64,000 nucleotides of DNA from the IMG/VR virus record IMGVR_UViG_3300042301_004349, positions 1 to 64,000 of that record; one strand, 5' to 3'. This document shows positions 1 to 64,000 of the stretch, one piece after another; within the stretch, counting starts at the first letter, position 1, and each line of letters begins with the position of its first letter. Origin of the DNA: a virus. Below the pieces are notes generated by a model. That model did not search any database. It was not told where the DNA came from and saw nothing but the letters and a program-made list of their open reading frames with translations. Position numbers and translations under genes: made by a program.

Positions 1-125
1 TACGGTGCGGGTAAAACCCTATCGTGTGGTTTAAAAACAGATAACTCAGGTTCAATATCGGCGTAGCGCTTCACAGTTCCACACTGTTCACCACCAACCA
101 TAAATGGGGTTTCTACTAGTCTCAT
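1..125 (-). CDS. hypothetical protein, partial (runs off left edge)
   Basis: ATG at 125, open to position 1 (MRLVETPFMVGGEQCGTVKRY...), directly downstream of a consensus promoter at 144-176. Confidence 0.6.
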   Translation of the reverse strand, partial: MRLVETPFMVGGEQCGTVKRYADIEPELSVFKPHDRVLPAP

Positions 126-143
126 ATCTTAATTTTTGTTGAC

Positions 144-176
144 GTAAATGTACGAACAAAACCCTGCCACGACAAA
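144..176 (-). promoter_or_regulatory. class A promoter (TTG..GGCA box..TAnnTTTA)
   Basis: TTTGTCGTGGCAGGGTTTTGTTCGTACATTTAC; Bacteroidota -33/-7-like elements, 20-nt spacer. Confidence 0.75.
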
Positions 177-573
177 AACACTACAAAACCTTGCAACAAA
201 ACTGCTACAAAAAACCGTATAAAGGTACGAACAAATTGTGCGTCCTCCAAACTCAGGTGTGCTACAAAAAAGTGTAGTTGTGCGTCAAAAAAGAGGTGGG
301 TTTGGGACAAAAAGTTCATAAAAAAAAGTTTGGATCGTGTGGAAAGAAAACGGGACGGACCCCACTCACAACCCACCGTCACCAACCAACTCGTCACATA
401 CTATAACGAACCTAAACAAAACAATACGTGAACAAAAATCCGACTCGTTCCATACCGTCCCTATTTATCACCCATTAATACACCAGCGCGTACAAAAAAC
501 AGCGTAAAAAAACGCAGAATCAGCGCAAAAAAACGGCGGCCTCCGCTACACAATAACAATCGATTGTTGGTAC

Positions 574-849
574 CTACTTGATTTTATCCACAGGATACGC
601 TTGCAACAAAAACCGTTTATTATACACACGATCCCAGGCACGTCCGTCTAATTCAAACACAGCGGACTTATGAGCAGCCATTAACGCCGCTTGCACGTGC
701 ATCGTAGCAAACCCAATCATCACCTCCTCCATCGTACGACCATTTCCATCTTCACCTACCAACCTAATCCAATCGTTCGCCGTCATCTCCCCCATACCAG
801 TATTCTGAGTATTATTATTACCCCATTCCCAATAGTTCTTCGTCATCAT
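574..849 (-). CDS. hypothetical phage protein
   Basis: ORF in tightly packed minus-strand array. Confidence 0.7.
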   Translation of the reverse strand: MMTKNYWEWGNNNTQNTGMGEMTANDWIRLVGEDGNGRTMEEVMIGFATMHVQAALMAAHKSAVFELDGRAWDRVYNKRFLLQAYPVDKIK

Positions 850-859
850 CTCCCCGTTA

Positions 860-1147
860 TTATTTACCCAATGTTTGTTGTAGTTTTTGGATGTCCGTTT
901 TTACATCCTCCACACGTGCACGTTTCTTTAATTCCAATATCTTTCTGTTCTGTTCCACTATGGAATCCATTTTACCATGTTTGACTTGGTGTTCCTCAAT
1001 CATATGTGCCAACACATCCTTAACCAGATCAATACCGTGTTTCGTTTTGGTATCAATGTATCCTGGATATTCTACTGTTGATTTTGAGTAATTACCTTGC
1101 TCATCTACCAACCTAATCTCGATTAGTTTTAAATCATTGTTCGCCAT
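860..1147 (-). CDS. hypothetical protein (C-terminal coiled coil)
   Basis: ORF track 860..1156; ATG at 1147 preferred. Confidence 0.7.
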   Translation of the reverse strand: MANNDLKLIEIRLVDEQGNYSKSTVEYPGYIDTKTKHGIDLVKDVLAHMIEEHQVKHGKMDSIVEQNRKILELKKRARVEDVKTDIQKLQQTLGK

Positions 1148-1331
1148 GATTTTCAATTTTATAAATGATTGTTCTATCCACTGGATAACACGCTACTGTT
1201 TCGTCATTATTATCCCTAAATACATACACCCCATCTAACACCCTAAATTTAGCTGCATGGCAGGTACAAGTATATGTTCCGCTGGTTAATGCTTTACTTC
1301 CTGTTATTATTTGTAAATGATATGTTTTCAT
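1134..1331 (-). CDS. hypothetical protein
   Basis: packed ORF. Confidence 0.65.
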   Translation of the reverse strand: MKTYHLQIITGSKALTSGTYTCTCHAAKFRVLDGVYVFRDNNDETVACYPVDRTIIYKIENHGEQ

Positions 1332-1334
1332 CTG

Positions 1335-1553
1335 CTAATAATTAATTATATATTTTTCATATGCTACATCCATTGCCCAATTAAGTGCTCTATTAACTTT
1401 AAACACCACCACTGATAATTCCTTTATCTGCTCACTATATTCATCATGCTTCTCAACATTGATACCCTTGACTAACTGCATCTTATACCAATTTAATTGT
1501 TCTAAGTAGCGATCATACATTGCCTTCATGTCGGCTATTGCTAATTGGTTCAT
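1335..1553 (-). CDS. hypothetical protein
   Basis: packed ORF, 4-nt overlap with upstream gene. Confidence 0.65.
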   Translation of the reverse strand: MNQLAIADMKAMYDRYLEQLNWYKMQLVKGINVEKHDEYSEQIKELSVVVFKVNRALNWAMDVAYEKYIINY

Positions 1554-1798
1554 AGATTATTATTTTTCCACCACCATTCTACTCCGGTTGGTGTATCATT
1601 ATTTGCTGATGTCCACTGTGATTTTCTCTTAAATGTTGGATCGTAGTTCTCTATACCCCTTAGGTACATATTCATCATTTGCTCCTTCTCCATTGCTTTA
1701 GCTTGTTGAATTATATCTTGGTTATCATTGTAGAATGCTAATCCATTCTGCATAGCTAATTGCTCAACTAGCCAACTTACTGCTGTTTTATTTTCCAT
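1550..1798 (-). CDS. hypothetical protein (TAVxWL...MEKEQ family, related to 14617..14850)
   Basis: shared xTA(V/I)...EKEQ(M/I) pattern with 14617..14850. Confidence 0.7.
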   Translation of the reverse strand: MENKTAVSWLVEQLAMQNGLAFYNDNQDIIQQAKAMEKEQMMNMYLRGIENYDPTFKRKSQWTSANNDTPTGVEWWWKNNNL

Positions 1799-1989
1799 AA
1801 CGAATCGTATATACGTATTTAGGTATTGTGTGGTGTGGCCACCAACTTTTGTGGCTTAATTTTAGGGTACTATTTTATGTTTCTTAAGTATTTTCATTAT
1901 TATATTCTTCACTTCAATCGTTCCAATTAGTCTACCTAGTAGGAATGTTGTTATGTAGCTACCAATGATTAGTATTGTTGTAGTTTCCA

Positions 1990-2259
1990 TTATAGTGATT
2001 GGATTTGTTCTAGTAATCTAGTCACATCATCTTCACTTAGATATCCTTCAACATCGCTTGTTACAGGCGTTTCATATGTTAAATCACCATTACTATCCAA
2101 CACGGCTAATTCATATAAACCGTCCTTACCACCATACGACATTGGGCCTTTAACTATGCTCGCTCCATATCCATTTTCAAAGTGAATACGGCTCATAATC
2201 CCACCAAATTCTACACCCATTGGATGATCAATAAATTCCAAATCACTGAATGTTTTCAT
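1990..2259 (-). CDS. conserved hypothetical phage protein
   Basis: FENGYGASI...SYGG..GLYELAVL motif typical of a small phage family. Confidence 0.75.
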   Translation of the reverse strand: MKTFSDLEFIDHPMGVEFGGIMSRIHFENGYGASIVKGPMSYGGKDGLYELAVLDSNGDLTYETPVTSDVEGYLSEDDVTRLLEQIQSL

Positions 2260-2410
2260 ATGTAAATTGTTTTTTAGGATGGAACGCCGCTCTGGCTTCG
2301 TCCAATCGTTTTAGAAATTGCCTATTTTTATTATCACCCTTGTCCCATAGTGTTGATACACCATGCTTACGGGCCCACTCTTCCATTGTTAATTCGTTAT
2401 TTACTTTCAT
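2243..2410 (-). CDS. small hypothetical protein (55 aa, below ORF-track cutoff)
   Basis: hand translation MKVNNELTMEEWARKHG...FTYENIQ*, fills the gap between neighbours. Confidence 0.55.
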   Translation of the reverse strand: MKVNNELTMEEWARKHGVSTLWDKGDNKNRQFLKRLDEARAAFHPKKQFTYENIQ

Positions 2411-2419
2411 AATATGAAT

Positions 2420-3301
2420 TTATGCTGTTTGCTTTGCCCCTTCATAACGATTGAAGCGTTTAGTTTGAGTCTCATCAGATATTTCCTTACCAGTTGTTTC
2501 CCAGTGATACACATCAGTAACGAAATCATTGAAATAATCTTGTTTTACCTCAATACCTGTCCAATCGTGATGATATTGTGTTTTAACTAGCAATGATACT
2601 TTATTGTATTTGCCTTGTCCAACAACCCTATAAGCAGATACATTTATGTAATCATAGCGACCACGACCAGTTGTTAAATTGATTGTCTTTGGGTGAGTAT
2701 TTAACTCATAATTACCAATTGAATAATCAGTGATCTCACATACTAATTGAGATGAAACGGAATGTTCAAATCCAACTGCCTTATACGCTTCACGATTATT
2801 TTCGTGAATTTCTTGTTTAACTCTATTTACTTCTTGTTCTAACTTATAGAGTTCATTATTCAAGTCATTATAAGGTCTAGCTATATTTCGATATGCTTCA
2901 ATCCAACTATTATCTATCTTATCAATAACTAATTCAATGTTGGAAGCAACCTTACCTAATACAGTTAGGTAGAACATGTTGTTATGATCTACAGTATTAT
3001 GAGATTGACTATAGTAGATTTCATATGGGTTGAGGTTTTCATCTCTATAATAAGAGTATTTTTTTCTAATACTAATCTTATTAGCCCATCTTTCATCAAA
3101 TGGGGTAATTTCGATACCTTCACCGTTACTATAAGTAATGTTATGAACAATAATATCTAATGCTGTTTTAAACCACTCACGAACCTCATTATTGAGATTG
3201 TTGATTGCAGGATCGTACACTGCGGCTTCGTATTGTGATAACTCGTTCTGCTTAGTTGCGAACTGTGATGCTAGAGCATCTAAGATGATTTGCTTATTCA
3301 T
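2420..3301 (-). CDS. hypothetical protein with coiled coils
   Basis: long ORF; ATG at 3301 lies downstream of promoter 3325-3355. Confidence 0.75.
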   Translation of the reverse strand: MNKQIILDALASQFATKQNELSQYEAAVYDPAINNLNNEVREWFKTALDIIVHNITYSNGEGIEITPFDERWANKISIRKKYSYYRDENLNPYEIYYSQSHNTVDHNNMFYLTVLGKVASNIELVIDKIDNSWIEAYRNIARPYNDLNNELYKLEQEVNRVKQEIHENNREAYKAVGFEHSVSSQLVCEITDYSIGNYELNTHPKTINLTTGRGRYDYINVSAYRVVGQGKYNKVSLLVKTQYHHDWTGIEVKQDYFNDFVTDVYHWETTGKEISDETQTKRFNRYEGAKQTA

Positions 3302-3324
3302 AACCTTTAATTTTTTAGTACGAT

Positions 3325-3355
3325 GTAAATGTACGAACGGAACCCTGCCAACCAA
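3325..3355 (-). promoter_or_regulatory. class A promoter
   Basis: TTGGTTGGCAGGGTTCCGTTCGTACATTTAC. Confidence 0.75.
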
Positions 3356-3357
3356 TA

Positions 3358-3382
3358 AAGGAAGCGCCTATTGGCGCTCCTT
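3358..3382 (-). terminator. intrinsic terminator-like hairpin
   Basis: AAGGAGCGCC-AATA-GGCGC(T)TCCTT spanning the stop of 3368..3940. Confidence 0.55.
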
Positions 3383-3940
3383 AATTAGTGTTAGCTCGGA
3401 TGAGTCGAAACACAACTCACTGAACTCTGCTGGAGTGATAGCATTAGTATCTTCCACTGCTACTTTATAACTCTCCACTTTACCTGTTTTGAGATTAACT
3501 AGCACTACTTGATTTGATACTCTACCACCAACCAGAAGGTAACGATTACCATCAGTGTGTTTGTATCTATTACCTACCTTATGAGTAAGGAAATACTCAG
3601 GGAATTGTTTTTTAATTTGCTCTTTCAATTCCTGCATAGCAATAATCATTGATGCTGGTAGATCAAAGTATCTAACATTGTCCATTTTAGGAGAATCATT
3701 AGATTCATTATCTACATTTACAGGAATAAAGAACGATGAGAATTTATCTACTGGAACTGCAATGTTAACACCTCGACCTGATGATTTTTGCATCACATAA
3801 TATCCACTGTATGGATAGTCTCTATCATCTTCACTCCATGTGAATTTTTGACCTGATCTGCAACGATCACCGTAACGGTCTGTGAAGCCTTTGTAACATT
3901 CGTAAGTAACGCCTTGCTGTGGTTTAATTTTTTCGCTCAT
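3368..3940 (-). CDS. hypothetical protein
   Basis: ORF with its own class A promoter (3970-3997). Confidence 0.75.
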   Translation of the reverse strand: MSEKIKPQQGVTYECYKGFTDRYGDRCRSGQKFTWSEDDRDYPYSGYYVMQKSSGRGVNIAVPVDKFSSFFIPVNVDNESNDSPKMDNVRYFDLPASMIIAMQELKEQIKKQFPEYFLTHKVGNRYKHTDGNRYLLVGGRVSNQVVLVNLKTGKVESYKVAVEDTNAITPAEFSELCFDSSELTLIKERQ

Positions 3941-3984
3941 AACTTTTTATTTTTGTTTAAATGTGTAATGTAAATATACGAACT

Positions 3985-4560
3985 TTACTCTGCCAGGAAC
4001 AATCTATTGTAATTGTAGAGTGCAACTGGGTTTTCATCAATGATCAATTCATAATTATCCATAACGTGTTCATAAATGGCACTCAATGGTTCATTAATAA
4101 CTTCCCCTACTAATTGAGAGAAATAATCATTAGATACATTCACTGTATTTTGGGATGTGCCTGGTAAACCACAGTATGATGCTTCGCTTACTTCACTGAT
4201 GAACATACCACTGTAGAACCCATTTAATTGGTGTTTATTCATGAATTGATCTGCATTACACCATATTGCAATACATTCTTTATCCCTTAATAACGGTACT
4301 GTCGATTCATCAATAGCATAAGTATAATTGAAGCGTTGTGGGTATATAGATGATTTTGCATCACTAAACATACCAACAGCAAATAATCCACTAGGTGAAC
4401 CATGTCCCATCATTACAATGCGATCATGTTCCTTGATTAGTTGTGTTAATTCATCTCTAGACACACCCCCAGTAACCACAGTGGCTTGGAATACGTTGTC
4501 ATAGATTGGAATTAGGAAATCGGTACTCGGATCATCCGGGTGTATAATTAAAACTTTCAT
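3985..4560 (-). CDS. putative clan CD (caspase/gingipain-like) cysteine peptidase
   Basis: IVMMGHGS and IAIWCNA match the His-Gly and Cys dyad motifs at the ends of hydrophobic strands. Confidence 0.5.
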   Translation of the reverse strand: MKVLIIHPDDPSTDFLIPIYDNVFQATVVTGGVSRDELTQLIKEHDRIVMMGHGSPSGLFAVGMFSDAKSSIYPQRFNYTYAIDESTVPLLRDKECIAIWCNADQFMNKHQLNGFYSGMFISEVSEASYCGLPGTSQNTVNVSNDYFSQLVGEVINEPLSAIYEHVMDNYELIIDENPVALYNYNRLFLAE

Positions 4561-4760
4561 GGCATAAAGATAGGCAAATTGCTTTGCCCATCCAAATTTT
4601 AACTTTCAATCCCAATTATGTTCCGTCTCCACCATTTAGCAAACTGTGTGTTTGGTTTTTTAGTGGCTAATGATTCACCCACTACTAACGTTATTGTAAA
4701 TGCAGCTGATGCTAAACACATTAACATTAGGATCACAAATAGAGGCATTGTTAGTTTGGT

Positions 4761-4976
4761 TTAGTAGTTGTCGTCGTAATCATCATCATTATCCATAAAT
4801 TCTTCATCAAGGGATGATTCTGAATAGATTAGTTCTCCTAGATCATCTAGTTCCTCATAATATGATTCTAAAGTATAGATAAATTCTTCCAAATCAAAAT
4901 TATCAGGATGACCATTGTGGTTTAACTCGGTTGTTGCTGATAGGATTAAGTCTTTTAGGATGTCTTTAATTTCCAT
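4761..4976 (-). CDS. small, highly acidic protein
   Basis: D/E-rich ORF. Confidence 0.65.
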   Translation of the reverse strand: MEIKDILKDLILSATTELNHNGHPDNFDLEEFIYTLESYYEELDDLGELIYSESSLDEEFMDNDDDYDDNY

Positions 4977-4978
4977 TT

Positions 4979-5413
4979 TTAATTTAATTTTTTCTTGCTA
5001 TAAATATGTTGATAAAATTCTAGTAGTGTGCCATCAAACTGAAACATTTCCTCTTCCACTTCTTCTTTTTCCATTCTAAATTCAACCCAGAAATCTTTAT
5101 ACATTGCTTCTAGTATTTGAGCTTCATCTCGTTCAAAATCAACAGACAGTCTACGAATACGCTCACTGTGTAGGCCTCTTAATTCATGTACTATAGCAGG
5201 GTCTGTTATGTCTTTGATTGCTTCTCTTTCTAATTTTTGCTCCCACAATAACCACCAATGATAATCACTCATTTCGTAATCACCATTCATGATTTTATCT
5301 TTAAGTGGTTGACGTTTGTGAAGCGGATTTTTACTGCTTTTAAAACGCCTCCACCAATAATAAGGATTGTATTTTGTTGGGGTGTATGTTGCGATTCTAT
5401 CTTTTAATTCCAT
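4979..5413 (-). CDS. hypothetical protein
   Basis: ATG at 5413 follows promoter 5417-5449. Confidence 0.7.
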   Translation of the reverse strand: MELKDRIATYTPTKYNPYYWWRRFKSSKNPLHKRQPLKDKIMNGDYEMSDYHWWLLWEQKLEREAIKDITDPAIVHELRGLHSERIRRLSVDFERDEAQILEAMYKDFWVEFRMEKEEVEEEMFQFDGTLLEFYQHIYSKKKLN

Positions 5414-5440
5414 AGTATGAATATACAAACGTTGTTTTGC

Positions 5441-6523
5441 CTATTCAAAGTCTCTAATTGCGATCACTTTTGGAAAGCGAGGAATGCCATCTTCTGTTAG
5501 TTCAAAGTACTTAACTGTTGCTTGTTTACCAATCAAATCATTTCGCTTCAGCAATTCAGCCAAGTATTCCCAATCACCATTAACGGCCGATTCAAATGGT
5601 TTACCATTAATTTCGAATTGTAATTTACCCACTTTACCAGTCAAATTACCTTTACCTTCAATTACACCTAGTATTGTAAACTCAGCATCACTGAATGTTT
5701 TATGTTTTAATAGTGATTTGGAACGTTTATTCTCATATTTAGAATCTGTTCTTAGTATTTGCCCCTCATAACCTAAATGCATATAATCATAGTAATAAGC
5801 TAATAGATCATTTTCATTATCGATCTGATCAGTTTGTACTACAGTACAACATTCAGGTAGTTTGAGTTGGAATAATGCTTTGAAGCGCTGAATGAATGTT
5901 CCATCATGACTTGGTAAATCATAAATGTGGTATTGAATACAATTAGCACTTAGTTTTAAATCGTCTCGTGTTGGTTTAGTTTTACGAACGCAAGATATAA
6001 TTGTATTAAAATCAGCTACATTCTTATCAGCATATAATTCACCATCTAGTATTAGATCTGGGTCTTGTTCAAACAAGGGTCTTAGTGAATAATAAATGTG
6101 AGGTGCTGATAGAATTGCTTTACCATTTCGAGACCACATTCCATCTGCTCTAACGATACATCTTACTCCATCCAATTTTGGTTGACCAAAGATTGGGTAT
6201 GCAATTTTATCCTTATAATCATTGTAATCATGAGCTAACATTGGTTTGAAATAGACTGGTGTGTCTATGTCTTCAAGTTTATCCCAATAACCTAGATCCC
6301 TACGTTTAGTATACATTGCTTCTACTTCAGCCTGTGCTTGCTGTTCATCTGTAGTAGCATTCTTCTTACCAACGTTTTTAGCCTTACATTCCGTCCACTC
6401 AGATGTTACCTTTTGCCCATCCAAGAAACCACTAATTGTTCTGAAGTAATTATTCTCGGTTTCGGCTTGCCATGTTGATACCTTACCAGTAACAGATCGT
6501 TTATATAGAATTGGATATATCAT
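5441..6523 (-). CDS. lig: ATP-dependent DNA ligase
   Basis: motif I QPKLDGVR, LDGELY, YEGQILR, C-terminal OB fold ending GIPRFP. Confidence 0.95.
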   Translation of the reverse strand: MIYPILYKRSVTGKVSTWQAETENNYFRTISGFLDGQKVTSEWTECKAKNVGKKNATTDEQQAQAEVEAMYTKRRDLGYWDKLEDIDTPVYFKPMLAHDYNDYKDKIAYPIFGQPKLDGVRCIVRADGMWSRNGKAILSAPHIYYSLRPLFEQDPDLILDGELYADKNVADFNTIISCVRKTKPTRDDLKLSANCIQYHIYDLPSHDGTFIQRFKALFQLKLPECCTVVQTDQIDNENDLLAYYYDYMHLGYEGQILRTDSKYENKRSKSLLKHKTFSDAEFTILGVIEGKGNLTGKVGKLQFEINGKPFESAVNGDWEYLAELLKRNDLIGKQATVKYFELTEDGIPRFPKVIAIRDFE

Positions 6524-6526
6524 AAC

Positions 6527-6856
6527 TTAGAAATTTATCACCCAAAACTGCCACCATTTTTTCTTCTTTGGTGTTTTGGGTTCGAATGGTTTAGTATTAT
6601 CATAACAGTTAATTATACCCCCATAACGAGCAGCCATCATTTGTATCATTGTAGCATGCCATTCAGATGGAATTTTTTCGAAATCAGCCCTAATCTCAAT
6701 AGTTAGTTCTACTTGTTTATCCTTCCCAGTTAATAACACCAAATGATCATTCATCTGGACAATATGGGAGGTCTTCATTGTTATTTGTTGACCTTTACCT
6801 ATGGATATTGATCCGTTATTTTCTAATTCCCACATATTATTCTCGTTCTTTAACAA
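6527..6856 (-). CDS. hypothetical protein, C-terminal KKWWQFW
   Basis: packed ORF. Confidence 0.65.
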   Translation of the reverse strand: MLKNENNMWELENNGSISIGKGQQITMKTSHIVQMNDHLVLLTGKDKQVELTIEIRADFEKIPSEWHATMIQMMAARYGGIINCYDNTKPFEPKTPKKKKWWQFWVINF

Positions 6857-7025
6857 TTACTTCTAAATTATTATCACTAAATCTTAATCCAACAACTTCA
6901 CCACCGTGATCTGCTGCTTCAACTAATTCTAAGAATTTCTTTAACTCTACGGCTCTTATAAAGAATCCACCTTTAGCATAAGCACCATCATAGGAATCTT
7001 TCCAAAATACTTCTTCGTTAAACAT
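6837..7025 (-). CDS. hypothetical protein
   Basis: packed ORF. Confidence 0.65.
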   Translation of the reverse strand: MFNEEVFWKDSYDGAYAKGGFFIRAVELKKFLELVEAADHGGEVVGLRFSDNNLEVIVKERE

Positions 7026-7043
7026 AATTATGTTATTTAAAGA

Positions 7044-7790
7044 TTAAAGATACGACTCAGCCAATTCAAATAATTGTTCATTCAATTGAATATCCTTTTG
7101 GAAATTCTTAACTGATCTAGCCTTACGACCACCAGATGTATATGAACCACCTAATATCTTCTCTTGTACTCTATTAAATACAACCCACAAATCATTACCT
7201 TGATCTTGTGAACGTGTTGCTGATAGTACATCCATGATATTAACTGTTTTCTTAGTTCTCAATTGAGATGCTTTAACAGCAAAATCACTCATTTCGGCTT
7301 CAGTTAATGTTTTAGCCTTAAATGTATTAATCTTATTTACCAATCCTGGTAGTTTGGAAATAATCTCATTGATTTTGACTTGCAATGATTCGAATGTGTA
7401 ATTCATATGTCGAATTGATACATTGCTAAAGTCAGCATCGCTAACTACTAATCCATTACTACATACTAATCTGAAGATACCAACTCTAAAATTGAATGCG
7501 GCTTTACCGTCATGGGAGTTAGTTAATAGGATTTGAGGGAACGAATCGTCTCCGTTTTCACCTTTAATCATAATATCAGGATTGCGGAACACAACTAAGT
7601 GCTTTTGGAAGCCCTTGTACTTACGAGAATTAACCTCTTGTACTTTAGTTACTTCCCAACCTAAATTCATTAGATCCTCTACTACACGAGATGTAGGAGT
7701 TTGAACATACTTGTCTGACAAGTGAGATGCTTTTTCAGTTGTAAATACTGACGGTGCAATTGCCTTAATGTTTTCTAAACTGTAATTCAT
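7044..7790 (-). CDS. DUF932/DUF945-family protein
   Basis: APSVF...SDKY, LTNSHDG, FRLVCSNGL, DLWVVFNRVQE motifs. Confidence 0.85.
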   Translation of the reverse strand: MNYSLENIKAIAPSVFTTEKASHLSDKYVQTPTSRVVEDLMNLGWEVTKVQEVNSRKYKGFQKHLVVFRNPDIMIKGENGDDSFPQILLTNSHDGKAAFNFRVGIFRLVCSNGLVVSDADFSNVSIRHMNYTFESLQVKINEIISKLPGLVNKINTFKAKTLTEAEMSDFAVKASQLRTKKTVNIMDVLSATRSQDQGNDLWVVFNRVQEKILGGSYTSGGRKARSVKNFQKDIQLNEQLFELAESYL

Positions 7791-7847
7791 AACCTTTATA
7801 TTTTAATTTATATGTAAATCTACAATGATAACTCTGCCCAGCCAAGT

Positions 7848-8033
7848 TTAATTGAGTACTCCCAAACGTGCATATGCAATTGCTTCTGCAATGGTTTCCA
7901 TTTCATCTTCAGTCATGAAACCATACATTTCATTTATACGATATACGATTTCTTCCTTATCTACACCTCTCAGTGTTAATGAACGAGTCCAATTTTCTAC
8001 TTCCAAACATCTAACTTGTAACTCTGCTGTCAT
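7848..8033 (-). CDS. hypothetical protein
   Basis: ORF with class A promoter 8056-8087. Confidence 0.65.
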   Translation of the reverse strand: MTAELQVRCLEVENWTRSLTLRGVDKEEIVYRINEMYGFMTEDEMETIAEAIAYARLGVLN

Positions 8034-8087
8034 AACCTTTAATTTTAAGTACGTTGTAAATGTAAGTGAGGAGCCTTGCCCCTCAAA

Positions 8088-8279
8088 TTAACCTTCTCTA
8101 TCTTTTTGTTTGCGTCTCAAAACGATCCATTGTTCTTGCTCAGCTAATGATGCGCCTCGTCTAAATAAATCATCCCAACTTTCTTGGCTCAATGGAACTT
8201 GCTTTTTTGGCTTGTTTAATACTCTGTCTAGTTTTTTACTTACTTTGTCTTGAGCTTCGTCTCGAGTTTGAAATGCCAT
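8088..8279 (-). CDS. small basic hypothetical protein
   Basis: ORF with class A promoter 8297-8326. Confidence 0.65.
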   Translation of the reverse strand: MAFQTRDEAQDKVSKKLDRVLNKPKKQVPLSQESWDDLFRRGASLAEQEQWIVLRRKQKDREG

Positions 8280-8310
8280 ATTTTATTTATTTGACGTAAA
8301 TATACGACTC

Positions 8311-8709
8311 TTACTTTGCCATCCACTTCCCACTGTTAATTAGAACAAATTCATCTGTGTTTCTATCTATGAACTGCCATGTTGCTGTTTGTAGATTAAA
8401 GTGTTCATTAATGTGAGTTAACACTTGGTTAGGTGTGAAATTTGAACAACTGTATAGATCAAACTGGAACATAGGCAATTCTAAAGCATCCCATACATGG
8501 ATTGAAGCGTGTGATGTTGCTAGTGTAACAGTGCCTGTTATTCCTTCATTTCCAGGTTCATTAACATATATTGAGGTAGGTCCAGCGACAACTACCATTC
8601 CTACTTTACTTACTAATTCTCGAAGCCAATTGTTTAAAACTTCTTCTGATTTGGGAGGGTTAGTGATGTATCCTTTCACTAATAGGTGTAAATGATTTGG
8701 TACAAACAT
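8311..8709 (-). CDS. speD: S-adenosylmethionine decarboxylase proenzyme (class 1B-like)
   Basis: GITGTVTLATSHASIHVW and FDLYSC motifs. Confidence 0.85.
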   Translation of the reverse strand: MFVPNHLHLLVKGYITNPPKSEEVLNNWLRELVSKVGMVVVAGPTSIYVNEPGNEGITGTVTLATSHASIHVWDALELPMFQFDLYSCSNFTPNQVLTHINEHFNLQTATWQFIDRNTDEFVLINSGKWMAK

Positions 8710-8724
8710 TACTTTTGATTGATT

Positions 8725-9345
8725 TTATTGATGATCAGATGATGGACAAATCATTTCTAATTCGTGCCATTTGAATTTTGGTTTTTCATTTAAAAATACA
8801 AAGCACCTCCAGTATTTTTGTTTTTCAAAATAGATGTGTTTTTGTAGGTGAGAAGGGATAGCGGCGTTTGTAGATAATCTTTTAACTGGATTATCAAATA
8901 TAATTTTAATTAGAACTGTTAGGTCTTCAGTATCATCCCACTTTCGTTCTTGCTCTTCTAATAATCTCCATTCACCACGGTTTAAATACTGGTCTTGAAG
9001 GATACAATTTAGATATGAAAAAGTTTGTTTTAAATTCTCTTGATTATCAGAAAAAGTTGCTGCTGGTGCTCCATGTCCCTTATCGTAAATGTTTTTAACG
9101 TAGTCGGCAGCATCTGATGTTTTGATGTTTGGTTCTTTATAGAAATCCATCGTTCCTCTATTTACATTAGTGGGACGATTTGTTGATCTATACTTAATTT
9201 TGAGGGGTTGTTCTAAATCTTGCGAATATAGAACTTCAAATACATTATTTTTAACTATAATGTTTTGTGTAAGCGGTGTTATACCTTGACTATAAGATAC
9301 AACAGTTATTAATACTAGTAATAACGATATTAGGCATTTTTTCAT
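8725..9345 (-). CDS. secreted DNA/RNA non-specific endonuclease (His-Me, NucA-like)
   Basis: signal peptide ending SYS-Q; YDKGHGAPA and LNRGEW motifs. Confidence 0.85.
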   Translation of the reverse strand: MKKCLISLLLVLITVVSYSQGITPLTQNIIVKNNVFEVLYSQDLEQPLKIKYRSTNRPTNVNRGTMDFYKEPNIKTSDAADYVKNIYDKGHGAPAATFSDNQENLKQTFSYLNCILQDQYLNRGEWRLLEEQERKWDDTEDLTVLIKIIFDNPVKRLSTNAAIPSHLQKHIYFEKQKYWRCFVFLNEKPKFKWHELEMICPSSDHQ

Positions 9346-9368
9346 GCCTATAAATATATACGATTAGC

Positions 9369-9494
9369 CTATTTTATTAACCAGTCAGTCAATAATGATA
9401 CTACAATGGTAATAACCATACAAACTAAAGCAAACACAGCAAATGAATTGCTGTCTTCTACCTGATCGTCTCTTTTACCCTGTTCTTCACTCAT
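9369..9494 (-). CDS. small membrane protein
   Basis: MSEEQGKRDDQVEDS plus one hydrophobic helix. Confidence 0.55.
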   Translation of the reverse strand: MSEEQGKRDDQVEDSNSFAVFALVCMVITIVVSLLTDWLIK

Positions 9495-9708
9495 TTGAAT
9501 GTTCTTTAATTGTTTCATAATACGATTCACGTAAACGCCTAACAGCACCTTCAGCACTGGCTACACCTGCCTTGAACATTTGTTCCTGGTCTCCATAACC
9601 TCGTTCATTAATTACTTTGAATATTTCTTCAAATATTTCAAATCCAAATAAATTACTACCTAGTGCTTGATACTTATCACTCATATTAAAATCGTTTTGA
9701 TAATTCAA
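9487..9708 (-). CDS. hypothetical protein
   Basis: packed ORF; true start may be 9684. Confidence 0.6.
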   Translation of the reverse strand: MNYQNDFNMSDKYQALGSNLFGFEIFEEIFKVINERGYGDQEQMFKAGVASAEGAVRRLRESYYETIKEHSNE

Positions 9709-9970
9709 TAATATATCCTTCTTGTTCTTTAGTTAATTTCCACCCATTACCAAATAGTTTATTGAGTGCTATATTAAATTCATCTGTATTTTCATCTAGT
9801 GCTCTTCGCTCTATACGAGATGATGCTTCTACAAAGCCATCATTTGTAACAACACATGATTTAGAAATATATTCATTATCCTGCATTGCTTCAAAGAATT
9901 CTCTTCGATCATACTTACCCATTGCATAGATAATATCCTCAATAGCTACATCAATGTTAATTGAACCCAT
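9686..9970 (-). CDS. hypothetical protein
   Basis: packed ORF. Confidence 0.7.
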   Translation of the reverse strand: MGSINIDVAIEDIIYAMGKYDRREFFEAMQDNEYISKSCVVTNDGFVEASSRIERRALDENTDEFNIALNKLFGNGWKLTKEQEGYIIELSKRF

Positions 9971-9977
9971 ATTGTTT

Positions 9978-10199
9978 TTAGTTAAAATTAAAGAATTTAT
10001 TTTTACTCATTTCTAATGCTCGTCTTTCACCTTCACTTCGTGGTTTAGATTGTATTCTAACCATTGGTTTCGGTTTACGTCCTCTTGGTTTACCTGATAT
10101 TTCTTCAATATCATCCCATCTTGTCTCTCTAACTTGTTTATAGAAGCGTTCACGAACATGTTTCATGTATTCCTCATCTAATCCAAATTCGTTTTGCAT
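9978..10199 (-). CDS. small basic protein with AT-hook-like KPRGRKPK
   Basis: motif visible in translation. Confidence 0.65.
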   Translation of the reverse strand: MQNEFGLDEEYMKHVRERFYKQVRETRWDDIEEISGKPRGRKPKPMVRIQSKPRSEGERRALEMSKNKFFNFN

Positions 10200-10215
10200 A
10201 ACTATTTATTTAAAT

Positions 10216-10281
10216 AGGAAAGGTTGCCTACTAACACCTCACACCCGAATTGTAGGCAGGTCGGGTCGCTTAACCTTTCCT
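10216..10281. ncRNA. putative structured RNA: H-type pseudoknot closed by a 10-bp stem
   Basis: AGGAAAGGTT/AACCTTTCCT, GCCTAC/GTAGGC and ACCCGA/TCGGGT perfect pairings in a GC-rich intergenic island. Confidence 0.6.
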
Positions 10282-10485
10282 TTAATTTATATAATCTAAT
10301 ATAAGTTCTTCGCCCCTACACATAGACTGTATAGTTTTGAATTTACGTTCATTGTCTAATGGTTTTGCTTCTTTATAGTCATTACACCATACCAGCTGAC
10401 CACCATATGCTAAGCCACTAAAATACTCTAGTTGTGAATTCATCACAATAAATTCTCTACGCTTCTCTTTTTTCTTCCCTGTCAT
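10282..10485 (-). CDS. hypothetical protein
   Basis: packed ORF. Confidence 0.65.
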   Translation of the reverse strand: MTGKKKEKRREFIVMNSQLEYFSGLAYGGQLVWCNDYKEAKPLDNERKFKTIQSMCRGEELILDYIN

Positions 10486-10636
10486 TTTGAATTAGTTGAG
10501 GATTTGTTTCTAATATATTTGATATAGCATGTACTATTTCTTCAGGTCCGAAGTGGGTTTTCCAATCATATTCATCAGCTACTTTATTAACCCATTCCAT
10601 GTAAAGTTTATATAATTCGTCTTTATTTATCTTCAT
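10457..10636 (-). CDS. hypothetical protein
   Basis: ATG at 10636 preferred. Confidence 0.6.
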   Translation of the reverse strand: MKINKDELYKLYMEWVNKVADEYDWKTHFGPEEIVHAISNILETNPQLIQNDREEKREA

Positions 10637-10919
10637 AAACACAATCACTGAATTTTAAGCCCCACATTAATGAAATCATTCCCATTTCTTTCTCAGCCCA
10701 CTGTTTATGGTACTTAAATCTTTTTCTGATTTCAGATACACCCCATTCCTTCCAAATATCGTTTTGTTCTACAGTCATTGTCCATTGTTGATACCAATTA
10801 TCTTTTCTATCTTTGATATCATTAAAGGTAACAGAGTGGCCTGCAATCTCAAACATTTTATTGATTGCATCCTCGACAAACATGTTTTGTTTTTCCTGTA
10901 ATGTTAATCTTTTAGCCAT
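10623..10919 (-). CDS. hypothetical protein
   Basis: packed ORF. Confidence 0.7.
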   Translation of the reverse strand: MAKRLTLQEKQNMFVEDAINKMFEIAGHSVTFNDIKDRKDNWYQQWTMTVEQNDIWKEWGVSEIRKRFKYHKQWAEKEMGMISLMWGLKFSDCVYEDK

Positions 10920-11515
10920 TTTGATTTGAGTATTTTAGTGTAATAATCAGTTGTTACTGGTTCCTCTCCATGTTTATGTGAAGTCCATGTTTGTGGAGCT
11001 TCTTTTCTACACTGCTCTATCCGTTCACGTTTAGATTTAGTTTTATCTGTTGCATATTCATAATACAACCAAGGTTCCCAATAATGAGAATGATACTTGC
11101 TATATACAGTTAATGCTATTTGATAACCGAAGAATACAAATGAAAATACAGGATTCCATTCGTGTCTGAAATCATCAGATGTCCATTTTGTTTTCCATCC
11201 TAAACTGCAATAGCTAAATCCAACTGTTAGTGGTACTGGATATCTATATTTTAGTTTCTCTTGAAATAAGTTTCCAATCAATTTTACCTTACGTGGGGTG
11301 TTTGGATTAAGTTTATTCCAGTTCTCTTGTTGTTCAATTTCATCACTAGCTGCTTTGTATGCTCGTTCTGGTGTTGCCTTAACCCATTTACGAGGTAGGA
11401 AATATGGAGTACCAATTTGTGTTTTACCAATATACCATTTAAAACTAAATGGCTTGAAGGGGCTCCACAGTGCTTTAATCCATCTAAGGCTTTCTAGTGT
11501 GTATTTTAGTTTCAT
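10904..11515 (-). CDS. Trp-rich hypothetical phage protein
   Basis: 203-aa ORF. Confidence 0.75.
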   Translation of the reverse strand: MKLKYTLESLRWIKALWSPFKPFSFKWYIGKTQIGTPYFLPRKWVKATPERAYKAASDEIEQQENWNKLNPNTPRKVKLIGNLFQEKLKYRYPVPLTVGFSYCSLGWKTKWTSDDFRHEWNPVFSFVFFGYQIALTVYSKYHSHYWEPWLYYEYATDKTKSKRERIEQCRKEAPQTWTSHKHGEEPVTTDYYTKILKSKWLKD

Positions 11516-11518
11516 AAC

Positions 11519-12259
11519 CTATTTTATTTGTCCTAAAGATACGACTCCATCTATGACAATCAAATATTCTCTTGGCATTGTGTCTACAAAGTAATAACGA
11601 CCATTAGTGGATTTGCCTTCAATATCGATGTGTTTATAACCTGTATGTCCTACTACTTGTCTAATTTGAGTACGCAATGTATCATAATTAGCTTTCATTA
11701 ATGCACGAGGACGGATCCAAAGTGGACCTTGAAATACTTCATCACCATAACCACTAGTACCATAAACATTAGTACCCACCTGTTTATATGAACGATATGC
11801 TACTTTTAATGGTTGGTATTTAAACAGATCGTTAAGATACATTGCTAAATTAGGTACGTCCCACATTGTGATAGTATCATCTAACCATTCACTACTTACA
11901 CCAGCATGAGTAACTAATATATCATCAAATTGATATGCTAATTGTAAATGATCTCTATTAGTATCAACAATGTGTTGGATGCTAGGGGCCATTCTTGTTT
12001 GATAACCTGAACAACCATTCTCCCCAATTTCAGGAAAGTAATGATAATCGTGATTGCCAATCAGTAGTATAACTTCTTTATCAGTAGTTGTTTTAAATTC
12101 AATAATGTCTTGAAAATTTTGGATTTGAACTAATCCAGGAACATTAAATGAATCAAAATAATCACCTACAAAGATAATTCTGTCTGCGTCTTGTTCTTGT
12201 TGAACTACTTGTTTCCATGAATTGTGACCATGGACGTCTCCGATTATTACTGTTTTCAT
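11519..12259 (-). CDS. calcineurin-like metallophosphoesterase
   Basis: GDVHG, GDYFD, GNHD, THAG, VGHT motifs. Confidence 0.92.
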   Translation of the reverse strand: MKTVIIGDVHGHNSWKQVVQQEQDADRIIFVGDYFDSFNVPGLVQIQNFQDIIEFKTTTDKEVILLIGNHDYHYFPEIGENGCSGYQTRMAPSIQHIVDTNRDHLQLAYQFDDILVTHAGVSSEWLDDTITMWDVPNLAMYLNDLFKYQPLKVAYRSYKQVGTNVYGTSGYGDEVFQGPLWIRPRALMKANYDTLRTQIRQVVGHTGYKHIDIEGKSTNGRYYFVDTMPREYLIVIDGVVSLGQIK

Positions 12260-12287
12260 AACCTAAATTTAATAACTTACTTTGCCA

Positions 12288-12518
12288 TTACCAAAACTTC
12301 CACCAAGGTTTTTCTTGTGTTGGTGCCGGTTTTGAATTTGTTATTTTAAGAGGACGATTAAATATCAAATTAGCATTGCGTTTGATAATTAATTTATCTT
12401 GGTTGCTTAATTTACTCACATCAACATTTACTTGAATAAAGGTTTCAACACCATATGCTGTAAATGTTGTTGTCACAACATGATATTCTTTTCCTTTAAC
12501 ATTGATTGTGTGTACCAT
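12288..12518 (-). CDS. hypothetical protein, C-terminal KPWWKFW
   Basis: ORF behind ATATTTATA motif. Confidence 0.65.
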   Translation of the reverse strand: MVHTINVKGKEYHVVTTTFTAYGVETFIQVNVDVSKLSNQDKLIIKRNANLIFNRPLKITNSKPAPTQEKPWWKFW

Positions 12519-12544
12519 AGCATATATAAATATATGCTAGATCT

Positions 12545-12979
12545 CTATTTTAGACTAATCATATCACTTGAGTTGTATATTTTCTCTCCCAACCCATCAA
12601 TTATTTTTATTCCTAAAGAATTACAAATATGTCTTTCAGGAATTTCATTTGCAAATCGATCTCCCCCTTTTGTAAAGACAATTTCAGATTCTGGGTTTAG
12701 TGATTTGATTTTGTTATAGAATGATTTGATCGTTTCACAAACACTACTATCTTGGTCAATTGCAATCTCAGCGTGATCAACATACCTAATAGATTCAATA
12801 ACGGTTTTACGGTATTGTTCATCCTGGAATGAAGGTGTGCCTCGTTTTAATTCTGCTTGTTTATCATTATTTACTATAACCCACAATTCATCAACTAGGT
12901 TTTTAGATAACCTTAGACATTCAATATGACCTGGATGGATTGGGTTTCCATACATTGAGGTTATTCCGTATTTTTTCAT
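12545..12979 (-). CDS. cytidylyltransferase-like nucleotidyltransferase
   Basis: NPIHPGH (HxGH), FTKGGDR, NSSD motifs. Confidence 0.85.
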   Translation of the reverse strand: MKKYGITSMYGNPIHPGHIECLRLSKNLVDELWVIVNNDKQAELKRGTPSFQDEQYRKTVIESIRYVDHAEIAIDQDSSVCETIKSFYNKIKSLNPESEIVFTKGGDRFANEIPERHICNSLGIKIIDGLGEKIYNSSDMISLK

Positions 12980-12980
12980 G

Positions 12981-13217
12981 TTAAATAAACTTTATAACTA
13001 TTTTAGTTCCATAATCTTGAATTTCATACCCACTCCACCTATTATCTAATTTAAGATATTTGTTAAACTCAAATATAATAATTTCTTTTCCCTGATGGAA
13101 TGATACTAAAGCATTTAGCGCATAGTCAATTGAATACCCTCCTTCTAATTTATGATCTAAAATTAGATTAACAATAACAGGGTCTACATCAGTACTTAAA
13201 AGTATAGTTATATTCAT
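12981..13217 (-). CDS. hypothetical protein
   Basis: packed ORF. Confidence 0.6.
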   Translation of the reverse strand: MNITILLSTDVDPVIVNLILDHKLEGGYSIDYALNALVSFHQGKEIIIFEFNKYLKLDNRWSGYEIQDYGTKIVIKFI

Positions 13218-13220
13218 ACC

Positions 13221-14225
13221 TTAATTTGATAAAGGTGCTTTAATAGTTGGGTGTGATTGATAATTTTCTAATTCAAAATTAACCTGTCCATTTATAGCTT
13301 CATCAAATGATTTATGTTCTAAATTAGCTAAGAATATTGGGTTCATTTTTAATTCAGGTAATTCAAATGGTTCTCTACCAATCTGTTCTTTGGCTTGCTC
13401 GATATGATTGGAATACAGATGTACATCTCCCAAATTACCAATCAACTCATCAGGTACCATATCAACTTCTTTTGCAATCATCTCTAATAATAAACCGTAA
13501 GAGGCAATGTTGAATGGTAAACCTAAAAATGTATCTACACTTCGTTGATTCCACATTAATGAAATCGCTCTATATTTTCCAGGATTAACTATTTTTTCTT
13601 CACGAGTGGTTTTTCTAGTGTAAACTTGAAATCCATAATGACAAGGTGGTAAAACCATTTGGTCTAACTCACCTACATTCCAAGCACTAACCATTAATCT
13701 TCTACTATCGGGATTTGTTTTGAGTTCGTTGATTAGATTTTGAATTTGGTCTATAGGATAGGAGTTTAAGTCGAAATTAGGACTAGATGTGTCGTACATA
13801 AATTTATTCCAACTCCTCCACTGCCTACCATAAATTGGACCTAATTCACCCCATACCTTTGCAAAGTCATCATCGGTTTTAATCTTATGGATGAATTCTT
13901 CCATTGGTGGGGTGTCTTGTAGTTCCCAAGTACGAGCTCTTTCATAACGTTTATAAGCATCACCATTCCAAATGTGACAACCATTATCAACTAAATACTT
14001 AATGTTGGTATCACCTCTTAGAAACCATAGTAACTCAGTTACAATAGATTTCCAAGCCATCTTTTTAGTAGTAAGTAAAGGAAATCCATCACTCATTTTG
14101 TGACGGATTTGTCTACCAAACACAGATAGCGTACCAGTACCTGTTCTATCTTCTTTCTCTATTCCATTATCAAGAATGTCTTGTAGTAAGGCTTGATACG
14201 ATCTATCTATATTATTCGGTTTCAT
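13221..14225 (-). CDS. thyA: thymidylate synthase
   Basis: DRTGTGT, ELLWFL, LPPCH, QRSVD..LGLPFN, HLYSNH. Confidence 0.98.
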   Translation of the reverse strand: MKPNNIDRSYQALLQDILDNGIEKEDRTGTGTLSVFGRQIRHKMSDGFPLLTTKKMAWKSIVTELLWFLRGDTNIKYLVDNGCHIWNGDAYKRYERARTWELQDTPPMEEFIHKIKTDDDFAKVWGELGPIYGRQWRSWNKFMYDTSSPNFDLNSYPIDQIQNLINELKTNPDSRRLMVSAWNVGELDQMVLPPCHYGFQVYTRKTTREEKIVNPGKYRAISLMWNQRSVDTFLGLPFNIASYGLLLEMIAKEVDMVPDELIGNLGDVHLYSNHIEQAKEQIGREPFELPELKMNPIFLANLEHKSFDEAINGQVNFELENYQSHPTIKAPLSN

Positions 14226-14472
14226 GATTCATATAATTTACAAATTCAAGAGCAGCATCTGGGTTTACTTCTTGTAAATGGTTTAGAGTTAGTTCATACC
14301 TATCAAGCTGTACATGATTTATAAAATTTTCATCACGTAAACTATCTACTGTAGATTGTAATGTTTGTACTTCAACCTTAAATTGATTAACTCTTTCATT
14401 CTGAAAGTAAATTGTTGTTAACAGGGCTAATAATGAGCCTGCTGTTAGTATTGGGTTTATATATTGTTTCAT
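14212..14472 (-). CDS. membrane-anchored coiled-coil protein
   Basis: N-terminal hydrophobic helix followed by heptads. Confidence 0.65.
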   Translation of the reverse strand: MKQYINPILTAGSLLALLTTIYFQNERVNQFKVEVQTLQSTVDSLRDENFINHVQLDRYELTLNHLQEVNPDAALEFVNYMNHETE

Positions 14473-14616
14473 AATACGTTATCTTTATCTTCTTCATCAA
14501 ATAAATCATATCCCTTATAGTCAGGATGATTTTCTTGCATGTAGTCAATCCCTTTTATCCATCTCCAAGCTATCACAGCTGATGCTAATACTATACTAAT
14601 TATTGCTATTGCCATT

Positions 14617-14850
14617 TTATTGTTGTTTATATGTTTCTTTATAGTATTGTTCTGCTAAATATGGGTGTGATTTATACCCATCTAGGAAAGCATTTTCAAT
14701 CTGCTCCTTTTCTTCCCTAAGCAAATCATATAAATCTCTCTCAACCTGTTGAAGGTGATGAGCAGTATGTTTACCCATTAAAGTATCGTTCATTGATTCC
14801 ATTCTGTTTCTAACCATTATAATGGCTTGTTGTATTGCTGTCTGTTCCAT
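14617..14850 (-). CDS. hypothetical protein (EQTA...EKEQI family)
   Basis: similar to 1550..1798. Confidence 0.7.
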   Translation of the reverse strand: MEQTAIQQAIIMVRNRMESMNDTLMGKHTAHHLQQVERDLYDLLREEKEQIENAFLDGYKSHPYLAEQYYKETYKQQ

Positions 14851-14851
14851 A

Positions 14852-15370
14852 TTAATCCCACCACTTTTCAATATTTTCTTCTAATATACTAAATAATAGT
14901 CGTTTTGCTCTTAAATGATTTATATGTGCTATATTAATAGCAACGCCTGCTTTAGTTTTCTTCTTAAATGGGGGTTTCTTCATTGCCTTAACAGCAACCC
15001 AAATGCGAGGATACTTAATAAAGTAATCATCAAAGTTTTCAGAGATTTCTTTTAAATCCCATTCATAATTACCTGGATGTTCTTTACTCGGTGTGAATAT
15101 AGATTCTGTTTGATGATAATTACTATATTCATGTAAATAATATTCTGATTGTATTTTATCAATTAGTCTAGTACACAACATCATTATTTCAGCATCGCGT
15201 TTAGCTGTTGTGTGACGATCATGACCACCAATGTACTTGGCTTGATTCTTTAGTTTAAATTTTAGTATTTCCCAAATGTAATGAGTGTCCCAATCTTGGT
15301 CATTCCAAATAATTGGGAACCAACGATAAAGATTATAAATACGTCTAAAGAATTGTTTTACCTTGTACAT
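14852..15370 (-). CDS. conserved hypothetical phage protein
   Basis: WFPIIWNDQDWD...IEKWWD pattern; class A promoter 15375-15406. Confidence 0.75.
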   Translation of the reverse strand: MYKVKQFFRRIYNLYRWFPIIWNDQDWDTHYIWEILKFKLKNQAKYIGGHDRHTTAKRDAEIMMLCTRLIDKIQSEYYLHEYSNYHQTESIFTPSKEHPGNYEWDLKEISENFDDYFIKYPRIWVAVKAMKKPPFKKKTKAGVAINIAHINHLRAKRLLFSILEENIEKWWD

Positions 15371-15392
15371 AACATAAATGTAAAGCAGAAAT

Positions 15393-15421
15393 TTGGCCCA
15401 ACCAAGTTAATGGTGGGCCAA
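15393..15421 (-). terminator. hairpin after small lipoprotein gene, overlapping next promoter
   Basis: TTGGCCCACCA-TTAACT-TGGTTGGGCCAA. Confidence 0.55.
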
Positions 15422-15428
15422 TAGTAAC

Positions 15429-15593
15429 TTATTTAGTTACAGTTGTGTCAGCTGCGACTACAGTTGAGTCAGTTGCTACTGCAGAACTGTCTACTGCTAC
15501 TGCTGTTGAATCAGTTGTAGTTTCAGTTGTTCCTTTACCACCACAAGCTGTCAATACAGCTGCTACTGCGAAAATTGCGATTACTTTTTTCAT
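15429..15593 (-). CDS. small lipoprotein with repeated D-(S/T)-x motifs
   Basis: lipobox LTAC; DST, DSS, DST, DTT; own promoter 15628-15660. Confidence 0.8.
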   Translation of the reverse strand: MKKVIAIFAVAAVLTACGGKGTTETTTDSTAVAVDSSAVATDSTVVAADTTVTK

Positions 15594-15661
15594 TTGTTTG
15601 TTTGTTTGTTTAATAAATTTATTTGATGTAAACGTACGATAAATATTTTGACCGACCAACC

Positions 15662-17017
15662 CTATAATTGAAGTCTTGAACCTATTAGAAAGAAACTTAG
15701 TATTGGAGAGCCAGGTACCGTTGATAAACTGGCTTTATAATCAAGGTTAAATCCAAATCTTTTGCTCAATTTAAGACTATATCCTGTGCCCACCAAACTC
15801 ATTACATTATAATTCCAAGAACTTCCTAACCTACTGTTGTAGGTGTAAGGAGAAGCCATTAAGAACACTCCTGGAGATAAGGTTGATTTTCGGCTTATTT
15901 GATAAGGTTTAGTCCAAAATGCTGTAGCTGAAGACATCATCGAATATGAATAACTGTTTTCTGCTAACTTCAGTTTAATATTGATAATAGATAAGTTATA
16001 CCCGTATGTACCATATTTTGGATGAGGTACAACATGGGTGAAACCACCAAAAGTCATATGTGTACCTGCTACGTAAGCAACGGTATATGAATAGGCATCT
16101 ATTGATTTGAGTGCTCCGTTTTTAAAATTCATTGTGCTTTTATTCGCAGATAAAGCAAATGATTTAAAATCCATCCATATCATACTTGATACACCCCAGC
16201 TAGATTCTCCTGTAACTGATGCTTGAGACATACTTAATGATATGACTGGTGTAAATCCACCAGAAGAATTTTGAGCTACAGTTAAATCAGACCCCAACAT
16301 TATTGGGTTCATTTTAACTTCTTTTTTCTCCTCTTTCTTTTCCTCCTTTTTTTCTTCAGATTTAGACTCTTCTTTCTTTTCCTCTTTAGTTTCTGTTTTT
16401 GTTTCTTCTTTTTTCTCTTCAGTTTTAGTTTCTGTTTTTGATTCGCTGTTTTCGCTTTTGCTTTCTCCAGATGACTTTGATGAAGAGGAAGATCCAGAAG
16501 ATGAAGACGATTGGGATGATGAGGATGAAGATGAGGAAGATGACGATTGGGTAGATGAACCACTCGAAGTTGCTGCTCCTGAAGAAGCTGTTGATGCTCC
16601 TGAGGCTGCGGCTCCAGAAGCTGCTCCACTTGCTGCCCCTGAGGCTGCATTTGACGCGGCTGAACTTGCCGCTGATGATGCTGCTGAGCTTGCTGCTTGA
16701 GATGCGGCTTGTGATACTGTGTTTTGTACTGTCTGTGTTACTACGGGTGCTGCTACGGGACATGCTAATGAATTATAATAGGCGTAAGTTGTCTGGAGCC
16801 ATATTTGTAATTCTCCACTTGCTACTTGGGCGGGAGTAAATGATTTTATTTGCCCATAAAACGATACTATTGAATTTCCATTTACTATGGTAGTAGTAGC
16901 CGTTTTAACTTGACCTGAACATTTGTCAATAAAGGTTTGTGTATAGATTTGCCCTATCGCTTTTTGAGCGAATAGAAATATAACCAATATCAAAAAAGTC
17001 ACTAACCATTTTTTCAT
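15662..17017 (-). CDS. secreted protein: small N-domain, Ser/Ala- and Glu/Lys-rich linker, probable C-terminal outer-membrane beta-barrel
   Basis: signal peptide ending AIG-Q; low-complexity linker; about 210 aa of amphipathic strands ending IGSRLQL. Confidence 0.65.
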   Translation of the reverse strand: MKKWLVTFLILVIFLFAQKAIGQIYTQTFIDKCSGQVKTATTTIVNGNSIVSFYGQIKSFTPAQVASGELQIWLQTTYAYYNSLACPVAAPVVTQTVQNTVSQAASQAASSAASSAASSAASNAASGAASGAASGAAASGASTASSGAATSSGSSTQSSSSSSSSSSSQSSSSSGSSSSSKSSGESKSENSESKTETKTEEKKEETKTETKEEKKEESKSEEKKEEKKEEKKEVKMNPIMLGSDLTVAQNSSGGFTPVISLSMSQASVTGESSWGVSSMIWMDFKSFALSANKSTMNFKNGALKSIDAYSYTVAYVAGTHMTFGGFTHVVPHPKYGTYGYNLSIINIKLKLAENSYSYSMMSSATAFWTKPYQISRKSTLSPGVFLMASPYTYNSRLGSSWNYNVMSLVGTGYSLKLSKRFGFNLDYKASLSTVPGSPILSFFLIGSRLQL

Positions 17018-17046
17018 TATTTGTTTCTAGGTTACCTATAAATATA

Positions 17047-17072
17047 AAAAAAGGGAGTATTACCTCCCTTTT
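17047..17072 (-). terminator. intrinsic terminator, followed by class B promoter motif
   Basis: AAAAGGGAG-GTAATA-CTCCCTTTTTTT then ATATTTATA. Confidence 0.85.
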
Positions 17073-18267
17073 AATTTCCTTTAGATGGAAACCTAGTCCA
17101 TCCATTAACCCATATAGGTTTATCTAATTCAGGTATCACCACATCTATCTCTTTATTGCTCTTTGATAGTGCAAGAGTTTTCAATTGGTCATTTGTTAAG
17201 ATTGTAGTTGCTCTACTGATAAAGTTTAGTGTAGGGTTAAATGTTCCTACTGAATTGTTTTCAAATACTGAAGCTCCATCTTTGACGAATTGTGCAGTTT
17301 CATTACTTTCCAAACTTAAACCACCTTTCATCCAACCCCACACAACACTATTCTTCATTGTGAATTGTGTTGCTCTCCTAAATCTCAAACCTAAATTGTG
17401 GTTTGCTAACGCAGTAGACACATTCGGCCCAACTAAAACCATATTGTAAAGTTTTGGATGTGTATAAGGTTGTGCAGATGAGCCTGTTCCATCATTATCA
17501 CATTCTACACCATTTCCAGCATCACCATTATCTACGAATTGTGGGTCTCTCTTTGCTACACCATTTGTAATTGTTCCAGTGTATCCAAAATCAAAATCGA
17601 AATCATCATCTGCAGTAGCAAATGCATATAAGTTTCTAGGTGATACAGTTCCACCAAAGAATTCAAATGCATCATCATTAGCGTAGATAGTTTGAACATT
17701 CTCAATAATTGTACCACTACCAACCCCACCTAATGTTAGTGCGTTGATTTCAGAGTTTGGCATTGCCGCAATACCAGCATATTCAATTCTTACAAAACGA
17801 AGAACACCACTATTATCTAAATCGTTTGTTCCACCATAAGGTCTACCAATACCACCTTCGATTGTTGGTTCTGATGTTCTATTGGTTTTTGCTCTACCCA
17901 ATATTACAATTCCACCCCAATCACCAGGTGCCTTCTCACCATTTGCTCTACCTGATGTAAATACAATTGGTTTTGTTGCAGTTCCTTCCGCAATTATTTG
18001 TGCTCCTCTTTCGATACACAATGCTCCCTTTTCAGCAATATCGGATACAATTGTTGTACCAGGCTGAATGATAAGTTTTGCTCCATCGGTTACATATACA
18101 TAACCTTTCAATGTCCAAACTTTATCCGCAGTTAAAGTTGTTGTTGTATTGATGTTACCGGAAATTGTTGTTGATGTTGGGATGTTAATCGGCCCATCAC
18201 CACCACCCAATTCCTTTTCGCAACCCAATAACCCAAATGCTAAAATAGCTACTAATAGTTTTCTCAT
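17071..18267 (-). CDS. lipoprotein with beta-helix repeats, partner of TonB-dependent receptor
   Basis: lipobox LLGC; GDWGGIVILG, SGVLRFVRIEYAG, DDAFEFFGG, DDDFDFDFG; 4-nt overlap with receptor gene. Confidence 0.85.
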   Translation of the reverse strand: MRKLLVAILAFGLLGCEKELGGGDGPINIPTSTTISGNINTTTTLTADKVWTLKGYVYVTDGAKLIIQPGTTIVSDIAEKGALCIERGAQIIAEGTATKPIVFTSGRANGEKAPGDWGGIVILGRAKTNRTSEPTIEGGIGRPYGGTNDLDNSGVLRFVRIEYAGIAAMPNSEINALTLGGVGSGTIIENVQTIYANDDAFEFFGGTVSPRNLYAFATADDDFDFDFGYTGTITNGVAKRDPQFVDNGDAGNGVECDNDGTGSSAQPYTHPKLYNMVLVGPNVSTALANHNLGLRFRRATQFTMKNSVVWGWMKGGLSLESNETAQFVKDGASVFENNSVGTFNPTLNFISRATTILTNDQLKTLALSKSNKEIDVVIPELDKPIWVNGWTRFPSKGN

Positions 18268-20741
18268 AGATTCAAATTTAATGTTAATGAAATTGTTTGT
18301 TCGTTGTTTGTTTTTATTAGATTTCGGTTTTGTAACTTTTGATAATAGATTGATGGTTGCGCAAATACATCACCTATTGCCAATTTTAATTCTCCTTTTG
18401 GAAGTTTATGTAAGAATGTAATATCCAATACATCTCTACTATTTTCAAATATATTTGGATAACCCTGAAATCCTACTGCTGATATCCTATCCCCAACCCT
18501 ATTATATGTTATATTAAGAGTTTCATTCTTTTTATGAATGTTCACTCCACTATTTAGCACATAGTTTGATTGTCCCTGCAATTGTCTTTTTACGCCATTC
18601 ACTTCTACTTCGGAATTCATTATTGAAGCGTTTGTGTAAATGTCAAACCAATCATTTATTTTTTTACGGGCTTCCAACTCAACACCATATAGAATAGCTG
18701 AATTAGGGTTTGTGTAAGTTAATAATAGATTTGATGGAACTGAGCCATCAGCTACGATTTGTTCAATTGGTTTAATGAAGTTCTTACCAAATAGAGAAAG
18801 TGAAATGTTTTCACCTGCTTTTGGATACCATTCGTATTTAAGGTCTACATTATATATGTCAGATTTTTCTAACTTTGAGTTTCCTAATATTTGTGCGTTT
18901 CTAACAAAATCATAATAAGCAAAATTAGCTACTTCTCTAAACTCTGGTCTTGCTAATGTTTTACTTAATGAAAATCTATACTTTGTTTTTTCTTCGTTGT
19001 GTGAAAGGTTTATAGATGGTAATATATCCAAATACTCTCTATCTACATTTACTTTCTGTCCACTAAAATCTGCGGTTGATACATCGAATAAATTATACTC
19101 ACCTCTTAATCCAGTGTTTAATTTCCATTTACCAAATTCGGTATCATACATTGTATATAACGAACCCAAATCAAAATCAGCAGTATATCTATCAGTATTG
19201 TTTGTTATCTCATCTAACATATCAGTTGATAAGTTACGAAATATTCTAGCATTAAATCCTCTGATTCTTTTTAAGTATCCACCACCTACTTTAATATCTC
19301 CAAATTGTTTGTTGATGTTACCATTAAAAGAGTTCTCATCCATTACACTCCAAAAACGATATGTATCTCTCCACGCAGTTTGGTATGGTTCATCTACCCC
19401 CAATGATTTTGTAATTGGATTAACTCTATAATCGGGTTGTTCTCTGAAGGTGTATGTGTATCCTACATTGAAATCTAATGTTTTAACCTTACCATCTAAT
19501 TGAGAACTGATTATAACATTGTTGATATGATTTGATGCAGTAGATAAAACATTTTGCACATTATCAAAGTTATCACCAGTACGAGTTAGGTATGTATCAT
19601 CTGTTTGGTAGTTCACTAATGTTTTCCAGCTATATCTATTCTCACCCAAATAGGTTAAATTGAATAAACCATTTGTTGAAAATCGTTTTGTGAATAGAAC
19701 ATCTTTGTAATCGTATGCCAATTCGGTTGATGATTGATAATCCTTTCTATCAATGTTATTTATTGTGAATGAGTTCCTTACGGTAGAACTGAATAAAGAG
19801 TTCCATTTTCCTTTAACATACCCAAATGATAACCCTCCATTTAAATTCTGGGTGGATTGGATTGTTTCAGTTGATGGATTATTAAATAATTTGGTGTAAG
19901 CTCTCTTATCACCATTACCACTAATTCGGTATTTGTATGTGGACGGGAATGTGGAGGGGAAATCGGTAGCTTGAACTAACTTAAAATCTCTAAAAGTTGA
20001 AACCGAACCCCAACCACTTCCCGATGATATATTGAAAAAGTTATCGGATACTTCTTTTGTTGTTATTTGAACCAACCCACCACTCCAATCACCTGGCTGA
20101 TTTGCCGATGCTGATTTGGAGACTATAATGTTATCAATTAATGATGTTGGGATTATATCAAATGAAAATGCTCTCCTATCAGGTTCGGTTGATGGTAATT
20201 GTGTTTTATTTAGTAGAGCTGAATTGTATCTATCTGCTAATCCTCTTACTAATACAAACTTATCGTTTTGTATAGTTACCCCACTTACTCTTTTAAGTGC
20301 ATCACCAACATTTCTATCGGGAGTTTTCTTAATAAAATCAATTGATAATCCATCTGATACAACATTACTATTTCGTATTGTTCTTACAACTGCGGCTTCG
20401 GTTACCTTTTGAGAAACACTTCTTACAACAACTTCGGATAGTTGTTTTGCATCATCAGGAAATACAATATCAAATTCAGTGTCCTTATCAAATACTACTT
20501 CATTTGTATATTCAGTATATCCAACAAATGTAGATTTAATTTGGTATTTTCCTTCTTTTAATACGATAGAGTATTTCCCATCAGTATCTGATATTGTTGT
20601 GAAAATATCACCAGTTTGGTTTTTAAAAGAAATGTGAGAAAAGTAAAGTGTTTCCGATTTGGATTTTGTAACACCTTTGATTGTTACTTGCGAAAATAAT
20701 AGATTCGGCAAAAGTAACAATAGTAAAAAGAAACGATTCAT
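18264..20741 (-). CDS. TonB-dependent outer membrane receptor
   Basis: signal peptide + Q, carboxypeptidase-regulatory-like N-domain, LSEVVV, plug DALKRVSGVT...VRGLADRY, barrel FSLSKTLARPEFRE and DLKYEWYP. Confidence 0.93.
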   Translation of the reverse strand: MNRFFLLLLLLPNLLFSQVTIKGVTKSKSETLYFSHISFKNQTGDIFTTISDTDGKYSIVLKEGKYQIKSTFVGYTEYTNEVVFDKDTEFDIVFPDDAKQLSEVVVRSVSQKVTEAAVVRTIRNSNVVSDGLSIDFIKKTPDRNVGDALKRVSGVTIQNDKFVLVRGLADRYNSALLNKTQLPSTEPDRRAFSFDIIPTSLIDNIIVSKSASANQPGDWSGGLVQITTKEVSDNFFNISSGSGWGSVSTFRDFKLVQATDFPSTFPSTYKYRISGNGDKRAYTKLFNNPSTETIQSTQNLNGGLSFGYVKGKWNSLFSSTVRNSFTINNIDRKDYQSSTELAYDYKDVLFTKRFSTNGLFNLTYLGENRYSWKTLVNYQTDDTYLTRTGDNFDNVQNVLSTASNHINNVIISSQLDGKVKTLDFNVGYTYTFREQPDYRVNPITKSLGVDEPYQTAWRDTYRFWSVMDENSFNGNINKQFGDIKVGGGYLKRIRGFNARIFRNLSTDMLDEITNNTDRYTADFDLGSLYTMYDTEFGKWKLNTGLRGEYNLFDVSTADFSGQKVNVDREYLDILPSINLSHNEEKTKYRFSLSKTLARPEFREVANFAYYDFVRNAQILGNSKLEKSDIYNVDLKYEWYPKAGENISLSLFGKNFIKPIEQIVADGSVPSNLLLTYTNPNSAILYGVELEARKKINDWFDIYTNASIMNSEVEVNGVKRQLQGQSNYVLNSGVNIHKKNETLNITYNRVGDRISAVGFQGYPNIFENSRDVLDITFLHKLPKGELKLAIGDVFAQPSIYYQKLQNRNLIKTNNEQTISLTLNLNL

Positions 20742-20800
20742 AATTATCAAGTTAGTTCCCTAATAATTATAAATCGTTATTGTATTTTAATAGACTTTTA

Positions 20801-20838
20801 TATTAACAAATTATTAAGCTATTATGAACTAATATTAA
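20801..20838 (-). promoter_or_regulatory. putative OmpR/PhoB-family operator (11-bp periodic direct repeats)
   Basis: TTCATA-N5-TTAATA-N5-TTAATA at 20823/20812/20801, plus a fourth copy at 20833, upstream of the receptor. Confidence 0.4.
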
Positions 20839-21551
20839 TTTGGAAATATACCTTTTTTAACCATTCTATCTAAAATTCTAGCACAAGCAATATCTAGTGC
20901 TTTTTTAGTTGCTATAGAAATAGTTGATTGATTAAATTTCATTTCATCTACAGTTGCATCAGACAGGAATGTTAATTCTCTAGTTGTGGTTGCTTCACCT
21001 AACCCACTAGCAGCAAATACAACACCAGTTTCTGCATTGGTAAATCGAACTTGTAAACCTAAACGAGTTACCATCATATTCTTAACACCATCTTTAAGGT
21101 TGATGGTTTCATCTTCAGATACTGAGTAGTCATAACATTCAATTGTTACGAAGTACTCTGCTAGGTTAATTTTACCTCTACCATCTAATGGATTTTCAGC
21201 TATACCTGCTTGTGATGCTTGGAATTGCTTAACCATTCGGTTCTTAATCTCCGTTTTATCTTCGGTAAATTTGAAACGATTAAGGTTTTCTAGATATTCC
21301 ATTGAAATGTTAGCTACACCCAAACCTACTCTCTTTTCCTTTAATTCAGGGTACATTTCATACATTTCATCACTAATACCTGCTTTTAAGATTTGAATAG
21401 GAATTTGCTTACCTTCATAATCCATGAAGCGAGAAATATCAATTGCTGTTTCAAATGATGCTTTGTATTGTTCAGTTTTTGTTGAACCTACGTTTTGGGC
21501 ACTAACATTTATAGTTAGTAATAAACCCAATAATATTAATAAATTTTTCAT
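20835..21551 (-). CDS. secreted CsgG/TolB-N-fold protein
   Basis: signal peptide + Q; GLGVANISMEYLENLNRFKFTE, LGLQVRFTNAETGVVF..SGLGEA fit the CsgG-like pattern. Confidence 0.65.
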   Translation of the reverse strand: MKNLLILLGLLLTINVSAQNVGSTKTEQYKASFETAIDISRFMDYEGKQIPIQILKAGISDEMYEMYPELKEKRVGLGVANISMEYLENLNRFKFTEDKTEIKNRMVKQFQASQAGIAENPLDGRGKINLAEYFVTIECYDYSVSEDETINLKDGVKNMMVTRLGLQVRFTNAETGVVFAASGLGEATTTRELTFLSDATVDEMKFNQSTISIATKKALDIACARILDRMVKKGIFPN

Positions 21552-21566
21552 ATATAAATTAAGTTT

Positions 21567-21590
21567 AAAAAGGGAACCGAAGTTCCCTCT
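21567..21590 (-). terminator. intrinsic terminator
   Basis: AGGGAAC-TTCG-GTTCCCTTTT (UUCG loop). Confidence 0.85.
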
Positions 21591-21593
21591 TAA

Positions 21594-21842
21594 TTAAGCT
21601 TCTGTGTTATCTTTCTTTTTATGAGAGAATTTATCAAATGTATCTGCACCCATTCCTATACCTGTAATAATCATTACGGCATTTACTAACTCTGCTGATG
21701 GAGCAAAATCGGCATGTGAAAATGAGTTTAACATCATTGTAATACATAAGAACATAGCTCCTACAAATGCAATAACTGGTTTTACTGAAGTCGATCCTCT
21801 TTCATCTTTGAATAGATCGATAACCCATTGTTTGAAGTTCAT
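21594..21842 (-). CDS. small two-TM membrane protein
   Basis: two hydrophobic helices, basic tail. Confidence 0.75.
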   Translation of the reverse strand: MNFKQWVIDLFKDERGSTSVKPVIAFVGAMFLCITMMLNSFSHADFAPSAELVNAVMIITGIGMGADTFDKFSHKKKDNTEA

Positions 21843-21860
21843 ACTTTTAATTTTTAATGG

Positions 21861-22469
21861 TTAGTGAGATTCGTCGTAAGCGTCTTTTAATAGACCACAT
21901 TTTTGACACTCTAATTCTCCGTCATTATCTGAGTCGCCCCAAACATGTTCGCAGTATCTATGTGCTTTCATTTCGTGTTCTAATTTTAATTTAGCCATTT
22001 CTTGTTCATGTTCCTGAGCATCTTTAGCCATTGCTTGATCGTGTTCTTGTTGATCAGCGGCTAATTCGTGATTTTGTTTGTTTTCAACTACAGCTAAATC
22101 TCTAGCTGCTGCTGCACCTGCTACAAATGCATCTGGGATTAATGGGGTGAGTGGCTTGTTGGTTTCTTTCATATCATTAGTATGACCTAAAGTAACACCA
22201 TCTTCCTCATCCATTTTTTGTACTAACATTTTATCTTTGTCAGTATCGCTGAACCAGTAATCAATAATTTTACCATAACTACCAATGAAGGCACCTAACA
22301 ATAACATTAATAATTCTTTCCATGCTGCGGCCATTGGTGTTTGTCCCACAACAGCAGCAAAAATACCTGCTATTATCAAAATAAACCCACCTAATACCAT
22401 TGCTGTGATGTACCATCTTCTGGACATCATCTTGTTTAATAATTCTTTAAATCCTGTGTTTGGTTGCAT
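21861..22469 (-). CDS. two-TM membrane protein with EH repeats and C-terminal Cys/His metal-binding motif
   Basis: 2 TM, IIDYWFSD, QEHDQAMAK/QEHEQEMAK repeats, CEH...CQKC. Confidence 0.75.
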   Translation of the reverse strand: MQPNTGFKELLNKMMSRRWYITAMVLGGFILIIAGIFAAVVGQTPMAAAWKELLMLLLGAFIGSYGKIIDYWFSDTDKDKMLVQKMDEEDGVTLGHTNDMKETNKPLTPLIPDAFVAGAAAARDLAVVENKQNHELAADQQEHDQAMAKDAQEHEQEMAKLKLEHEMKAHRYCEHVWGDSDNDGELECQKCGLLKDAYDESH

Positions 22470-22488
22470 ACTTAATTTTGTTTATAGG

Positions 22489-22809
22489 TTACCACTTTGG
22501 TGCTTCTTCTTTAAATTCATCACCTTCTTTTTTCTTTTCAGGCTTAGCTGCGGGTTGAGCTGCTGGTTTTTCAATTACTTTTTCTCTAATCACAGTAGTT
22601 CCACCACCTGCTGATTGAGACTGTTGATTCGAGTTTTGAATGTTGATTACTGGAGCGGCTTGTTGTACTGGAGCTGGTTCATCACCACCTGTTAATTGGG
22701 TTACTCCCCAAGTACCTAAACCCATAATTGCTGTTGTAGCAACACCAATAATGGTTTTCTTTAATCCGGATAAAGTTCCGTCATTTGCATTTTCTACTTC
22801 TTCTGACAT
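22489..22809 (-). CDS. single-TM protein with Q/P/A-rich tail
   Basis: one hydrophobic helix; VINIQNSNQQSQS. Confidence 0.75.
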   Translation of the reverse strand: MSEEVENANDGTLSGLKKTIIGVATTAIMGLGTWGVTQLTGGDEPAPVQQAAPVINIQNSNQQSQSAGGGTTVIREKVIEKPAAQPAAKPEKKKEGDEFKEEAPKW

Positions 22810-22820
22810 TTTATTTAAAT

Positions 22821-23198
22821 TTATAGTTTGTTAAAGTCTGTTATTCCTAATTGTATTCCTTTAGAATCATATAATCCAATTCTATAAGCCGATGATGGTA
22901 ATGCTGATGTATATACCTTTAGTATATTATCACCTGCTTTTGCATTTATCGTCTCTTTTGATACAACTCTATTAGAAATATCAAAAATCTTAATTGTAAC
23001 TGGTTGAGCGGTTTCTAATTTAACATTCATAGCAACTTCAGTTGTTACGAATGCCGATTCTAATTTAAGTCCAACCGCATTTTGTATTTGTAGTTCTTTC
23101 TTAACTTCTACAATGGGCTCAATCAAATCATCTTTATAACATCCAGATAACAATGTTGTTACTAATACTATTGTAAGTATTCTTTTCATCGTGTTCAT
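22821..23198 (-). CDS. lipoprotein with T9SS-CTD-like/Ig-like domain
   Basis: lipobox LSGC-YKDD; VTIKIFDISNRVV...TSALPSSAYRIGL. Confidence 0.65.
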   Translation of the reverse strand: MNTMKRILTIVLVTTLLSGCYKDDLIEPIVEVKKELQIQNAVGLKLESAFVTTEVAMNVKLETAQPVTIKIFDISNRVVSKETINAKAGDNILKVYTSALPSSAYRIGLYDSKGIQLGITDFNKL

Positions 23199-23200
23199 TT

Positions 23201-23545
23201 TTAATTAATTTTAATGGTTGTTTTAGCTATTTGAGTTTTAGACCCATCTTCTAATACTAAGTATAAATATTGGGGTTGTATCGAACTCGTGTAAATTTTC
23301 TTTATGTTTTCACCCGTTTTACCATTGAACCTTTCTCTACTAATGACTTGGTCATTTACTTTATCAATTAAGGTTAATGTATAAATACCGTTTGATGGTA
23401 AATCAAAATATATAGATTGCCCATCAGTTACTAGGCTTTCAGACACACTAAATATCTTTTGTACAGGTGGTGGTGTTGGTTCAATTTCCATTTTGGTACA
23501 TCCCCACAATAACACCACAAATATGAATACTATTTTTTTCATCAT
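23201..23545 (-). CDS. lipoprotein, paralogue of 22821..23198
   Basis: lipobox LWGC; VISRE..NGKTGENIKKIYTSSI versus VVSKE..NAKAGDNILKVYTSAL. Confidence 0.7.
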   Translation of the reverse strand: MMKKIVFIFVVLLWGCTKMEIEPTPPPVQKIFSVSESLVTDGQSIYFDLPSNGIYTLTLIDKVNDQVISRERFNGKTGENIKKIYTSSIQPQYLYLVLEDGSKTQIAKTTIKIN

Positions 23546-25836
23546 TTGATTTTTACTTTTAATTGCCTACCAGCTTTATTAACCGCATCCGTTGTTGATA
23601 TAGATGTTAACCCTAATATATCAGTTATGTTGTTTATTGAGGTGAATATAATTTTATATTCTGTTGTTTTATCTAATATATCTCCACTTGTTATTAAAGA
23701 GCCTATATTAATAAAATTACCTCTATCAGTTCCAAAATTAGTAGGATTACCCTTTGTAGTAAATTCTACTTTTTCAAATTTTAATTTAGTATTATCATAA
23801 TTTAATTTAAATTGTGTTCCAACTAACTCTTGCTGTAATGGATCTACTGATAGTGTGATTATGACTTTGTTATTTATTAATTCTCCCATAGCTATTACAT
23901 TTATTTCATTTGTAATAGAATTATTCACCATACTCATACTTCTAATCGAATTACTACCCATATTGTTTATGCTTTGCTGAGCTGAATGGGATAGATTTAC
24001 ATCACCTAACCAAGTTACACTTATATTGTATGTGTTATTTAATCCACTCAATGTAAATGGTATTAGATTGCGAGTTGAATTAAATTGAGTACCCCAATTT
24101 GATGTTGTTATAGCATCATAGTCTGATTTATTATATAGCTTTAACAAATTAGTTAACGATGTTGATTGTGTTAATGATTGAGTACCTGTTAGGTGTTGTA
24201 AGAGTTTGTATGTATCACTTTCGTTGAATATACCATTACCATCTACATCTGCATTTAGATATTGTATACCATTTGTTAATCCCATACCACTTTGATTTCC
24301 AAATAACCCACCATCAGCTAATTCTTTAAATGCTAAATATACATCTGATACACCAACTATATTATTATATAATGTATTTAGTTCTGTTTGATTTGAATGT
24401 ATTAATTCTATTCCGTGTGGTTTATATACCATTATTGGTGAGAAAGAAAACTCCGATTGTAATCCCCAAAAGAACCCAGCTCGTCTTATATTAGCCGTAA
24501 ATGATGAACCTGCGAAATTAAATTCGGTTGGTGTAGAAATCCAATATGCTGCCCAAGTACCATCATCCCACTGATATGTTACAGGCCCATCCCATAAATC
24601 AAATAATTTTAAATGTGTAACATTGTTTGAAGAGATATTTGTACCTGCAAACTCTCTTTTATCAATTAGAATTTGGTATCGTTGGTTTTGGGGTTCATAA
24701 TCATATACTACACACCACTCAACTTGTCCAGCGCTTGTATTTGCTCTAACTCCCCCACTACTAACTCTAGCCGTATCTAATAAGGTTGTCAAATCCACTT
24801 TACCTAATCCACTTAATTGTCTAGCAGTTCCGTTTACTACATTCCAGTTATTATTTGTAAATGTATATCCTTTTGCTGTAAATTTAGTTTCATCTACATT
24901 AGTTCCAAAATCAATATTGAATGATGCCCTTAATACTTCTCCGTTTGAATGAGTTACACTATTAGTATAGAATTCAGTAAATGTTGCATCATCAGGATTA
25001 GTCCAAGTTCCATATTCAATTACATAAGGATTGGACCAATTATTTGATAAATCGTTCCAACTTGATACCCCATTCCATTTTGCCACTGCATAGTTCTCAC
25101 TACCATTACTACCATTTGGTTCACCAGGTGCCCAGTTATTATATACACCAGGAATATTTCCATTAGTTTGTCCATTTTGGGTTTTCATTGTTATACCCTT
25201 TTCAGGCCCAGCATCAATTTTCCAAGTCCCATCAACAACCTCATCGGTTGCCGCAAACCATACATTTGTTGCAGGAACATTAGCAAATATAAAAGCATCT
25301 TCGGAAGCTGATGTTATTGTTACTAGATAACCTTGCTGTCCTTTGAATGTAGTTAATAATGATCTAGATCTTGCGTTTGTATATGTGGTTCTTTCATTAG
25401 TTGCAGTTATAGGTCTATAAAAGTGTCCATTCACACCATTGTAAAAATAACCAACGGGATTTACAGTTGCTGCTACTGATAATTGAACATTACCAACTAT
25501 CGAACCTGTGTTTATTTTTAATGATGCTAATGCAGTATTAATATCTGCCATTGTTCCCAATACCACCAAACGAGTTTTATTACCTGATAGAGTAAATCCA
25601 CTTGCAGCAATTAATCCTCTCGTTTCATTAAGATAAAATGTAGTATTTGTTGATGGATTTATTAAACTGATTGATGCTAATAAAGTAGATGTTGCACTAA
25701 ATCCACTTAATACGAATCCACTACCATCTTGTCCGTTTGTAGATGGTATAAAAGATTTAGAGTCCGGAGCAGATACACTCTGTCCGAACCCTAAAAATGA
25801 TATAAATAAAAATAATGTAACTAATAAGTGTTTCAT
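23542..25836 (-). CDS. secreted C-type lectin / dockerin-like / cohesin-like protein
   Basis: signal + Q; NGHFY...YLVTITS...WAPGEPN...WND; ADVDGNGIFNESDTYKLL; VGTQFKLNYDNTKL. Confidence 0.8.
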   Translation of the reverse strand: MKHLLVTLFLFISFLGFGQSVSAPDSKSFIPSTNGQDGSGFVLSGFSATSTLLASISLINPSTNTTFYLNETRGLIAASGFTLSGNKTRLVVLGTMADINTALASLKINTGSIVGNVQLSVAATVNPVGYFYNGVNGHFYRPITATNERTTYTNARSRSLLTTFKGQQGYLVTITSASEDAFIFANVPATNVWFAATDEVVDGTWKIDAGPEKGITMKTQNGQTNGNIPGVYNNWAPGEPNGSNGSENYAVAKWNGVSSWNDLSNNWSNPYVIEYGTWTNPDDATFTEFYTNSVTHSNGEVLRASFNIDFGTNVDETKFTAKGYTFTNNNWNVVNGTARQLSGLGKVDLTTLLDTARVSSGGVRANTSAGQVEWCVVYDYEPQNQRYQILIDKREFAGTNISSNNVTHLKLFDLWDGPVTYQWDDGTWAAYWISTPTEFNFAGSSFTANIRRAGFFWGLQSEFSFSPIMVYKPHGIELIHSNQTELNTLYNNIVGVSDVYLAFKELADGGLFGNQSGMGLTNGIQYLNADVDGNGIFNESDTYKLLQHLTGTQSLTQSTSLTNLLKLYNKSDYDAITTSNWGTQFNSTRNLIPFTLSGLNNTYNISVTWLGDVNLSHSAQQSINNMGSNSIRSMSMVNNSITNEINVIAMGELINNKVIITLSVDPLQQELVGTQFKLNYDNTKLKFEKVEFTTKGNPTNFGTDRGNFINIGSLITSGDILDKTTEYKIIFTSINNITDILGLTSISTTDAVNKAGRQLKVKIK

Positions 25837-27485
25837 TATTCTATGATTAAGTCTATTTTGTTTCCTTTAGCATCTACTGCATCTGATAAAATAAAGAAGA
25901 ATAAACCTGCTGTATTTGTTAAAGTTGTCTTTGGTGTGAATATTAATTTGTATGGAGTACCAACTTTGATTCTTGCTGTTTTTAATTGATCAATAGAACC
26001 AAATGTTAATCTACCACTATTGTGTGTTGAGAAGTTAGTAATTGTGCTTCCAGCATCAAATATAATATTATCTAATGTTAATTTAGATTCATCATAATTC
26101 ATTATAACTTGCAAACCAGCTAATTCTGCTTTAGTTAAAGTTGTAGTTAATATAACTTTACCATTTTCTAAAGTAGACGTTACACTTAATTTAGCAGTTT
26201 CTACAGCTTCTGTTTGATAAGCCATTATAGATGGTACACTCATAGATCTTTTTAAATTCACTTCACCATTGATTGAGTTAGTATACAAACCACTACTGAT
26301 TCTAGTTGCAATTACTGCAGGATCTGATGAATGTGACCAGTTTAAATCACCACCCCATGCAAATACAGCATGAACTTCTTTTATTGGAGTATCAATTAAA
26401 ACTTTATTCTTAACTACCCCATCCAACCAACTTTGGTTTAATAAACCACTCTGCCATCTTACTGATGTTGAGGTTGATGTTGGGATAGAGGCAATAGTTG
26501 ACATATTTTGTCCCATTACATGAGCAAATAAAGCATAGGAATCGGATTCATTAAATACATTATCATTTAATGTTACGTTACCAACTTTAGTTTCTAAATT
26601 AGGATAAGTGAAGAAATTTGGTGTACCCCCAATATCAGTTTGTGAATGACCTAAGAAGGCTTTATATGCGTCTGATACAGTTACGATATTGTTCATCCAA
26701 GCTTTAGTCATTGTTGGTCCTACGAATACACCAACTGAGTCTCCAACTTTAACTTGTGTTGTAAATAATGCTTCACCACTACCATCTAATGGTAATTGGG
26801 CAATTGGTTGTTGTGCCCAATCAATAGTTCCATCAACTTTTAATTTCATTAACTGGACATTGTGGTCAGTAATAGTATATCCTTGTGGGAATAATACTTT
26901 AACTTTAAATTGCGATGTATTACCAGTTACGTTTGTTAATGATAAATTTGTAGCACTACGAGTAATAGGTGTAATGTTAGCAGAAGCATCATTAACGGCA
27001 TAAGCTAAATCTAATTTATGGATATCGTTATAAGTGTTCTGGTCTTTCAATACAAATTTTTGAGTTGCTATATCACCATTGATTGAAGCATCAGTTCTTT
27101 GAACTGTTAATTGTCCAACATTCCAATCGTTGTTTACTGCATATCCCCAAGGAGTAGCTTGATATTGTCCAGATAAACTAGTAACAGCAACATTTGCTGT
27201 TGGAGTGAATGCGTAGTTATTCCAACCTGTAAAGAATGTTTGGACTGATGTTCCTTGTGAGAACACCGTACTATTTGGTACCATAGCTAAAGCCTTATTA
27301 TTGAATGAATATCTCATCCAAAAATAACGAGGTGTTGTTGTACCTCTAGCTATTGTGTATTTTACAGTTAAGGTATCACCAACCTGATAAGGTGGGGCTG
27401 GTGTTACAGATTGTGATACGGAAATTTGACTAAATGATGTTAAAGATGTTAGGAATATTCCTAAAAATAATAATAATTTTTTCAT
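25836..27485 (-). CDS. secreted cohesin-like / dockerin-like / cohesin-like protein
   Basis: signal + Q; VGDTLTVKY..RYSFNNKAL; VTVSDAY..GNVTLNDNVFNESDSY..GDLNWS; LAGLQVIMNYDESKL. Confidence 0.75.
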   Translation of the reverse strand: MKKLLLFLGIFLTSLTSFSQISVSQSVTPAPPYQVGDTLTVKYTIARGTTTPRYFWMRYSFNNKALAMVPNSTVFSQGTSVQTFFTGWNNYAFTPTANVAVTSLSGQYQATPWGYAVNNDWNVGQLTVQRTDASINGDIATQKFVLKDQNTYNDIHKLDLAYAVNDASANITPITRSATNLSLTNVTGNTSQFKVKVLFPQGYTITDHNVQLMKLKVDGTIDWAQQPIAQLPLDGSGEALFTTQVKVGDSVGVFVGPTMTKAWMNNIVTVSDAYKAFLGHSQTDIGGTPNFFTYPNLETKVGNVTLNDNVFNESDSYALFAHVMGQNMSTIASIPTSTSTSVRWQSGLLNQSWLDGVVKNKVLIDTPIKEVHAVFAWGGDLNWSHSSDPAVIATRISSGLYTNSINGEVNLKRSMSVPSIMAYQTEAVETAKLSVTSTLENGKVILTTTLTKAELAGLQVIMNYDESKLTLDNIIFDAGSTITNFSTHNSGRLTFGSIDQLKTARIKVGTPYKLIFTPKTTLTNTAGLFFFILSDAVDAKGNKIDLIIE

Positions 27486-27489
27486 AATG

Positions 27490-28140
27490 TTATTTTTCAA
27501 ATAATTTTGTGACTAATTTATCACAACCTTTTTTGAGAGCATTACTTAGTGAAGTTTGGTTGAATTTACCACCTTCATCCACAAGTAAAGTAGACATTGA
27601 AATTTCAGATGAAGATTCTTCAACAATTATTTCTTTTTCTTTTATCCCATCTTTATATAGGATTCCTTTTAAACGAATGATTACTTCTTCTTCACCTTTA
27701 TGAAAAACTGAAATGTTTTTCTTGGTAGTTAGTACATCTAGATAAATAATTTCAACACGTAATTTATTTTCAGCCTCTGATGATATATTGTATCCTTTAT
27801 CTTGTAAATATTCTTCTAATACGTTTTTAACGCCAAATTCTAAATTACGGTTACCTGCTAATTTACCAACAACTACTTTGTTAGTAACTTTTTCAACATA
27901 GATATGTTCATCTGCGTTGTACCAAATGTTACCTGGGGAGTTTTTGAATGTACCGTCGATTTTATGACTAATTGCATTAGACATTTGTAAATTTTCTTCA
28001 TAAGATTTAAAGAAGTGGCTATATACAAAATATAATTGTACGAATAATGCCGCTATTACAAATGATCCTAGTAAGTATAACACACCTTGCGCAAACACAT
28101 CACGCAGATTGGTGGCCAGGGTAATGGCTTTTTGTTTCAT
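27490..28140 (-). CDS. membrane-anchored CsgG/LptE-like fold protein, paralogue of 20835..21551
   Basis: N-terminal TM; LEFGVKNVLEEYL and KFNQTSLSNALKKG align with the 238-aa protein. Confidence 0.6.
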   Translation of the reverse strand: MKQKAITLATNLRDVFAQGVLYLLGSFVIAALFVQLYFVYSHFFKSYEENLQMSNAISHKIDGTFKNSPGNIWYNADEHIYVEKVTNKVVVGKLAGNRNLEFGVKNVLEEYLQDKGYNISSEAENKLRVEIIYLDVLTTKKNISVFHKGEEEVIIRLKGILYKDGIKEKEIIVEESSSEISMSTLLVDEGGKFNQTSLSNALKKGCDKLVTKLFEK

Positions 28141-28166
28141 CTCTTTTAATTTTTAATGGGTTCAGA

Positions 28167-28176
28167 TATAAATATG
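28167..28176 (-). promoter_or_regulatory. class B promoter motif ATATTTATA (probable late promoter) heading the surface-protein operon
   Basis: same motif just upstream of many minus-strand starts (approx. 9349, 12525, 17037, 32421, 32993, 37733, 43795, 48252, 57880). Confidence 0.6.
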
Positions 28177-28177
28177 C

Positions 28178-28208
28178 AAAAAGAAAGGCAACCATTTCTG
28201 GTTGCCTT
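28178..28208 (-). terminator. intrinsic terminator after tmRNA
   Basis: AAGGCAACCA-GAAA-TGGTTGCCTT-TCTTTTT. Confidence 0.9.
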
Positions 28209-28217
28209 AGCAAATTG

Positions 28218-28594
28218 TGGAGGTGAAGGGAGTCGAACCCTTGTCCAAATACGGATTTAATAAATCTCGTTCACAAGCTTAGTTCGTTTTTCTAAACTGA
28301 ACAAAATATTCGGTTGGTTCTTCACCATCGGCAACCGATAAACAATGGGTGATTCGATTTCGGGTTCAATCACTTTTCCACCTTGGTACACATTCTATTT
28401 TAAGTCCCACGATGTGTGCGGGAGGGATTAGGCAGCTACTGCGTAATCAGCACCAACGAATGCCATAGCATCTTCGAAGGTCATTGTAGATAATTCTACG
28501 TCATTTATTGTTCGATAGGTATTTACGGATTTCCATCTAACCCGGCTTGCATCAACTCACCAACTCATCGCACCTGTCAAAACCAGGCACCCCC
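28218..28594 (-). ncRNA. ssrA: tmRNA
   Basis: 5' GGGGGTGCCTGGTTTTGAC, 3' GGGTTCGACTCCCTTCACCTCCA, G3.U70 pair; tag ORF 28428..28502 encodes DVELSTMTFEDAMAFVGADYAVAA*. Confidence 0.95.
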
Positions 28595-28599
28595 ATATG

Positions 28600-28917
28600 T
28601 TAAATAACTTCTGCTTTTCTATTTCGTTTCTTACCCTCTAATATTTTATGAACATCAGCACACAGTTCATATTCTTCTAACTTGATTAAATCATCCATAC
28701 AATTTTTTAATAATTCTTTGTATTGTGATTTTTCAATATTAAATATCATACCACTTGTATCCTTGAATGTGATATCAAATATATCAATCCCGTCTTTATT
28801 TCGTTTATGTGCGCTGAGTACGCATTTAACCATTTTAAGAATTAGATCACTATCTCTATCCTTCATCATTTGAAGGAATTGATGATGATCCTTTAACATT
28901 AAACAGTGACATGCCAT
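28600..28917 (-). CDS. UVR (UvrB/C) motif protein
   Basis: C-terminal MDDLIKLEEYELCADVHKIL; ATG at 28917 follows ATATTTATT. Confidence 0.65.
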   Translation of the reverse strand: MACHCLMLKDHHQFLQMMKDRDSDLILKMVKCVLSAHKRNKDGIDIFDITFKDTSGMIFNIEKSQYKELLKNCMDDLIKLEEYELCADVHKILEGKKRNRKAEVI

Positions 28918-29038
28918 AACAATAAATATTAGATACACTGTCTGTACTGTTAAACTGTCTCAATACTACCTTTATCGTAGCAGAGGTTTTCTTCATTCTT
29001 AGCGTCCGTCCAGTCCTTCTTTCGAAGCAGTGTATTTG

Positions 29039-29122
29039 TACCAGGAGCGGGAATCGAACCCGCACTCGCGTTGGCGAACAAGATTTTAAGTCTTGCGTGT
29101 CTACCTATTCCACCACCCCGGC
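29039..29122 (-). tRNA. tRNA-Leu(TAA)
   Basis: type II cloverleaf, CAAGA-CTTAAAA-TCTTG. Confidence 0.95.
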
Positions 29123-29163
29123 ATATGCAACTTTTAAACCACCCAATGAGTTGCCAACATATG

Positions 29164-29322
29164 CTGTAGGGGAAGGATTCGAACCTCCACGCGGCGATTC
29201 GATAAATGACATTTTTGCTAGCTAGCCTGTGGTCAACCCATTATCATTTATCTGTCTCGAACTCCGCACCCTCGAGACGGGAGGGTATGTCTGCCAAGCG
29301 TACGCCTTTTCACCACCCTACA
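29164..29322 (-). ncRNA. aberrant tRNA-like RNA (159 nt) with about 80-nt variable arm
   Basis: acceptor TGTAGGG/CCCTACA-G, T-arm GGAGG-TTCGAAT-CCTTC, anticodon arm CCCTC-CCGTCTC-GAGGG. Confidence 0.8.
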
Positions 29323-29325
29323 ATT

Positions 29326-29553
29326 CTAGTTAATTCTTGTTTGATTACGTCTTACTTCTTCTGCTTCTTTATAAACTCTAACCCAAGTTAAAAATACATC
29401 AACAGGAGCTAAAATCCAACACATAATAATTAGAGCTAGACTTTCAAGACCTGGTGATATTCCTAGACCACCAGACATGACATCTCTGTTCCATTTTTTA
29501 ATAGACATTACAATGCAGTAAAAAAAGCAAGTAAGGTAATAAATCCAAAACAT
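29326..29553 (-). CDS. small membrane protein
   Basis: two hydrophobic segments. Confidence 0.65.
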   Translation of the reverse strand: MFWIYYLTCFFYCIVMSIKKWNRDVMSGGLGISPGLESLALIIMCWILAPVDVFLTWVRVYKEAEEVRRNQTRIN

Positions 29554-29555
29554 AA

Positions 29556-29765
29556 CTATTGTTTAAAGTGTTTTTCAAGTGCTTCAATCTTATCTTCAGC
29601 ATCAACTAACATTTGTAATGCTTCTTCAGCATTGTTATAAAAGTCTTTTGTTGAATGATCTCCGATCCCAGCAGCATGGTTAGATAATAAATCTAGAGAT
29701 AGTAGTGCTTTTGTTTTTTCAGCAACTGCCGAAGCCATAAGCATGTCATATAATTCTTTTTTCAT
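29556..29765 (-). CDS. conserved small phage protein
   Basis: AGIGDHS helical-hairpin motif; class A promoter 29771-29802. Confidence 0.75.
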   Translation of the reverse strand: MKKELYDMLMASAVAEKTKALLSLDLLSNHAAGIGDHSTKDFYNNAEEALQMLVDAEDKIEALEKHFKQ

Positions 29766-29845
29766 ATATTGTTAATTTACACTTTTCTTTTTGCCCATCC
29801 AACATCTTTTTAAATTTTTTATTATGTCAAATAAACGTTGGCACG

Positions 29846-29919
29846 TGGGCCTGGTAGGAATCGAACCTACTACCTTCACATTATGAGTGTGCCGCTCTAA
29901 CCGATTGAGCTACAGGTCC
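29846..29919 (-). tRNA. tRNA(CAT), probably Ile2 (lysidine type)
   Basis: CT-CAT-AA loop; C4:G69 and C5:G68 TilS determinants; no initiator features. Confidence 0.85.
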
Positions 29920-29925
29920 TTGTTG

Positions 29926-29997
29926 AGCTCCCACTCGGAATCGAACCAAGTTATCGTGATTACAAGTCACGCGCATCGCCAGCAATGCTTTAGGAGC
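29926..29997 (-). tRNA. tRNA-Thr(TGT)
   Basis: CGTGA-CTTGTAA-TCACG. Confidence 0.9.
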
Positions 29998-30004
29998 ATT
30001 AATG

Positions 30005-30076
30005 GGTGTAAGGACGGTATCGAACCGTCTTATCGAGCTCCACAAACTCGCGCTTCACCTTAAAGCTTCAGACACC
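30005..30076 (-). tRNA. tRNA-His(GTG)
   Basis: CGAGT-TTGTGGA-GCTCG, G-1:C73; two acceptor-stem mismatches. Confidence 0.85.
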
Positions 30077-30087
30077 ATGTATTTTAG

Positions 30088-30159
30088 TACTCAGTACGGG
30101 ATTCGAACCCGTATTACATCCGTGAAAGGGATGTGACCTAGCCCTTAGTCGAACTGAGC
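30088..30159 (-). tRNA. tRNA-Glu(TTC)
   Basis: CATCC-CTTTCAC-GGATG. Confidence 0.95.
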
Positions 30160-30166
30160 AAACCGA

Positions 30167-30382
30167 TTATTCTGCAGTCAGAATAACCTCTGCAATCTTA
30201 GCTTCTGATGCTGATTTTACTTCAAATTGCTCTTCACCACGTTCCACTAAATATTGTACTGTTCTAGCTTCTGCTTCAGTTACTGACATTGCGTCTACTA
30301 GATAATTTACATTTTGTTTTTTAACTTTTCCTCTTTCGTCTTCAGTTGTAAACTGAACTTTTACATTGAAATACTGTGCCAT
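30167..30382 (-). CDS. DUF4494-like protein (Bacteroidota family)
   Basis: GKVKK...YLVDAMSVTEAEAR motif. Confidence 0.75.
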   Translation of the reverse strand: MAQYFNVKVQFTTEDERGKVKKQNVNYLVDAMSVTEAEARTVQYLVERGEEQFEVKSASEAKIAEVILTAE

Positions 30383-30388
30383 GTTTTA

Positions 30389-30679
30389 TTAATTTTGTTT
30401 TTCGTATACTGAATAATCGTAAATGTGAGCTCTATATTTGAATAAGGCTTTTTGAAATTTTTGACGATTTTTGTAATCCTCAAATGATTCATTTTCTCTA
30501 CGAGCAGGACCAATTCCAGCATAGTAGTTGATCACATCATTGTTTAATTTTACTTCATTAGCAAAGAACATCATTTTGGCCATGTTTTTAGAACCAAATG
30601 GTTGATATCCTGTTTTGTACATTTGTTTAATTTCTTCTGGTAATTCGAAACCAGCGTATTGGTTGTGTAATCCTTCCAT
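30389..30679 (-). CDS. hypothetical protein
   Basis: ARRENESFEDYKNR; promoter -7 element near 30701. Confidence 0.7.
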   Translation of the reverse strand: MEGLHNQYAGFELPEEIKQMYKTGYQPFGSKNMAKMMFFANEVKLNNDVINYYAGIGPARRENESFEDYKNRQKFQKALFKYRAHIYDYSVYEKQN

Positions 30680-30717
30680 ATTTTATAACTTTATTTGAGG
30701 TAAATATACGACGGGCA

Positions 30718-31311
30718 TTATAAGATTCCAAGCGCTTTCATATTTTCTATTTGATCTTCTGAAAGATTGAAGTCTGGTTCTTCTATTTTGAATTTGTTTG
30801 TAGTGAAACTTTCAATTTTGTCTACTTGTTCAGGGGTAAATACATCTCCAATGAACAAGAAATAACAGTTGTAACATAATAATTCTAAATTTTCTAAACG
30901 ATAATTACGTTTATTATTATCTTTAAAATTAAGTAACAATGGAATTTTATAATCAGTTACTCGGCGTTCACAGAATCCACAGTTGTGACATTCCTCAGCA
31001 ATCCTGCTCTCATAAATTAACCTATTTTTAATTTTTTCTGGATTAAAATGAGATGGATCCATCTGCCCATTTAATATTTGATCTAAAGCAGGTTCTTTTT
31101 TTGCTCCAACTAAATGTTTAGGAATACCTTTACCTGACTGATTAAAATGAATATCAAATAGTGTCTCTCCAGTTTCATCGTCTTTATATAGCTTAGCATA
31201 TGCTTTATAATGAGTGTAAGAGCAATTCAAGTAACGAGCAGCTGCTCTATTACTACGAGTATGCCTCATAGCTCTTAAGATATCATCTTTCGAAAACGGT
31301 TTTGGTTTCAT
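30718..31311 (-). CDS. HTH plus HNH-like zinc-binding protein
   Basis: N-terminal AAARYLNCSY; CHNCG...FKDNNKRNYRLENLELLCYNC (catalytic His not evident). Confidence 0.7.
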   Translation of the reverse strand: MKPKPFSKDDILRAMRHTRSNRAAARYLNCSYTHYKAYAKLYKDDETGETLFDIHFNQSGKGIPKHLVGAKKEPALDQILNGQMDPSHFNPEKIKNRLIYESRIAEECHNCGFCERRVTDYKIPLLLNFKDNNKRNYRLENLELLCYNCYFLFIGDVFTPEQVDKIESFTTNKFKIEEPDFNLSEDQIENMKALGIL

Positions 31312-31313
31312 AA

Positions 31314-31727
31314 CTATTTTTTCTTCTTAACATCTCCTTTTATAACTTGTAATAACATCCACAAATCATCTGGGTTCTGTAACAGTATTTCGTTACCATG
31401 AGGATCAACTAAAGATTGTATATTTCCTTCAGGATCAATTCTATCATATAAATAAAAGAATATTAATTCAGATGCTTCTTTACCAAAATTCAATATAATT
31501 AAATTATCAATAGCCTCATAAAATACATCGTCATATTTAGTAAGATCTAAATTAAAATCACTACTTAATAGAAAAGATCTTGTATTTGCTTGTTCTAGAC
31601 TAATTACAATTTTATTAAATAATTCTCTAGTAACATCTTGTTGTGTTTTTTTTCTTCTTGTAAGAGTAGTATCAGAGCCTAAAATTAAATCTATTGATTT
31701 TTTAGCATCATCAATATTTCCTTCCAT
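31314..31727 (-). CDS. hypothetical protein
   Basis: packed ORF. Confidence 0.7.
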   Translation of the reverse strand: MEGNIDDAKKSIDLILGSDTTLTRRKKTQQDVTRELFNKIVISLEQANTRSFLLSSDFNLDLTKYDDVFYEAIDNLIILNFGKEASELIFFYLYDRIDPEGNIQSLVDPHGNEILLQNPDDLWMLLQVIKGDVKKKK

Positions 31728-31729
31728 AA

Positions 31730-32029
31730 CTAAATTTGTTTTATTAAATCCCTTATCTCAATACACTTATCATAGTTTTCATCTTCTACATAATGTTCTA
31801 ATAAGTTTTCAAGAGTTGGTTGCCATTTTTCCTTCTCTAATTCTAGATAAGTAGTTGTACCTGCAATTTGAAATAAAGAAATTGATTTTTTCTTTTTCTT
31901 AATTCCGTCTTTTATAGCAAATATTGTTTCCTCTATAACTGCTCTTCTAATCTCAGGGTGAGTACTTACTTGTTCATAGGTTGCTCCATCCCCAAGTGAT
32001 ATTTTGAACACCGGAATTCTTCTTTTCAT
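31730..32029 (-). CDS. UVR (UvrB/C) motif protein
   Basis: LEHYVEDENYDKCIEIRDLIKQI. Confidence 0.7.
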   Translation of the reverse strand: MKRRIPVFKISLGDGATYEQVSTHPEIRRAVIEETIFAIKDGIKKKKKSISLFQIAGTTTYLELEKEKWQPTLENLLEHYVEDENYDKCIEIRDLIKQI

Positions 32030-32051
32030 ATTTTCCCTTTTTTAACAGTGA

Positions 32052-32405
32052 TTACTCAGCTGTAACCTCTTCTTCAGGTGCTGTAGGTGCTGCAGGTACT
32101 TCTGCTGCTGGTTCTTCTACAGGTTGTTCTTCAGGCATGATTGCCTTCTTGATCATTAACCTAATGTCCTGGATAGGAATTAAGAAACCAATAACATTAT
32201 CAAAAGGAACATCTGTATCCATATTTGCAGTCATATTGAATTGTTGCAAACCTTGGTTTAATTTTGATTGTAACTTTTGAGTCATAGCAGCTTTATCATC
32301 ACCTACTAATGTTTGAGGCAATGCAAATTGTACCTTAATACCCTTTTTAGTTGGGTTATGGTTTACATCTACTTTAAGTTTTGGTTTTATGTTTAAATCT
32401 GCCAT
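32052..32405 (-). CDS. hypothetical protein, acidic P/A-rich tail
   Basis: ORF behind class B motif. Confidence 0.7.
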   Translation of the reverse strand: MADLNIKPKLKVDVNHNPTKKGIKVQFALPQTLVGDDKAAMTQKLQSKLNQGLQQFNMTANMDTDVPFDNVIGFLIPIQDIRLMIKKAIMPEEQPVEEPAAEVPAAPTAPEEEVTAE

Positions 32406-32432
32406 TGTATTGTGTTTATATATAAATATTAA

Positions 32433-32975
32433 TTATTCTATAATCTCATCAACTAGACCATATTTTTGTGCTGTTTTAACATCAAAATACCATTCAGCCT
32501 GTCTATCTCTATGTGGTTGTAATATCTTCTGAGTGAGCTTTGTTTTTGATATTAGGTAAGCATCACATATTTTATCAATACGTTCTGTTTCTTTTAATTC
32601 CTGTTTATGGAACGCTACTTTACCATTAATCTCATATGCTGCTTCGTGATACATGAATGTCGAATATTTACTCGCAATTCTGTGATGTCCCGCAGCATAT
32701 ACTATTAGAGCCATTGACATTGCTGTACCATGGCATATAGTATGGATTGGAGTCTGCGAATTATCAATTACATCAATTAATGCTAACCCACTAAATACTT
32801 CTCCACCAAACGAGTTGATAATGAGTTTAATTGGTTCTACTGTTTGTTTTTTAGCGTCTTCCTCGTTAATCTCATATATGTCTTGTATAATTTGATTAAC
32901 TGTTTCACATTCAATGTCCCCCAATGTTATGATTCGACTTAACGGGTCTAATTTAGAACGACGCTCTCTTGACAT
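32433..32975 (-). CDS. clpP: ClpP-family protease
   Basis: INSFGG, GTAMSMA (catalytic Ser), FMYHE (His), KYGLVDEI. Confidence 0.9.
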   Translation of the reverse strand: MSRERRSKLDPLSRIITLGDIECETVNQIIQDIYEINEEDAKKQTVEPIKLIINSFGGEVFSGLALIDVIDNSQTPIHTICHGTAMSMALIVYAAGHHRIASKYSTFMYHEAAYEINGKVAFHKQELKETERIDKICDAYLISKTKLTQKILQPHRDRQAEWYFDVKTAQKYGLVDEIIE

Positions 32976-33027
32976 AATTTATAATTTTCTCTTATAAATA
33001 TAAGTCCAAACTATTGCTTAAACAAAT

Positions 33028-33636
33028 TTATTTTATATCACTATCCCCATGAGTCTGGAAGCATATAAGAGGATAATGTCCATAGTAGTTTATTAAATTT
33101 TTCTTTCCTAGGTTATGAAGATACCAATCTACATTACAACTAGTTGATTTTTTATTATCTACCAGCTCAATTAACTTAGCTGCTCCTGTTTTTGATATGA
33201 TATAGGCTTCAGTAGTAAATGCGTTTTTTCTAGCAAACTCCGGTTTGTAAATACCTAAACTATATGTCCCACCCTCATAAGTTCCTCCTATAAATAATAT
33301 ATCAAAATCTTCTGGGGTTGATTCTGTGATGGTTTTTAGAGTGTTTTCAAATTCAGATTTAAACTTAACATCGTCTTCTAATACAAGAGCAATTTCTTCT
33401 TCTGCTTCTATAATCATTTTCCAAGTATTATAGTGACTTGCAAAGCATCCCATAGCTCCATCAGAATCAATAAAATTTTCTTCTGTGATTAATTTATTAA
33501 TCCAAAATTGTTTATCTTCATTTGGTAATTTAGAATAATAAACTGCTCTAACTAGTTTAGGTTGAGGGATTGGATTTTTAGTTACTGTAGAAAGTCTATC
33601 TATTCTATGTGGGAGATTAATTATATATGTTTTCAT
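33028..33636 (-). CDS. glycosyltransferase family 25
   Basis: YIINL..RIDR, GCFASH, LVLEDD, AYIIS..GA.KL. Confidence 0.88.
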   Translation of the reverse strand: MKTYIINLPHRIDRLSTVTKNPIPQPKLVRAVYYSKLPNEDKQFWINKLITEENFIDSDGAMGCFASHYNTWKMIIEAEEEIALVLEDDVKFKSEFENTLKTITESTPEDFDILFIGGTYEGGTYSLGIYKPEFARKNAFTTEAYIISKTGAAKLIELVDNKKSTSCNVDWYLHNLGKKNLINYYGHYPLICFQTHGDSDIK

Positions 33637-34193
33637 TATTTCTTTTTAAACAACATCAATGTGTTTTTAAACCACCATGCTTTGGCTGATTTTCTTAACC
33701 CTGTTGATACACCTTCATTATATTCAAATCCTAAAGATGTAATCTTATCAATAATATAATCATTTGGTTGTTCATTAACATGTCCGTCTCCTCTTTGATC
33801 AGGAATTGCCCAACTTAGTAAAACATAATTATGAGAATGTTTTAAAACATTATTAATGTAAATATCTTCAAATTCTTTAGGAATATGTTCTCCTACTTCT
33901 AAACTTAAGACAAAATCAAAGGTTTTACCTAAATCCATATTTTCACTTAAGTCAACTACCTTCCCCAACCCATTAGTAAGTTCTGGAGTATTTGGGTTGC
34001 CATCATACGCTTCACATTGAATATTTTCTTTGATAATCTCACCTACATAAAACGCAGGCCCACATCCTAAGTCTAATAAAGTTTTAATTTCATTAGTCTT
34101 TAAAAAATCAACCAGTACTGAGCAGAGAGGGATATCATTGTGGTGCCCCACTGTTGTATCATTCTCCCAAAATCCCCTTGTATTAATTTTCAT
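33636..34193 (-). CDS. class I SAM-dependent methyltransferase
   Basis: LDLGCG, FDFVLSLEVGEHI, GHVNEQ. Confidence 0.88.
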   Translation of the reverse strand: MKINTRGFWENDTTVGHHNDIPLCSVLVDFLKTNEIKTLLDLGCGPAFYVGEIIKENIQCEAYDGNPNTPELTNGLGKVVDLSENMDLGKTFDFVLSLEVGEHIPKEFEDIYINNVLKHSHNYVLLSWAIPDQRGDGHVNEQPNDYIIDKITSLGFEYNEGVSTGLRKSAKAWWFKNTLMLFKKK

Positions 34194-34644
34194 TCTTAAA
34201 ATATTCAATGTAATTTAAAGCTTCCATATATGTGCTTCCAAAATGTTGGATCGTAGTCATATCTGCTTTATGTGTAGCACCTTCAGGAAATTTAGATTTT
34301 TCTTCTTCAGTAATAGGAGTAGCCTTAACCCCAGCCCACTGCCAAGTATTATCTACTAAATCAACAAATACCATTCCTTTAGTTGGATGGTTTATTGTTG
34401 AAGGATACCAATAATATCCGTTTTCATCTAGTTTTTTAATAGCTCTATATAACTCAGGTAATACGGCTTCTGTTTGTTCTAAGTCAACTTTTTCAATATG
34501 TTGGTCTGAATTTGAAGCAAATCCACATCCAAAGCAATGCCATAGTTTCTTTTGGTCATGTTCTACCTCATAGCAAAAATTTGATTCGCATATAGGACAT
34601 GTTATTAATTTATCCATCTGATTTTTATTTTGTTGTTGTGACAT
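34183..34644 (-). CDS. zinc-ribbon protein
   Basis: CPIC...CFGC. Confidence 0.7.
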   Translation of the reverse strand: MSQQQNKNQMDKLITCPICESNFCYEVEHDQKKLWHCFGCGFASNSDQHIEKVDLEQTEAVLPELYRAIKKLDENGYYWYPSTINHPTKGMVFVDLVDNTWQWAGVKATPITEEEKSKFPEGATHKADMTTIQHFGSTYMEALNYIEYFKNEN

Positions 34645-34804
34645 TTAAACCTAATTTATCTAATTCAATTATATAAGTGTTAGGTTCATCATTTATTTTA
34701 GATAGTTCTTCTTTTAATAGATCCCATTGCTTAGGAGTTGGTTGATATTCATGACAAGCCTCAACAAATCCTTTCAACCAGATTATAAATTCTTTACTTG
34801 TCAT
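34625..34804 (-). CDS. small phage protein
   Basis: MTSKEFIIWLKGF...PTPKQWD motif. Confidence 0.65.
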   Translation of the reverse strand: MTSKEFIIWLKGFVEACHEYQPTPKQWDLLKEELSKINDEPNTYIIELDKLGLNVTTTK

Positions 34805-36047
34805 CTTCTTTAATTTTAACATTATTATCTAATATCTCAATTAGCTTCTCTCCCATTTTTTCTAAGCTAAATTCATTACGACAAATATACGACTGTCTTT
34901 TTGCTTTTTCAACATATTCTTTATAATCAGTATAAACTGTTTTTAAAGCTAAAGTAGCTTCATCATAATTAGGAGTAAACCATTTTGACTCAGCTATCAA
35001 CATGTTTTCAACCACTGCACTCTTATCTATTGGTTTTAATTCACCTCCAACAAACATACTGAATTCTTTGTTTAGGAAATCTGTATGTCCACTCCACCCA
35101 CTTACAATAATTGGTTTTTGTGACTGAGTGAATTCAATTAGGGGTCTACCATAGCCTTCTCCTTTAGTTAAACTAAACATAGCTTTTACTTTTGGATGAT
35201 TATATAAACTATTCATTTCATCATCAGTTAATTCACCATGTAGTAAATAAATGTTTGGTAAATCACCTCCAACTTTTGATTTAATTTCTTCAATTTTAGC
35301 AATCATAGCATCTCTATCCATAATTGAATAAGTACCTCCATTTACTTTTAAAATCAATCCTGGTTTTACTTTTCTATCTTTAAATGCTTGGAGGAATGTT
35401 GCAATCGTGCCTCCCATATTTTTTCTATCTTCACCAAAATCACCTTGTAACCAATGGCCTACAACTAAGAAATTAAAATGTTCAGGTATGCCTTCTAAGA
35501 CATAATCTATATCTTTATTTATTTCTGTTGTTTTATTATAAATTTTAGTATCAACCCCTTCAAATAACACTTCCATAGGAACTGTAGTTTGAATAATTCC
35601 TACAACTTCTTCAGGATTATCTTTTTTACGTTGCTCATACTTAGAATTTAAAAATACATTTTTAGCATGTTTGCAGGATGTTAATACTAAATCCATTCTA
35701 TTACAACCTTCAATCCATGTTGTTGAACATAAATCTGTTTCAATACCAGCTGTAATTCCAATATTATATTTACCTACCTTTTGAAATTCATTAGGTACAG
35801 TAATCTGAATCCAAATGTCTGGAGTTTGATCTAGTCTAGTATTACTTGGTTGAATACAATCAATAATCTTTTTATGATCAGGATTACTTGGTTGAAGGAA
35901 ATTTTGTGGTGTACCACCCCATTTTTGTGATAGGATTTTTACTTCATATTTGTCTGAATCAATGAGTGCTTTTACTACATCTCTTGATCTTGCTCCGTAT
36001 CCACTAAATGTATTTACTGGAGCACTTATTGCTATAACTGGTTTCAT
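34794..36047 (-). CDS. GT-B (GT4-like) glycosyltransferase
   Basis: SGYG, RKN, KGEGYGRPLIEF. Confidence 0.88.
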   Translation of the reverse strand: MKPVIAISAPVNTFSGYGARSRDVVKALIDSDKYEVKILSQKWGGTPQNFLQPSNPDHKKIIDCIQPSNTRLDQTPDIWIQITVPNEFQKVGKYNIGITAGIETDLCSTTWIEGCNRMDLVLTSCKHAKNVFLNSKYEQRKKDNPEEVVGIIQTTVPMEVLFEGVDTKIYNKTTEINKDIDYVLEGIPEHFNFLVVGHWLQGDFGEDRKNMGGTIATFLQAFKDRKVKPGLILKVNGGTYSIMDRDAMIAKIEEIKSKVGGDLPNIYLLHGELTDDEMNSLYNHPKVKAMFSLTKGEGYGRPLIEFTQSQKPIIVSGWSGHTDFLNKEFSMFVGGELKPIDKSAVVENMLIAESKWFTPNYDEATLALKTVYTDYKEYVEKAKRQSYICRNEFSLEKMGEKLIEILDNNVKIKEDDK

Positions 36048-36049
36048 AA

Positions 36050-37504
36050 CTATTTTGCTATTAAATAAGGATTATAATTTAAAGGTTGTTCAGGAGTTTT
36101 AACATGTATTAGTTCATATGAATATCTTGGTTGAAATTTTTCAAGAGTTTCTTCAATACCACTAATAACATTTTTAGACATCCATCTAGCAGACATCATT
36201 GATTCATCTGATGTTACCCATTCACGAGCAGCTTTACCTCTTTCTTCAAAATTTTGAGGTGTGATTGTTTTAAGACCATATAATACTGATATTTGTTCAG
36301 CAATGTCTTCTGGTGTTATCCTATCATCAAATATATAAGGTGTTGGTTGTGAGCCTACTAAACTTAGATTATTTGGGAATATCGGGAAAGCCCATTTGCC
36401 ACAGTTTTTATATTTACCTCTATGATTTGATCCAAATTCAGGAGTGAATTTAATCCATTTACCATTTTCATCTTCAAAACGCATTTGGTCTTGCATACCT
36501 CCAGTTACGGTTGCTATAATAGGTTTACCTACCATCATTGCCTCAGTTAAAGACAATCCCCATCCTTCATTACTACTAGGTAATATAGTGGCATCACAAG
36601 AATTATAAAGTAAATTCATTACCTGCACTGGTTGTTTACCTTGGGATATGATAATACTTTTATCGTTTCTTCCAAAAAGCATTTCTTTAACTGCAATCAA
36701 ATCACTACCATGTTCATCTTTAGGTTGTGTGTGCATTACTAAGCAAACCTTGTCTGCTTGTTTTGGTGATAATGTATCTAAGAATAATTTCCAACCTAAC
36801 ATCAAATCAGGAACTGATTTGCGTCTTATGTTTCTAGCATTATATAATAAACTAAAATCATATTCTTTTTCACTGAATAATTGTTTTTTGTACTCTTGTA
36901 AAGCTAAATATTCAGGTTTAGTTTCATCAATTGGATAGAAATGATCTTCATTTATACCATGAGGCACATATTTAATCACTTTCTCTTCAGCTACATCTCC
37001 CAATACTACTCTATTAATGTTTTCTGTTTGTTTGCTGATTGCAAATAAAGTATCACATGATTCATAGTATGATTTGTTATACATTGGGTATGGAATACTA
37101 TCCCAAATATTTAAATAAATAAGTGGAACTTGTTTTCTTAACTCATGTTCAAACTGAAATAACCAAATCCAGTATCTAGGATCTGTGAAAATCATTATTG
37201 CATCTGGTTTTTCTAAATGCATTATTTGTTTAACATATTCTATAGTACCATATCCTTTAACGGGATAAATAAATACACTAGCATCTTCAATCTTAGCATA
37301 TTCATTAGTACTAGCACATATGTCCATCTTTTTACCTTCTTCAGGGTGGTTTACACCACCTCCTAAGTTGACCCAATTAAAGTGATGAGCGGTACCCACT
37401 ACTATTTCTCTAGCCATAGTGGATATACCGCTCGTCATTCTAATATCATCACAAAGTAATAAGATTTTTTTTCTTTGTTCTTGTGGGATATAACCTTCTT
37501 TCAT
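36050..37504 (-). CDS. GT-B (GT4-like) glycosyltransferase
   Basis: VPHG, RNIRRK, NEGWGLSLTEAM, TGGMQDQ. Confidence 0.9.
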   Translation of the reverse strand: MKEGYIPQEQRKKILLLCDDIRMTSGISTMAREIVVGTAHHFNWVNLGGGVNHPEEGKKMDICASTNEYAKIEDASVFIYPVKGYGTIEYVKQIMHLEKPDAIMIFTDPRYWIWLFQFEHELRKQVPLIYLNIWDSIPYPMYNKSYYESCDTLFAISKQTENINRVVLGDVAEEKVIKYVPHGINEDHFYPIDETKPEYLALQEYKKQLFSEKEYDFSLLYNARNIRRKSVPDLMLGWKLFLDTLSPKQADKVCLVMHTQPKDEHGSDLIAVKEMLFGRNDKSIIISQGKQPVQVMNLLYNSCDATILPSSNEGWGLSLTEAMMVGKPIIATVTGGMQDQMRFEDENGKWIKFTPEFGSNHRGKYKNCGKWAFPIFPNNLSLVGSQPTPYIFDDRITPEDIAEQISVLYGLKTITPQNFEERGKAAREWVTSDESMMSARWMSKNVISGIEETLEKFQPRYSYELIHVKTPEQPLNYNPYLIAK

Positions 37505-37511
37505 AACGTAG

Positions 37512-37706
37512 TTAGTCTTCTTTTTTTAATTGAGTGTTTAGTTGGTTGTGTACCATTTTGCGAAATTCTTCATCAGTTAAATATAAATACATTGCACGCT
37601 CTGTTAATTTCTGGATGCTGAATTTATGTTTAACACAGGCTATTTTGAATTCTTCAAATAACGATTCAGGCACCTTTACACTGGTTAATTGCATTTTTTC
37701 TGCCAT
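37512..37706 (-). CDS. ribbon-helix-helix DNA-binding protein
   Basis: LTSVKV strand followed by two helices. Confidence 0.7.
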   Translation of the reverse strand: MAEKMQLTSVKVPESLFEEFKIACVKHKFSIQKLTERAMYLYLTDEEFRKMVHNQLNTQLKKED

Positions 37707-37748
37707 AGTTTGTAGTTTTTATATATTCGGATATAAATATATAAACTT

Positions 37749-38690
37749 TTAGGAAACTACGATTTTGTCGCAAAGCTCTGGTTTATCCATATAAGGACAC
37801 CATTTACATGAGCTTTCACCAACATTCTTAATATATGATTTTATTTGTGGTTTTCCAACACTATCAAAACAATCTTTAAGAAAATTATTAAAATTATCTA
37901 TTGCTTGCTTTCGTTTGATTTTCCCACTTGCTGGTTTAAATGATTGAACCCTTGGGGTTGGGTATTCTGATTGTTCCCATATTTTACGTTTAACGATAAA
38001 ATATTCTACTTCAATCTTTTCAATATCAACCCCAAATTGTTTTGAAAAGTACTCCTTGTATAATAATACTTGAGCAATTTTACTATCATCTTTTTTTTCT
38101 CTATCACCCCACCCTCTTGTTGATGTTTTGATGTCATATATATAAATTTTATCTAAATCTTCATCATATAATACAAAATCGATAAATCCTTTTAAAAACA
38201 CATTATTAGCAACATTCGTTAATATTGGTATTTCAATACCTAATAATTTTACTCGACGGATGGTAAATAATACGTTTCTATTTTTCTTAATCCATTTCAT
38301 TATAGCAACAGCATCCTCATAAAACTCTCCCATTTCTTGAGGAGTGGTAAAATGAGCTCCCATTTTTTTATATTCTTTAGAATATACTTCTGAGAATTTA
38401 GCTTGAAATAGTTCTTCTAGATCCATTCTATCAGCTGCTGCTCCACTCACATTATACATCGTTTCAAGATACGATTGTATAGTTTCGTGAAATGCGGTTC
38501 CAAACACAGTATGTATACTAGCTTGGTATGGTTGTTTATTTTCTACATAAGTTAAATACCACTTATGAGGACATGAAGCCCACATAGTATATTGAGAATA
38601 AGATACAGTTTTGTGAAATGCAAGATTAACCTCAGGTTGTTGGTGGTTTTTTATCTTAAGTTCAACTTCAGATAGTTTCTTTTTTGCCAC
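37749..38690 (-). CDS. PD-(D/E)XK nuclease, Cas4/AddB-like
   Basis: CPHKW, FGTAFH, GFID..YDIKT, CKWC..C. Confidence 0.88.
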   Translation of the reverse strand: MAKKKLSEVELKIKNHQQPEVNLAFHKTVSYSQYTMWASCPHKWYLTYVENKQPYQASIHTVFGTAFHETIQSYLETMYNVSGAAADRMDLEELFQAKFSEVYSKEYKKMGAHFTTPQEMGEFYEDAVAIMKWIKKNRNVLFTIRRVKLLGIEIPILTNVANNVFLKGFIDFVLYDEDLDKIYIYDIKTSTRGWGDREKKDDSKIAQVLLYKEYFSKQFGVDIEKIEVEYFIVKRKIWEQSEYPTPRVQSFKPASGKIKRKQAIDNFNNFLKDCFDSVGKPQIKSYIKNVGESSCKWCPYMDKPELCDKIVVS

Positions 38691-38943
38691 TAATTTCCTG
38701 TTTAATTTTTTCTAAATATAAAATTGCATCCATATGCTCTTGTTTGGCATGTTCAATCCATTCAAGAATCGATAGATCGGTACGATCAAGATCAACACCA
38801 TATTTTTTCTTACCCATAAGGGCTCTTGATGTAAATTGATCAATAATTGAGCTTACAACTGAATCTAATTCATGTAATACACCATTATCGTCTTCAACAC
38901 AGTAATTTCCTTCAAAGGGGTGGCGTTGTTCTTTATTTTCCAT
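38668..38943 (-). CDS. small helical phage protein, possibly MazG-like nucleotide pyrophosphatase fold
   Basis: GKKKYG..LDRTD...EHAKQEHMDAILY. Confidence 0.55.
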   Translation of the reverse strand: MENKEQRHPFEGNYCVEDDNGVLHELDSVVSSIIDQFTSRALMGKKKYGVDLDRTDLSILEWIEHAKQEHMDAILYLEKIKQEISGKKETI

Positions 38944-39307
38944 TGATTTGTGATATTATATTGTTTAATTCGTCTTTAGGAAGCATTGAAATATATTCTT
39001 TTGCTTCCTTCTTACTTACTTCAAAATACAATGATACTGCCTCTATTTCGCCAGCATCAAATTCAGCTTTATTTTTAGCTTTGATATATTTAAGATACTT
39101 GTATTGTTTTGGGATAATATCTCTATACAAATTATACAGATACTCCCCTTTCATTTGCCAAGTATTCTTTTGAACCACATTAACAACCTCACAATAATCA
39201 GGATCCATACTGAGAAAACGATTAATCATCCAGTTGTTCCATCCTTCATCACCTAAGTATGCTCCTTTATTAGTTGTGATATTCTTAATGTGGTCAAATA
39301 TATTCAT
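38933..39307 (-). CDS. clamp loader small subunit (gp62-like)
   Basis: WMINRFLSM...YFEVSKKEAKEY; near clamp loader large subunit. Confidence 0.75.
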   Translation of the reverse strand: MNIFDHIKNITTNKGAYLGDEGWNNWMINRFLSMDPDYCEVVNVVQKNTWQMKGEYLYNLYRDIIPKQYKYLKYIKAKNKAEFDAGEIEAVSLYFEVSKKEAKEYISMLPKDELNNIISQINGK

Positions 39308-39576
39308 TAGTATTGTCTTGTATTTTGTAACACGTCATTTTTTAATTTATCAATACGACTTGTAAAGTGGCTGTATTGAGATTTGATTTGCTTATCTAGA
39401 TTATCATTGATTGCTCTTTGGAGATTTTCCGCTCGTTCAGTTTGAGAATGATTATCATAGATTTGTTGACCTAATTCATTTATTTGGTCTTGGAGTTTAT
39501 CCATTCTTTTGGCGCTATAATATGCTGTAACGGCATTGGCTACTGCTATTATAAGTAATGCTATTGATGTTATCAT
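39307..39576 (-). CDS. membrane-anchored coiled-coil protein
   Basis: N-terminal TM plus heptads. Confidence 0.65.
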   Translation of the reverse strand: MITSIALLIIAVANAVTAYYSAKRMDKLQDQINELGQQIYDNHSQTERAENLQRAINDNLDKQIKSQYSHFTSRIDKLKNDVLQNTRQY

Positions 39577-39579
39577 AAT

Positions 39580-39858
39580 TTAAAATTTAATAATTCGTCC
39601 ACCTTCTTCTTCAGGTTCAGTGGGTTGTGATTGTGTTTGTTGTCTCATTTGTATTGGTAGAAATTCTGCATTTACATTACCACAAGCCATACAAGCAAAC
39701 ACTTGAATAGGAATCAAAGCATCTTGTGCTGTTCCTGTTAATAATCGAGATGCTTTTCTAAGCAATACTCCTTCTTGGAAGACTTGACTACCACACTTAT
39801 CACAAGATACAGGTGATGTTTTGTCTAAACCAATGTTTAGGTTCATTTGTTGATCCAT
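39580..39858 (-). CDS. zinc-ribbon protein
   Basis: CDKC...CMAC. Confidence 0.7.
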   Translation of the reverse strand: MDQQMNLNIGLDKTSPVSCDKCGSQVFQEGVLLRKASRLLTGTAQDALIPIQVFACMACGNVNAEFLPIQMRQQTQSQPTEPEEEGGRIIKF

Positions 39859-40778
39859 TATAATACTTGTTTTTGATTTGTTTCTAATACTTTGGCTATA
39901 CAAGCAGCAAAGTTAATTTCTTTATCAGGTACAACACCTGCTCTCCAAATAAAATCATCCAATATAACTGATAATTGAGCATCATTACCATAACTAAATT
40001 CAGTTAGATGGTCAAACATATAGCGATAAGCCGTTTGAAAGTCGTCTATTTGAGCATCAGCTACAAGTTGGCGTACTTGATACCAAGCGTTTTTCTCGCG
40101 TTTAGATAGTATTTGAACCAATTGTTTAGTCCAATTATCATCTAAAGCAGTAATAACTAATTTACTTTCCTTAACGTTAGATTGTAATACTTTAATTACA
40201 GAACGAATATCAGGATAAAATTCATTAATAACTCTAGCCACATCAGCCATTTCATATGTAACACCTTCAACATCTAAAATGTTGATGCATATGTGTTTTG
40301 CAACAGCACCTTTAGTTGGTGGTTTTAACATATGTAATTCACAACGTGATTGTAATGGCTCAATTAAACGCTCAACATAATTACAAGTCAATATAAAGCG
40401 AGTATATGCTGAATATTCCTCAATTAGATTACGTAGTGCTGCTTGAGCTGGTTGTGTTAAGAAATCAGCCTCATCTAGGATTACTACTTTAATAGGCTGG
40501 AATGATGCTGTTGAGGCAAATCCCTTTACTTTATCTCTAATAGTATCAATCCCATTCTCATCGCTAGCATTGAGGTAAAGATAGTCGCATTGAATATTTC
40601 CTACAATTAGTTTAGCTAATGTAGTTTTACCTGTACCTGCGCTGCCAGCAAATATGAAATGGGGGATATCGTTTTTAGCAATACAATCGGCAATACGGTC
40701 TTTAACAGCATCGTTACCAATGTATTGTTCTAATGTTTGGGATCTATATTTCTCAATCCAGAGTGTGTGTTGTCTCAT
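39858..40778 (-). CDS. clamp loader AAA+ subunit (RFC/gp44-like)
   Basis: WIEKYR, GSAGTGKT, LNASDENG, LDEAD, LQSRC. Confidence 0.95.
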   Translation of the reverse strand: MRQHTLWIEKYRSQTLEQYIGNDAVKDRIADCIAKNDIPHFIFAGSAGTGKTTLAKLIVGNIQCDYLYLNASDENGIDTIRDKVKGFASTASFQPIKVVILDEADFLTQPAQAALRNLIEEYSAYTRFILTCNYVERLIEPLQSRCELHMLKPPTKGAVAKHICINILDVEGVTYEMADVARVINEFYPDIRSVIKVLQSNVKESKLVITALDDNWTKQLVQILSKREKNAWYQVRQLVADAQIDDFQTAYRYMFDHLTEFSYGNDAQLSVILDDFIWRAGVVPDKEINFAACIAKVLETNQKQVL

Positions 40779-41140
40779 AACTTATTTTGATGTTTAATAA
40801 CATTATTAATATACGCTTCTATATTTGCCTTACCAACTGGGTTTGCAGAGTGGCAATTCCATGTGGGGAACGGTATATTATGGTCAAGGCAATATTCACC
40901 TAGCCATTTAGCAGCATCATAACCACTTAATGTTTCTTTCTTCTGCTCTCTAGCTTTGCGTTTAGACATTCCTGCCTCTACTTTAGCTTTAGCTACATCT
41001 TCTCCCAAATCATGGTCGAATGATACTTCATCAGGAATCCCATTTAATCTAACCCACGCTACAAAATCTTTGTAGTTACGAACAATAACCCACCCCTCTG
41101 TTTGAGGGGTGCGGATATCGTCCAAGTATAATTTCTTCAT
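40775..41140 (-). CDS. receiver-like domain (cyclic-phosphate-processing family)
   Basis: LYLDDIR, SFDHDLG, GYDAAKWL, HSANPVG. Confidence 0.8.
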   Translation of the reverse strand: MKKLYLDDIRTPQTEGWVIVRNYKDFVAWVRLNGIPDEVSFDHDLGEDVAKAKVEAGMSKRKAREQKKETLSGYDAAKWLGEYCLDHNIPFPTWNCHSANPVGKANIEAYINNVIKHQNKL

Positions 41141-41149
41141 GGGGTAAAA

Positions 41150-42778
41150 TTACATCCCAAATCCTGCCATACCACCCATGTCATTGTCCTTTTTCTCATT
41201 AGGTTTTTCATGGATAACACATTCAGTCATCAATAATGTAACTGCAGCTGCAGCAGCGTTTTCAAGGGCGCAACGAACTACTTTAGTTGGATCGATGATA
41301 CCTGAATCAAATGCATCTACAATTGCTCCTTTGCTAATATCTGGTACCATGTTTTTAGTTTTAATTAATTGCATCCACCAATCGCTAGAATCTTCACCAG
41401 CATTAGTTAAGATTTGATTAAATGGTTTACCACAAGCCATAAACACGATTTGTTTACCTTTACTTTTATCATCACTTCCTAATGAATTGTTGATATCAAG
41501 TGCTTTTCTAGCTTGTAATAAAGCAACTCCAGCACCTGGTAAAATACCTTCTTCAAGAGCAGCTTTTGTTGCTTGTAAAGCATCGTCAATACGATCTTTC
41601 TTTTCTTCGATTTCAATTTCATTACCACCACCAACATTGATAATAGCAACACCACCAACCATTTTACCTAAACGCTCTTGATATTTTTCAATCTCATAAG
41701 GTGTAGTGTCTGGTTTGTCCATTTGAGCTTTAATATTCAAGATACGCTCTTCAATCTTATCAACATTACCTTTACCATCAACAATTGTAGTTGTATCTTT
41801 TCCAACAGTAGCAACTCTAGATTTACCTAACCAGTTAATATCTAGTTTAGCTAATGTCATACCTTTATCAGATGAAATAACCTGACCTCCAGTTAATGTA
41901 GCAATGTCTTCCAAAATTGCTGTTCTACGATCTCCAAATTCAGGAGCCTTAACAGCACATACTTGCAATACACCTCTAGCTTTATTCATTACTAGGGTAG
42001 CAAGTGCTTCACCATCAATGTCTTCAGCAATAATTAAAAGAGATTTACTCTCAGTAGAAACACGTTCAAGTAGTGGAAGTAAATCCTTAACTGCACTAAT
42101 ACGTTTGTCATAAATTAAAATATAAGGATCATTTAAAGTAACTTGCATTGAGTTATTATCAGTTACAAAGTAAGGTGATTTATAACCTCTATCAAATTGT
42201 AAACCTTCTACAACCTCAAGTGTTGTTTCACCTGTACGTGATTTTTCTACTGTTACTACTCCATCTCTACCTACTTTATCAATTGCTGTTGCAACGATAT
42301 TACCAATTTCTTCATCACCATTTGCTGATAATGTAGCAATTTGTTTAATTTGGTTTTCGTCAGTTACATCTACTGACATTGATTTTAATTCATCAACTAC
42401 AATCTTAACTGCCTCTTCAATACCACGTTTTACCTGAGTAGCATTAGTTGAAGCATAAGCTGTCGCTTGTAAGGCCTGTGTTGCAATTGAATAAGCTAGT
42501 ACTGTTGATGTTGTTGTACCATCACCTGCTTGATCAACCGTTTTAGATGCTGCTTGTTTAATAACAGTAGCTGCCATGTTTTCAATTGGATCTTCCAATG
42601 TAATTGACTTAGCTACAGTTACACCATCTTTTGTTGATGCTACTTGGCCATATTCTTTTTCAATTAATACGTTACGTCCAAAGGGACCCATCGTAGTTGC
42701 TACAGCTTTGTAGACCTTGTCTACACCTTCCTGTAGTTTTTCTTTTGCTTCGCGATCGAAACTGATTATTTTACTCAT
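41150..42778 (-). CDS. groEL: chaperonin GroEL
   Basis: TKDGVTVA, GDGTTT, FDRGY, GIIDP, GGM tail. Confidence 0.98.
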   Translation of the reverse strand: MSKIISFDREAKEKLQEGVDKVYKAVATTMGPFGRNVLIEKEYGQVASTKDGVTVAKSITLEDPIENMAATVIKQAASKTVDQAGDGTTTSTVLAYSIATQALQATAYASTNATQVKRGIEEAVKIVVDELKSMSVDVTDENQIKQIATLSANGDEEIGNIVATAIDKVGRDGVVTVEKSRTGETTLEVVEGLQFDRGYKSPYFVTDNNSMQVTLNDPYILIYDKRISAVKDLLPLLERVSTESKSLLIIAEDIDGEALATLVMNKARGVLQVCAVKAPEFGDRRTAILEDIATLTGGQVISSDKGMTLAKLDINWLGKSRVATVGKDTTTIVDGKGNVDKIEERILNIKAQMDKPDTTPYEIEKYQERLGKMVGGVAIINVGGGNEIEIEEKKDRIDDALQATKAALEEGILPGAGVALLQARKALDINNSLGSDDKSKGKQIVFMACGKPFNQILTNAGEDSSDWWMQLIKTKNMVPDISKGAIVDAFDSGIIDPTKVVRCALENAAAAAVTLLMTECVIHEKPNEKKDNDMGGMAGFGM

Positions 42779-42781
42779 AGT

Positions 42782-43072
42782 TTATTTTTCTAATACAATT
42801 AACAAATCTGTTTCCTTCATAATAATATATTCCACATCATCAACAGTAACCTTGTTACCCCCGAATGAAGGAAATACCACAACATCTCCTACCTTAAGTG
42901 TTGTTGGAACAAAAGCCCCTGTTTCTGTTGCCCTACCAGGACCAATTTCCACAATCTCACCTTGTAGTGGTTTTTCTTTACCTAAGTCAGCAACAACAAT
43001 ATTGCCATACTTTTGTTCTTGATTTTCATCTTGTTTAATCACAACGTGATTATGTAATGCTTTTATTTTCAT
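42782..43072 (-). CDS. groES: co-chaperonin GroES
   Basis: EKPLQGEIVEIGPG, LKVGDVV. Confidence 0.95.
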   Translation of the reverse strand: MKIKALHNHVVIKQDENQEQKYGNIVVADLGKEKPLQGEIVEIGPGRATETGAFVPTTLKVGDVVVFPSFGGNKVTVDDVEYIIMKETDLLIVLEK

Positions 43073-43099
43073 TGTTTTATTTATTTTATAACTAAAATG

Positions 43100-43791
43100 A
43101 AGATACTGACAGGTCTTCGGTTTTCAAAACTTATTTTATTGTAACTTTTTTAGGCTTGTTTTCTTTAGCAAATGGAATTTCTAAAATTAACAATCCTTTT
43201 TCTAAAGTAGCAACCATTTTTTGTAAGTCATACTTACTTGAGATTTTAATCCCAATATCAAAACTTGCTTTTTTAATTGTTCTTAACAAGTATCTATACT
43301 CGTTCTTTTCTGATTCTTCATCCTTATCTGTTTTACGATAAGCCACACGTAGTGTTTCTGAATCCACAATTATATCCAGATCTTCTTTGTCTAGACCTAC
43401 TGCTGCAATTTCTATCAGCAGCCCATTTTCTGTTTCTTGAATATCGCAAGGAATACTTGCTACTTTTTCCTTAATAGGACGATACCCTGCATTACTATCG
43501 AAGAAAGATTTCCATAATAGATCCCATTCTTCATTGTAATTCCAAAAGTCGTCGTATGTTGGTTGGATTAATGAATTACCACTATTAAAAATTGAAGTGG
43601 TACCAATAGCTGGAGAGTAACCAAATGTGAGGCTTGTATTGCCTGATGTTGTGTTGAATACGGCTGATGTGCTTGTTCCTTGCAAGGTAACAGGGACATC
43701 CCCAAAGTTTGTTTTTGTCATTTTTTAAACGTTTGTGCTTCCCTAAGGTAAGCGGTTGATAGATAAATAAATAAGACCTGTCAAGTATCTT
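43100..43791. repeat. 18/19-bp inverted repeat flanking the Hsp20 gene (arms 43100-43117 and 43773-43791)
   Basis: AAGATACTGACAGGTCTT versus AAGACCTGTCA(A)GTATCTT. Confidence 0.85.
43131..43721 (-). CDS. small heat shock protein (Hsp20) with long N-terminal extension
   Basis: DIQETENGLLIEIAAVGLDKEDLDI...ATLEKGLLILEIP. Confidence 0.9.
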   Translation of the reverse strand: MTKTNFGDVPVTLQGTSTSAVFNTTSGNTSLTFGYSPAIGTTSIFNSGNSLIQPTYDDFWNYNEEWDLLWKSFFDSNAGYRPIKEKVASIPCDIQETENGLLIEIAAVGLDKEDLDIIVDSETLRVAYRKTDKDEESEKNEYRYLLRTIKKASFDIGIKISSKYDLQKMVATLEKGLLILEIPFAKENKPKKVTIK

Positions 43792-43811
43792 AAATATAAA
43801 TATATACGAGC

Positions 43812-44534
43812 TTAAATTTTTGCTAACATCACATAAGATGATTTTTGTCCATCTTCACTTGCAAAATCTAATTTCATTGCCCCTTCATTGCTAACCCACA
43901 TAGTGCCTGCTGCTCCGTAATTAGCATCAAAAATAGACTTTAAATATTCTGCATTGAATTGTAATGGTGTTTGAATACCATCTTTTGATTCCAATGGCAC
44001 TTCCTCAAAATCAATCTTATTTGAATGGCCTTCGGGTTCGCCTAAAGTGAAATTAATTATTTTACCTGTGTCTTTTGATGATAAACTAATAGTGCAAAAT
44101 TCACTACCTAATGCTTTCTTAGCTTTAATCCATTTACCAATAAATTCATTTGTAATACCGAATGAATAATCGCTTTCAAATTCCTCAACTGTAAAGTTTA
44201 CTTGTGGTGCTAACATCAAATTAGCAAGCGCATACTCTAAGTTGTATTCATTGTCGGCTACTAATAGTTTAGTGGCGATGTTGCCTTGGAATTGTATATC
44301 CGTAGTAAGGAATTGGTTACATATACCAACAAGCTTTAGAAATTTACTTGTGTCAAATATAACAAACTCACTATCGACTAATTCAACAGGACCTGTTACT
44401 ACACCTACCATATCTTTAGTGGCAGAGAATGTCTTGATAGTTGCTACCTTATCTTTAACACTCCATCTTACTTTTTCACCTACTCCATTTAAGTAGTACT
44501 TGTCTATCAATGAGACGAATGATTGTTTTTCCAT
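43812..44534 (-). CDS. DNA sliding clamp (gp45/PCNA-like)
   Basis: size, FNAEYLKSIF, context next to PolB and clamp loaders. Confidence 0.75.
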   Translation of the reverse strand: MEKQSFVSLIDKYYLNGVGEKVRWSVKDKVATIKTFSATKDMVGVVTGPVELVDSEFVIFDTSKFLKLVGICNQFLTTDIQFQGNIATKLLVADNEYNLEYALANLMLAPQVNFTVEEFESDYSFGITNEFIGKWIKAKKALGSEFCTISLSSKDTGKIINFTLGEPEGHSNKIDFEEVPLESKDGIQTPLQFNAEYLKSIFDANYGAAGTMWVSNEGAMKLDFASEDGQKSSYVMLAKI

Positions 44535-44535
44535 A

Positions 44536-44874
44536 TTATTTCCAAAATATTTGAATTAAAATTATAACAACTCCTAGGCTTAAACAAGTAAGTGTTTTAG
44601 GAGTTAGAGGCTCATCAAACATATAATGAGACATGATTGTGAATACTGCTACTCCAATACCAAATCCAATTAAACGTGAAGGCCATATAGCACCATCATA
44701 TGCTGCTACAAAATATTTTACAGAATACATAAATAATAGCGAAATAGGTACTCCCATACATGCTACTAATAATGTATTGTTTTTAAACCATTCATATTTA
44801 ATTTGTCCTTGTAATTGGAGAAATGTAATGATTTGAGCTAACAGACCAAATATAAAACCTTTGAATAAATTCAT
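44536..44874 (-). CDS. four-TM membrane protein (SMR/DMT-like)
   Basis: four hydrophobic helices, FDEPLT. Confidence 0.65.
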   Translation of the reverse strand: MNLFKGFIFGLLAQIITFLQLQGQIKYEWFKNNTLLVACMGVPISLLFMYSVKYFVAAYDGAIWPSRLIGFGIGVAVFTIMSHYMFDEPLTPKTLTCLSLGVVIILIQIFWK

Positions 44875-44901
44875 AACGTGAATATACGATTAATATTTGG
44901 A

Positions 44902-47475
44902 CTAACCAAATTTAAAAAATTTACTTGCTTTTTCATGCATCGATGGAAAATCCCAACCCAAATCCTCATATATACCTACTAACTTATTCATTAATGTTGC
45001 TTCGAATCCCTCATCTCTATCAGCATATTGATCAATAAACTGGTTGATGAATTCTGGGTCTTTGCCTGTGAAACCAATTACATCAATTCGGTATGGGTTA
45101 TCCTTTAGTTGGATATATTTCATTTTATCACCTTCAGTGAAACATGGATATTGCTTATCTAGTTTCTTGAAGCGCAATAAATCATTATACCATATTGCTG
45201 CTTTGGTATTAATAGGACATTTTAATTTTAATGTACTAAATATCTCACCAATGCCTGGTTTACGATCAATGTATGAGGATACTTGTTTTACTCCTGTAGG
45301 TTTAGCTAGTTCAGCAATGGGGATTGTTTTAACAAGTTTCTTAAAATCAATTATTTGTTGATCAATATCTGATTTAGGTTTACCAAACATAATGTCTTGG
45401 ATCAATTTCTCCCCAAATTTAGAATACATTGGAGTCATATTTGATTTCATCAAGTCAAGACCCTTCATGTCTAGTTCATCAACAGTAACACCCTCCTTAT
45501 TTACAATATACATTGCATAACGGCGCTTACCTGCAAAGTAACCTCTTTCAATAATCACTTCCTGCTTTAATTCAAAGTAGTGAGGACGTTCTTTAACATT
45601 GAAATATTCTCTAGTTACTTTATCAATATTATCATTTGCTGCTTTTTGTATTTCTGTAGCAATTTCTAATACTGCTTTAATATATTCATCCTTAGTTTTA
45701 GTTTCAGGATAACGCTGTAACACTAAATCTTTACATTCAATAAACAATGAATCAGTATCAGAGGTAACTACATAGTCCTTATCTGTAGTGCCTAACTCTT
45801 TATTCATCCACTTGTTTACAAATTTGATTGATTCTTGTGTTACGCGTTGGCCTGTTAATGTGATTGCTTTGGATATAAGTTTATGACCATCGGTATAGCG
45901 CCAACCATTAATAGCATAGCAACCATAAACGTCATTCAATTTAATTTTATAGGCGTGTTGTCTTCTATTATAAAATTCACCTTTAACAGCATCACCTGAT
46001 TTGTATGCTTGTTTCATTAGGTTCTTATATTCAACACGTTTATTAAACCAATCAGTTAATACATCACATACTACTGATGATTTATCTGTTCTAAACATAG
46101 CACCAGATGCTGCAACTAGTATATCACCTTTTTCAATGAAACTGATAATTTGCTCTACTGTAGTTTGAGATTGGTTAGTTGTTTTATCATCTTTAAGACG
46201 CTCAATAGTAATCATTTGTTTAGGATCCATTCGTTTTAGATCACCTAATGTCCATTGATTGTCATACTTATCATTATTAACTATTCGGCCAACATATGTT
46301 TCAATGCCAATGTTAAGTGAACGTATAATTGACGGATACAGCGATGTAAAGTCCAAGTCAATAACCCATTCATAAAGTCCAGGTACTGGGTCTTTTAAGT
46401 AGCCACCAGCATATTCTTCCTTGATGTCATATAGTGCAGGACGAGTAGTAGTTGGTTTGTTTGGTGAAACTATACCTTGACGTTTTAGATATGTTAATAT
46501 AGCTCCATCATTTAACGCTGTTGATAGATAGATTTGTTCATAAGGCACATGACACAAATGACAAATAGCAATAGTTAATTCAATAAATTTAAATCGTTTT
46601 TCTAATTCAATAAGAATTTCAACGTCACGAATGTTATATTCAATGAATTTATTTATGTCCTCAGTAAATAATCTATCAAGATTACCTTCATATTCGATTT
46701 TAGATAATTTAGCATATTTCTCTCCAATATCACCTAATCGATAAGATGGTTCTTGTTTAGCGTTGTATTTTTTAAATAACAACATATAGTCCAAATGATT
46801 CAACCCTGCTAATTCTACAGGAGAATCATTTACATATTGTCCAAATTTAACTTTCTTAAGTGGAGATAAACGAATAGCTTGATTAGCTCCTAATTGGTTC
46901 TCAATTCTATAATATAAGAATGGAACGTCAAAATATTCACTATTCCAACCAGTAACAATAGTAGGATCTAATTGTTCCCACAAATTAAGAAATGCATGTA
47001 ATAAATCATGCTCATGAGGGAATGGAATAATTGCTCTACTTTCTTCATTAATAGTTTGTAACTGTTTTTTCTCATCTAGGATTAAACAATAATACTTTTT
47101 AGTAGTATTATCATAAACAGCAATAGAAGTAATTTTAGTAGGAGCACGTTTGATAAGATCAGGTGTTAATGCACCTGCAATCTCACACTCAATATCGAAA
47201 TAAACAATATTCTGCCATTCAGGGGCATCATCACTATCTCTGTATTTATCAATCAATACTGCTGTATTAGCATCTAAATCAGATTCATATAGTGAATTAT
47301 CCTTCCAATCATATTTAGTAATTGGGTTTGCTCGTTTACCATCTAATGTAGGAAATTGACCATTTGGGTCAATAATGTAGCGTGGACGATTATATTTAAA
47401 TTCGTTCCAACCAGTTTTGTCATCACGTAGATGAAATGTATAGGTAGACCTATCGTAATAAATTGCTTGATACAT
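44902..47475 (-). CDS. polB: family B DNA polymerase
   Basis: exo YFDIE, GWNSEYFD, YNIRD; pol DFTSLYPS, KIKLNDVYG, SDTDS. Confidence 0.97.
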   Translation of the reverse strand: MYQAIYYDRSTYTFHLRDDKTGWNEFKYNRPRYIIDPNGQFPTLDGKRANPITKYDWKDNSLYESDLDANTAVLIDKYRDSDDAPEWQNIVYFDIECEIAGALTPDLIKRAPTKITSIAVYDNTTKKYYCLILDEKKQLQTINEESRAIIPFPHEHDLLHAFLNLWEQLDPTIVTGWNSEYFDVPFLYYRIENQLGANQAIRLSPLKKVKFGQYVNDSPVELAGLNHLDYMLLFKKYNAKQEPSYRLGDIGEKYAKLSKIEYEGNLDRLFTEDINKFIEYNIRDVEILIELEKRFKFIELTIAICHLCHVPYEQIYLSTALNDGAILTYLKRQGIVSPNKPTTTRPALYDIKEEYAGGYLKDPVPGLYEWVIDLDFTSLYPSIIRSLNIGIETYVGRIVNNDKYDNQWTLGDLKRMDPKQMITIERLKDDKTTNQSQTTVEQIISFIEKGDILVAASGAMFRTDKSSVVCDVLTDWFNKRVEYKNLMKQAYKSGDAVKGEFYNRRQHAYKIKLNDVYGCYAINGWRYTDGHKLISKAITLTGQRVTQESIKFVNKWMNKELGTTDKDYVVTSDTDSLFIECKDLVLQRYPETKTKDEYIKAVLEIATEIQKAANDNIDKVTREYFNVKERPHYFELKQEVIIERGYFAGKRRYAMYIVNKEGVTVDELDMKGLDLMKSNMTPMYSKFGEKLIQDIMFGKPKSDIDQQIIDFKKLVKTIPIAELAKPTGVKQVSSYIDRKPGIGEIFSTLKLKCPINTKAAIWYNDLLRFKKLDKQYPCFTEGDKMKYIQLKDNPYRIDVIGFTGKDPEFINQFIDQYADRDEGFEATLMNKLVGIYEDLGWDFPSMHEKASKFFKFG

Positions 47476-47515
47476 AACTTAAATGTAAGATGGGGGTTTT
47501 GACACCCCCAATTTA

Positions 47516-48061
47516 CTATAATGAACTTCTTTGCTTATCACCCTGCCACTGCCCATTGTATTCTTCGGCAGAATCACATTCATGGAAATAAATTTGTGCT
47601 ACACGAGCATCTTTTTCAATGAATATAGTTTCATGAACATAAAGCAACGTACCCATATTTTCAGTTTCAAATCCTGGATCAAACACGGGGCTATTAATAA
47701 TTGCTCCGTTGCGATATAATGATGAACGTTGTTTAATGAATGCTACTCTATTATTAGGAATTTTGCAACCTTCGTGGAATGTAATATCATATACACCTTC
47801 ATACAACAACCAACCTTCATCTCCATCTAACCTAATAGGATCAACTGGAGTGTATTCTGTTAGTTCGGTTTTGGATTTTAAGACTTTACCAATTTTGTTA
47901 CTCTTTTTGTTTAGAATTCCTCCCTTTCCATTTTCAACATACTGCATTCCCACTTTATTTACTGATTTAAGGGATAAATCGTAACCAACTTGTGCAGGTT
48001 TGCCTTTTGTGTTTTCTAACTTAAGTAATCCTTGTTCAAGGATTTGTTCAGCGTTTAACAT
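47516..48061 (-). CDS. trimeric dUTPase / dCTP deaminase family
   Basis: GYDL, QRSSL, FDPGF, RVAQ, YNGQWQ. Confidence 0.88.
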   Translation of the reverse strand: MLNAEQILEQGLLKLENTKGKPAQVGYDLSLKSVNKVGMQYVENGKGGILNKKSNKIGKVLKSKTELTEYTPVDPIRLDGDEGWLLYEGVYDITFHEGCKIPNNRVAFIKQRSSLYRNGAIINSPVFDPGFETENMGTLLYVHETIFIEKDARVAQIYFHECDSAEEYNGQWQGDKQRSSL

Positions 48062-48065
48062 AACT

Positions 48066-48248
48066 TTATTTTATTTTTTTAGACTCTACGTATTTTGCTT
48101 TTAATATTTCAGCTCTACGTTTAACTGATGGTTTTGTGAATGTTTGTCTTTCGCGTAATTCTTCAACAATACCCATTTTACTATGTTTGTTTTTGTATTG
48201 TTTTAATACTTGCTCAATAGGTTTATTACGTGCGTCGATTATAATCAT
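48066..48248 (-). CDS. rpsU: ribosomal protein bS21
   Basis: IEQVLKQYKNK...ELRERQTFTKPSVKRRAEILKAKY. Confidence 0.9.
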   Translation of the reverse strand: MIIIDARNKPIEQVLKQYKNKHSKMGIVEELRERQTFTKPSVKRRAEILKAKYVESKKIK

Positions 48249-48261
48249 ACAGATAAATATA

Positions 48262-48423
48262 TTAAAGTTCCTCTACAATTCCTAATATTTCTGCTAATCC
48301 TAATAGGATTGCAGTATCCACGAACATTTGATTAAATAAAAACCAACAAGCTGTCAGTCTTAATGCGCTTTTGAATAAACTTATCCAAAAGTGTGTGTTT
48401 GTTTTACTCTCCTTTGGCTGCAT
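48262..48423 (-). CDS. small membrane protein (53 aa, below track cutoff)
   Basis: hand translation ...HFWISLFKSALRL...LAEILGIVEEL*. Confidence 0.65.
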   Translation of the reverse strand: MQPKESKTNTHFWISLFKSALRLTACWFLFNQMFVDTAILLGLAEILGIVEEL

Positions 48424-48817
48424 AGTCTGCTATTGTTTTTGAATCAGCTCTTTCCCATGGATATACAATCCATTCATCTTCAACTACTTCATGAAAGAAT
48501 GTAGGTTGAACTGATGCTGTTAATTTAGTATGAATTGTTGTAAATGGGATTCCATATTTCCAATAATTGTACATTGTAGTTCCAGAATCACAAATATCAT
48601 CAACAACTAGTGTTGTATTATTTATTACCATTCCTGGTTTAAATAATGGGATACTTAATTTATGAGATAGCATTACCATAGGAATTAATCCTCCTCTAGG
48701 CATACCATAAACATGTTTAATATCATAATTGCTGGATAGTATTTGAGCCGCTATATTTTCTATAGCGGCATCAATGTACTCCCAAGTAATAAACCTTTTA
48801 TTAGAATTTTGCTCCAT
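48404..48817 (-). CDS. purine phosphoribosyltransferase (Gpt-like)
   Basis: GMPRGGL, LVVDDICDSGTT, WIVYPWE. Confidence 0.9.
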   Translation of the reverse strand: MEQNSNKRFITWEYIDAAIENIAAQILSSNYDIKHVYGMPRGGLIPMVMLSHKLSIPLFKPGMVINNTTLVVDDICDSGTTMYNYWKYGIPFTTIHTKLTASVQPTFFHEVVEDEWIVYPWERADSKTIADYAAKGE

Positions 48818-49433
48818 TTACTTCAATTGCATGTAAGAATTCTTCTCTAATTAAATTATCTTTCTCCATAAACACACCACTAAATTTATTTGTAGTCATT
48901 ACAGAACCATGTTTAATACCTCTGTGTGAGCAACAAGTATGTTTACAAGCAATACTAACTGCTACTGATTCACACTGCATTTTATCTGCAACATAATCGT
49001 GAATTTGTGTTGTTAATGATTCTTGCATTTGTGGTCTACGACCAAACCATTCAACAATACGATTCAATTTACTCAAACCAATAACATTTTCAGCAGGAAC
49101 ATATGCTACGGTAGCATAACCTGTAAATGCTAAATTGTGGTGAGCACACATACTAACAATAGGAATACCTGATTGAATTACTAACCCATCGTATCCTTCA
49201 TCATTAGGGAATACTGTAATATTTGGCTCGTCAGTAACAGAACCTACAATTAGATCTTTCAACCATGCCTTAGCAACACGACGAGGTGTATCTACTGTTT
49301 GACGATCTGCTTTATAATCGAATCCAACTGCTGTAAGGAACTGAGCGTATGCTGCAGATGCATTTTCGATCATTTGCTCAATTTCTTCTGGTGTACGAGC
49401 TAGATTACCATTTGATTTTTCTAATAATTTCAT
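48801..49433 (-). CDS. folE: GTP cyclohydrolase I
   Basis: TPRRVAK, SMCAHH, GLSKLNR, QMQESLT, HTCCSHRG. Confidence 0.96.
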   Translation of the reverse strand: MKLLEKSNGNLARTPEEIEQMIENASAAYAQFLTAVGFDYKADRQTVDTPRRVAKAWLKDLIVGSVTDEPNITVFPNDEGYDGLVIQSGIPIVSMCAHHNLAFTGYATVAYVPAENVIGLSKLNRIVEWFGRRPQMQESLTTQIHDYVADKMQCESVAVSIACKHTCCSHRGIKHGSVMTTNKFSGVFMEKDNLIREEFLHAIEVNGAKF

Positions 49434-49531
49434 ATTATTTTAATTTATTAATTTGTCTAATCATGTTTACAGCACCAAATGCTGATAGTATTGCTATTAC
49501 AATATAACCTCCAATAATTAATTCTTCCATA

Positions 49532-50362
49532 TTATACGTTTAATGTTTTATTCCAAGCAGCAATATGCAGTCTTGTCAAACCACGGAAACGATATTTTTT
49601 AGCCATTTCCAAACAGAATTGAGTACGCTCCTCAAACTCAGCAGCATCATCTAAACCAGGCATACAAACAACGTTTTTAAGTGGTATATTAAATGGTACT
49701 ACAAAGTCACGGAATAATTCTTGTACATCTTCTTCTGTACTAATAACGAACTTAAATTGGTAGTTTGAATGTTCCATAATGCGACTAATAGCAGCGGGAA
49801 CAATACGTTGCTTCTCAGTCATACCTGAGTTAGCTAACTTAGGTGAGCAATTAATTTGGTCTAACTGACTGAATAATTCATCTCCAATATAAATTGTACC
49901 ATTTGTTTCAATTTCACTATATGGAGTAATTGAAGTATCTAATTTATACCAGTAATATAGGAAATTACAAATTGCCTCTTGATGTCCCTTAATTGTAGGC
50001 TCACCACCAGTCCAAATAATATGAATATTACCATCTTTAATATCATCATAAACATCCTGTTCTTTCCAACGATCAATTAGATATTGAAAATCTTTATCTT
50101 CACCTCTCCACAACCACTGGCTTGTAGAATCACAAGTCCAAGTTGCTTTACCTTCAGCATGAAGGTCACCAACGAATATTTCTCCATCTTCTAATGTTTG
50201 TTCTTTCATTAACTTGTTGGTAAACATTCTGCTCATACCACAGGTAAGATTACAAACACCAAGACGGACAAAGTAAGAAGGAACTCCAGAAGAAATACCT
50301 TCACCCTGCACACTGTAAAAATCACTACTGATTAGTAGTTTATTTGGATCAATTTTGCTCAT
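49532..50362 (-). CDS. queE: 7-carboxy-7-deazaguanine synthase (radical SAM)
   Basis: FYSVQGEG, CNLTC...CD with insertion, TGGEP, IETNGT, SPKL, RLH. Confidence 0.92.
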   Translation of the reverse strand: MSKIDPNKLLISSDFYSVQGEGISSGVPSYFVRLGVCNLTCGMSRMFTNKLMKEQTLEDGEIFVGDLHAEGKATWTCDSTSQWLWRGEDKDFQYLIDRWKEQDVYDDIKDGNIHIIWTGGEPTIKGHQEAICNFLYYWYKLDTSITPYSEIETNGTIYIGDELFSQLDQINCSPKLANSGMTEKQRIVPAAISRIMEHSNYQFKFVISTEEDVQELFRDFVVPFNIPLKNVVCMPGLDDAAEFEERTQFCLEMAKKYRFRGLTRLHIAAWNKTLNV

Positions 50363-50482
50363 TTAAATATTGTTTTTATATAATTGAATATAGGACTAAA
50401 ATTATGCCATTCCAAGATTATAAACATAATGCTTGGATGTCTATCTCCACAAAGTCCTAATACATGGATTATTTCGTGCATG

Positions 50483-51328
50483 TTATAATGATTTAATATA
50501 TTGTTCTAATCTATCTTCTGGTTGCCATCCCAATCTTTGGGTAGCATCCTTATTTTTTCTTAGTGTTTTTCTGTAATTACCTTTTTCATCCTTCATATAG
50601 ACTTTTACACAGTAAAATTTATTTATAAACATCTCAGCAACTTCATTTATAGAATAATTTTTACCAGTTCCTAACTCCCAAGCATCTTCATGCTTTTCAT
50701 CATTGAAGGCTACTCTAATTAAACCGTCTACAATATCGTCAACATGAGTAAAATCTCTTCTTTGTTCACCATCACCTACTATTGTTATGGGATAATTTTT
50801 TGCTACTTGTCCTCTCCACCTTCCTATAACTGCGGCCCAATCTCCTTCTAAAATTTCGTTTGGTCCATACACATTATAAAACCGTACAATTTCTGCATTT
50901 AAGCCAAAGGATTGTTTATACATCTTAACAATTTCTTCTCCCATGTGTTTAAAAGCAGCATAAGGGGATTGATAAGGATTATGCCATCTAGAAGAAGAAC
51001 CAGAATAAATAACCTTAGCACCTATTTCATTTGCAAATTTACATACACTTAGAGTACCTTGAGTATTAACTCTAAAAGTTTCTTCTGGGTTTAGAAATGA
51101 AGGTTGGATTCTGCTTAGTGCTGCTAAATGGAAAATTAAATCAAAATCTTTATCCATTAAACCAACACTCTCAATATCACCATAGTAATAATAACAACCT
51201 GGTGTTTCATTTTCTTTTAATCCTATAGAAAGATCATCCAATGAACTGACATTGTATCCTTCTTCTAATAATCTTTTAATAAGATTACTTCCTATAAATC
51301 CATTTCCTCCAGTTACTAATATTTTCAT
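50483..51328 (-). CDS. NAD-dependent nucleotide-sugar epimerase/dehydratase
   Basis: TGGNGFIG, YAAFK, RFYNVYGP, RDFTHV. Confidence 0.92.
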   Translation of the reverse strand: MKILVTGGNGFIGSNLIKRLLEEGYNVSSLDDLSIGLKENETPGCYYYYGDIESVGLMDKDFDLIFHLAALSRIQPSFLNPEETFRVNTQGTLSVCKFANEIGAKVIYSGSSSRWHNPYQSPYAAFKHMGEEIVKMYKQSFGLNAEIVRFYNVYGPNEILEGDWAAVIGRWRGQVAKNYPITIVGDGEQRRDFTHVDDIVDGLIRVAFNDEKHEDAWELGTGKNYSINEVAEMFINKFYCVKVYMKDEKGNYRKTLRKNKDATQRLGWQPEDRLEQYIKSL

Positions 51329-51348
51329 GGTTGTATAATACACAAATT

Positions 51349-51380
51349 AAAAAACATCCACCTTTTTAGGGGTGGATGTT
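51349..51380 (-). terminator. intrinsic terminator
   Basis: AACATCCACC-CCTAAAAA-GGTGGATGTT-TTTT. Confidence 0.85.
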
Positions 51381-51390
51381 AAGGAGTGAA

Positions 51391-51627
51391 TTAAGCTTCT
51401 GCTAATTCAGTGTTTTTCATGCGACGACGAGTCAAGTTATACATTGCGTTTGCAATTGTATTGTTTACTCTACGTCTGAAGGATGTAATGTTAGACAAAT
51501 GGCTAACAGAATAACCTGTTTCTTCAGATAATCTTGTCAAATCACCAATACGTTGACGGTGAGTGAAGAATGACAATTTTGCTGTGCGGTTTAAGTAGTT
51601 TGCACGTACTTTAGTTTGATAACTCAT
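51391..51627 (-). CDS. small basic HTH DNA-binding protein
   Basis: GDLTRLSEETGYSVSHLSN. Confidence 0.7.
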   Translation of the reverse strand: MSYQTKVRANYLNRTAKLSFFTHRQRIGDLTRLSEETGYSVSHLSNITSFRRRVNNTIANAMYNLTRRRMKNTELAEA

Positions 51628-51646
51628 AACTATATTTGATTTTTGT

Positions 51647-52522
51647 TTACGAATTGTGTTCAGCTAATACTTTTTCCACATGAGCCTTAGCTACTTCCCA
51701 TGTTACGGGTCCTGTTTCGTCAGCATATGCTACAGGATCAGGACGTCCTAATTTAATGAATGCTTCAATACGCTCTACTGATGCAGCTGATTTATAATCA
51801 CTAAACCAAGCTGTATAACTTACTCTATCATCTACTTTTATAGAATGTATCATCGGTTTATAAGATGTATTTGTACGAGCATATACTTCATCAAAATTGA
51901 GACCCAAGATATCACAAGATTTTTGCCCATCCTCTAGAATATCAAATTTATTAACTTCAAGATATGGGGTATAATGATATACTAAATCAGCGTCCCAATT
52001 ACCTGCTTTAAATGCTTCAAAATCAACATCACGGAACTCTTGTCTGCAATCAGGATAAATTGCATGATCACCAGCATGGATTCCCATTGCAATGGCTACT
52101 GGTTGTCCTACAGTGCAATCTTCTCCAATATTTTTAGTTGCAACTGATAATGCTACAGCCTGGATTAATGATGAGAATATTTTGTTTCTATTAGGTACAA
52201 CTGTTTCTTTCATGTTGTCCTGTTCGTAATGTCCTTCAGGAACATCACTACCACCAGTTACTAAAGATGAATTTAATAGTTGAGATAAACCATCCAATTT
52301 AATAATTTGAAAGTTTACTTTACATCCATTAAAACAACTTTCATTTTTAGGGCACGTTTCATTAATGTACTCTACTAATGATGTAGCACGCTCTAATTCT
52401 ACTTTGTGTTTTTGACCATAGTCAAATCCTAATGCTGTTACTTGATAGCCGTTAGCTAATAGGTGTAACAATAATGAACTACTGTCCATTCCACCTGACA
52501 GTGATAATACTGCTTGTTTCAT
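51647..52522 (-). CDS. queC: 7-cyano-7-deazaguanine synthase
   Basis: SLSGGMDS, FDYGQKH, VPNRN, YPDCR; C-terminal Zn cysteines replaced (SY...SAASVER). Confidence 0.93.
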   Translation of the reverse strand: MKQAVLSLSGGMDSSSLLLHLLANGYQVTALGFDYGQKHKVELERATSLVEYINETCPKNESCFNGCKVNFQIIKLDGLSQLLNSSLVTGGSDVPEGHYEQDNMKETVVPNRNKIFSSLIQAVALSVATKNIGEDCTVGQPVAIAMGIHAGDHAIYPDCRQEFRDVDFEAFKAGNWDADLVYHYTPYLEVNKFDILEDGQKSCDILGLNFDEVYARTNTSYKPMIHSIKVDDRVSYTAWFSDYKSAASVERIEAFIKLGRPDPVAYADETGPVTWEVAKAHVEKVLAEHNS

Positions 52523-52541
52523 AGATAATTTTTATTTGTTT

Positions 52542-52585
52542 GGGATTGTATTTATTTATTAAACGCTTACTCCCGTTTAAGCGTT
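52542..52585 (-). promoter_or_regulatory. candidate H-type pseudoknot in queC leader
   Basis: AACGCTTA-AACGGGAG-TAAGCGTT, A-rich linker, TCCC complementary to loop GGGA. Confidence 0.45.
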
Positions 52586-52789
52586 ATCAAACAATGCTTT
52601 GATTTTAAAGAATTGATCTAGAAATGGTTTTTCATAAATGAAAATAATACCATTTTTATAAGGTGAGTGAGCAATAACCTTAGTACTACGTCTTGCTCCT
52701 ACAAGACTAGCATATTCTGCTACTTGTTTTCCTAGACGAGAACCTGCTGGTTTGCCTAGATAATCATAAAGTGAAATCATTAGTTGCAT
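52577..52789 (-). CDS. conserved small phage protein
   Basis: SLYDYLGKPAG..LGKQV...FLDQFF. Confidence 0.7.
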   Translation of the reverse strand: MQLMISLYDYLGKPAGSRLGKQVAEYASLVGARRSTKVIAHSPYKNGIIFIYEKPFLDQFFKIKALFDNA

Positions 52790-52794
52790 AACTT

Positions 52795-53580
52795 TTATTT
52801 TATAAATTTTCTAAATTGTTGTACGTTAAATGTAATATCTTCAACCTGCCCACTCAAATCTTTCTCAAAATAATGCTCTAGTTTTTCTTTTGGTTTCCAG
52901 GTCAAACCACTATCAGTGTATCTCTGTCCTTCAGCACCAACTAAAATAGGATTAGACGTATCCACTGATTTAACAAATGTCCAATCTTTATATGACATAA
53001 ATTCTTGTGGTAATGAACATCCTAATAAATGATGATAATGAGATTTTCTAATGGTATTAGACGCAACTAAACGTCTAATAAATTCCATTCTACCATACAT
53101 TGCTGCTTTTAAATGATCCATTCCTTCATATTCTTTCTGATATGCAATACTTGAATGGTTAAAAGCAATATGAGTATAACCTAAGTCTACTAATGTTTGA
53201 TATGTTGTTATTAATTCACCCATATCTTGTCCCTGACACACTGCCATTAAGTTAACACCTTCTGGTAGGTTTGGCTTATGGTTTATCATCCAACTTTTAG
53301 CATTAACTAGAGTTGTTGTTGAATCATTCCAGGCATCAGGTACAATGAATATATCTGGTTTTATTAATTCAATTTTAGACAATAGATCCTCTGTTGTATG
53401 AACTACTCCTTCAAATAGACCATTATCACATATTATAAACCGTTTATCTTTTCTAGATTTTTCAAAAAATAACTTATATTGATCGTATTGATCAATTAAA
53501 TGTGGTAAGCAATAATCATAATCATTCCATTTGTATGCGTTATGCATCAATGCTAATGGTAATTCATGACTAATTTTCAT
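52795..53580 (-). CDS. TGT/DpdA-like 7-deazaguanine transglycosylase
   Basis: ICDNGLFE, IVPD, AVCQG, HHLLG, SVDTS motifs of the TGT barrel; lies between queD and queC. Confidence 0.7.
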   Translation of the reverse strand: MKISHELPLALMHNAYKWNDYDYCLPHLIDQYDQYKLFFEKSRKDKRFIICDNGLFEGVVHTTEDLLSKIELIKPDIFIVPDAWNDSTTTLVNAKSWMINHKPNLPEGVNLMAVCQGQDMGELITTYQTLVDLGYTHIAFNHSSIAYQKEYEGMDHLKAAMYGRMEFIRRLVASNTIRKSHYHHLLGCSLPQEFMSYKDWTFVKSVDTSNPILVGAEGQRYTDSGLTWKPKEKLEHYFEKDLSGQVEDITFNVQQFRKFIK

Positions 53581-53857
53581 AATGATGTAATTTAGCTTTT
53601 AATTTATCTATTCTAATTTGACAATACCATTTTCCTAACCAACTAGAAGCATTTTTGTATCTTTCTTCCCAATATTTGATTTCTTTATTAATAGGTTTAT
53701 TGAATTTTTCAAGTATATCAATATCATAATAGCTATTATTTTCTAACATAGCTTCTTCCCAATACCCTTCAGTATAATGGGGGTGTTGTTGTTCATATTC
53801 TTCACGAAGTATTTTACGACGTGCTTTTTCTAGATTTTTTTCAAGTTTCTTACTCAT
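53570..53857 (-). CDS. hypothetical protein
   Basis: packed ORF inside que cluster. Confidence 0.6.
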   Translation of the reverse strand: MSKKLEKNLEKARRKILREEYEQQHPHYTEGYWEEAMLENNSYYDIDILEKFNKPINKEIKYWEERYKNASSWLGKWYCQIRIDKLKAKLHHYEN

Positions 53858-54311
53858 ATATGGCAGTATTTTTAGCGTGTTCCATGAATTCTACTCTCAC
53901 AACACTAACTCTACCACTAGTTTCTTCCTGAACAAATGTATTTAGTTTTTCAAAGACATATTTTGCAAATTGTTCTGCACCTGTAGCCGGGATTACTCTT
54001 AATTGAATGATTCCTAAATCATTCATTGTTTTAAATCCACCTAATGCAGGATCATCTTCAGCTACTATTGTTGTATGATCAAACATATAATCCATCCATG
54101 CTTTTGGGTTCATACCATCGATATTACCTTTGGCACGTTTCATACCACCAAAATCCCAAACCCAATTTCGTTCGTCTAATTCACCTTCGAACCATACTCT
54201 AAACGATACACCATAACCATGAAGGAACCTACAATGAGTACCTTCTGCTTTCCATTGACGGAACACTGTGCTAAAACCGTCAAACAACTTTGTTGATTGA
54301 TACTTTGCCAT
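53850..54311 (-). CDS. queD: 6-carboxytetrahydropterin synthase
   Basis: CRFLHGY, WVWDFG, FDHT, GAEQFA, EHAKN. Confidence 0.9.
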   Translation of the reverse strand: MAKYQSTKLFDGFSTVFRQWKAEGTHCRFLHGYGVSFRVWFEGELDERNWVWDFGGMKRAKGNIDGMNPKAWMDYMFDHTTIVAEDDPALGGFKTMNDLGIIQLRVIPATGAEQFAKYVFEKLNTFVQEETSGRVSVVRVEFMEHAKNTAIYE

Positions 54312-54312
54312 A

Positions 54313-54546
54313 TTATTTATCTTTTTTTATTGTGATATTTGATCTGAATAAGATACCTGCCATTAGATTTAATCCACATGCTTCCCAGAATCCAATATAT
54401 CTTAATCCAAAAATACTTGGCATTAATTGGTTCCATAAAAATTGTAAAGGTAATCCAAACAGCAATGCTGCTAGAATTAATAATGCTACAATGTAAAATA
54501 CTTGTCCTATTGGTTTCATATCGTTATTCATTTTCTGTTCCTTCAT
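54313..54546 (-). CDS. small membrane protein
   Basis: LWNQLMPSIFGL..IGFWEA motif. Confidence 0.7.
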   Translation of the reverse strand: MKEQKMNNDMKPIGQVFYIVALLILAALLFGLPLQFLWNQLMPSIFGLRYIGFWEACGLNLMAGILFRSNITIKKDK

Positions 54547-54727
54547 TATTTAATTCATCTAATTCTTCTTGATTTACCATTCTCCAGTTTTTATCATCAT
54601 CAATAATGCTATAAACCTGATCCATAATTTCTTCTAACTCTTTAGTTAGTAAAGCAACATCAACATTATCTTCTGTTAATTGAGTTTGGATTTGCTCTGC
54701 TCTATTTAGTAATTCTATTAAGTTCAT
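54524..54727 (-). CDS. small acidic helical protein
   Basis: packed ORF. Confidence 0.6.
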   Translation of the reverse strand: MNLIELLNRAEQIQTQLTEDNVDVALLTKELEEIMDQVYSIIDDDKNWRMVNQEELDELNNEGTENE

Positions 54728-54924
54728 TTTTTCTTATTTGGAGTGAATTTAAGTATTTCCTCTGACAATACCACTCTTCCTTTGGTATTTCTTGGTTCAT
54801 AGGGGCAGTGTCTACATTGATCACCACAGCAACTACCTCTATTAATGTGGAAGAGCGCAGTAAAAATTACGCGCTCTCCCTCCACATAATAATCAATTTC
54901 GTTTTTTAATTGTTTAGGCTTCAC
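54724..54924 (-). CDS. Cys-rich small protein (DUF5522-like)
   Basis: FTALFHINRGSCCGDQCRHCPY. Confidence 0.75.
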   Translation of the reverse strand: MKPKQLKNEIDYYVEGERVIFTALFHINRGSCCGDQCRHCPYEPRNTKGRVVLSEEILKFTPNKKK

Positions 54925-56638
54925 AAGATACGCATTCAGATAAACGTTGTAAATTGTCTCCTCTCAATACAGATTCAGTACGCAAATAATACAATGTTTT
55001 AATACCAGCTTTATGTGCTTCTTTATGTACTTGAGATATCCATTTTGGGGTATCGTTTGGATCAAAACACAAGTTTAATGAAATAGCTTGATCAATATAT
55101 TTTTGTCTAATAGCGTTTTGTTTTACTATTTCTAACTGATTAATTTCTTTAAATGTTAAGAAGATTGATTTTTCTTCATCAGTTAGAATATAACCAGGAA
55201 CGTTAACTACTGATCCTTGATCTTTTAGAATCTGATCCCAAACACTATCAATATTATATCCTTTTTTCTCTAACAGGTCTTCTAGTATTCTATTTCGTTT
55301 AATGAATACACCCTTTGCTGTTTTAAGGTTATATACATTCGCTGGAATTGGTTCAATCGATGGTGACACACCTCCAGAGATATGAGCATTTGATACCGTT
55401 GGTGCAATTGCTAAATGATGTGAATGTCTTAGCCCAGTACCTTTACACCATTCAGGTTCACCATATAGTTCTGCTTGGTCACGTGATGCTTTTAGTGCTT
55501 CTGCCTGAATAAATTCAGATATAACTCTAGTTAAAGCTGATGATTGGATACTTGCAAATGGTAATCCTTTTGATTGTAGTAATGTATGCCATCCTAAAAC
55601 ACCAATTCCAATTGCTCTACCTTTAGTTGCAGAACGAACTGTATTTTCCATGAATTTAATGTTCTTAGCTCTATCAATAAATTCTTGTAATACACCTTCT
55701 AAGAACCAACATGTTACTTCAGGTAATGTCATACCATTCTCAAACTTATAGTCCTTCCACTCACCCCAACGTGCTAAATTCAATGATGATAAGCAACAAA
55801 TAAATGAATGTAGTTCATCTGTGTATAATGAAATCTCACTACAAATATTTGTCATTGATACATGAAGATTTAACTTCTTATATCCTTCAGGATTTGCATT
55901 ATTAACATTATCTTCAAACATGATATAAGGTTCACCAGTTTCAAGACGTGTTTTTAATATCTCACCCCACAAACGCATAGAACGTTCATCTTTATTTTCC
56001 AACTTTTCCATAAATGTGTCATCAACAACAACACATTGGTGTAAATTCAAACACTGGCGATTAACATCACCTTTTGGTCTACGAATTTGTAAGAATTCTT
56101 CAATATCTGGGTGGTTGATGCTTAGATTAACAGATGCTGCACCTCTTCTAACTGATCCTTGATTTGTAGCAAGGATAGTTGAATCATAAATTTTACACCA
56201 AGGCACTACACCTTCAGAAATACCATTATCTTTAATAGCTTTACCTCTACCTCTAATACGAGACACCCCAATACCAACACCACCACCTTGAGATGATAAT
56301 CTCATTAGTTCGGAGTTTGCATCAGCAATACCTTCAATAGAATCACCAACATCAATACCAAAACATGAAATAGGCATTCCACGCTCAGTACCTAAATTTG
56401 ATAATACTGGAGATGCTAAACATAGCCAGTTTTTTACTATTGCTTCATAGAATATTGGTTGCAAATCTTTACGTCTTAATCTACGTGAAGCTGCTTTACT
56501 TACTCTCTTAAATGCACCAAATACATCTTCATCAGGCATCAAATATCCTTTAGAAATCATACTTAATGCTATCTCATCCATCCAGGAAGGAAAATCTTTA
56601 CCTTTAACCCAGGTACTGGTATCTACTTGTATACTCAT
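54914..56638 (-). CDS. nrdA: class I ribonucleotide reductase alpha subunit (short, no ATP cone)
   Basis: PISC, GGGVG, TNICSEI, APTVS, KTLYY, CVSCEA. Confidence 0.97.
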   Translation of the reverse strand: MSIQVDTSTWVKGKDFPSWMDEIALSMISKGYLMPDEDVFGAFKRVSKAASRRLRRKDLQPIFYEAIVKNWLCLASPVLSNLGTERGMPISCFGIDVGDSIEGIADANSELMRLSSQGGGVGIGVSRIRGRGKAIKDNGISEGVVPWCKIYDSTILATNQGSVRRGAASVNLSINHPDIEEFLQIRRPKGDVNRQCLNLHQCVVVDDTFMEKLENKDERSMRLWGEILKTRLETGEPYIMFEDNVNNANPEGYKKLNLHVSMTNICSEISLYTDELHSFICCLSSLNLARWGEWKDYKFENGMTLPEVTCWFLEGVLQEFIDRAKNIKFMENTVRSATKGRAIGIGVLGWHTLLQSKGLPFASIQSSALTRVISEFIQAEALKASRDQAELYGEPEWCKGTGLRHSHHLAIAPTVSNAHISGGVSPSIEPIPANVYNLKTAKGVFIKRNRILEDLLEKKGYNIDSVWDQILKDQGSVVNVPGYILTDEEKSIFLTFKEINQLEIVKQNAIRQKYIDQAISLNLCFDPNDTPKWISQVHKEAHKAGIKTLYYLRTESVLRGDNLQRLSECVSCEA

Positions 56639-56653
56639 CTTATAATTTTAATT

Positions 56654-57604
56654 TTAAAGGTCTGACCAATCTGCGTTTGACTTAGAATAACTAGTCACAC
56701 GTCCTGCAAAGAAATCTTGATGTGTTTTTCCACTTGTTAAATGTCCGAACCAATCCATTTGTTTTAATAGGTTAGGATCAATATCATTGAAAATACCATT
56801 ATAACCTAATTCAACCATTTTCTCATTCGCTCTCGCTTTGATAAATGTTTTTAATTGTTCTATATTTAATCCTTCAATATCTCCCATTTCAAATGCTTTA
56901 TCAATAAAATCAAATTCTAATTGAACTGATAATCGACAAGCCTCTGCTACATTTGAACGCATTTCTGCTGTATCTAATTCAGGTTGTTCTTCTAATAATT
57001 TTTTAAATAACCAACATCCTGCTTTTGAATGTAATGATTCATCTCTAACACTCCATTCTACAATCTGACCAGTTCCTTTCATTAAGTTTCTTAATTGGAA
57101 TGACATTAATATAGCGAATGAAGAGAATAAATTAACACCTTCAGTAAATGCTGAGAATATAGCTAGTGATAATGCTTTTTCTTCAATATTATCACCTGGT
57201 ACTTCAATTAAACGATCAATTTTTGCTTTTGATGTTTCATCTTCTAAAAATGCTTGGAAATCATCTAAGCCTAGTTCTTCATTTAATCGAGCATAAGCTT
57301 CAGCATGGATGCTTTCAAAATCAGCAAATACACGAGCCATAGCTTGAATTTCTGGTTTTGGGAACCACAATGATACTTTAGTAGACCAATAATCATTAAC
57401 GTGTACTTCAGTTTGAGCAAATGATTTTAGAATATTTCCTATCAAGTTCTTCTCTGAATCGGTTAATTTTAATTTCCAATCATTTAGATCGGAAGCTAGA
57501 GGTACTTCATCAGCCAACCAATGCACTCTGTGTTGATCTTTATAGAAGTTAAATGCTTCTTGGTATTCAAATGGTTTGTAGAAAATACGTGGTTCAGTTA
57601 TCAT
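56654..57604 (-). CDS. nrdB: ribonucleotide reductase beta subunit
   Basis: ESIHAEAY, EGVNLFSSF, RDESLH, DFF. Confidence 0.97.
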   Translation of the reverse strand: MITEPRIFYKPFEYQEAFNFYKDQHRVHWLADEVPLASDLNDWKLKLTDSEKNLIGNILKSFAQTEVHVNDYWSTKVSLWFPKPEIQAMARVFADFESIHAEAYARLNEELGLDDFQAFLEDETSKAKIDRLIEVPGDNIEEKALSLAIFSAFTEGVNLFSSFAILMSFQLRNLMKGTGQIVEWSVRDESLHSKAGCWLFKKLLEEQPELDTAEMRSNVAEACRLSVQLEFDFIDKAFEMGDIEGLNIEQLKTFIKARANEKMVELGYNGIFNDIDPNLLKQMDWFGHLTSGKTHQDFFAGRVTSYSKSNADWSDL

Positions 57605-57861
57605 TTTAATGAATTTAATAAGTTAATTAATGTTGGTTTTGATTGCATACCCAAGGTACGCTTTACTTCTTGCCCATCAACTTCTATTACCAAAGTAGGT
57701 ACTGAACGAATATTATATTTTAGTGTTAGATCGGGATTACTATCAACATCTATTGTTTCAAAATTAACATCTGTTAATTCTGATTGAACTTGCGCTACTA
57801 AAGGAGCAAGCTGTTTACATGGGCCGCACCAAGCAGCCGTGAACCTTTTTACCGTTACCAT
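57601..57861 (-). CDS. trxA: thioredoxin
   Basis: WCGPC, SVPT. Confidence 0.96.
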   Translation of the reverse strand: MVTVKRFTAAWCGPCKQLAPLVAQVQSELTDVNFETIDVDSNPDLTLKYNIRSVPTLVIEVDGQEVKRTLGMQSKPTLINLLNSLK

Positions 57862-57896
57862 AATTTTTATTGTTGTATTTATAAATATAGTATATA

Positions 57897-59279
57897 CTAT
57901 TGACCTCTACTAAGCTCAAAAAACTTTTGTTGAAGGTAATCTTTATCGTCATTATTGACACTACTGTATTGATTTACAGGTCTAGAGTCATCATCATCTT
58001 CATCATCTAATGGCGTTTCGTATATATCTATTTTTCCGTTTGATGTATCTATTTTGGAACCAAATGTTAATCCGTCAGCACCATATCTATTTTTCATAAC
58101 GTGCCAACGTCCTGTTCCATTTACTTTGTCTTTTCTACCACGAGCTAGAGATAAAATAATATCTCCAATCATAATTTTTTCATATGAACCTGCTGCATTG
58201 TCTCCTTCAATAATGTTGCTTTTAGCAGCACCTCTATTTGCTTGAGATGGAGATATAACTGGTATTCCTAATTCCTTAGCTAATGCTTTTGCTCCAACAT
58301 AAACATCATCAATTTCTTCCTTACGTTCTCCATTTCTAGAGCGAGATGAACTCTTAACATAATCAAGATAATCAATAATGATTAAATCTGGTTTGAAATC
58401 ATGTTGCATTTCTAGTTGTTGGAGGTGTGCCTGGATAGTGTCGAATGATGCTCGTTTTGGGGGGTATTCTTTAATAACAACCTTACCTCTTACTTTACTA
58501 ATAGTTTCTTCAACTTTAGCTCTATGTTTATCTAGAGTATCAACAGGAATCCCTGTAAATACAGCATCGTATCTTTTACCTACATAACCTTCAGCTAATT
58601 CTAATGAATAGTGTACTACATTAAATCCTAAAGCGGCAGCATAGGCTCCCATATCAATAACAGCCCATGACTTACCACCTCCAGGATTACCAAACACTAA
58701 TACCAAATCTCCTTTACCCATTCCTCCCTGAGTTAGGCTATTGAATACAGGCCAAGGGAAAGGTATTGCGTTTCTATCATCTATTCTGTATCTTGATTCA
58801 ATATCTTTGTCATATTCATGACCAATATTTTTATCTTCACCTGCTTTTAAGGCATTATTCATTAGTGTTTTAATACTATCATAATCACCCATACCAAGCA
58901 AATCAACAGAAGTCATGATTGCTTTTTTTACTTGTTGATTTTTACAAAAATTAGTAAACTCATTCTCTACCCACTCTAAATCATTTGCTTGTGATTCCTT
59001 ATACGCTTCTCTTAATCCTTCAGTAATAGCAATTTTTAAAACATCATTATCAATTTTCTTTACTTCAGTAGATAGTACCTCCATTGTTGGTACTGTGTGG
59101 TACTTAGAGAAATATGATTGTATTTCTTTAACAACCCACTGATTTGCTTGATTTTCAAAATATTCTTTTTCAAGAGAATCAGATACGTTTACTAAGAAGT
59201 TTTTCTGTGTTAATAATGCTCCAATTACTTTTGTTTGGAATTGTGGTCCGTATGCTTGTAATTTTTGTAATGTTGTCAT
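57897..59279 (-). CDS. replicative DnaB/gp41-like helicase
   Basis: GNPGGGKS, YSLEL, IIIDYLD, SQANR, KNRYG. Confidence 0.93.
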   Translation of the reverse strand: MTTLQKLQAYGPQFQTKVIGALLTQKNFLVNVSDSLEKEYFENQANQWVVKEIQSYFSKYHTVPTMEVLSTEVKKIDNDVLKIAITEGLREAYKESQANDLEWVENEFTNFCKNQQVKKAIMTSVDLLGMGDYDSIKTLMNNALKAGEDKNIGHEYDKDIESRYRIDDRNAIPFPWPVFNSLTQGGMGKGDLVLVFGNPGGGKSWAVIDMGAYAAALGFNVVHYSLELAEGYVGKRYDAVFTGIPVDTLDKHRAKVEETISKVRGKVVIKEYPPKRASFDTIQAHLQQLEMQHDFKPDLIIIDYLDYVKSSSRSRNGERKEEIDDVYVGAKALAKELGIPVISPSQANRGAAKSNIIEGDNAAGSYEKIMIGDIILSLARGRKDKVNGTGRWHVMKNRYGADGLTFGSKIDTSNGKIDIYETPLDDEDDDDSRPVNQYSSVNNDDKDYLQQKFFELSRGQ

Positions 59280-59292
59280 AACTTTTTTAAAT

Positions 59293-60321
59293 TTAATTAA
59301 GAGAATTTATATAACCAAAAACTTCTGTAAGCCAATTATCTACGTTTGGTATTGATTCTCCCAATTTATCATTCACGTATATTTGGTGAAATAGATACTT
59401 ATTTAATTCATACGAATCATTAAAAGCATCTTTTACCAACTGTTTATTTTCAGGTGATAGGAAACTTCCATCTAAAGACATTAATTTTTTATTAATTTCT
59501 AATTGATGTCTTCTTTCTACCACTGACAAATATAATTTATTTTCATTTATTTTATTAGCAGACGATTCAATAATGTCACTTAATTCAATTTTATTCTCAC
59601 TAGTTAATTCAGGGAATAATTTAAGCAATTTAACAGGTCCTAATCCACTAATTCCAGGAACGTTATCAGATTGATCACCCATCAATATCTTATAATTAAG
59701 AAAATTATAACTACTAACACCGAATTCTTCTAATACATCTTTTGGTTTGTATACTTTCTTTTTAACTGGAGAATATACTTGAACTTTATTAGAAATTAAT
59801 TGTAAGAAGTCTTTGTCGGCAGACATAATTGTTACGCTTGTCGTCTCATTATATACCTGGAATTTATTTGATAAATAACCGATAATATCATCTGCTTCTA
59901 AACCATCAATACTAATAACAGTAACTGGTAGGCATTTAAGATACTGAATCAATCTTGCCATCTGGTTGTTTATACTCTCTGTTTCTTCTTCTTTTGAGGA
60001 GAAGATAGAGTAATTTGTCATACGATTAACATGACGATTTGCTTTATACTCAGGGTATAAGTTTCTCCTAGCATTCGAGCCACCAACACCATCAAATACA
60101 ATTATTACTTTAGTAGGGTTAAGCATTTTAATTGCATAACCGATTGACTTTAAAAATCCAGTTAGGCCACCAATGTGGTGGCCATTTGGATTTATGTGGT
60201 TAATCATGGTAAACGCTCTTAGGAAAGTGTTTAAACCATCTATTATTAAAATTGAATCTAGTGATGTACGAGTGTCAGGTTGAATACTTGAGATTAAATC
60301 AAAGTATTTATTCTTGGACAT
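59293..60321 (-). CDS. 5'-3' exonuclease / flap endonuclease (T4 RNase H-like)
   Basis: IIDGLN, YKANR, EADD, SADKD, GDQSDNVPGI. Confidence 0.94.
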   Translation of the reverse strand: MSKNKYFDLISSIQPDTRTSLDSILIIDGLNTFLRAFTMINHINPNGHHIGGLTGFLKSIGYAIKMLNPTKVIIVFDGVGGSNARRNLYPEYKANRHVNRMTNYSIFSSKEEETESINNQMARLIQYLKCLPVTVISIDGLEADDIIGYLSNKFQVYNETTSVTIMSADKDFLQLISNKVQVYSPVKKKVYKPKDVLEEFGVSSYNFLNYKILMGDQSDNVPGISGLGPVKLLKLFPELTSENKIELSDIIESSANKINENKLYLSVVERRHQLEINKKLMSLDGSFLSPENKQLVKDAFNDSYELNKYLFHQIYVNDKLGESIPNVDNWLTEVFGYINSLN

Positions 60322-61399
60322 CTACTAAATTTATTTCTTTGAAATTTTCTTCCATTTCATCTTCCTCAACAATATCGAAGTCAGCTGATCCTAGAATCTG
60401 TAGCCACTCATTTGAGTGTTCTTTTTTATAGATATCAATTGCTTTTTTATCATCAGGGATAAAACCATGAACTGTCATTGTAACAGTACCTTTTGTTTGT
60501 ACTCCAGTAACGTGATTTTTATCAGCAGATATCTTAGTACGCTTAGCAAATTCTACGTCTTTACCGTCTTTAGTTGCTTTAATCTTACTAGTACCACTAT
60601 TTGATACGTTGCCGAATGTAATTACAAATGATGAATCGAAGAACATTGTATCACCACCCTTATTTTTCAATTTAGGTTGTTCCATTGGTGAATTTGGTTT
60701 TGCAACCCATACCTTATTAACTGCTACAAATGTATTTGTATACGGTTGATTTTCTTTACGAGATAAGATAATCTTTTGGTTAATAAAGTTACCAAATGTT
60801 TGAGACATTGCTCCTGCATTCCACTCATTGTTATTTTTGTTTGATTCAACTGATAGTCTACATGGGATTGATCCTACTGAGTCCCACAGGAATAGTAGAT
60901 CGAATGGTAGTTTTCCTGCTGCTTGTTCACTTAACAAATCAGCTACAAACGCACCTACATCTTCAATTGTGTTTAATGAACCTCTATCAACATAAAGGAA
61001 GAAACCTTTATAATCAATAACTTCACCTGTTTCAGGATCAGCTACAGAAGTTAATTCAAAACCCATTTGTTGAGCATGTTCCCAATTCCATTTCATCTCT
61101 GTAATGATGAAAACAGGTAGAACCCCCATTTTTTGTGCAGATACTGCTGCTTCAAGCATTGCAGTTGTTTTACCTGTATCGGAGTGACCACGTAACAAGG
61201 TTATATGGCCCATAGGAATACCAGGAATAGACAGTACGTCTTGGAATGCTTTTGAAAGCGGAATCCACCTTTGCGGTTTAAATTTAACAGATTGATCTAA
61301 GAATTTAGATTTCTTAAAAGCATCAATGTTAAATGATTTTTTTAACGATTCAGATACTACAGTCGTTAAACTGTCTTTACTTTTTGCCATCTTAGCCAT
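60308..61399 (-). CDS. RecA/UvsX-like recombinase
   Basis: GHSDTGKT, LWDSVG, KGG..MFF. Confidence 0.88.
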   Translation of the reverse strand: MAKMAKSKDSLTTVVSESLKKSFNIDAFKKSKFLDQSVKFKPQRWIPLSKAFQDVLSIPGIPMGHITLLRGHSDTGKTTAMLEAAVSAQKMGVLPVFIITEMKWNWEHAQQMGFELTSVADPETGEVIDYKGFFLYVDRGSLNTIEDVGAFVADLLSEQAAGKLPFDLLFLWDSVGSIPCRLSVESNKNNNEWNAGAMSQTFGNFINQKIILSRKENQPYTNTFVAVNKVWVAKPNSPMEQPKLKNKGGDTMFFDSSFVITFGNVSNSGTSKIKATKDGKDVEFAKRTKISADKNHVTGVQTKGTVTMTVHGFIPDDKKAIDIYKKEHSNEWLQILGSADFDIVEEDEMEENFKEINLVDVQE

Positions 61400-61402
61400 T
61401 TA

Positions 61403-62221
61403 TTAGTCATTAAATAGTGAATCAAATTTATCAGTTGCTGTTTCTCTTGGTTTTACATCTAGTGTGTAAGGTTGGATTGGAGAATTTAATGATTTCAAGA
61501 AATCATCTTCATCATCTACAATCGAGGTTGGAGTAGCATCTGGTGTTGATTCATCTTCAGGAGACAACCATTTTTGCAATACATCTTTCAATGCCTCGTA
61601 AGTATATTTACGATTAATAGCCAAAATGTCTGGTTGTTCTTCTAATGACTTGGTTACAAACGCAGCATCTTCAGAGATAGGAGTGGATTTTGGTTTAGGT
61701 CTTAAAGTACATTTAATACCTTTTCTACCAGCGATAACATCTTCAATTGCTTCAACTGTAAAGTCACGACCATCTGTAATGTCGGTAAAATCACCGTAAT
61801 CTTCATCACTAGCGATACCCATTAATTGATCATTTACTAGTTTACCAACTTCCCATAGACGTACACCTGCACCCTCTTCACCGCGAACGATTACTGGAGC
61901 GAAATAACGTGTTTTAGGGGAGATTTTGTTAGCTAGAGTCCAATCATCTTTATCTGATGATTTACGTAGTTTCTTAGCAAAATCTGTGATTGGGTCTTCT
62001 TCACCCCAGTTGCTAAGTGCTAAAATTGGTCCTTTTGAAAAACCATAGTGCATTTGAACTTCGCGCAATGGCCACTCTTTTCTAAAAGTGTTTGGGACGA
62101 TTCTGATCTGGTGTTTACCTGCTTTTGGTTTCCAGAAAATTTTAGTGTAGTCGATTTTTTCACGACCTGCGCCTTTGTTGGCGTTCGCTTCAAGCTTCTG
62201 CTTGACAAAACTTAAATCCAT
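61403..62221 (-). CDS. single-stranded DNA-binding protein (gp32-like)
   Basis: FWKP..GK..IRIVP, DITDGRDF, acidic tail FDSLFND. Confidence 0.85.
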   Translation of the reverse strand: MDLSFVKQKLEANANKGAGREKIDYTKIFWKPKAGKHQIRIVPNTFRKEWPLREVQMHYGFSKGPILALSNWGEEDPITDFAKKLRKSSDKDDWTLANKISPKTRYFAPVIVRGEEGAGVRLWEVGKLVNDQLMGIASDEDYGDFTDITDGRDFTVEAIEDVIAGRKGIKCTLRPKPKSTPISEDAAFVTKSLEEQPDILAINRKYTYEALKDVLQKWLSPEDESTPDATPTSIVDDEDDFLKSLNSPIQPYTLDVKPRETATDKFDSLFND

Positions 62222-62300
62222 ATTGTTTTTTGTTTAATTGTAAGTCGTTCTATGAACGGAATATATTGTGAATCTATGATTCTAAATTTGGACCTCCAAA

Positions 62301-62717
62301 TTATTTATTGAAGTCTATTATTTTATGGATTGCTGTATCTAATCGACGCAAGTCAGGACCATCTGTCAATAAGATACAATTTTTATAATCATTCCAATTT
62401 ACGATGAAATTTTTGTCCACCACACCATTGTTTAAAGTTCTTATTAAAGTATTAAGAGCATTAATGGTGTATAATGTATTGGATTCTTTTTTACGATGTA
62501 ACAAGATAGTATTAGCCATCGGAGCATCTTGCATGTTGCCCGAGTCAATATTATAAGTACATATCAATTCTTCACTTTGAGGAGATTCTAGAATGAATAT
62601 CTTGTTAAAGAGAATAGCGTAACGACGGTTGATTGTACTAACTGTATTTTCCAAATCCAATGGAGTTGTGAATGTACAGAATAATTTGTTCAAGTCTAAT
62701 TCGTTTAGTTGTTCCAT
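62301..62717 (-). CDS. conserved hypothetical protein of the replication cluster
   Basis: NKLFCTF...ILLHRKKESNTLYTINALN. Confidence 0.75.
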   Translation of the reverse strand: MEQLNELDLNKLFCTFTTPLDLENTVSTINRRYAILFNKIFILESPQSEELICTYNIDSGNMQDAPMANTILLHRKKESNTLYTINALNTLIRTLNNGVVDKNFIVNWNDYKNCILLTDGPDLRRLDTAIHKIIDFNK

Positions 62718-62726
62718 AATAAATAT

Positions 62727-64000
62727 TTATATTTTCTCCAAACCGTGATACGATTGGCCTTGTTTAATGGTTACTGGATATTTTAGTGTATTTATTATAT
62801 CCGAAATTAATTCTTTGTCTTCTTCACTATAATCAAATAAGAAAGCATCATAAGTATACAATACTAATTTTGTTTTTTTACCTTCTAATTTACTTAATAC
62901 TAATCTTAGTAATTCAACATTTGTTGATGTTTCTTTACTTTGAATTATATAATTAAATAATTTTGATCGAGTCATATCAGCATCGAACATAAATATTTTA
63001 TTATCTGTCGCTAGGTGTTTTCCATATTGGTACGTATCCCACATACTATCTATAAACATATCTACCTGTTTAAAAAATGGCTTATTTTTATATTCAGCCC
63101 AAACACCACCATATAATTGCTTGAATGTTAATTCTTTAGCTTCTTGTGGTGTAACATCTAACACTGTGGCTAATGTTTCATAGGTACTTCGGGTATTAAG
63201 AAACTCAAAGCCAATCATTTCACCAATCAATCGTGGGTGATAACCCTGGAAATCAAGTTCAATAAATTTATCGTTTTCAGGTTTAAAACACATACGTTCA
63301 CCATCATCTTTATTTAAAGCAGCAAAATTAATGCTATTAAATGTATTGGATGGGCGTGAAGTTGTTGTATATAAATTATATTGAGTGTATATTCTACTGC
63401 GATTTAAATTAAATTGTGGGTTTGTTAATTTCCCATTGTAATAATCAATAAAGCAGTTTTTATCGACCATTATGCCGTTTTTTTCAATATGATAGAATAC
63501 GTCTGCGGTGTAGAAATTTTGAAATTGAAATGCTGTATCACCCAGTGTGTGTTGTTTAATAACAGGTAATGCTATGTTAAATATTTCTTCACACATTTCA
63601 TAATGTTTGCTGATTGGGATTAAACAGTTAACATTGGGTATTGAATAATGTTTGCTATAGTAATAATTAATACAGGTATTGTCTAGTGATTTAATATCAA
63701 CTTGTTCAATAAAGTTTACATCATATAATTTGTCAGACAGTGGGTAGAAGTAATGCAATGCTTTTTTCTTATCCAACGTCCATAACTTATCTGTGTTATT
63801 TAATAACCAATCAAGTAATTCTGTTTTGTCTATACCGAAAGATTCATTATGGTTTAGACACAGTATGTATCCTTTTTTACCATTAAGGGGTCTAAGATAT
63901 ACTAAACTTAATTCAGTAAGGGAGGGATGAAAATTATCATTAAACGGGATGAACCGAATGAAGCAATCTCCAAATGCACGAGGCAGTTGCGATGATTTTT
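62727..64000 (-). CDS. divergent family A DNA polymerase-like protein, 5'-partial
   Basis: frame stays open from 63776 to the window edge; TTSRPSN, motif A ELDFQGYHPRL, motif B AKELTFKQLYG, motif C LYTYDAFLF. Confidence 0.8.
   Translation of the reverse strand, partial: KSSQLPRAFGDCFIRFIPFNDNFHPSLTELSLVYLRPLNGKKGYILCLNHNESFGIDKTELLDWLLNNTDKLWTLDKKKALHYFYPLSDKLYDVNFIEQVDIKSLDNTCINYYYSKHYSIPNVNCLIPISKHYEMCEEIFNIALPVIKQHTLGDTAFQFQNFYTADVFYHIEKNGIMVDKNCFIDYYNGKLTNPQFNLNRSRIYTQYNLYTTTSRPSNTFNSINFAALNKDDGERMCFKPENDKFIELDFQGYHPRLIGEMIGFEFLNTRSTYETLATVLDVTPQEAKELTFKQLYGGVWAEYKNKPFFKQVDMFIDSMWDTYQYGKHLATDNKIFMFDADMTRSKLFNYIIQSKETSTNVELLRLVLSKLEGKKTKLVLYTYDAFLFDYSEEDKELISDIINTLKYPVTIKQGQSYHGLEKI

Follow-up and report, generated by a model that had tools for sequence, protein, structure and literature searches.

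Two probable independent units in an envelope gene block of a lake phage: a candidate lectin–cohesin module split by a probable phosphate-starvation-type importer cassette

Related systems

Cyanophages carry the Pho-regulon helper genes pstS, phoA and phoH. In Bacteroidota, the closest counterparts of the transporter–lipoprotein pair described below (g10–g11) are PUSIV (Fjoh_0545 with the FII lipoprotein Fjoh_0546, in the phoBR operon) and PUSIII (Fjoh_3857 with the FI protein Fjoh_3856) of Flavobacterium johnsoniae (Lidbury et al. 2020, PMC8115612). Fjoh_0545 shares its three domains with g10 and is likewise a TonB-dependent transporter, Fjoh_0546 has a pectin-lyase fold, and both are strongly induced by phosphate depletion (PMC8115612). 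Genes for CsgG and CsgF are carried by pelagimyophages and the methylophage Melnitz (PMC7029224, PMC9004378), where roles in lysis timing, outer-membrane permeability and macromolecule uptake have been proposed (PMC9004378), and the marine megaphage Mar_Mega_1, with a probable Bacteroidota host, encodes a SusC-like TonB-dependent receptor read as a partnerless carbohydrate importer (PMC9723777). No published description of either of the two modules reported here was found for a phage.

Organization of the locus

The block lies in a 171-kb lake phage, of which a 64-kb window (the whole stretch of DNA analysed) was considered, and consists of 12 co-oriented open reading frames (g01 to g12) on the minus strand at 15662-28140; these coordinates were confirmed, and overlaps or gaps between neighbours do not exceed 83 nt. 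The following elements mark its surroundings and its start:

28217-28594: tmRNA gene, the 5′ neighbour of the block
28185-28208, minus strand: intrinsic terminator hairpin after the tmRNA gene
28167-28175, minus strand: promoter-like motif ATATTTATA, placed 27 nt before the g01 start (28140)
17037-17045, minus strand: another copy of the ATATTTATA promoter-like motif, in front of g12

The ATATTTATA motif occurs 12 times in the window against 5.1 copies expected by chance, 11 of them on the coding strand and several just upstream of gene starts, and it fits the promoter that the original prediction had placed directly behind the tmRNA terminator. Sequence reading and a hydropathy scan agree with the twelve consecutive envelope-targeted genes claimed there: a signal peptide followed by Gln in g02, g03, g09, g10 and g12, the Gln being invariant or nearly so in orthologue alignments, lipoboxes in g04 (LWGC), g05 (LSGC) and g11 (LLGC), and membrane helices in g01, g07 and g08, with a weaker hydrophobic stretch in g06. 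Likewise, the ten proteins compared with PHROGs (all but g11 and g12) matched no virion, lysis or replication family, as had been anticipated.

Two units rather than one

The block is best explained as two independent units, a ten-gene module A (g01–g09 plus g12) and a module B (g10–g11) that splits it; a rough probability of 0.55 is given to this explanation as a whole, that is, to the two units together with the functional readings of both. Relatives of g02 are found on 215 contigs, and in the 64 of these that are informative by having enough flank, the order g01–g09 followed by g12 is kept in about 58 phage loci, while g10–g11 are present in only about 13. Relatives of g10 occur on 120 viral contigs; in the 80 loci fetched around them, the pair g10–g11 is present in 71 and other block genes in only about 20, and in most phages having it the pair stands alone, in neighbourhoods that differ from phage to phage. 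In the nearest relatives (L162 to L164), module A is complete, 92–99% identical and devoid of g10–g11, and g09 abuts g12, the stop of the first and the start of the second overlapping as TAATG in phages such as L162. The insertion point of module B is exactly this junction:

17021-20834, minus strand: the cassette, made up of module B and control elements of its own, from the g09 stop to the g12 start (boundaries approximate)

The rarity of g10–g11 among the g02-anchored loci, their occurrence alone elsewhere and their insertion at the junction thus argue against the single 12-gene machine originally proposed, and co-conservation holds for the ten genes of module A but not for the pair; the observation behind the original prediction is confirmed, and its interpretation partly supported. 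Expression of both units would take place from the part of this T4-like Bacteroidota phage genome that holds the replication and tRNA genes.

Module A: a candidate lectin–cohesin scaffold

Module A is a widely conserved, phage-specific envelope module with a stable gene order and an export signal on every product, and is located outside the phage structural region:

27490-28140, minus strand: g01, 216 aa, N-terminal membrane anchor and conserved periplasmic domain of ~135 aa
25836-27500, minus strand: g02, exported, probable start 27485
23542-25836, minus strand: g03, exported
23201-23545, minus strand: g04, 114-aa lipoprotein, small beta-sandwich with a T9SS-CTD-like pattern
22821-23198, minus strand: g05, 125-aa lipoprotein
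22489-22809, minus strand: g06, 106 aa, one hydrophobic segment and a Pro/Ala/Lys-rich tail
21861-22469, minus strand: g07, 202-aa membrane protein, coiled-coil and Cys-rich C-terminus
21594-21842, minus strand: g08, membrane protein of 82 aa, recognised in 26 of 80 loci
20835-21551, minus strand: g09, exported, 238 aa, predicted CsgG-like fold
15662-17017, minus strand: g12, signal peptide followed by Gln

Two of these genes, g02 and g03, are paralogues. From the N- to the C-terminus, g02 consists of a first cohesin-fold domain (about residues 22-193), a beta domain, a helical region with a 'dockerin-like' Ca-loop (262-400), a disordered linker and a second cohesin-fold domain (434-554). Two cohesin-fold domains are strongly supported by its AF2 model (pLDDT 89.3), for which the best Foldseek matches are cohesins (E 5.6e-7), with VIA Z scores of 14.2-14.7 and an rmsd of 2.0-2.1 Å for the C-terminal domain and Z scores of 12-13 for the N-terminal one; both superpose on cohesins (PDB 6kgf, 1ohz, 1g1k, 2xdh, 2jh2) with an rmsd of 2.0-2.6 Å over 117-134 residues, although identity to these cellulosomal and non-cellulosomal cohesins is only 8-18%. 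In g03, an N-terminal domain is followed by a C-type lectin (residues 166-272), a variable middle part and a C-terminal dockerin-like and cohesin module as in g02; the lectin identity, originally predicted, is supported by EPN and WND motifs that are conserved in the orthologue alignment, and the last 132 aa give a Cohesin Pfam match (E 4.6e-4) below the cut-off. The cohesin half of the predicted cohesin/dockerin subunits stands, with two such domains in g02 and a cohesin fold in g03, whereas 'dockerin' denotes a single canonical calcium-loop and helix motif: g03 contains one DxDxNGxxxxxD loop-helix similar to a dockerin F-hand, and neither a Dockerin profile match nor a second canonical F-hand was found in the g02/g03 module. 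The pair also differs from cellulosomes in its setting: the host of the phage is Gram-negative, and a lectin stands where enzymes would be. With 196 representatives among 1.84 billion proteins, g02 belongs to a small family, and no full-length relative was found in 401 Bacteroidota genomes; nor was a further copy of the g02/g03 module found in the phage genome, so no virion gene carries it.

The predicted CsgG-like pair, g01 and g09, fares unequally. A CsgG-like fold is supported for g09 at the level of models (Atlas features 0.94; AF2 model with pLDDT 60; Foldseek match to CsgG, E 1.4e-7; VIA Z 11.6-12.8 over 157-174 aligned residues), with a weak hhalign match to CsgG, no match to g09 from CsgG sequence models and no full-length g09 relative in five Bacteroidota genomes. 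The lipobox, lipid anchor and hydrophobic membrane hairpins of the CsgG channel are absent from g09. For g01, a CsgG-like status is suggested by a short match to YajG/Lipoprotein_16 (PF03923; 3.7e-6, 27.2 bits against a cut-off of 25) and a shared C-terminal motif, and some orthologues have a cleavable signal peptide in place of the membrane anchor. The locus resembles pelagimyophages and Melnitz as a T4-like aquatic phage with CsgG-fold envelope proteins but without curli fibre subunits; the proteins of those phages, however, are recognisable members of the CsgG family that come with CsgF as a partner and for which a barrel is predicted, whereas g09 matches at the fold level only, lacks lipobox and hairpins, and is one of ten genes in a module that also encodes cohesin and lectin proteins. 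Within the CsgG/TolB-N-like fold group, g09 also aligns with PelC, LptE and FlgT (Z 8-9.6), scores lower than those against CsgG; these proteins, located in the periplasm or associated with the outer membrane, work with barrels, and in most phages g09 is directly followed 3′ by the barrel-like g12, a candidate partner.

The g12 protein comprises, after its signal peptide, a domain of ~80 aa with two invariant Cys, a low-complexity linker of ~140 aa (Ala/Ser, then Lys/Glu) and a C-terminal domain of ~215 aa, which may be a barrel judging from an outer-membrane-barrel-like pattern in its sequence and from a single weak hit of g12 (E 1.6e-6), an outer-membrane-like Bacteroidota protein of 283 aa. 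An assignment of g12 to PorP/SprF was tested and rejected. The lipoproteins g04 and g05 are paralogues; g05 has YKDD after the lipobox Cys, resembling a Bacteroidota surface-export signal, and weak matches to DUF3244 (E 0.0011) and Por_Secre_tail (E 0.014).

An envelope lectin–cohesin scaffold is the best guess for module A, and the chances that its products form one multi-protein lectin–cohesin complex are about even. In such a complex, g02 and g03 would form a calcium-dependent scaffold, held or placed by the CsgG/YajG-like g01 and g09, the lipoproteins g04 and g05 and the linker-barrel protein g12. A T9SS tail is absent from g02 and g03; together with the missing lipobox and hairpins of g09, this means that no outer-membrane route was identified for the supposed g02/g03 cargo, which may stay in the periplasm. 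Display of the complex outside the cell as an adhesin is doubtful, and an adhesive-fibre or aggregation function of the block is hypothetical.

Module A may instead serve superinfection exclusion, coating envelope receptors so that other phages are barred and progeny are spared from adsorbing to cell debris. Small receptor-blocking phage lipoproteins such as T5 Llp offer a precedent, and the envelope targeting of all products, the position outside the structural region and the conserved, sugar-binding EPN/WND lectin are consistent with it; ten conserved genes, however, far exceed the needs of known exclusion systems, and receptor masking is an unlikely candidate reading.

Module B: a probable phosphorus importer

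The original prediction overlooked that g10 is a full TonB-dependent receptor and g11 a pectate-lyase-like beta-helix lipoprotein; the two form a cassette of their own, with the following genes and control elements:

20801-20817, minus strand: Pho-box-like direct repeat upstream of g10 (TTAATA, 5 nt, TTAATA; 11-bp period)
20732-20778, minus strand: leader hairpin, 20-bp stem pairing the g10 start codon (ATG at 20741)
18264-20750, minus strand: g10, TonB-dependent transporter
17071-18267, minus strand: g11, lipoprotein of 398 aa, pectate-lyase-like beta-helix (PF28492 Beta_helix_4)
17049-17072, minus strand: terminator hairpin after g11

In g10, a CarboxypepD_reg-like domain at the N-terminus precedes a TonB-box-like SEVVVRS, a plug and a beta-barrel (Pfam CarbopepD_reg_2, Plug and OMP_b-brl_3); the g10 stop and the g11 start share 4 nt. 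The upstream repeat resembles a Pho box, for which the literature consulted gives no Bacteroidota definition, and is the single match in the window; its strict form lies upstream of g10 in 24 of 60 unique phage sequences but in 0.76% of background windows, and bacterial homologues have 3-6 TAACA units upstream at 11-bp spacing. For the leader hairpin (-21.4 kcal/mol, z -8), folding of 23 phage loci (mean z -4.1) gave similar structures in most and weak or no ones in ~6, with stems that vary in sequence while, by eye, keeping complementarity.

In Bacteroidota, a g10 homologue lies directly upstream of a g11 homologue in 72 of 80 loci. The closest cellular relatives are from Aquirufa (71% identity for g11, 63% for g10), and the g11 tree gathers the 58 phage sequences in a single clade (support 95) whose sister is the Aquirufa clade; the tree is unrooted and so does not prove whether the genes passed from host to phage or the other way. 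Around the bacterial pairs, genes related to phosphate are over-represented: PHO4/PitA, alkaline-phosphatase-superfamily enzymes, PhoU_div, Metallophos, Porin_O_P, polyphosphate kinase, pyrophosphatase, sensor kinases and a fusion of acyltransferase and GNAT read as OlsF-like. By domain architecture and gene context rather than direct sequence comparison, module B is closest to PUSIV and PUSIII: a Plug, CarbopepD_reg_2 and OMP_b-brl_3 transporter directly followed by a lipoprotein of pectin-lyase-like fold, in bacteria beside PitA, phosphatases, an OprP-type porin, polyphosphate kinase and sensor kinases. Unlike these, the phage pair is a bare two-gene cassette; it has two upstream repeat units only, and its start codon is covered by a hairpin specific to the phages.

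Module B is thus quite probably a host-type phosphate-starvation outer-membrane importer acting as a phosphorus-scavenging helper. In a phosphorus-starved infected cell, host PhoB would drive g10–g11 from the upstream repeat, the products would rely on the Sec, Lol and BAM systems of the host, host TonB-ExbBD would power import of a phosphorus compound, and host periplasmic phosphatases and PitA would pass the phosphorus into phage DNA synthesis. As with the Pho genes of cyanophages, host phosphate-starvation genes on a phage would probably raise the phosphorus supply during infection; the cyanophage products are a periplasmic binding protein or phosphatase, whereas module B encodes an outer-membrane TonB-dependent importer and a surface lipoprotein in Bacteroidota phages.

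That the pair instead takes up carbohydrates as a SusC-like unit, or changes the cell surface as a decoy or modified receptor, is quite unlikely. Many members of the TonB-Xanth-Caul subfamily take up sugars, and g10 matches its model TIGR01782 (5.7e-52, below the model's own 310-bit cut-off); g11 has a pectate-lyase-like fold, and the megaphage receptor, also phage-encoded, was interpreted as a carbohydrate-uptake gene (PMC9723777). However, no SusD-like or carbohydrate-active enzyme gene travels with the pair, and 140 downstream neighbours gave one SusD-like and one glycoside hydrolase match against many phosphate-related ones. The partner lipoprotein, the Pho-type context of the bacterial homologues, the repeat of 11-bp period and the induction of the same architecture in F. 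johnsoniae by phosphate depletion only all point to phosphorus.

Less probable explanations

An action of module A from the periplasm, on lysis timing, outer-membrane permeability or macromolecule uptake, is improbable. Such roles were suggested for the CsgG-like genes that T4-like marine phages carry in the absence of fibre subunits (PMC9004378), and the fold of g09 and the holin-like size of the small membrane proteins g06–g08 are compatible with them, but g09 lacks the membrane hairpins needed for a pore, the block contains no lysin, and the lectin and cohesin proteins would be left unexplained.

Still less credible is one integrated 12-gene secretion and assembly machine, with the TonB-dependent barrel and its lipoprotein as parts of a lectin–cohesin fibre display apparatus: the genes are co-oriented and tightly packed, and in ~20 of the 80 g10-anchored loci the two modules are no more than 10 kb apart, but the nearest relatives keep a complete module A without g10–g11, and the pair, alone in most phages and set in Pho-type contexts in bacteria, interrupts the overlapping g09/g12 junction with its own upstream repeat and terminator.

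Phage particles commonly carry lectin and Ig-like decoration proteins, but that particles acquire g02 and g03 at lysis as virion accessories is highly improbable, as these proteins match no PHROG structural family, no virion gene has a matching module, their cleavable signal peptides obey the Bacteroidota Gln rule, and they are surrounded by genes of the early/replication region.

Genome setting and composition of the block

The virus record is complete (171,171 bp, with direct terminal repeats), and its first 64 kb, which form the window, have a GC content of about 32% and hold nearly all genes on the minus strand. Among these genes are a family B DNA polymerase, ribonucleotide reductase, a DnaB-like helicase, a RecA/UvsX-like protein, GroEL, DNA ligase, and thymidylate synthase, together with one tmRNA and five tRNAs. 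The block under study comprises twelve consecutive open reading frames, g01 being the upstream-most, and its borders and promoter-like sites are as follows.

27490–28140, minus strand: g01, first of the twelve consecutive ORFs
15662–17017, minus strand: g12, last of the twelve consecutive ORFs
28208–28185, minus strand: terminator after the tmRNA, upstream of the g01 start at 28140
28167–28175, minus strand: ATATTTATA promoter-like motif, between the tmRNA terminator and g01
17037–17045, minus strand: ATATTTATA promoter-like motif, 20 nt upstream of g12
9349–9357, 32993–33001, and 43795–43803: further sites among the 12 copies of the motif

All twelve products carry an export or membrane signal, as the original prediction had proposed, and its tally also holds: predicted signal-peptide cleavage is followed by Gln in five proteins (g02, g03, g09, g10, and g12), lipoboxes are present in three (g04, g05, and g11), and hydrophobic helices in four, clear in g01, g07, and g08 and weaker in g06. 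The post-cleavage Gln is invariant or nearly so across the orthologue alignments of the five proteins, which fit the 'Q-rule' of Bacteroidota signal peptidase I substrates. The prediction that none of the genes resembles a virion, lysis, or replication protein agrees with a PHROGs search of ten block proteins (g01–g10), in which no family was matched; megablast of the whole block against 50,697 phage records likewise returned no match. The start of the block at a promoter-like site behind the tmRNA terminator was also confirmed. The motif ATATTTATA occurs 12 times in the window, where 5.1 copies are expected, with 11 of the 12 on the coding strand, often right after a terminator hairpin and 20–30 nt ahead of a gene start, and it is plausibly a phage promoter element.

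Directly past g12 lies a gene at 15429–15659 (minus strand) whose 76-aa product has the lipobox LTAC. It holds this position in 12 of 80 related loci, and the block may therefore extend to a thirteenth envelope gene. Between g08 and g09, a GC-rich hairpin at 21572–21587 (minus strand; GGGAAC TTCG GTTCCC followed by T5) may divide the ten-gene unit described below as module A into two transcripts.

The block consists of two separable units

The twelve genes had been read as a single surface-assembly machine, a reading that their distribution among phages contradicts. The scan of IMG/VR with g10 identified 120 contigs with a relative (64–96% identity), and among 80 retrieved loci the two genes g10 and g11 were nearly always together, mostly overlapping by 4 nt, with the other ten block genes in only about 20 of the 80. 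The scan with g02, for which a narrower alignment served as query, the diverse one being too variable, identified 215 contigs, and in the 80 loci fetched the gene order g01-g02-g03-g04-g05-g06-g07-(g08)-g09-g12 was retained wherever the flank sufficed. Among the 64 g02 loci reaching g04, g09 was present in 58 and g12 in 51, whereas g10 was found in only 13 and g11 in only 7. In the closest relatives (L162–L164), whose ten genes are 92–99% identical to those of the window phage, the g09 stop overlaps the g12 start as TAATG, and it is exactly this junction that is occupied in the window by about 3.8 kb (roughly 17021–20834). Elsewhere in phages, g10-g11 lies beside thyA, beside replication genes, or at other sites. 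The conserved order without g10-g11, the exact junction insert, and the varied neighbourhoods of the pair together indicate two separate units: g01–g09 and g12 are a conserved phage module (module A), and g10-g11 is a mobile cassette (module B) that interrupts it in this phage. The expectation of conserved synteny thus holds for ten genes but not for g10-g11, which is missing from most module A loci and occurs without module A elsewhere.

With a g02 relative in at least 215 IMG/VR contigs, module A is among the most widespread unexplained gene sets of large freshwater Bacteroidota phages; the Lake Mendota series is the source of many related contigs. No full-length g02 relative was found in 401 Bacteroidota genomes and none for g09 in five genomes, four of them Aquirufa, and from these searches the module looks phage-specific.

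Cohesin, lectin, and dockerin-like parts of g02 and g03

The g02 family is small, with 196 representatives among 1.84 billion proteins. The AlphaFold2 model of g02, built from 48 diverse sequences (pLDDT 89.3), has cohesins as its best PDB matches (Foldseek E 5.6e-7), and with VIA, a second structural aligner, residues 434–554 superpose on cohesins at Z 14.2–14.7 (rmsd 2.0–2.1 Å, 117–120 residues) and residues 22–193 at Z 12–13.2 (rmsd 2.3–2.6 Å, about 130 residues). In the model, g02 thus has two domains of the nine-stranded jelly-roll cohesin fold. The Pfam Cohesin model PF00963 did not match g02; the C-terminal 132 aa of g03 reached E 4.6e-4 and 20.8 bits against it, under the cut-off of 24.1. 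The C-terminal ~280 residues of g03 are common to g02, at 25–30% identity, and the two proteins are the only carriers of the cohesin module in the whole phage genome. The alternative of a T9SS sorting domain for this C-terminal module was rejected, as it lacks profile support and the fold is that of cohesin; neither a Por_Secre_tail nor a type B sorting domain was matched in g02, g03, or g12 with Pfam and NCBIfam.

A C-type lectin had been predicted, and g03 bears this out, matching Lectin_C (PF00059) at 1.9e-5 and 25.8 bits, over the cut-off of 22.6, with E239-P240-N241 and W260-N261-D262 nearly invariant in a 17-row alignment. EPN together with WND is the calcium/sugar site typical of lectins for mannose- or GlcNAc-type sugars. 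Some g03 orthologues carry an extra insert of ~100 residues (L026:2589-5234, L035:5210-7870, L038:2065-4644, and L043:2769-5354), which by eye looks like an LCCL domain (GTNIYTNDS...AAVHAG).

The dockerin half of the proposed cohesin/dockerin subunits fared less well than the cohesin half. In g03, whose loop-helix region spans residues 485–600, there is one canonical Ca-loop, DVDGNGIFNESD followed by the helix TYKLLQHL; its second loop repeat and both repeats of g02 are degenerate, and the isolated segments gave no Pfam match to the Dockerin profile even at E 10. The dockerin-like middle region of g02 (profile positions 232–410) matches the extreme C-termini, the last 125–155 residues, of giant Bacteroidota proteins with open frames of 1650–4700 aa; in one of these proteins, RTX-like Ca repeats directly precede the match. 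On these matches, two of which follow, the region may represent a hitherto uncatalogued domain at the C-terminus of giant surface proteins.

L242:1489-1959, minus strand: giant-protein C-terminal match
L249:1495-1875, minus strand: giant-protein C-terminal match

The proposed CsgG-like pair

Of the two proteins put forward as a CsgG-like pair, g09 has the fold in its model but not the lipobox, and g01 is a marginal case. The AlphaFold2 model of g09 is modest (pLDDT 60); its top match is CsgG (Foldseek E 1.4e-7; VIA Z 11.6–12.8 over 157–174 residues), ahead of Cj1090c, PelC, FlgT, and LptE (Z 8–9.6), and a protein-language-model search also led to CsgG/LpoB clusters. The CsgG family model (PF03783) was matched by neither g09 nor g01 in Pfam and NCBIfam searches, and hhalign to Bacteroidota CsgG gave a probability of 18% for the g09 profile and 0.9% for that of g01. 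The CsgG lipid anchor is likewise missing from both: g09 has no lipobox, its VSA|QN being a site for signal peptidase I in which the Gln is invariant, and g01 carries either a membrane helix or an ordinary signal peptide. The long hairpin of the low-confidence g09 model (residues 133–172) is polar and rich in charged residues, SVSEDETINLKDGVKN, and is therefore probably not membrane-spanning. As modelled, g09 resembles the periplasmic body of CsgG and not a demonstrated channel. The match of g01 is a short one to YajG/Lipoprotein_16, just over the model cut-off, and hhalign found in common between g01 and g09 only a C-terminal KFNQ..KK helix motif, at low probability. Among g01 orthologues (alignment A2; L028, L054, L080), either a long membrane-anchored N-terminal extension or a short signal peptide with Gln is present, an alternation which indicates that the conserved domain acts in the periplasm, tethered or free. 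Pelagimyophages and Melnitz are known to carry CsgG/CsgF genes without those for fibre subunits, and the role of the CsgG/CsgF genes is debated (PMC9004378).

Remaining parts and possible roles of module A

The paralogous small lipoproteins g04 and g05 have a T9SS-CTD-like beta-sandwich pattern, and a weak CTD-like match was obtained for g05 only. In g12, a signal peptide and a domain with two invariant Cys are followed by a linker of ~140 residues, rich in Ala/Ser and then Lys/Glu, and by a C-terminal domain of ~215 residues with alternating hydrophobic strands and a barrel-like end, which weakly matches a 283-aa Bacteroidota protein of outer-membrane-protein appearance. A PorP/SprF identity of g12 was considered and set aside, since the weakly matching bacterial proteins differ from the PorP/SprF genes of the same genomes, and a Pfam search of g12 and 34 orthologues did not match PF11751 (PorP/SprF). 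An i-spanin identity of g07 was also rejected, as its two membrane helices and Cys-rich C-terminus argue for a cytoplasmic tail. PDB-sequence profile searches with g09, g01, g02, g12 (whole and C-terminal domain), and g04/g05 gave no meaningful match.

Ten envelope-directed products, a conserved order, and the scaffold-like g02 and g03, with their sockets, calcium loop, and sugar-binding head, make one envelope complex the most economical reading of module A, in which g02 and g03 would bind each other, the small lipoproteins, or both, and would recognise a glycan; we give this reading even odds. Display outside the cell as an adhesive fibre is rather unlikely, because no T9SS tail was matched in g02 or g03 with Pfam and NCBIfam and g09 appears to have no pore features. 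A more elaborate version, and an improbable one, is a virus-encoded, self-assembling surface organelle gluing cells or particles via glycans before lysis, in which the CsgG/YajG-like proteins and the linker-barrel protein g12 would place a Ca-dependent cohesin/dockerin-like scaffold on the exterior of the infected Bacteroidota cell, with g02 as a two-socket connector and g03 as the lectin tip; if true, it would be a viral counterpart of the cellulosome-type scaffold, for adhesion and not catalysis. Masking of receptors by module A is just as improbable, and a periplasmic role in lysis or permeability is very improbable. If the proteins do assemble at the host envelope, whether on its surface or within it, this would be a novel means of host-surface remodelling by a virus, and module A would then also provide compact cohesin modules of natural origin from a Gram-negative context. 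The literature search found no paper on a phage cohesin/lectin module; module A joins cohesin folds, a lectin that looks functional, and a CsgG-like fold, parts that this search found in no phage paper.

A transporter–lipoprotein pair related to phosphate-acquisition systems

The domains of g10 are CarbopepD_reg_2, Plug, and OMP_b-brl_3, with Plug (PF07715, 4.2e-8) and the barrel (PF14905, 2.2e-25) both over their cut-offs; the TonB-Xanth-Caul subfamily model TIGR01782 gave 5.7e-52, a score under that model's own cut-off. The sequence SEVVVRS (residues ~105–111) resembles, by eye, the TonB box consensus. By its predicted domains, g10 has the architecture of a TonB-dependent transporter, that is, a plug followed by a large C-terminal beta-barrel. 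The adjacent g11 is a lipoprotein of the pectate-lyase-like beta-helix family PF28492 (Beta_helix_4).

The scan with g11, one genome per prokaryote species, yielded more than 444 relatives, the best 80 of which are all from Bacteroidota except one MAG labelled otherwise, and in 72 of these 80 best loci a g10 homologue lies directly 5′ of the g11 homologue. The closest cellular relatives among them belong to Aquirufa and related freshwater Cytophagales (71% identity for g11 and 63% for g10), and downstream of the Aquirufa pair come genes for an alkaline-phosphatase-superfamily enzyme and a phosphate transporter of the PHO4/PitA type. The cellular homologues sit in phosphate-acquisition neighbourhoods: the 256 ORFs around bacterial pairs include PhoU_div (11), PHO4 (9), Metallophos (9), Metalloenzyme (8), histidine kinase (7), Porin_O_P (4), polyphosphate kinase (2), and pyrophosphatase (2), with Phosphodiest also recurrent, as is Metalloenzyme, and an acyltransferase–GNAT fusion (11) that is read as OlsF-like. 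In the g11 tree, built by maximum likelihood, the 58 phage sequences fall together in a single group (SH-aLRT 95), sister to ten Aquirufa-type sequences (support 96), and both lie on a long branch away from other Bacteroidota. This topology suggests a single origin of the phage pair, and transfer from host to phage is the simpler reading of the unrooted tree.

In Flavobacterium johnsoniae, the phoBR operon encodes the TonB-dependent transporter Fjoh_0545, which has the three Pfam domains seen in g10, and downstream of it FII (Fjoh_0546), a lipoprotein of pectin-lyase fold; a second pair, Fjoh_3857 and Fjoh_3856, is encoded in another cluster. Phosphate depletion induces both pairs strongly and specifically, and their lipoproteins are major exoproteins (PMC8115612). 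The architecture of g10-g11 is identical to that of Fjoh_0545/0546, a PUSIII/PUSIV-type pair, as listed in that paper. Upstream of the phage pair, a repeat of 11-bp period is shared with the bacterial homologues. A SusC-like receptor has been noted in a marine megaphage (PMC9723777), and no paper on a phage Pho-type transporter–lipoprotein pair was found in the literature search. We consider module B, with a probability of roughly 0.7, a phosphorus-scavenging helper that host PhoB can still switch on. It would extend the phosphate-helper picture of cyanophages to heterotrophic bacteria of lakes and would add to it an outer-membrane importer that is energy-coupled, with a candidate site of host control, and its presence or absence among near-identical phages is a natural polymorphism that makes the fitness effect directly testable.

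Upstream repeat and leader hairpin of g10

Two elements precede g10.

20801–20817, minus strand: TTAATA-N5-TTAATA repeat, 60–76 nt upstream of the g10 ATG
20732–20778, minus strand: leader hairpin, a 20-bp stem that pairs the ATG start codon, with the conserved loop GGGAACTAAC

The repeat is the sole match to TTAATA-N5-TTAATA in the window. Its strict form is present in 24 of the 60 distinct upstream regions of phage g10, at −80 to −90 relative to the called start, against 0.76% of background windows, and ahead of the bacterial homologues TAACA units recur three to six times, spaced exactly 11 bp apart. The TTAAYA/TAACA hexamer arrays of 11-bp period thus range from two to three units in phages to as many as six in bacteria, and arrays of this period are also found upstream of the transporter gene at L086, L105, L117, L122, and L124. 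The PhoB sites of other bacteria are tandem repeats of 11-bp period, and by analogy the repeat is a candidate Bacteroidota Pho box, an element of which PMC8115612 gives no definition.

The leader hairpin has a folding energy of −21.4 kcal/mol (z −8). Of 23 related phage loci that were folded, most have a similar hairpin (mean z −4.1), and in about 6 it is weak or absent. Its stems vary among loci yet remain complementary (CGATT/AATCG, CCTCAT/ATGAGG, and GTCTCAT/ATGAGAC), so that the first signal-peptide codons appear to co-vary with the 5′ arm. RNAalifold on the MAFFT alignment of g10 leaders gave no structure, because of indels in that alignment, whereas the hairpin was recovered when sequences were folded singly. 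Inspection by eye showed no such hairpin ahead of the Aquirufa homologues, and phages may have added it as a translational switch.

Accompaniment of the pair by phosphate genes in phages was considered and rejected, as none was found around L010. A PhoH-family gene (E 2.3e-51) is present in this phage far from the block, at G000:C1:112692-113285 (minus strand; numbered outside the window). Two lengths of g10 occur in phages, ~825 aa with an N-terminal CarboxypepD_reg-like domain and ~750 aa without it, as observed on comparing the window g10 with loci L021, L026, L035–L040, L046–L050, and others. Finally, a 112-aa protein that matches no family and has about four hydrophobic segments is encoded at 44536–44874 (minus strand), 24 kb from g10-g11 in this phage, and its homologues (L010:13725-14072 and others) adjoin g10-g11 in many phages, in either orientation.

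Follow-up and report, generated by a model that had tools for sequence, protein, structure and literature searches.

Cohesin folds and dockerin-like calcium modules in two adjacent, putatively exported phage proteins

The window analyzed here is a 64-kb stretch (64,000 nucleotides) of a 171-kb phage genome. The phage is a large lake-water (freshwater) virus presumed to infect Flavobacteriales (Flavobacteria-type bacteria), a host assignment based on one short MAG contig and on Bacteroidota-type signals. Two adjacent genes on the minus strand (Table 1), both present as claimed in the original prediction, encode products of 764 aa (ORF1; model pLDDT 79.4) and 549 or 554 aa (ORF2; pLDDT 89.3). 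Translation of ORF2 from the TTG at 27500 would yield 554 aa and from the ATG at 27485 549 aa; the latter is the likelier start, since it is used by the public gene calls (P0001) and yields a clean signal peptide. The operon is compact, with overlapping stops and starts (the ORF1/lip114 junction is ATGATGA), and the order p216-ORF2-ORF1-lip114-lip125 is kept across 80 phage loci. Translational coupling suggests a fixed stoichiometry.

Table 1. Genes and protein features at the locus (positions in the window)
Feature	Position	Strand	Residues and remarks
lip125	22821..23198	(-)	small lipoprotein, cognate partner of ORF2-type proteins; C-Y-K-D-D surface-export signal
lip114	23201..23545	(-)	small lipoprotein, cognate partner of ORF1-type proteins; start overlaps ORF1 stop
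ORF1	23542..25836	(-)	764 aa; signal peptide, N-terminal beta domain, C-type lectin, mid beta domain, dockerin-like module, X segment, linker, cohesin
ORF1 C-terminal cohesin domain	23545..23913	(-)	aa ~640-764 (642-764)
ORF1 flexible linker	23914..23967	(-)	aa 624-641; pLDDT <50 at 624-641
ORF1 X segment	23968..24171	(-)	aa 556-623; ends in nearly invariant GDVNLSHS, aa 611-618
ORF1 dockerin-like helical module	24172..24390	(-)	aa 483-555; degenerate first repeat NNIVGVSD plus helix, then Ca loop plus helix
ORF1 middle beta-rich domain	24391..24969	(-)	aa 290-482; model secondary structure
ORF1 C-type lectin domain	25000..25464	(-)	aa 125-279; EPN 239-241, WND 260-262
ORF1 signal peptide	25783..25836	(-)	aa 1-18; predicted cleavage before Gln19
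ORF2	25836..27485 (27500 from TTG)	(-)	signal peptide, N-terminal cohesin, beta domain, dockerin-like module, X segment, linker, cohesin
ORF2 C-terminal cohesin domain	25839..26213	(-)	aa 425-549; homologous to ORF1 cohesin
ORF2 flexible linker	26214..26288	(-)	aa 400-424; pLDDT <50 at 406-418
ORF2 X segment	26289..26510	(-)	aa 326-399; GDLNWSHS at aa 379-386
ORF2 dockerin-like module	26511..26714	(-)	aa 258-325; NNIVTVSD plus helix, loop plus helix
ORF2 second beta domain	26715..26921	(-)	aa 189-257; strands in model
ORF2 N-terminal cohesin-fold domain	26922..27428	(-)	aa about 19/20-188
ORF2 signal peptide	27429..27485	(-)	aa 1-19; predicted cleavage before Gln20
p216	27490..28140	(-)	first gene of conserved cassette; YajG/TraT-like envelope protein

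Three domains that had been described as cohesin-like, at the C-terminus of ORF1 and at both ends of ORF2, are modelled as true cohesin folds (Z 13-14 in confident AlphaFold models). The C-terminal domain of ORF1 superimposes on 6kgf_C (VIA Z 14.1, rmsd 2.2 Å over 124 aa), matches many cohesins at Z >13, and is matched by Pfam Cohesin (E 3.8e-4, 21.1 bits). The N-terminal domain of ORF2, which has no second copy in the genome, superimposes on 1g1k_A (VIA Z 13.2, rmsd 2.3 Å over 131/143 aa), and its top 49 structural matches are cohesins only. PDB cohesins are matched by the ORF2 family profile at positions 423-492 (E down to 8.9e-6), ORF2 residues 19-549 can be aligned with the 3l8q cohesin dyad, and Pfam Cohesin is matched by 28/56 and 13/36 relatives (best E 3.3e-10). 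In addition, the module profile recovers a true five-cohesin scaffoldin (E 2.6e-12).

Cellulosomal scaffoldins and type I/II pairs (1ohz, 2vn5, 3l8q, 3kcp) share this fold and the Ca-loop-plus-helix repeat with the phage proteins, and the two cohesins of ORF2 resemble a mini-scaffoldin. In contrast to those systems, the phage proteins come without dockerin-bearing enzymes, a CBM, or an SLH or sortase anchor; a first Ca loop is absent, the segment designated X follows the dockerin-like module instead of preceding it, and the setting is a phage-infected Gram-negative Bacteroidota host. The non-cellulosomal cohesins of Clostridium perfringens glycosidases and Archaeoglobus fulgidus likewise assemble secreted proteins outside cellulose degradation, and all four such structures, 2w1n, 2jh2, 2vo8 and 2xdh, are among the top structural matches. 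Those proteins are, however, cellular and mostly enzymes, and none is viral or lectin-headed.

The original prediction had placed cohesin-like and dockerin-like modules together in both proteins. Cohesins do accompany a dockerin-like calcium module in each, but full dockerin status was not borne out. In ORF1, the module (modelled helices 496-508, 523-529 and 539-550) contains one canonical Ca loop, DVDGNGIFNESD, at aa 530-541. Its match to Pfam Dockerin_1 is sub-threshold, with 13.9 bits against a cut-off of 22.9; the E value is 0.064 for the isolated segment and 0.012 in the genome scan. PDB dockerins match at E 0.02-0.6, and in Atlas language-model features the module lies at 0.94 to Dockerin_1 clusters. 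All of the weak Pfam and PDB matches are dockerins, with no EF-hand family among them. The ORF2 module (helices 270-281, 295-302 and 313-323) matches that of ORF1 at E 7e-6, and PDB dockerins align at profile positions 301-331 (E 0.07-2); its second loop is degenerate, with 13 residues including a one-residue insertion, NVT(L)NDNVFNESD. Among relatives, the second loop is canonical in 33/36 of the ORF1 type, whereas the first is canonical in 0/92. Single-loop (group-2 truncated) dockerins of Ruminococcus flavefaciens are functional in cohesin binding (PMC12270676; 9gvb), and the one-loop state of the ORF1 module corresponds to theirs. The group-2 dockerins are, however, short single-repeat modules on cellulosomal proteins, while in ORF1 and ORF2 the first repeat persists as a helix whose loop is degenerate.

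The predicted common C-terminal block of ~290 aa was recovered (BLASTP alignment of ~300 aa with 29% identity, E 6e-17), and the motifs V(T/G)VSD.Y.AF, FNESD(S/T)Y, W.GD(L/V)N.SHS, G.Q...NYD..KL and DAV...G are all present and conserved family-wide. It forms a fixed cassette at the C-terminus of both proteins, in which a dockerin-like module is followed by the X segment, a linker of ~20 residues and a cohesin. In ~190 clusters, the dockerin-like module, X and cohesin are never split and keep the same C-terminal order, and in nearly every relative no more than a few residues follow the cohesin-fold domain. The X segment of ORF1 has a pLDDT of about 90; within its motif G611, D612 and S618 are invariant and N614, S616 and H617 near-invariant, while in the ORF2-type motif D380 is invariant and G379, S384, H385 and S386 are near-invariant. 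The family is abundant in metagenomes. It has no member among GenBank phages, none turned up in 400 Flavobacteriales genomes, and a scan of 81 genomes from the presumed host family gave no Cohesin match.

The lectin predicted for the 764-aa product was recognized by Pfam Lectin_C above the cut-off (25.8 vs 22.6 bits) and by structure (VIA Z 14.4, rmsd 2.1 Å over 118 aa), and its EPN/WND stretch was located by PDB alignment. These residues would make it a calcium-dependent, mannose-type (EPN) lectin. As the domain contains no cysteines, it lacks the canonical disulfides of C-type lectins. The middle beta-rich domain also occurs in PA14-headed relatives (phmmer mapping). Heads in relatives are, without exception, of glycan-binding types (PA14/GLEYA, Lectin_C, LCCL) and never enzymes; an enzyme domain was found in none of 92 scanned relatives, which upholds the claim of an enzyme-free system. 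Comparable Ca-dependent sugar-binding heads occur in yeast PA14/GLEYA flocculins, Epa adhesins and animal C-type lectins (langerin, Mincle, SP-D), the EPN/WND site of ORF1 corresponding to the last and the PA14/GLEYA heads of its relatives to the first. Here, however, a cohesin-dockerin cassette takes the place of the repeat stalk and its GPI or membrane anchor.

Secretion, as claimed, is supported by the N-terminal signal peptides predicted for both proteins, each followed by Gln. The pattern recurs in ORF1 relatives, and Q20 is invariant in the ORF2 type (56/56), consistent with the Bacteroidetes rule of a Gln right after the signal peptide (PMC5837995). Neither protein has a lipobox, a match to T9SS domain models or a recognizable route across the outer membrane. 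Thus, lacking a T9SS C-terminal domain and a lipobox, they may remain in the periplasm. The optimal lipoprotein surface-export signal is C-X-K-(D/E)2-X (PMC5080379), a pattern that the lip125 signal fits; lip114 has a lipobox and C-T-K-M-E, with C-Q-K-D-E in relatives. Both lipoproteins are probably surface-exposed. In distant phages, a lip114-type gene comes immediately after the ORF1-type gene, as a lip125-type gene does after the ORF2-type gene in loci L089-L091, and where the two large genes are separated each still keeps its own lipoprotein gene. The product of p216, always upstream of the ORF2-type gene, matches Pfam Lipoprotein_16 (27.2 bits, cut-off 25), as do 9/15 relatives.

No other gene of the phage encodes a cohesin or a dockerin-like module, and the block is confined to these two genes in the whole genome. 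The partner set of three cohesins and two dockerin-like modules is therefore closed, and any cohesin-dockerin pairing must occur between or within ORF1 and ORF2. From this set, the domain identities, the export signals and the gene coupling, we infer binding, stoichiometry, final location and benefit as follows. Both proteins, Sec-exported, modular and non-enzymatic, would be made during infection and most likely joined by cohesin-dockerin-type contacts into small hetero-oligomers, for which the spare N-terminal cohesin of ORF2 would be the obvious acceptor of a dockerin-like module. The cognate lipoproteins lip114 and lip125 would retain these oligomers at the outer membrane, such that the infected cell displays a multivalent lectin, either for adhesion to glycans of neighboring cells or particles or for masking its own surface glycans. 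This is the best explanation of the whole, and we put it at slightly under an even chance, given the sub-threshold module without a first loop, the degenerate ORF2 loop, the missing outer-membrane route and a cassette that fits an intramolecular pair equally well.

Such intramolecular closure, in which the dockerin-like module folds back onto its own C-terminal cohesin without bridging subunits, is unlikely but a serious contender. It would produce a stable, calcium-stiffened terminal knob serving as a stalk or as a docking site for the cognate lipoprotein, of which each cassette has one gene. The constancy of the cassette points in this direction, as do the low-confidence linker before the cohesin in both models, which would suffice for fold-back, and the pTM of 0.75 for the five-domain ORF2, which suggests packed domains. 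Against this, the extra N-terminal cohesin of ORF2 would be left partnerless in the closed set, and binding in trans is documented for proteins of the Amy4 type.

Amy4, of the Ruminococcus bromii amylosome, likewise combines a cohesin with a dockerin in a single exported, non-cellulosomal protein. The cohesin of Amy4 recognizes the dockerin of the same protein and those of others, so that self-association and mini-complexes are expected (PMC4611034), and Amy4 is thereby a precedent for a cohesin-dockerin protein that binds itself. It differs in that it is a GH13 enzyme, comes from a Gram-positive gut bacterium and has a canonical dockerin with two loops; ORF1 and ORF2 are phage-encoded and enzyme-free, with lectin or cohesin heads, a half-degenerate dockerin-like module and the fixed dockerin-X-linker-cohesin cassette. 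The multimers inferred for Amy4 would accord with the original prediction of open head-to-tail polymerization, in which each dockerin-like module enters the cohesin of the next subunit and the chains branch at the second cohesin of ORF2; the product would be a large cellulosome-like lattice, free of enzymes and with lectins at its tips. Each subunit does have both halves of a pair, ORF2 has a cohesin to spare, the partner set is closed, and coupling suggests fixed stoichiometry. However, a flexible tether at low concentration would favor closure in cis, the ORF2 loop is degenerate, and three cohesins with two dockerin-like modules permit chains but do not require them. The linker and the never-split cassette fit closure and chain formation equally, and we regard a lattice as rather improbable.

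There is little likelihood that the C-terminal cohesin-fold domain is mainly a sorting or anchoring signal, like a T9SS C-terminal domain or one recognized by the envelope proteins of the cassette, instead of a dockerin receptor. Its strictly terminal position would suit such a role; its best viral structural neighbor, A0A6J5M064 (E 1e-20), is annotated with a T9SS sorting domain, and the neighboring lipoproteins show a weak resemblance to domains of this kind (lip125 has weak DUF3244 and Por_Secre_tail similarity). Nevertheless, the T9SS models match neither protein, the modelled fold is a full nine-strand cohesin and not a seven-strand sorting domain, and no fusion of lip-like domains to ORF1- or ORF2-type proteins was found. 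Least probable are virion parts, i.e., fibers or decoration proteins whose lectin binds host glycans and whose cohesin-dockerin modules attach them to the particle: lectin or Ig-like domains are frequent in phage receptor-binding and decoration proteins, and another gene of the genome encodes a 123-aa phage protein with a dockerin-type loop, but PHROGs match neither protein, relatives whose N-terminus is complete begin with a signal peptide of the cleavable type and then Gln whereas virion assembly is cytoplasmic, and both genes lie among replication and auxiliary genes, beside lipoproteins and membrane proteins.

Bacterial cellulosomes are classically held together by a plug-and-socket, the pairing of cohesin with dockerin, on which protein engineers also rely heavily. 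In this phage, the last ~300 residues of the lectin-bearing ORF1 product share 29% identity (BLASTP, E value 6e-17) with the product of the adjoining ORF2, which carries two cohesins. The common C-terminal block noted in the original prediction is thus real, and every motif quoted there is present in ORF1 and ORF2 and is kept in their relatives. The block consists of a dockerin-like module, a short segment X, a linker and a cohesin, and was found nowhere else in the phage genome. Of the two possible starts of ORF2, the ATG that yields a 549-residue protein appears more likely than the upstream TTG, since it is used by public gene calls and opens a clean signal peptide; residue numbers follow the 549-residue form. 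The genes are coupled by stop/start overlaps, TAATG at the ORF2-ORF1 junction and ATGATGA between ORF1 and the downstream lipoprotein gene lip114.

Coordinates of the cassette and of other features of the phage (window positions unless a locus, L, is named)
Feature	Position	Strand	Remarks
ORF1	23542-25836	minus	764 aa, real ORF
ORF2	25836-27500	minus	554 aa from TTG; 549 aa from ATG at 27485
GD(V/L)(N/D)xSHS, ORF1	23989-24003		aa 612-616
GD(V/L)(N/D)xSHS, ORF2	26328-26348		aa 380-386
Envelope protein gene p216	27490-28140
Lipoprotein gene lip114	23201-23545
Lipoprotein gene lip125	22821-23198
Membrane protein gene p202	21861-22469
p238	20835-21551
TonB-dependent-receptor-like barrel (828 aa) and adjoining 398-aa gene	17071-20750		between p238 and p451
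tmRNA-like gene and five tRNAs	28217-28594 and 29038-30159		just upstream of cassette; ARAGORN
GroEL-type chaperonin, and two glycosyltransferase-like genes next to each other	41150-42778 and 34794-37504
Lipoprotein genes, distant phage L090	L090:3569-3943 and 10625-10960		directly downstream of large genes
Lipoprotein genes, distant phage L091	L091:3476-3850 and 10628-10969		directly downstream of large genes
123-aa protein gene	L083:1228-1599	minus	~131.8-132.2 kb of phage genome

Cohesins (Pfam PF00963) are nine-stranded beta-sandwiches of ~140 residues that can be superposed on solved cohesins. Residues 640-764 of ORF1 and 19-188 of ORF2 adopt this fold in AlphaFold2 models built with family alignments (ORF2: pLDDT 89.3, pTM 0.75; ORF1: pLDDT 79.4, pTM 0.54). 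The best PDB matches of ORF2 in Foldseek are cohesins (probability 1.00), as are all of its best 49 matches in the VIA-align search, in which residues 19-188 superpose on the Clostridium cellulolyticum cohesin 1g1k with Z 13.2 and an rmsd of 2.3 A over 131 of 143 residues. The ORF1 domain aligns with cohesins over 124 residues (Z 14.1; rmsd 2.2 A), and a Foldseek-independent search of 48,161 chains again returned cohesins and C-type lectins, so that cohesins dominate both kinds of search. At the sequence level, ORF1 scores 21.1 bits against Pfam Cohesin, just under the 24.1-bit cut-off, and ORF2 has no match. Matches at E values up to 0.01 were obtained for 28 of the 56 ORF2-type and 13 of the 36 ORF1-type relatives scanned (best E value 3.3e-10), and family profiles matched PDB cohesins (best E value 8.9e-6). 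A profile of the two shared modules also finds P0379, a five-cohesin scaffoldin (E value 2.6e-12), which is itself recognized as Pfam Cohesin (E value 2.4e-50).

ORF1 residues 125-279 correspond to C-type lectins (Z 14.4; rmsd 2.1 A; 118 residues) and score 25.8 bits against Pfam Lectin_C (PF00059), over the cut-off of 22.6. The Ca/sugar-site motifs EPN (239-241) and WND (260-262) are present and were aligned to surfactant protein D. The domain contains no cysteine, hence the conserved disulfides of C-type lectins are absent, and its long-loop region (218-248) is modelled at pLDDT < 50. Together, the fold and sequence matches confirm the cohesins, including the N-terminal one of ORF2, and the lectin of the 764-residue protein, as originally proposed.

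The proposed dockerin-like modules stand in part. A type I dockerin (PF00404) comprises two tandem ~22-residue repeats, each a 12-residue Ca loop followed by a helix. In ORF1, loop A (DVDGNGIFNESD) is a canonical 12-residue loop (D1, N/D3, D/N5, G6, F8, D12), as it is in 33 of 36 ORF1-type sequences. In contrast, the first loop is canonical in none of the 92 relatives: the upstream repeat (NNIVxVSD plus helix) retains only positions 5, 8, 9, 11 and 12. Loop A is canonical in 23 of 56 ORF2-type proteins, among which D12 is invariant, and is degenerate in the ORF2 of this phage, where one residue is inserted and position 3 is Thr (NVT(L)NDNVFNESD). Both ORF1 and ORF2 show an internal repeat, [DN]N[IV][VF]xxSDxYxx[FL], and the helices predicted by the models are consistent with a loop-helix, linker helix, loop-helix arrangement.

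Submitted alone, ORF1 residues 483-560 match only Dockerin_1 in Pfam (E value 0.064; 13.9 bits against a cut-off of 22.9) and no EF-hand family; the ORF2 segment does not match Dockerin_1, which is found at E values below 0.01 in only three of the 92 relatives. Family profiles give weak PDB matches (E values 0.02-2) at exactly this segment, all to dockerins save one chain titled 'serine protease' (8x39/8x3a), and language-model features of ORF1 residues 480-625 lie nearest to Dockerin_1 clusters (0.94; 19 of 30 matches). The ORF1 module is dockerin-like, with one working-looking Ca site, and is not a certified dockerin. As group-2 dockerins of Ruminococcus flavefaciens with a single Ca loop bind cohesins (PMC12270676), the missing loop does not exclude function of the module.

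Downstream of the dockerin-like module, segment X forms three strands and ends in GD(V/L)(N/D)xSHS. No other motif in the family is conserved as well, with D, S, H and S near-invariant in the 92 sequences. It resembles an EF loop at positions 1, 3 and 5 and lacks the acidic position 12. A stretch of ~20 residues with pLDDT < 50 joins segment X to the C-terminal cohesin.

Which partners are available was assessed with searches of the whole phage genome. ORF1 alone matches Pfam Cohesin, the dockerin-like segment of ORF1 retrieves only ORF2 (E value 7e-6), and the N-terminal cohesin of ORF2 is unique. No further dockerin-like or cohesin gene was found in the phage, which thus lacks the dockerin-bearing enzymes on a multi-cohesin scaffoldin that make up a cellulosome, and Pfam Cohesin was absent from all 81 genomes searched in the family presumed to contain the host. 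The searches therefore delimit a closed set, held by two adjoining, coupled genes: three cohesins plus two dockerin-like modules. It follows that the cohesins, if they bind dockerins at all, must do so with the module of the other protein or of the same one, and that one cohesin is always spare.

Tentatively, we favor a model in which the ORF1 and ORF2 products would form small Ca-dependent hetero-oligomers, and in which these putative complexes would be tethered by their cognate lipoproteins so as to display a multivalent lectin in the envelope of the infected cell. Amy4 of Ruminococcus bromii, whose cohesin binds its own dockerin and for which multimers were inferred (PMC4611034), is a tested precedent for such self-binding. 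The flexible tether between segment X and the cohesin would equally allow each cassette to close on itself in cis, an arrangement that we regard as rather unlikely. It would likewise allow the open head-to-tail polymer of the original prediction, which we consider improbable. The interpretation offered there is partly supported, and the observation beneath it is confirmed.

ORF1 and ORF2 each have thousands of close metagenomic relatives, and only 191 clusters match the module at 50% clustering among 1.84 billion representatives searched. Full-length members carry all three parts at the C-terminus, and in one and the same order. Two kinds of N-terminal region are distinguished: the ORF2 type has an extra cohesin, and the ORF1 type has a common middle domain behind a sugar-binding head. 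Among the 36 ORF1-type proteins, this head is PA14/GLEYA 19 times, Lectin_C ten times and LCCL twice. No enzyme or catalytic domain was detected among the 92 relatives, in agreement with the enzyme-free scaffold originally suggested. The family has no match in GenBank phages at the DNA or protein level, neither ORF1 nor ORF2 matches PHROGs or NCBIfam, and none of the papers listed by literature searches on phage-encoded cohesins and dockerins described cohesin-dockerin pairing in a virus. In ORF1 and ORF2, the cohesin-dockerin principle takes a new form that is carried by a phage, has lectin heads and lacks enzymes.

Among ~186,000 species genomes, the only cellular match is contig JBIPMA010000251.1 (3368 bp), binned into a Schleiferiaceae MAG from Lake Mendota, which carries an ORF2-type and an ORF1-type gene with 81% identity. 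This contig is probably a piece of phage DNA that was mis-binned with the host genome, and hints at both host and habitat; a further 400 Flavobacteriales genomes contained no match to the family. In every complete relative, an N-terminal signal peptide is succeeded by Gln; in the alignment of ORF2-type proteins this residue, Q20, is shared by all 56 sequences. Gln in this place is the Q-rule of Bacteroidetes signal peptidase I substrates (PMC5837995). Together with the Schleiferiaceae match, these features point to a Flavobacteriales host and to Sec export of both proteins, and argue against a role in the virion.

Gene order is conserved in 80 related viral loci as p216-ORF2-ORF1-lip114-lip125-p106-p202-(p82)-p238-p451. 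The TonB-dependent-receptor-like pair of this phage is present in only ~9 of the 80 and looks like an accessory insertion. In more distant phages, the ORF1-type and ORF2-type genes lie ~4 kb apart and each is directly followed by its own lipoprotein gene, of the lip125 type after ORF2 and of the lip114 type after ORF1. Following the lipobox, lip125 reads C-Y-K-D-D, which fits the optimal export signal of Bacteroidota surface lipoproteins, C-X-K-(D/E)2-X (PMC5080379); C-Q-K-D-E or C-S-K-E-D is present in many relatives of lip114. The single beta domain of these lipoproteins has weak similarity to DUF3244 and to T9SS sorting domains, and a search for lip125-like domains fused onto longer proteins gave two uninformative matches. 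ORF1 and ORF2 gave no match to the T9SS type A C-terminal domain models (TIGR04183/PF18962) at E values up to 1 in Pfam or 0.1 in NCBIfam; a T9SS sorting domain is annotated on the best viral structural neighbor, which is distant.

The p216 family matches Lipoprotein_16/YajG in nine of 15 members and TraT in three of 15. In this phage p216 has an N-terminal membrane helix, while most relatives have a cleavable signal peptide. A CsgG-like identity of neighboring genes was not reproduced: the curli channel CsgG (PF03783) was found nowhere in the phage genome at E values up to 1, with working controls, nor among the PDB matches of the p216 family profile. The p216 and p238 products share no pairwise similarity.

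In large freshwater phages, the family counts thousands of metagenomic members, and sugar-binding heads and partner lipoproteins always go with it. If the modules bind, a multivalent lectin complex placed by these phages would reshape the surface of the host. Such an auxiliary function would be of a new kind and relevant, in lakes, to aggregation, attachment to particles or superinfection exclusion; the dockerin-X-cohesin cassette, compact and sufficient in itself, would add a new module for assembly. Should the modules close only in cis, the family would still show a cohesin-dockerin pair turned into a single structural domain. More speculatively, and in our view doubtfully, a widespread clade of lake phages might make its Bacteroidota host build, on the cell surface, a lectin-tipped lattice of cohesins and dockerins that is self-assembling, Ca-dependent and anchored by phage surface lipoproteins, and that would alter how infected cells adhere to one another, to particles or to incoming phages. 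In that case a virus would, for the first time, have put the principle of cellulosome assembly to use, and in adhesion instead of catalysis.

The window covers the opening 64 kb of a virus record of 171,171 bp with direct terminal repeats; GC is ~32%, and almost every gene lies on the minus strand. The phage encodes a family-B DNA polymerase, which among GenBank phages is best matched by that of Microcystis phage Mel-JY01 at only 36% identity, as well as GroEL, ribonucleotide reductase, a DnaB-like helicase and DNA ligase. It also has two glycosyltransferase-like genes next to each other. The tmRNA-like gene specifies a 24-residue tag ending in YAVAA and is accompanied by tRNAs for Leu, Met, Thr, His and Glu. 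Two additional Ca-type loops were noticed. The membrane protein p202 has a His/Glu/Gln-rich repeat region and, at its C-terminus, another EF-like loop (GDSDNDGELECQKCG) adjoining a Cys pair. A 123-residue protein without a signal peptide contains DINNDGKVNKTD, a canonical loop of the dockerin/EF type, and next to it SYLA (Pfam Dockerin_1, E value 7e-4, below the cut-off); this could be a chance occurrence or a cytoplasmic Ca loop.

Follow-up and report, generated by a model that had tools for sequence, protein, structure and literature searches.

A tRNA-shaped RNA with a giant variable arm in Bacteroidota and their phages: a candidate non-decoding carrier of aspartate

The 159-nt tRNA-shaped RNA described here, encoded in a 64,000-nt stretch of phage DNA (the window; positions 1 to 64,000 of IMG/VR record IMGVR_UViG_3300042301_004349), almost certainly belongs, to judge from its sequence and covariation, to a large RNA family, as yet uncatalogued, that Bacteroidota share with their phages. 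Copies of this family were recovered from viral contigs (78 distinct copies) and from Bacteroidota genomes (at least 85). We tentatively, and with somewhat less than even confidence, read the RNA as a non-decoding carrier which would be charged with aspartate, possibly amidated to asparagine, and taken by the phage from its host. The components of this reading differ in strength. That the RNA is not a normal decoder is probable; charging with aspartate appears slightly favoured; and a link to GatCAB and asparagine may exist, doubtfully, on the strength of its acceptor end and genomic setting.

The RNA gene occupies 29164..29322 (-), from position 1 to the discriminator G73, with C74 at 29163, and sits within the tRNA/tmRNA cluster of the phage, the tmRNA lying 570 nt off (features in Table 1). 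A single copy is present in the 171-kb phage genome. Neither ARAGORN nor Rfam 15 detected the window RNA, and the general tRNA model RF00005 returned nothing on it at the gathering score and nothing up to E 10. A preliminary description of this DNA had proposed a covariance model of homologues as a check, and R2, a model built from bacterial copies only, recovered exactly the coordinates given above from end to end (127 bits, E 2.6e-38), its second-best match in the window being the adjacent tRNA-Leu(UAA) at 45.5 bits. Covariance model R1 gave the window copy 163 bits. The single-sequence fold of the window RNA is unremarkable by itself (z = -1.4). Contigs assembled from RNA libraries (Logan) cover the element in three studies, and this coverage, from contigs which carry no ends, strand, level or CCA, is weak evidence that the element is expressed. 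No family copy was found in GenBank phage isolates at blastn sensitivity. A published csRNA catalogue (PMC10690425) mentions DNAVirus_1850, a motif for which 27 hits in IMG/VR are given, one overlapping a tRNA-Asp call.

Table 1. Features of the tRNA-shaped RNA and the adjoining reading frame, in window coordinates
Feature	Position	Strand	Remarks
75-aa ORF, two-helix membrane protein	29326..29553	-	ends 3 nt before the RNA 5' end
Acceptor 5' strand UGUAGGG	29316..29322	-	pairs with 29165-29171 (CCCUACA); first pair U1-A72
D arm, tRNA-Leu type	29287..29313	-	stem GUG(A)/(A)CAU; loop AAA...UUGGCAG; inserted hairpin at ~29296-29307
Anticodon arm CCCUC-CCGUCUC-GAGGG	29269..29285	-	loop 29274-29280: C33, G34 U35 C36, U37, C38
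Variable region, 80 nt	29189..29268	-	three helices V1, V2, V3, all covarying
V1 UGCGG/CCGCG	29264-29268 with 29190-29194	-	covaries
V2 CGA/UCG	29257-29259 with 29195-29197	-	covaries; pairs AU 28, CG 25, UA 19 among others
GAGAC, the 'bulge' of the preliminary description	29254..29258	-	last two letters of V2 and first three of the internal loop
A-rich internal loop	GACA 29253-29256 opposite GAA 29198-29200	-	family-wide
V3, 10-bp helix GAUAAAUGAU/GUCAUUUAUC	29243-29252 with 29201-29210	-	covaries; 32-nt loop caps the helix
Arm-tip loop motif GGGUUGACCAC	29229..29239	-	conserved; served as search anchor
Perfect palindrome GCUAGCUAGC	29217..29226	-	3' of the loop motif
T arm GGAGG-UUCGAAU-CCUUC	29172..29188	-	100% of cells paired, 3/5 pairs covary; canonical loop UUCGAAU

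Selection on the structure is visible in the family alignment. Across 79 phage copies, 90% of cells are paired, a share that falls to 41-51% once the partners are slid; double-sided changes number 606, against 194 in shuffles. Covariation was found in every helix, namely the acceptor, D, anticodon and T stems and the three helices of the variable arm. All seven acceptor pairs covary (98-100% of cells paired), and the anticodon stem is paired in 100% of cells, with compensatory changes present. The D-arm pairs are likewise maintained through substitution, pair 10-25 occurring as GC 43, AU 23 and GU 4 and pair 11-24 as UA 66, CG 6 and UG 5. These covarying homologues, found in hundreds of phage and bacterial contigs, sustain the original contention that the window holds a tRNA-shaped RNA under selection, whose variable arm is giant and structured. 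The canonical acceptor and T arms and the G discriminator ascribed to it were seen in the sequence itself. Taken as a whole, the preliminary description was thus partly confirmed in its observations and partly supported in its interpretation: structure and selection were borne out, and a proposed switch between the anticodon loop and the arm was not.

On sequence grounds, the body of the family is a class II cloverleaf that follows tRNA-Leu in type and keeps every one of the usual core nucleotides. The D region had initially been described as both enlarged and of class II type; the second assignment stands, and the first does not, since the stem is a normal one of 3-4 bp and the region looks enlarged because a hairpin is inserted in the D loop. 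Loop lengths in phage copies fall into two groups (9-13 nt in 35 copies, 18-36 nt in 42), and the insert, found in about half of the phage copies and almost no bacterial ones, is lineage-specific.

Phage copies have a variable region of 72-92 nt; its length among bacterial copies is 44-127 nt. Most of the arm as first drawn, at about 80 nt, was retained (the UGCGG/CCGCG helix, the 10-bp helix and the 32-nt loop); the TTC/GAA pairing was not, covariation identifying the middle helix as CGA/UCG. The tip motif GGGUUGACCAC was exact in 12 members of an unbiased, model-found bacterial sample (n=17), differed by one letter in another and was absent from short-arm forms. A search for its target in trans, conducted in five carrier genomes, found the 10-mer and its complement to be no commoner than a reversed control, and no multi-copy site. 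The tip motif contains a GAC to which the anticodon GUC could pair, by 3 bp only; both are invariant. The TTGAC inside GGGTTGACCAC was considered as an internal -35 box and rejected, as no conserved -10 box follows it. At the site of GCUAGCUAGC, 41% of copies have a palindrome of at least 8 nt, whereas 6% of shuffles do. The palindrome is a feature of the phage lineage, bacterial copies being without it, and could be a small hairpin or a candidate dimerisation site.

In its anticodon loop the family both resembles tRNA-Asp and departs from it. Its consensus is YYGUCUC, with GUC, U37 and C38 near invariant; counts from the parsed copies (77 phage and 66 bacterial, 143 in total) are 77/77 and 64/66, respectively, for the anticodon GUC, and 76/77 and 66/66 for U37. 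Position 33 is C in 40 and U in 36 phage copies, and U in 57 and C in 5 bacterial copies. The loop matches that of tRNA-Asp (G34 U35 C36 C38) but for the invariant U37 and the variable Y33. The initial observation that the loop of the window copy, CCGTCTC, is without U33 and without a purine at 37 was correct, and such a loop is probably unfit for normal decoding.

Aspartate identity in bacteria is specified by G73, G10, G34, U35, C36 and C38 (PMC9976931), and the window RNA has the full set. These letters are near invariant in the family, with the exception of G10 (G 47, A 23, others 9 in 79 copies). When the arm was deleted in silico, ARAGORN called 95 of 151 cores as tRNA-Asp(GUC). The discriminator is followed by C74 in 78/78 copies from phages and 81/82 from bacteria, and the ordinary tRNAs of the same phage loci show this in 405 of 430 cases. 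U1-A72 is a determinant for the amidotransferase and G1-C72 an antideterminant (PMC9976931); the former is the first acceptor pair of 76/77 phage copies and of all 66 bacterial ones, making 142/143 overall, and G1-C72 does not occur in the window RNA. Extra D-loop nucleotides (U20a) act as GatCAB antideterminants in tRNA-Asp (PMC9976931), and the family's large D loop, often bearing an insert, may count against amidation; in the window copy this loop, GGCAG, is of the tRNA-Leu type, its extra nucleotide being A and not U, and has an 11-nt insert besides.

A possible course of events can be assembled from these features. RNase P and 3' processing enzymes would cut the RNA from the tRNA-cluster transcript, with CCA added as on its neighbours, and AspRS could then charge it with aspartate by way of G73, GUC and C38. 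U37, often C33, and the huge arm would keep it off the ribosome. As U1-A72 is the mark read by GatCAB, the RNA-bound aspartate may be amidated to asparagine, and the RNA might be dedicated to asparagine metabolism, as its carrier or scaffold, under an AsnC-like regulator in the host. The phage presumably acquired the gene from a host among the Bacteroidota and would supply the RNA during infection, as it does tRNAs and tmRNA. In its fullest form, this proposal envisages a tRNA-Leu-derived RNA, charged by AspRS and amidated by GatCAB, with asparagine or another product made off the ribosome under AsnC-type control, the phage copy acting as an auxiliary gene and the arm as a docking module for an enzyme complex or release factor; so specific a version is speculative, and we regard it as rather unlikely to be right in all its parts.

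Several considerations weigh on the carrier reading. Class II synthetases approach tRNA from the variable side, so the 80-nt arm could clash with AspRS. We know of no means by which asparagine would be released from the RNA. Since G1-C72 helps AspRS (PMC9976931), U1-A72 may also lower charging. Furthermore, two predictions were not borne out. Firstly, carriers were expected to be without asparagine synthetase. AsnA was indeed absent from all 39 genomes examined, but AsnB-type synthetases scored above the family cut-off in 15/19 carriers, and the RNA is thus not needed as the sole route to asparagine. Secondly, the carriers' own tRNA-Asn was expected to be without U1-A72, and this pair is present, so that GatCAB already has a conventional possible substrate. 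Among bacterial genomes carrying the RNA, GatB is present in 19/19, although AsnRS is present in 19/19 and GlnRS in 17/19. No AspRS, AsnB, class IIb synthetase or GatB is encoded by the window phage.

The genomic neighbourhood offers a further indication. Bacterial family copies are chromosomal, often tandem, and in conserved synteny beside a gene most similar to E. coli AsnC (172 bits; Lrp scores 47), which lies divergently, some 150 nt upstream of the RNA, in 41 of 69 bacterial loci. This gene was present in 19/19 carrier genomes and 4/20 non-carriers, and adjacent to the RNA in 11/19, figures which, like the other co-occurrence counts, are confounded by phylogeny, as the carriers probably belong to a few related orders. 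Culturable species are found among the carriers, which include Arcicella gelida, Aquirufa ecclesiirivi and Niastella. In 18 loci the AsnC-like gene is followed by sufB/sufC, and its product may regulate those genes instead. On the phage side, 28 of 79 loci have a homologue of the 75-aa ORF directly upstream of the RNA on the same strand, the median gap being 6 nt. Protein-family searches with this ORF gave no match; its position makes it a candidate partner of the RNA only.

The most serious alternative to the carrier reading, which we nevertheless consider unlikely, is that the RNA is an unacylated structural or regulatory tRNA mimic, binding AspRS, GatCAB, a modification enzyme or another protein to titrate, scaffold or report. 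It might, for example, regulate the starvation response or hold together a transamidosome-like particle as its scaffold. In the arm, the tip motif and the A-rich internal loop are conserved and resemble recognition surfaces, the letters of the anticodon loop are conserved though decoding is unlikely, the gene is linked to an amino-acid-sensing regulator, and the palindrome frequent in phage copies could dimerise the RNA. However, the acceptor end is that of a chargeable tRNA, with its 7-bp stem, invariant G73 and C74, and this is hard to explain without chemistry at the 3' end.

It is improbable that the RNA is instead a working tRNA-Asp isoacceptor decoding GAC/GAU, with the giant arm an add-on for regulation, stability or recruitment. 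Such a role would suit the complete cloverleaf, the canonical core nucleotides, the GUC anticodon and G73, as well as the U33 of 57/66 bacterial copies, and long-armed class II tRNAs do function on ribosomes. Elongator tRNAs, however, have a purine at 37, where 142 of 143 family copies have U, and half of the phage copies, that of the window included, have C33. Ordinary tRNA-Asp, with G1-C72 and A37, coexists with the RNA in the three carrier genomes checked, and ordinary tRNA-Asp also coexists in 12 phage loci. Moreover, U1-A72 takes the place of a G1-C72 pair that is strictly conserved in bacterial tRNA-Asp (PMC9976931), and no known decoder has an arm even approaching this one, which exceeds theirs three- to fourfold in length (PMC7609411).

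We think it quite improbable, too, that the RNA is primarily a phage counter-defence decoy, soaking up an anticodon nuclease or another immune effector directed against GUN-anticodon tRNAs; a decoy for anticodon nucleases or synthetases had been suggested at the outset. Many phages carry the RNA, sometimes with few or no tRNAs nearby (14 loci with none and 19 with one), and the phage copies form their own subfamily, marked by C33 and the palindrome, and both observations speak for a decoy. Against this, the family is chromosomal in Bacteroidota, with tandem copies in synteny with the AsnC-like gene, which implies that its primary function is cellular, and no defence genes were linked to the RNA.

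A class II tRNA charged by SerRS and not decoding, or an arm excised as an intron to leave an ordinary tRNA, is very improbable. G73, G2-C71 and the long arm are serine determinants (PMC9976931), and to this extent the serine identity first entertained for the RNA survives; by the same rules, however, A72 replaces C72, and U11-A24 replaces C11-G24 in 66/79 copies. Removal of the arm would yield a product still bearing U1-A72 and U37, and RNA-library contigs, which could miss a rare spliced form, cover the arm unbroken, with no joint skipping it. To our knowledge, no bacterial intron type occurs at the arm site, and there is no indication that a small RNA is released, as had also been imagined.

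Least credible of all is a switch in which the arm GAGAC pairs with GUCUC of the anticodon loop, a pseudoknot thereby hiding or exposing the anticodon: the exact 5-bp complement does exist in the window copy, but the family has not conserved it, since 11% of 157 copies show a Watson-Crick run of at least 5 and shuffled segments do so in 7%, and the covariation of loop and bulge that such a switch would entail is missing, the anticodon loop being invariant while the arm segment varies freely (GACA, GAUA, AAUA and AACA, with GAUAAA in bacterial copies) without keeping complementarity, and G65 and A66 of GAGAC belonging to the covarying V2 helix. Two other pairings were rejected. In the AGAC/GUCU pairing of the D-arm 3' side with the anticodon loop, the G varies (G/A/U) without compensation; for GUGGU (positions 7-11) with ACCAC of the arm tip, positions 10 and 11 covary with 25 and 24 instead.

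Should the family prove to be what it appears, a tRNA derivative, abundant and under strong constraint, would be present in a major bacterial phylum and in hundreds of the phages of that phylum while escaping standard annotation altogether, and a new class of tRNA-like RNA would be recognised, in which the signals for two aminoacyl-tRNA enzymes are kept and those for decoding are dropped. Two questions would become testable, namely why bacteria with AsnRS and GlnRS retain GatCAB, and whether tRNA-dependent amino-acid synthesis can be uncoupled from translation. A non-coding 'auxiliary metabolic gene' would also join the phage repertoire. The family merits an Rfam model, as such genes are now read as intergenic DNA or broken tRNAs.

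Among known systems, the closest likeness is to bacterial class II tRNAs, especially tRNA-Leu (RF00005), with which the RNA shares the 7/5 acceptor/T arrangement, a TΨC-type loop and the nucleotides U8, A14 and G18G19. The neighbouring tRNA-Leu has a D arm much like the GUGGUGAAA..UUGGCAGACAY of this RNA, whose variable arm begins at position 45. Unlike tRNA-Leu, it has G73, an antideterminant against LeuRS (PMC9976931), rather than the leucine determinant A73, together with U1-A72 and an Asp-like anticodon loop with U37; its arm of 72-92 nt, as opposed to 13-21 nt, has conserved motifs of its own, and both RF00005 and ARAGORN are blind to it.

A second likeness is to the tRNA-Asn and tRNA-Gln of the AspRS and GatCAB pathway, known from Thermus, Deinococcus and many other bacteria. 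U1-A72, G73 and an anticodon accepted by AspRS form the combination that allows an aspartylated RNA to be amidated (PMC9976931), and the window RNA has all three. Compared by sequence, it differs from the tRNA-Asn of this indirect pathway in its anticodon (GUC, not GUU), in not being built for decoding and in its large D loop, and its setting differs in that carriers also have AsnRS and an ordinary tRNA-Asn with U1-A72.

An unusually long variable arm is shared with tRNA-Sec, selC* tRNA-Cys and allo-tRNAs, carriers on which the amino acid is converted after charging and which are themselves kept from EF-Tu (PMC5389517, PMC7609411). These tRNAs, however, have 8/5, 9/4, 8/4 or 9/3 arrangements and arms of about 20 nt or less, in contrast to the 7/5 arrangement and arm of some 80 nt seen here, where the UCA or CUA anticodon is also absent. 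Species 1 and 2 of T4 (rnaC and rnaD) provide a parallel for a small RNA in the tRNA cluster of a T4-type phage; they are stable and 119-139 nt long, and the acceptor and T arm of rnaC are likewise tRNA-like. Specific homology was rejected, as R1 scored rnaC at 16.6 bits, against 15.6-19.6 for ordinary T4 tRNAs, and rnaC has neither the Asp-like loop nor the arm motifs. Lastly, the tRNA-like domain of tmRNA, itself also phage-borne, and the YrlA Y RNAs (PMC4201824) are precedents for tRNA mimicry in a non-decoding role. Those modules have no true anticodon arm and no full cloverleaf, whereas the window RNA keeps all four arms.

The 159-nt tRNA-shaped RNA of the window belongs to an uncatalogued RNA family, large and well supported, which in kind is tRNA-like or a non-canonical tRNA. 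ARAGORN makes no call on the element, Rfam 15 gives no match even at E up to 10, no Rfam family covers it, and no account of it was found in the literature searched, one catalogue entry aside. Since its single-sequence fold is ordinary (z = -1.4), it is the comparison with relatives that has to carry the case.

The 3' end, used as an exact query, matched seven viral contigs. A further search took the arm tip (GGGTTGACCAC) and the T loop as anchors, and its viral and bacterial counts are lower bounds. With a perfect 7-bp acceptor stem required, at least 78 different phage copies, 141-176 nt long, were retained. A covariance model built from phage copies (R1) returned at least 85 family-level matches (75-148 bits), often in tandem, in Bacteroidota loci from a genome scan. 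Below these came two weaker matches, L187 (33.6 bits), which is a degraded copy, and L129 (29.5 bits), which is an ordinary tRNA. Contigs of other phyla with a pattern match were few and held no family-level R1 match, the best being the ordinary tRNA L129. By R1, the RNA is present in 15 of 151 evenly sampled Bacteroidota genomes; GenBank phage isolates gave no copy at blastn sensitivity. R2, a second model for which bacterial copies alone were used, recovers the window element with exactly the boundaries assigned to it in the preliminary description (127 bits, E 2.6e-38), its next-best match in the window being the adjacent tRNA-Leu at 45.5 bits.

Features of the window at and around the tRNA-shaped RNA
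Feature	Position	Strand	Details
tmRNA	28215-28594	-	100.6 bits against Rfam; ~570 nt from the RNA element
tRNA-Leu(UAA)	29038-29122	-	neighbor of the RNA element
tRNA-shaped RNA	29164-29322	-	159 nt; acceptor UGUAGGG/CCCUACA, discriminator G
Anticodon arm of RNA element		-	CCCUC-CCGUCUC-GAGGG
Variable region of RNA element		-	80 nt
Palindrome after arm tip	29217-29226	-	GCUAGCUAGC
T arm of RNA element		-	GGAGG-UUCGAAU-CCUUC
75-aa ORF	29326-29553	-	two predicted membrane helices; ends 3 nt before the RNA
tRNA-Met, Thr, His, Glu	29845-30159	-	window tRNA genes
GroEL-type chaperonin gene	41150-42778	-	full-length; phrog_5725, E 3e-151

The record, 171 kb long with terminal repeats and represented in the window by its first 64 kb, comes from a distant phage of the T4 type. 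Its PolB shares 36% identity with the PolB of Microcystis phage Mel-JY01, and further genes encode GroEL, ribonucleotide reductase and a DnaB-like helicase. The RNA is single-copy in this genome, whose tRNA set consists of only five (Leu, Met, Thr, His, Glu) plus one tmRNA, and which encodes neither AsnB nor a class IIb synthetase. The tag peptide of the tmRNA is DVELSTMTFEDAMAFVGADYAVAA; a tmRNA also occurs in 14 of 78 RNA-bearing phage loci.

Across 79 phage copies, the 42-pair structure places standard pairs in 90% of cells, against 41-51% with slid partners, and double-sided changes number 606 against 194 in shuffles, with none of 500 shuffles reaching the observed values. Covariation is seen in every helix of these copies: acceptor, D, anticodon, T and the three helices of the variable arm (V1-V3). 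The middle arm helix, previously drawn as TTC/GAA, is actually CGA/UCG, its pairs being AU in 28 cases, CG in 25, UA in 19 and others besides. What enlarges the D region is an extra hairpin within the D loop, which 42 of 77 phage copies and almost no bacterial copy possess; the stem itself is regular (G10-Y25, U11-A24, G12-C23, A13·A22; loop AAUUGGCAG), and the D arm is closely similar to that of the neighboring tRNA-Leu. An L-shaped fold is to be expected from the sequence, because U8, G9, A14 and the T loop never vary, G18G19 hardly does, and position 48 is mostly U.

In the variable arm the base helix V1, a 5'-side bulge of 3-4 nt, helix V2 and an A-rich asymmetric internal loop are conserved, the latter reading RAYA opposite GAA in the window's phage subfamily and GAUAAA opposite CUAA in bacteria; we take this loop to resemble the UAA/GAN motif, as a lead only. 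Also conserved are the long helix V3, which covaries freely, and a tip loop containing GGGUUGACCAC. Among 17 copies that were picked up with the model and not with the motif, 12 have the exact tip and 1 differs from it by one letter. Short forms of 115-132 nt keep the internal loop and have no tip. Some of the tipless relatives of 115-119 nt differ at positions 33 and 34; among these relatives are L278 and L279, a tandem pair in one Bacteroidota genome with anticodon loop CUUUCUC (UUC, a glutamate-type anticodon), L156 (4017-4134) and L189 (3537-3654), both with CGAUCUC, L179 (6171-6286) and L193 (1512-1630); these short-armed relatives adjoin long copies or an AsnC-like gene. A perfect palindrome of 8-12 nt is a frequent addition 3' of the tip in phage copies (41% of copies versus 6% of shuffles), while bacterial copies have none at this site. 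Besides the palindrome of the window, the phage-copy alignment shows GCUUGCAAGC, AGCCGGCU and GCGCGC. As several palindromes are too short for a stable hairpin, loop-loop dimerization through them is conceivable.

The preliminary description had proposed that GAGAC in the arm could pair with GUCUC of the anticodon loop, as a pseudoknot or switch hiding the anticodon. This complementarity exists in the window, but the family comparison rejects its use: Watson-Crick runs of at least 5 between loop and arm segment occur in 11% of 157 copies against 7% after shuffling, the anticodon loop is constant while the arm segment changes regardless of it, and two of the GAGAC letters lie in the covarying V2.

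In phages, the RNA usually lies within tRNA arrays, although the fetched flanks of 14 of 78 loci hold no tRNA; it is accompanied by ordinary tRNA-Asp at 12 loci and by tRNA-Asn at 15. The 75-aa ORF is conserved, since 28 of 79 phage loci have a homologue immediately upstream of the RNA, and matches nothing in Pfam, PHROGs or NCBIfam; its conserved motifs are SPGLE, APVD and LTWxR. It could be co-transcribed with the RNA, RNase P cleavage setting the 3' end of its mRNA. Contigs from three RNA libraries cover the element, showing neither ends nor levels, and in one of these a depth-315 contig of a related phage spans both it and tRNA-Leu.

In bacteria, the RNA is linked to an AsnC-like regulator. 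At 41 of 69 loci the strand opposite the RNA carries, ~150 nt upstream of it, a gene of ~155 aa with AsnC-type domains, and SufB and SufC come after this gene in 18; its protein is nearest E. coli AsnC (172 bits full-length, below the equivalog cut-off of 227, versus 47 for Lrp). In a comparison of 39 Bacteroidota genomes that ignores phylogeny, the gene occurs in 19/19 carriers of the RNA (adjoining it in 11) and 4/20 non-carriers, and GatB in 19/19 and 17/20. Carriers have AsnRS (19/19) and mostly GlnRS (17/19); GatCAB is therefore kept although not needed for charging tRNAs. AsnA is absent from all 39 genomes; asparagine synthetase as such is not lacking, with AsnB-type genes over the family cut-off in 15/19 carriers. 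Immediately downstream of the RNA, a TrmB-type tRNA (m7G46) methyltransferase gene (PF02390) is found in 7 loci and an AMP-binding enzyme gene downstream in 12 (both within L123-L202). In Arcicella gelida a DUF805 RNA motif (RF03081, 69.7 bits; L139:7259-7325, minus strand) occurs ~2.7 kb away and is probably unrelated.

The bacterial aspartate identity set comprises G73, G10, G34, U35, C36 and C38, and the amidotransferase GatCAB reads U1-A72 while rejecting G1-C72 and U20a (PMC9976931). The RNA has an intact and chargeable end, and it bears marks of both: U1-A72 (phage 76/77, bacterial 66/66), invariant G73 followed by C74 (78/78 and 81/82), anticodon GUC (77/77 and 64/66), and C38, invariant in phage and nearly so in bacterial copies. 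Of 430 ordinary tRNAs from the phage loci with the RNA, 405 likewise have C74 after the discriminator, and CCA is seldom encoded. Once the arm is removed in silico, 95 of 151 cores are called tRNA-Asp(GUC) by ARAGORN. In three carrier genomes, ordinary tRNA-Asp has G1-C72 and A37, and ordinary tRNA-Asn has U1-A72. The phage-encoded tRNA-Asn(GUU) genes sampled have G1-C72, unlike the tRNA-Asn of those host-type Bacteroidota genomes. The anticodon loop is unfit for decoding, with U37 in 76/77 phage and 66/66 bacterial copies; position 33 is C in 40 and U in 36 phage copies, and U in 57 and C in 5 bacterial ones.

The RNA is thus selected and tRNA-derived. Our tentative reading, which as a whole chain we hold somewhat short of probable, is that it would be processed and CCA-tailed in the manner of a tRNA, charged by AspRS and held off the ribosome, GatCAB perhaps amidating the charged RNA for service in asparagine metabolism, and that phages may have copied the gene from Bacteroidota hosts, keeping up its supply. 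An uncharged, protein-binding mimic is rather unlikely; a true decoder, which the GUC anticodon might suggest, is improbable given that loop, and the remaining readings are more improbable still. The position of the RNA in bacteria has a counterpart in E. coli, where asnA has the place beside asnC that the RNA occupies beside the AsnC-like gene.
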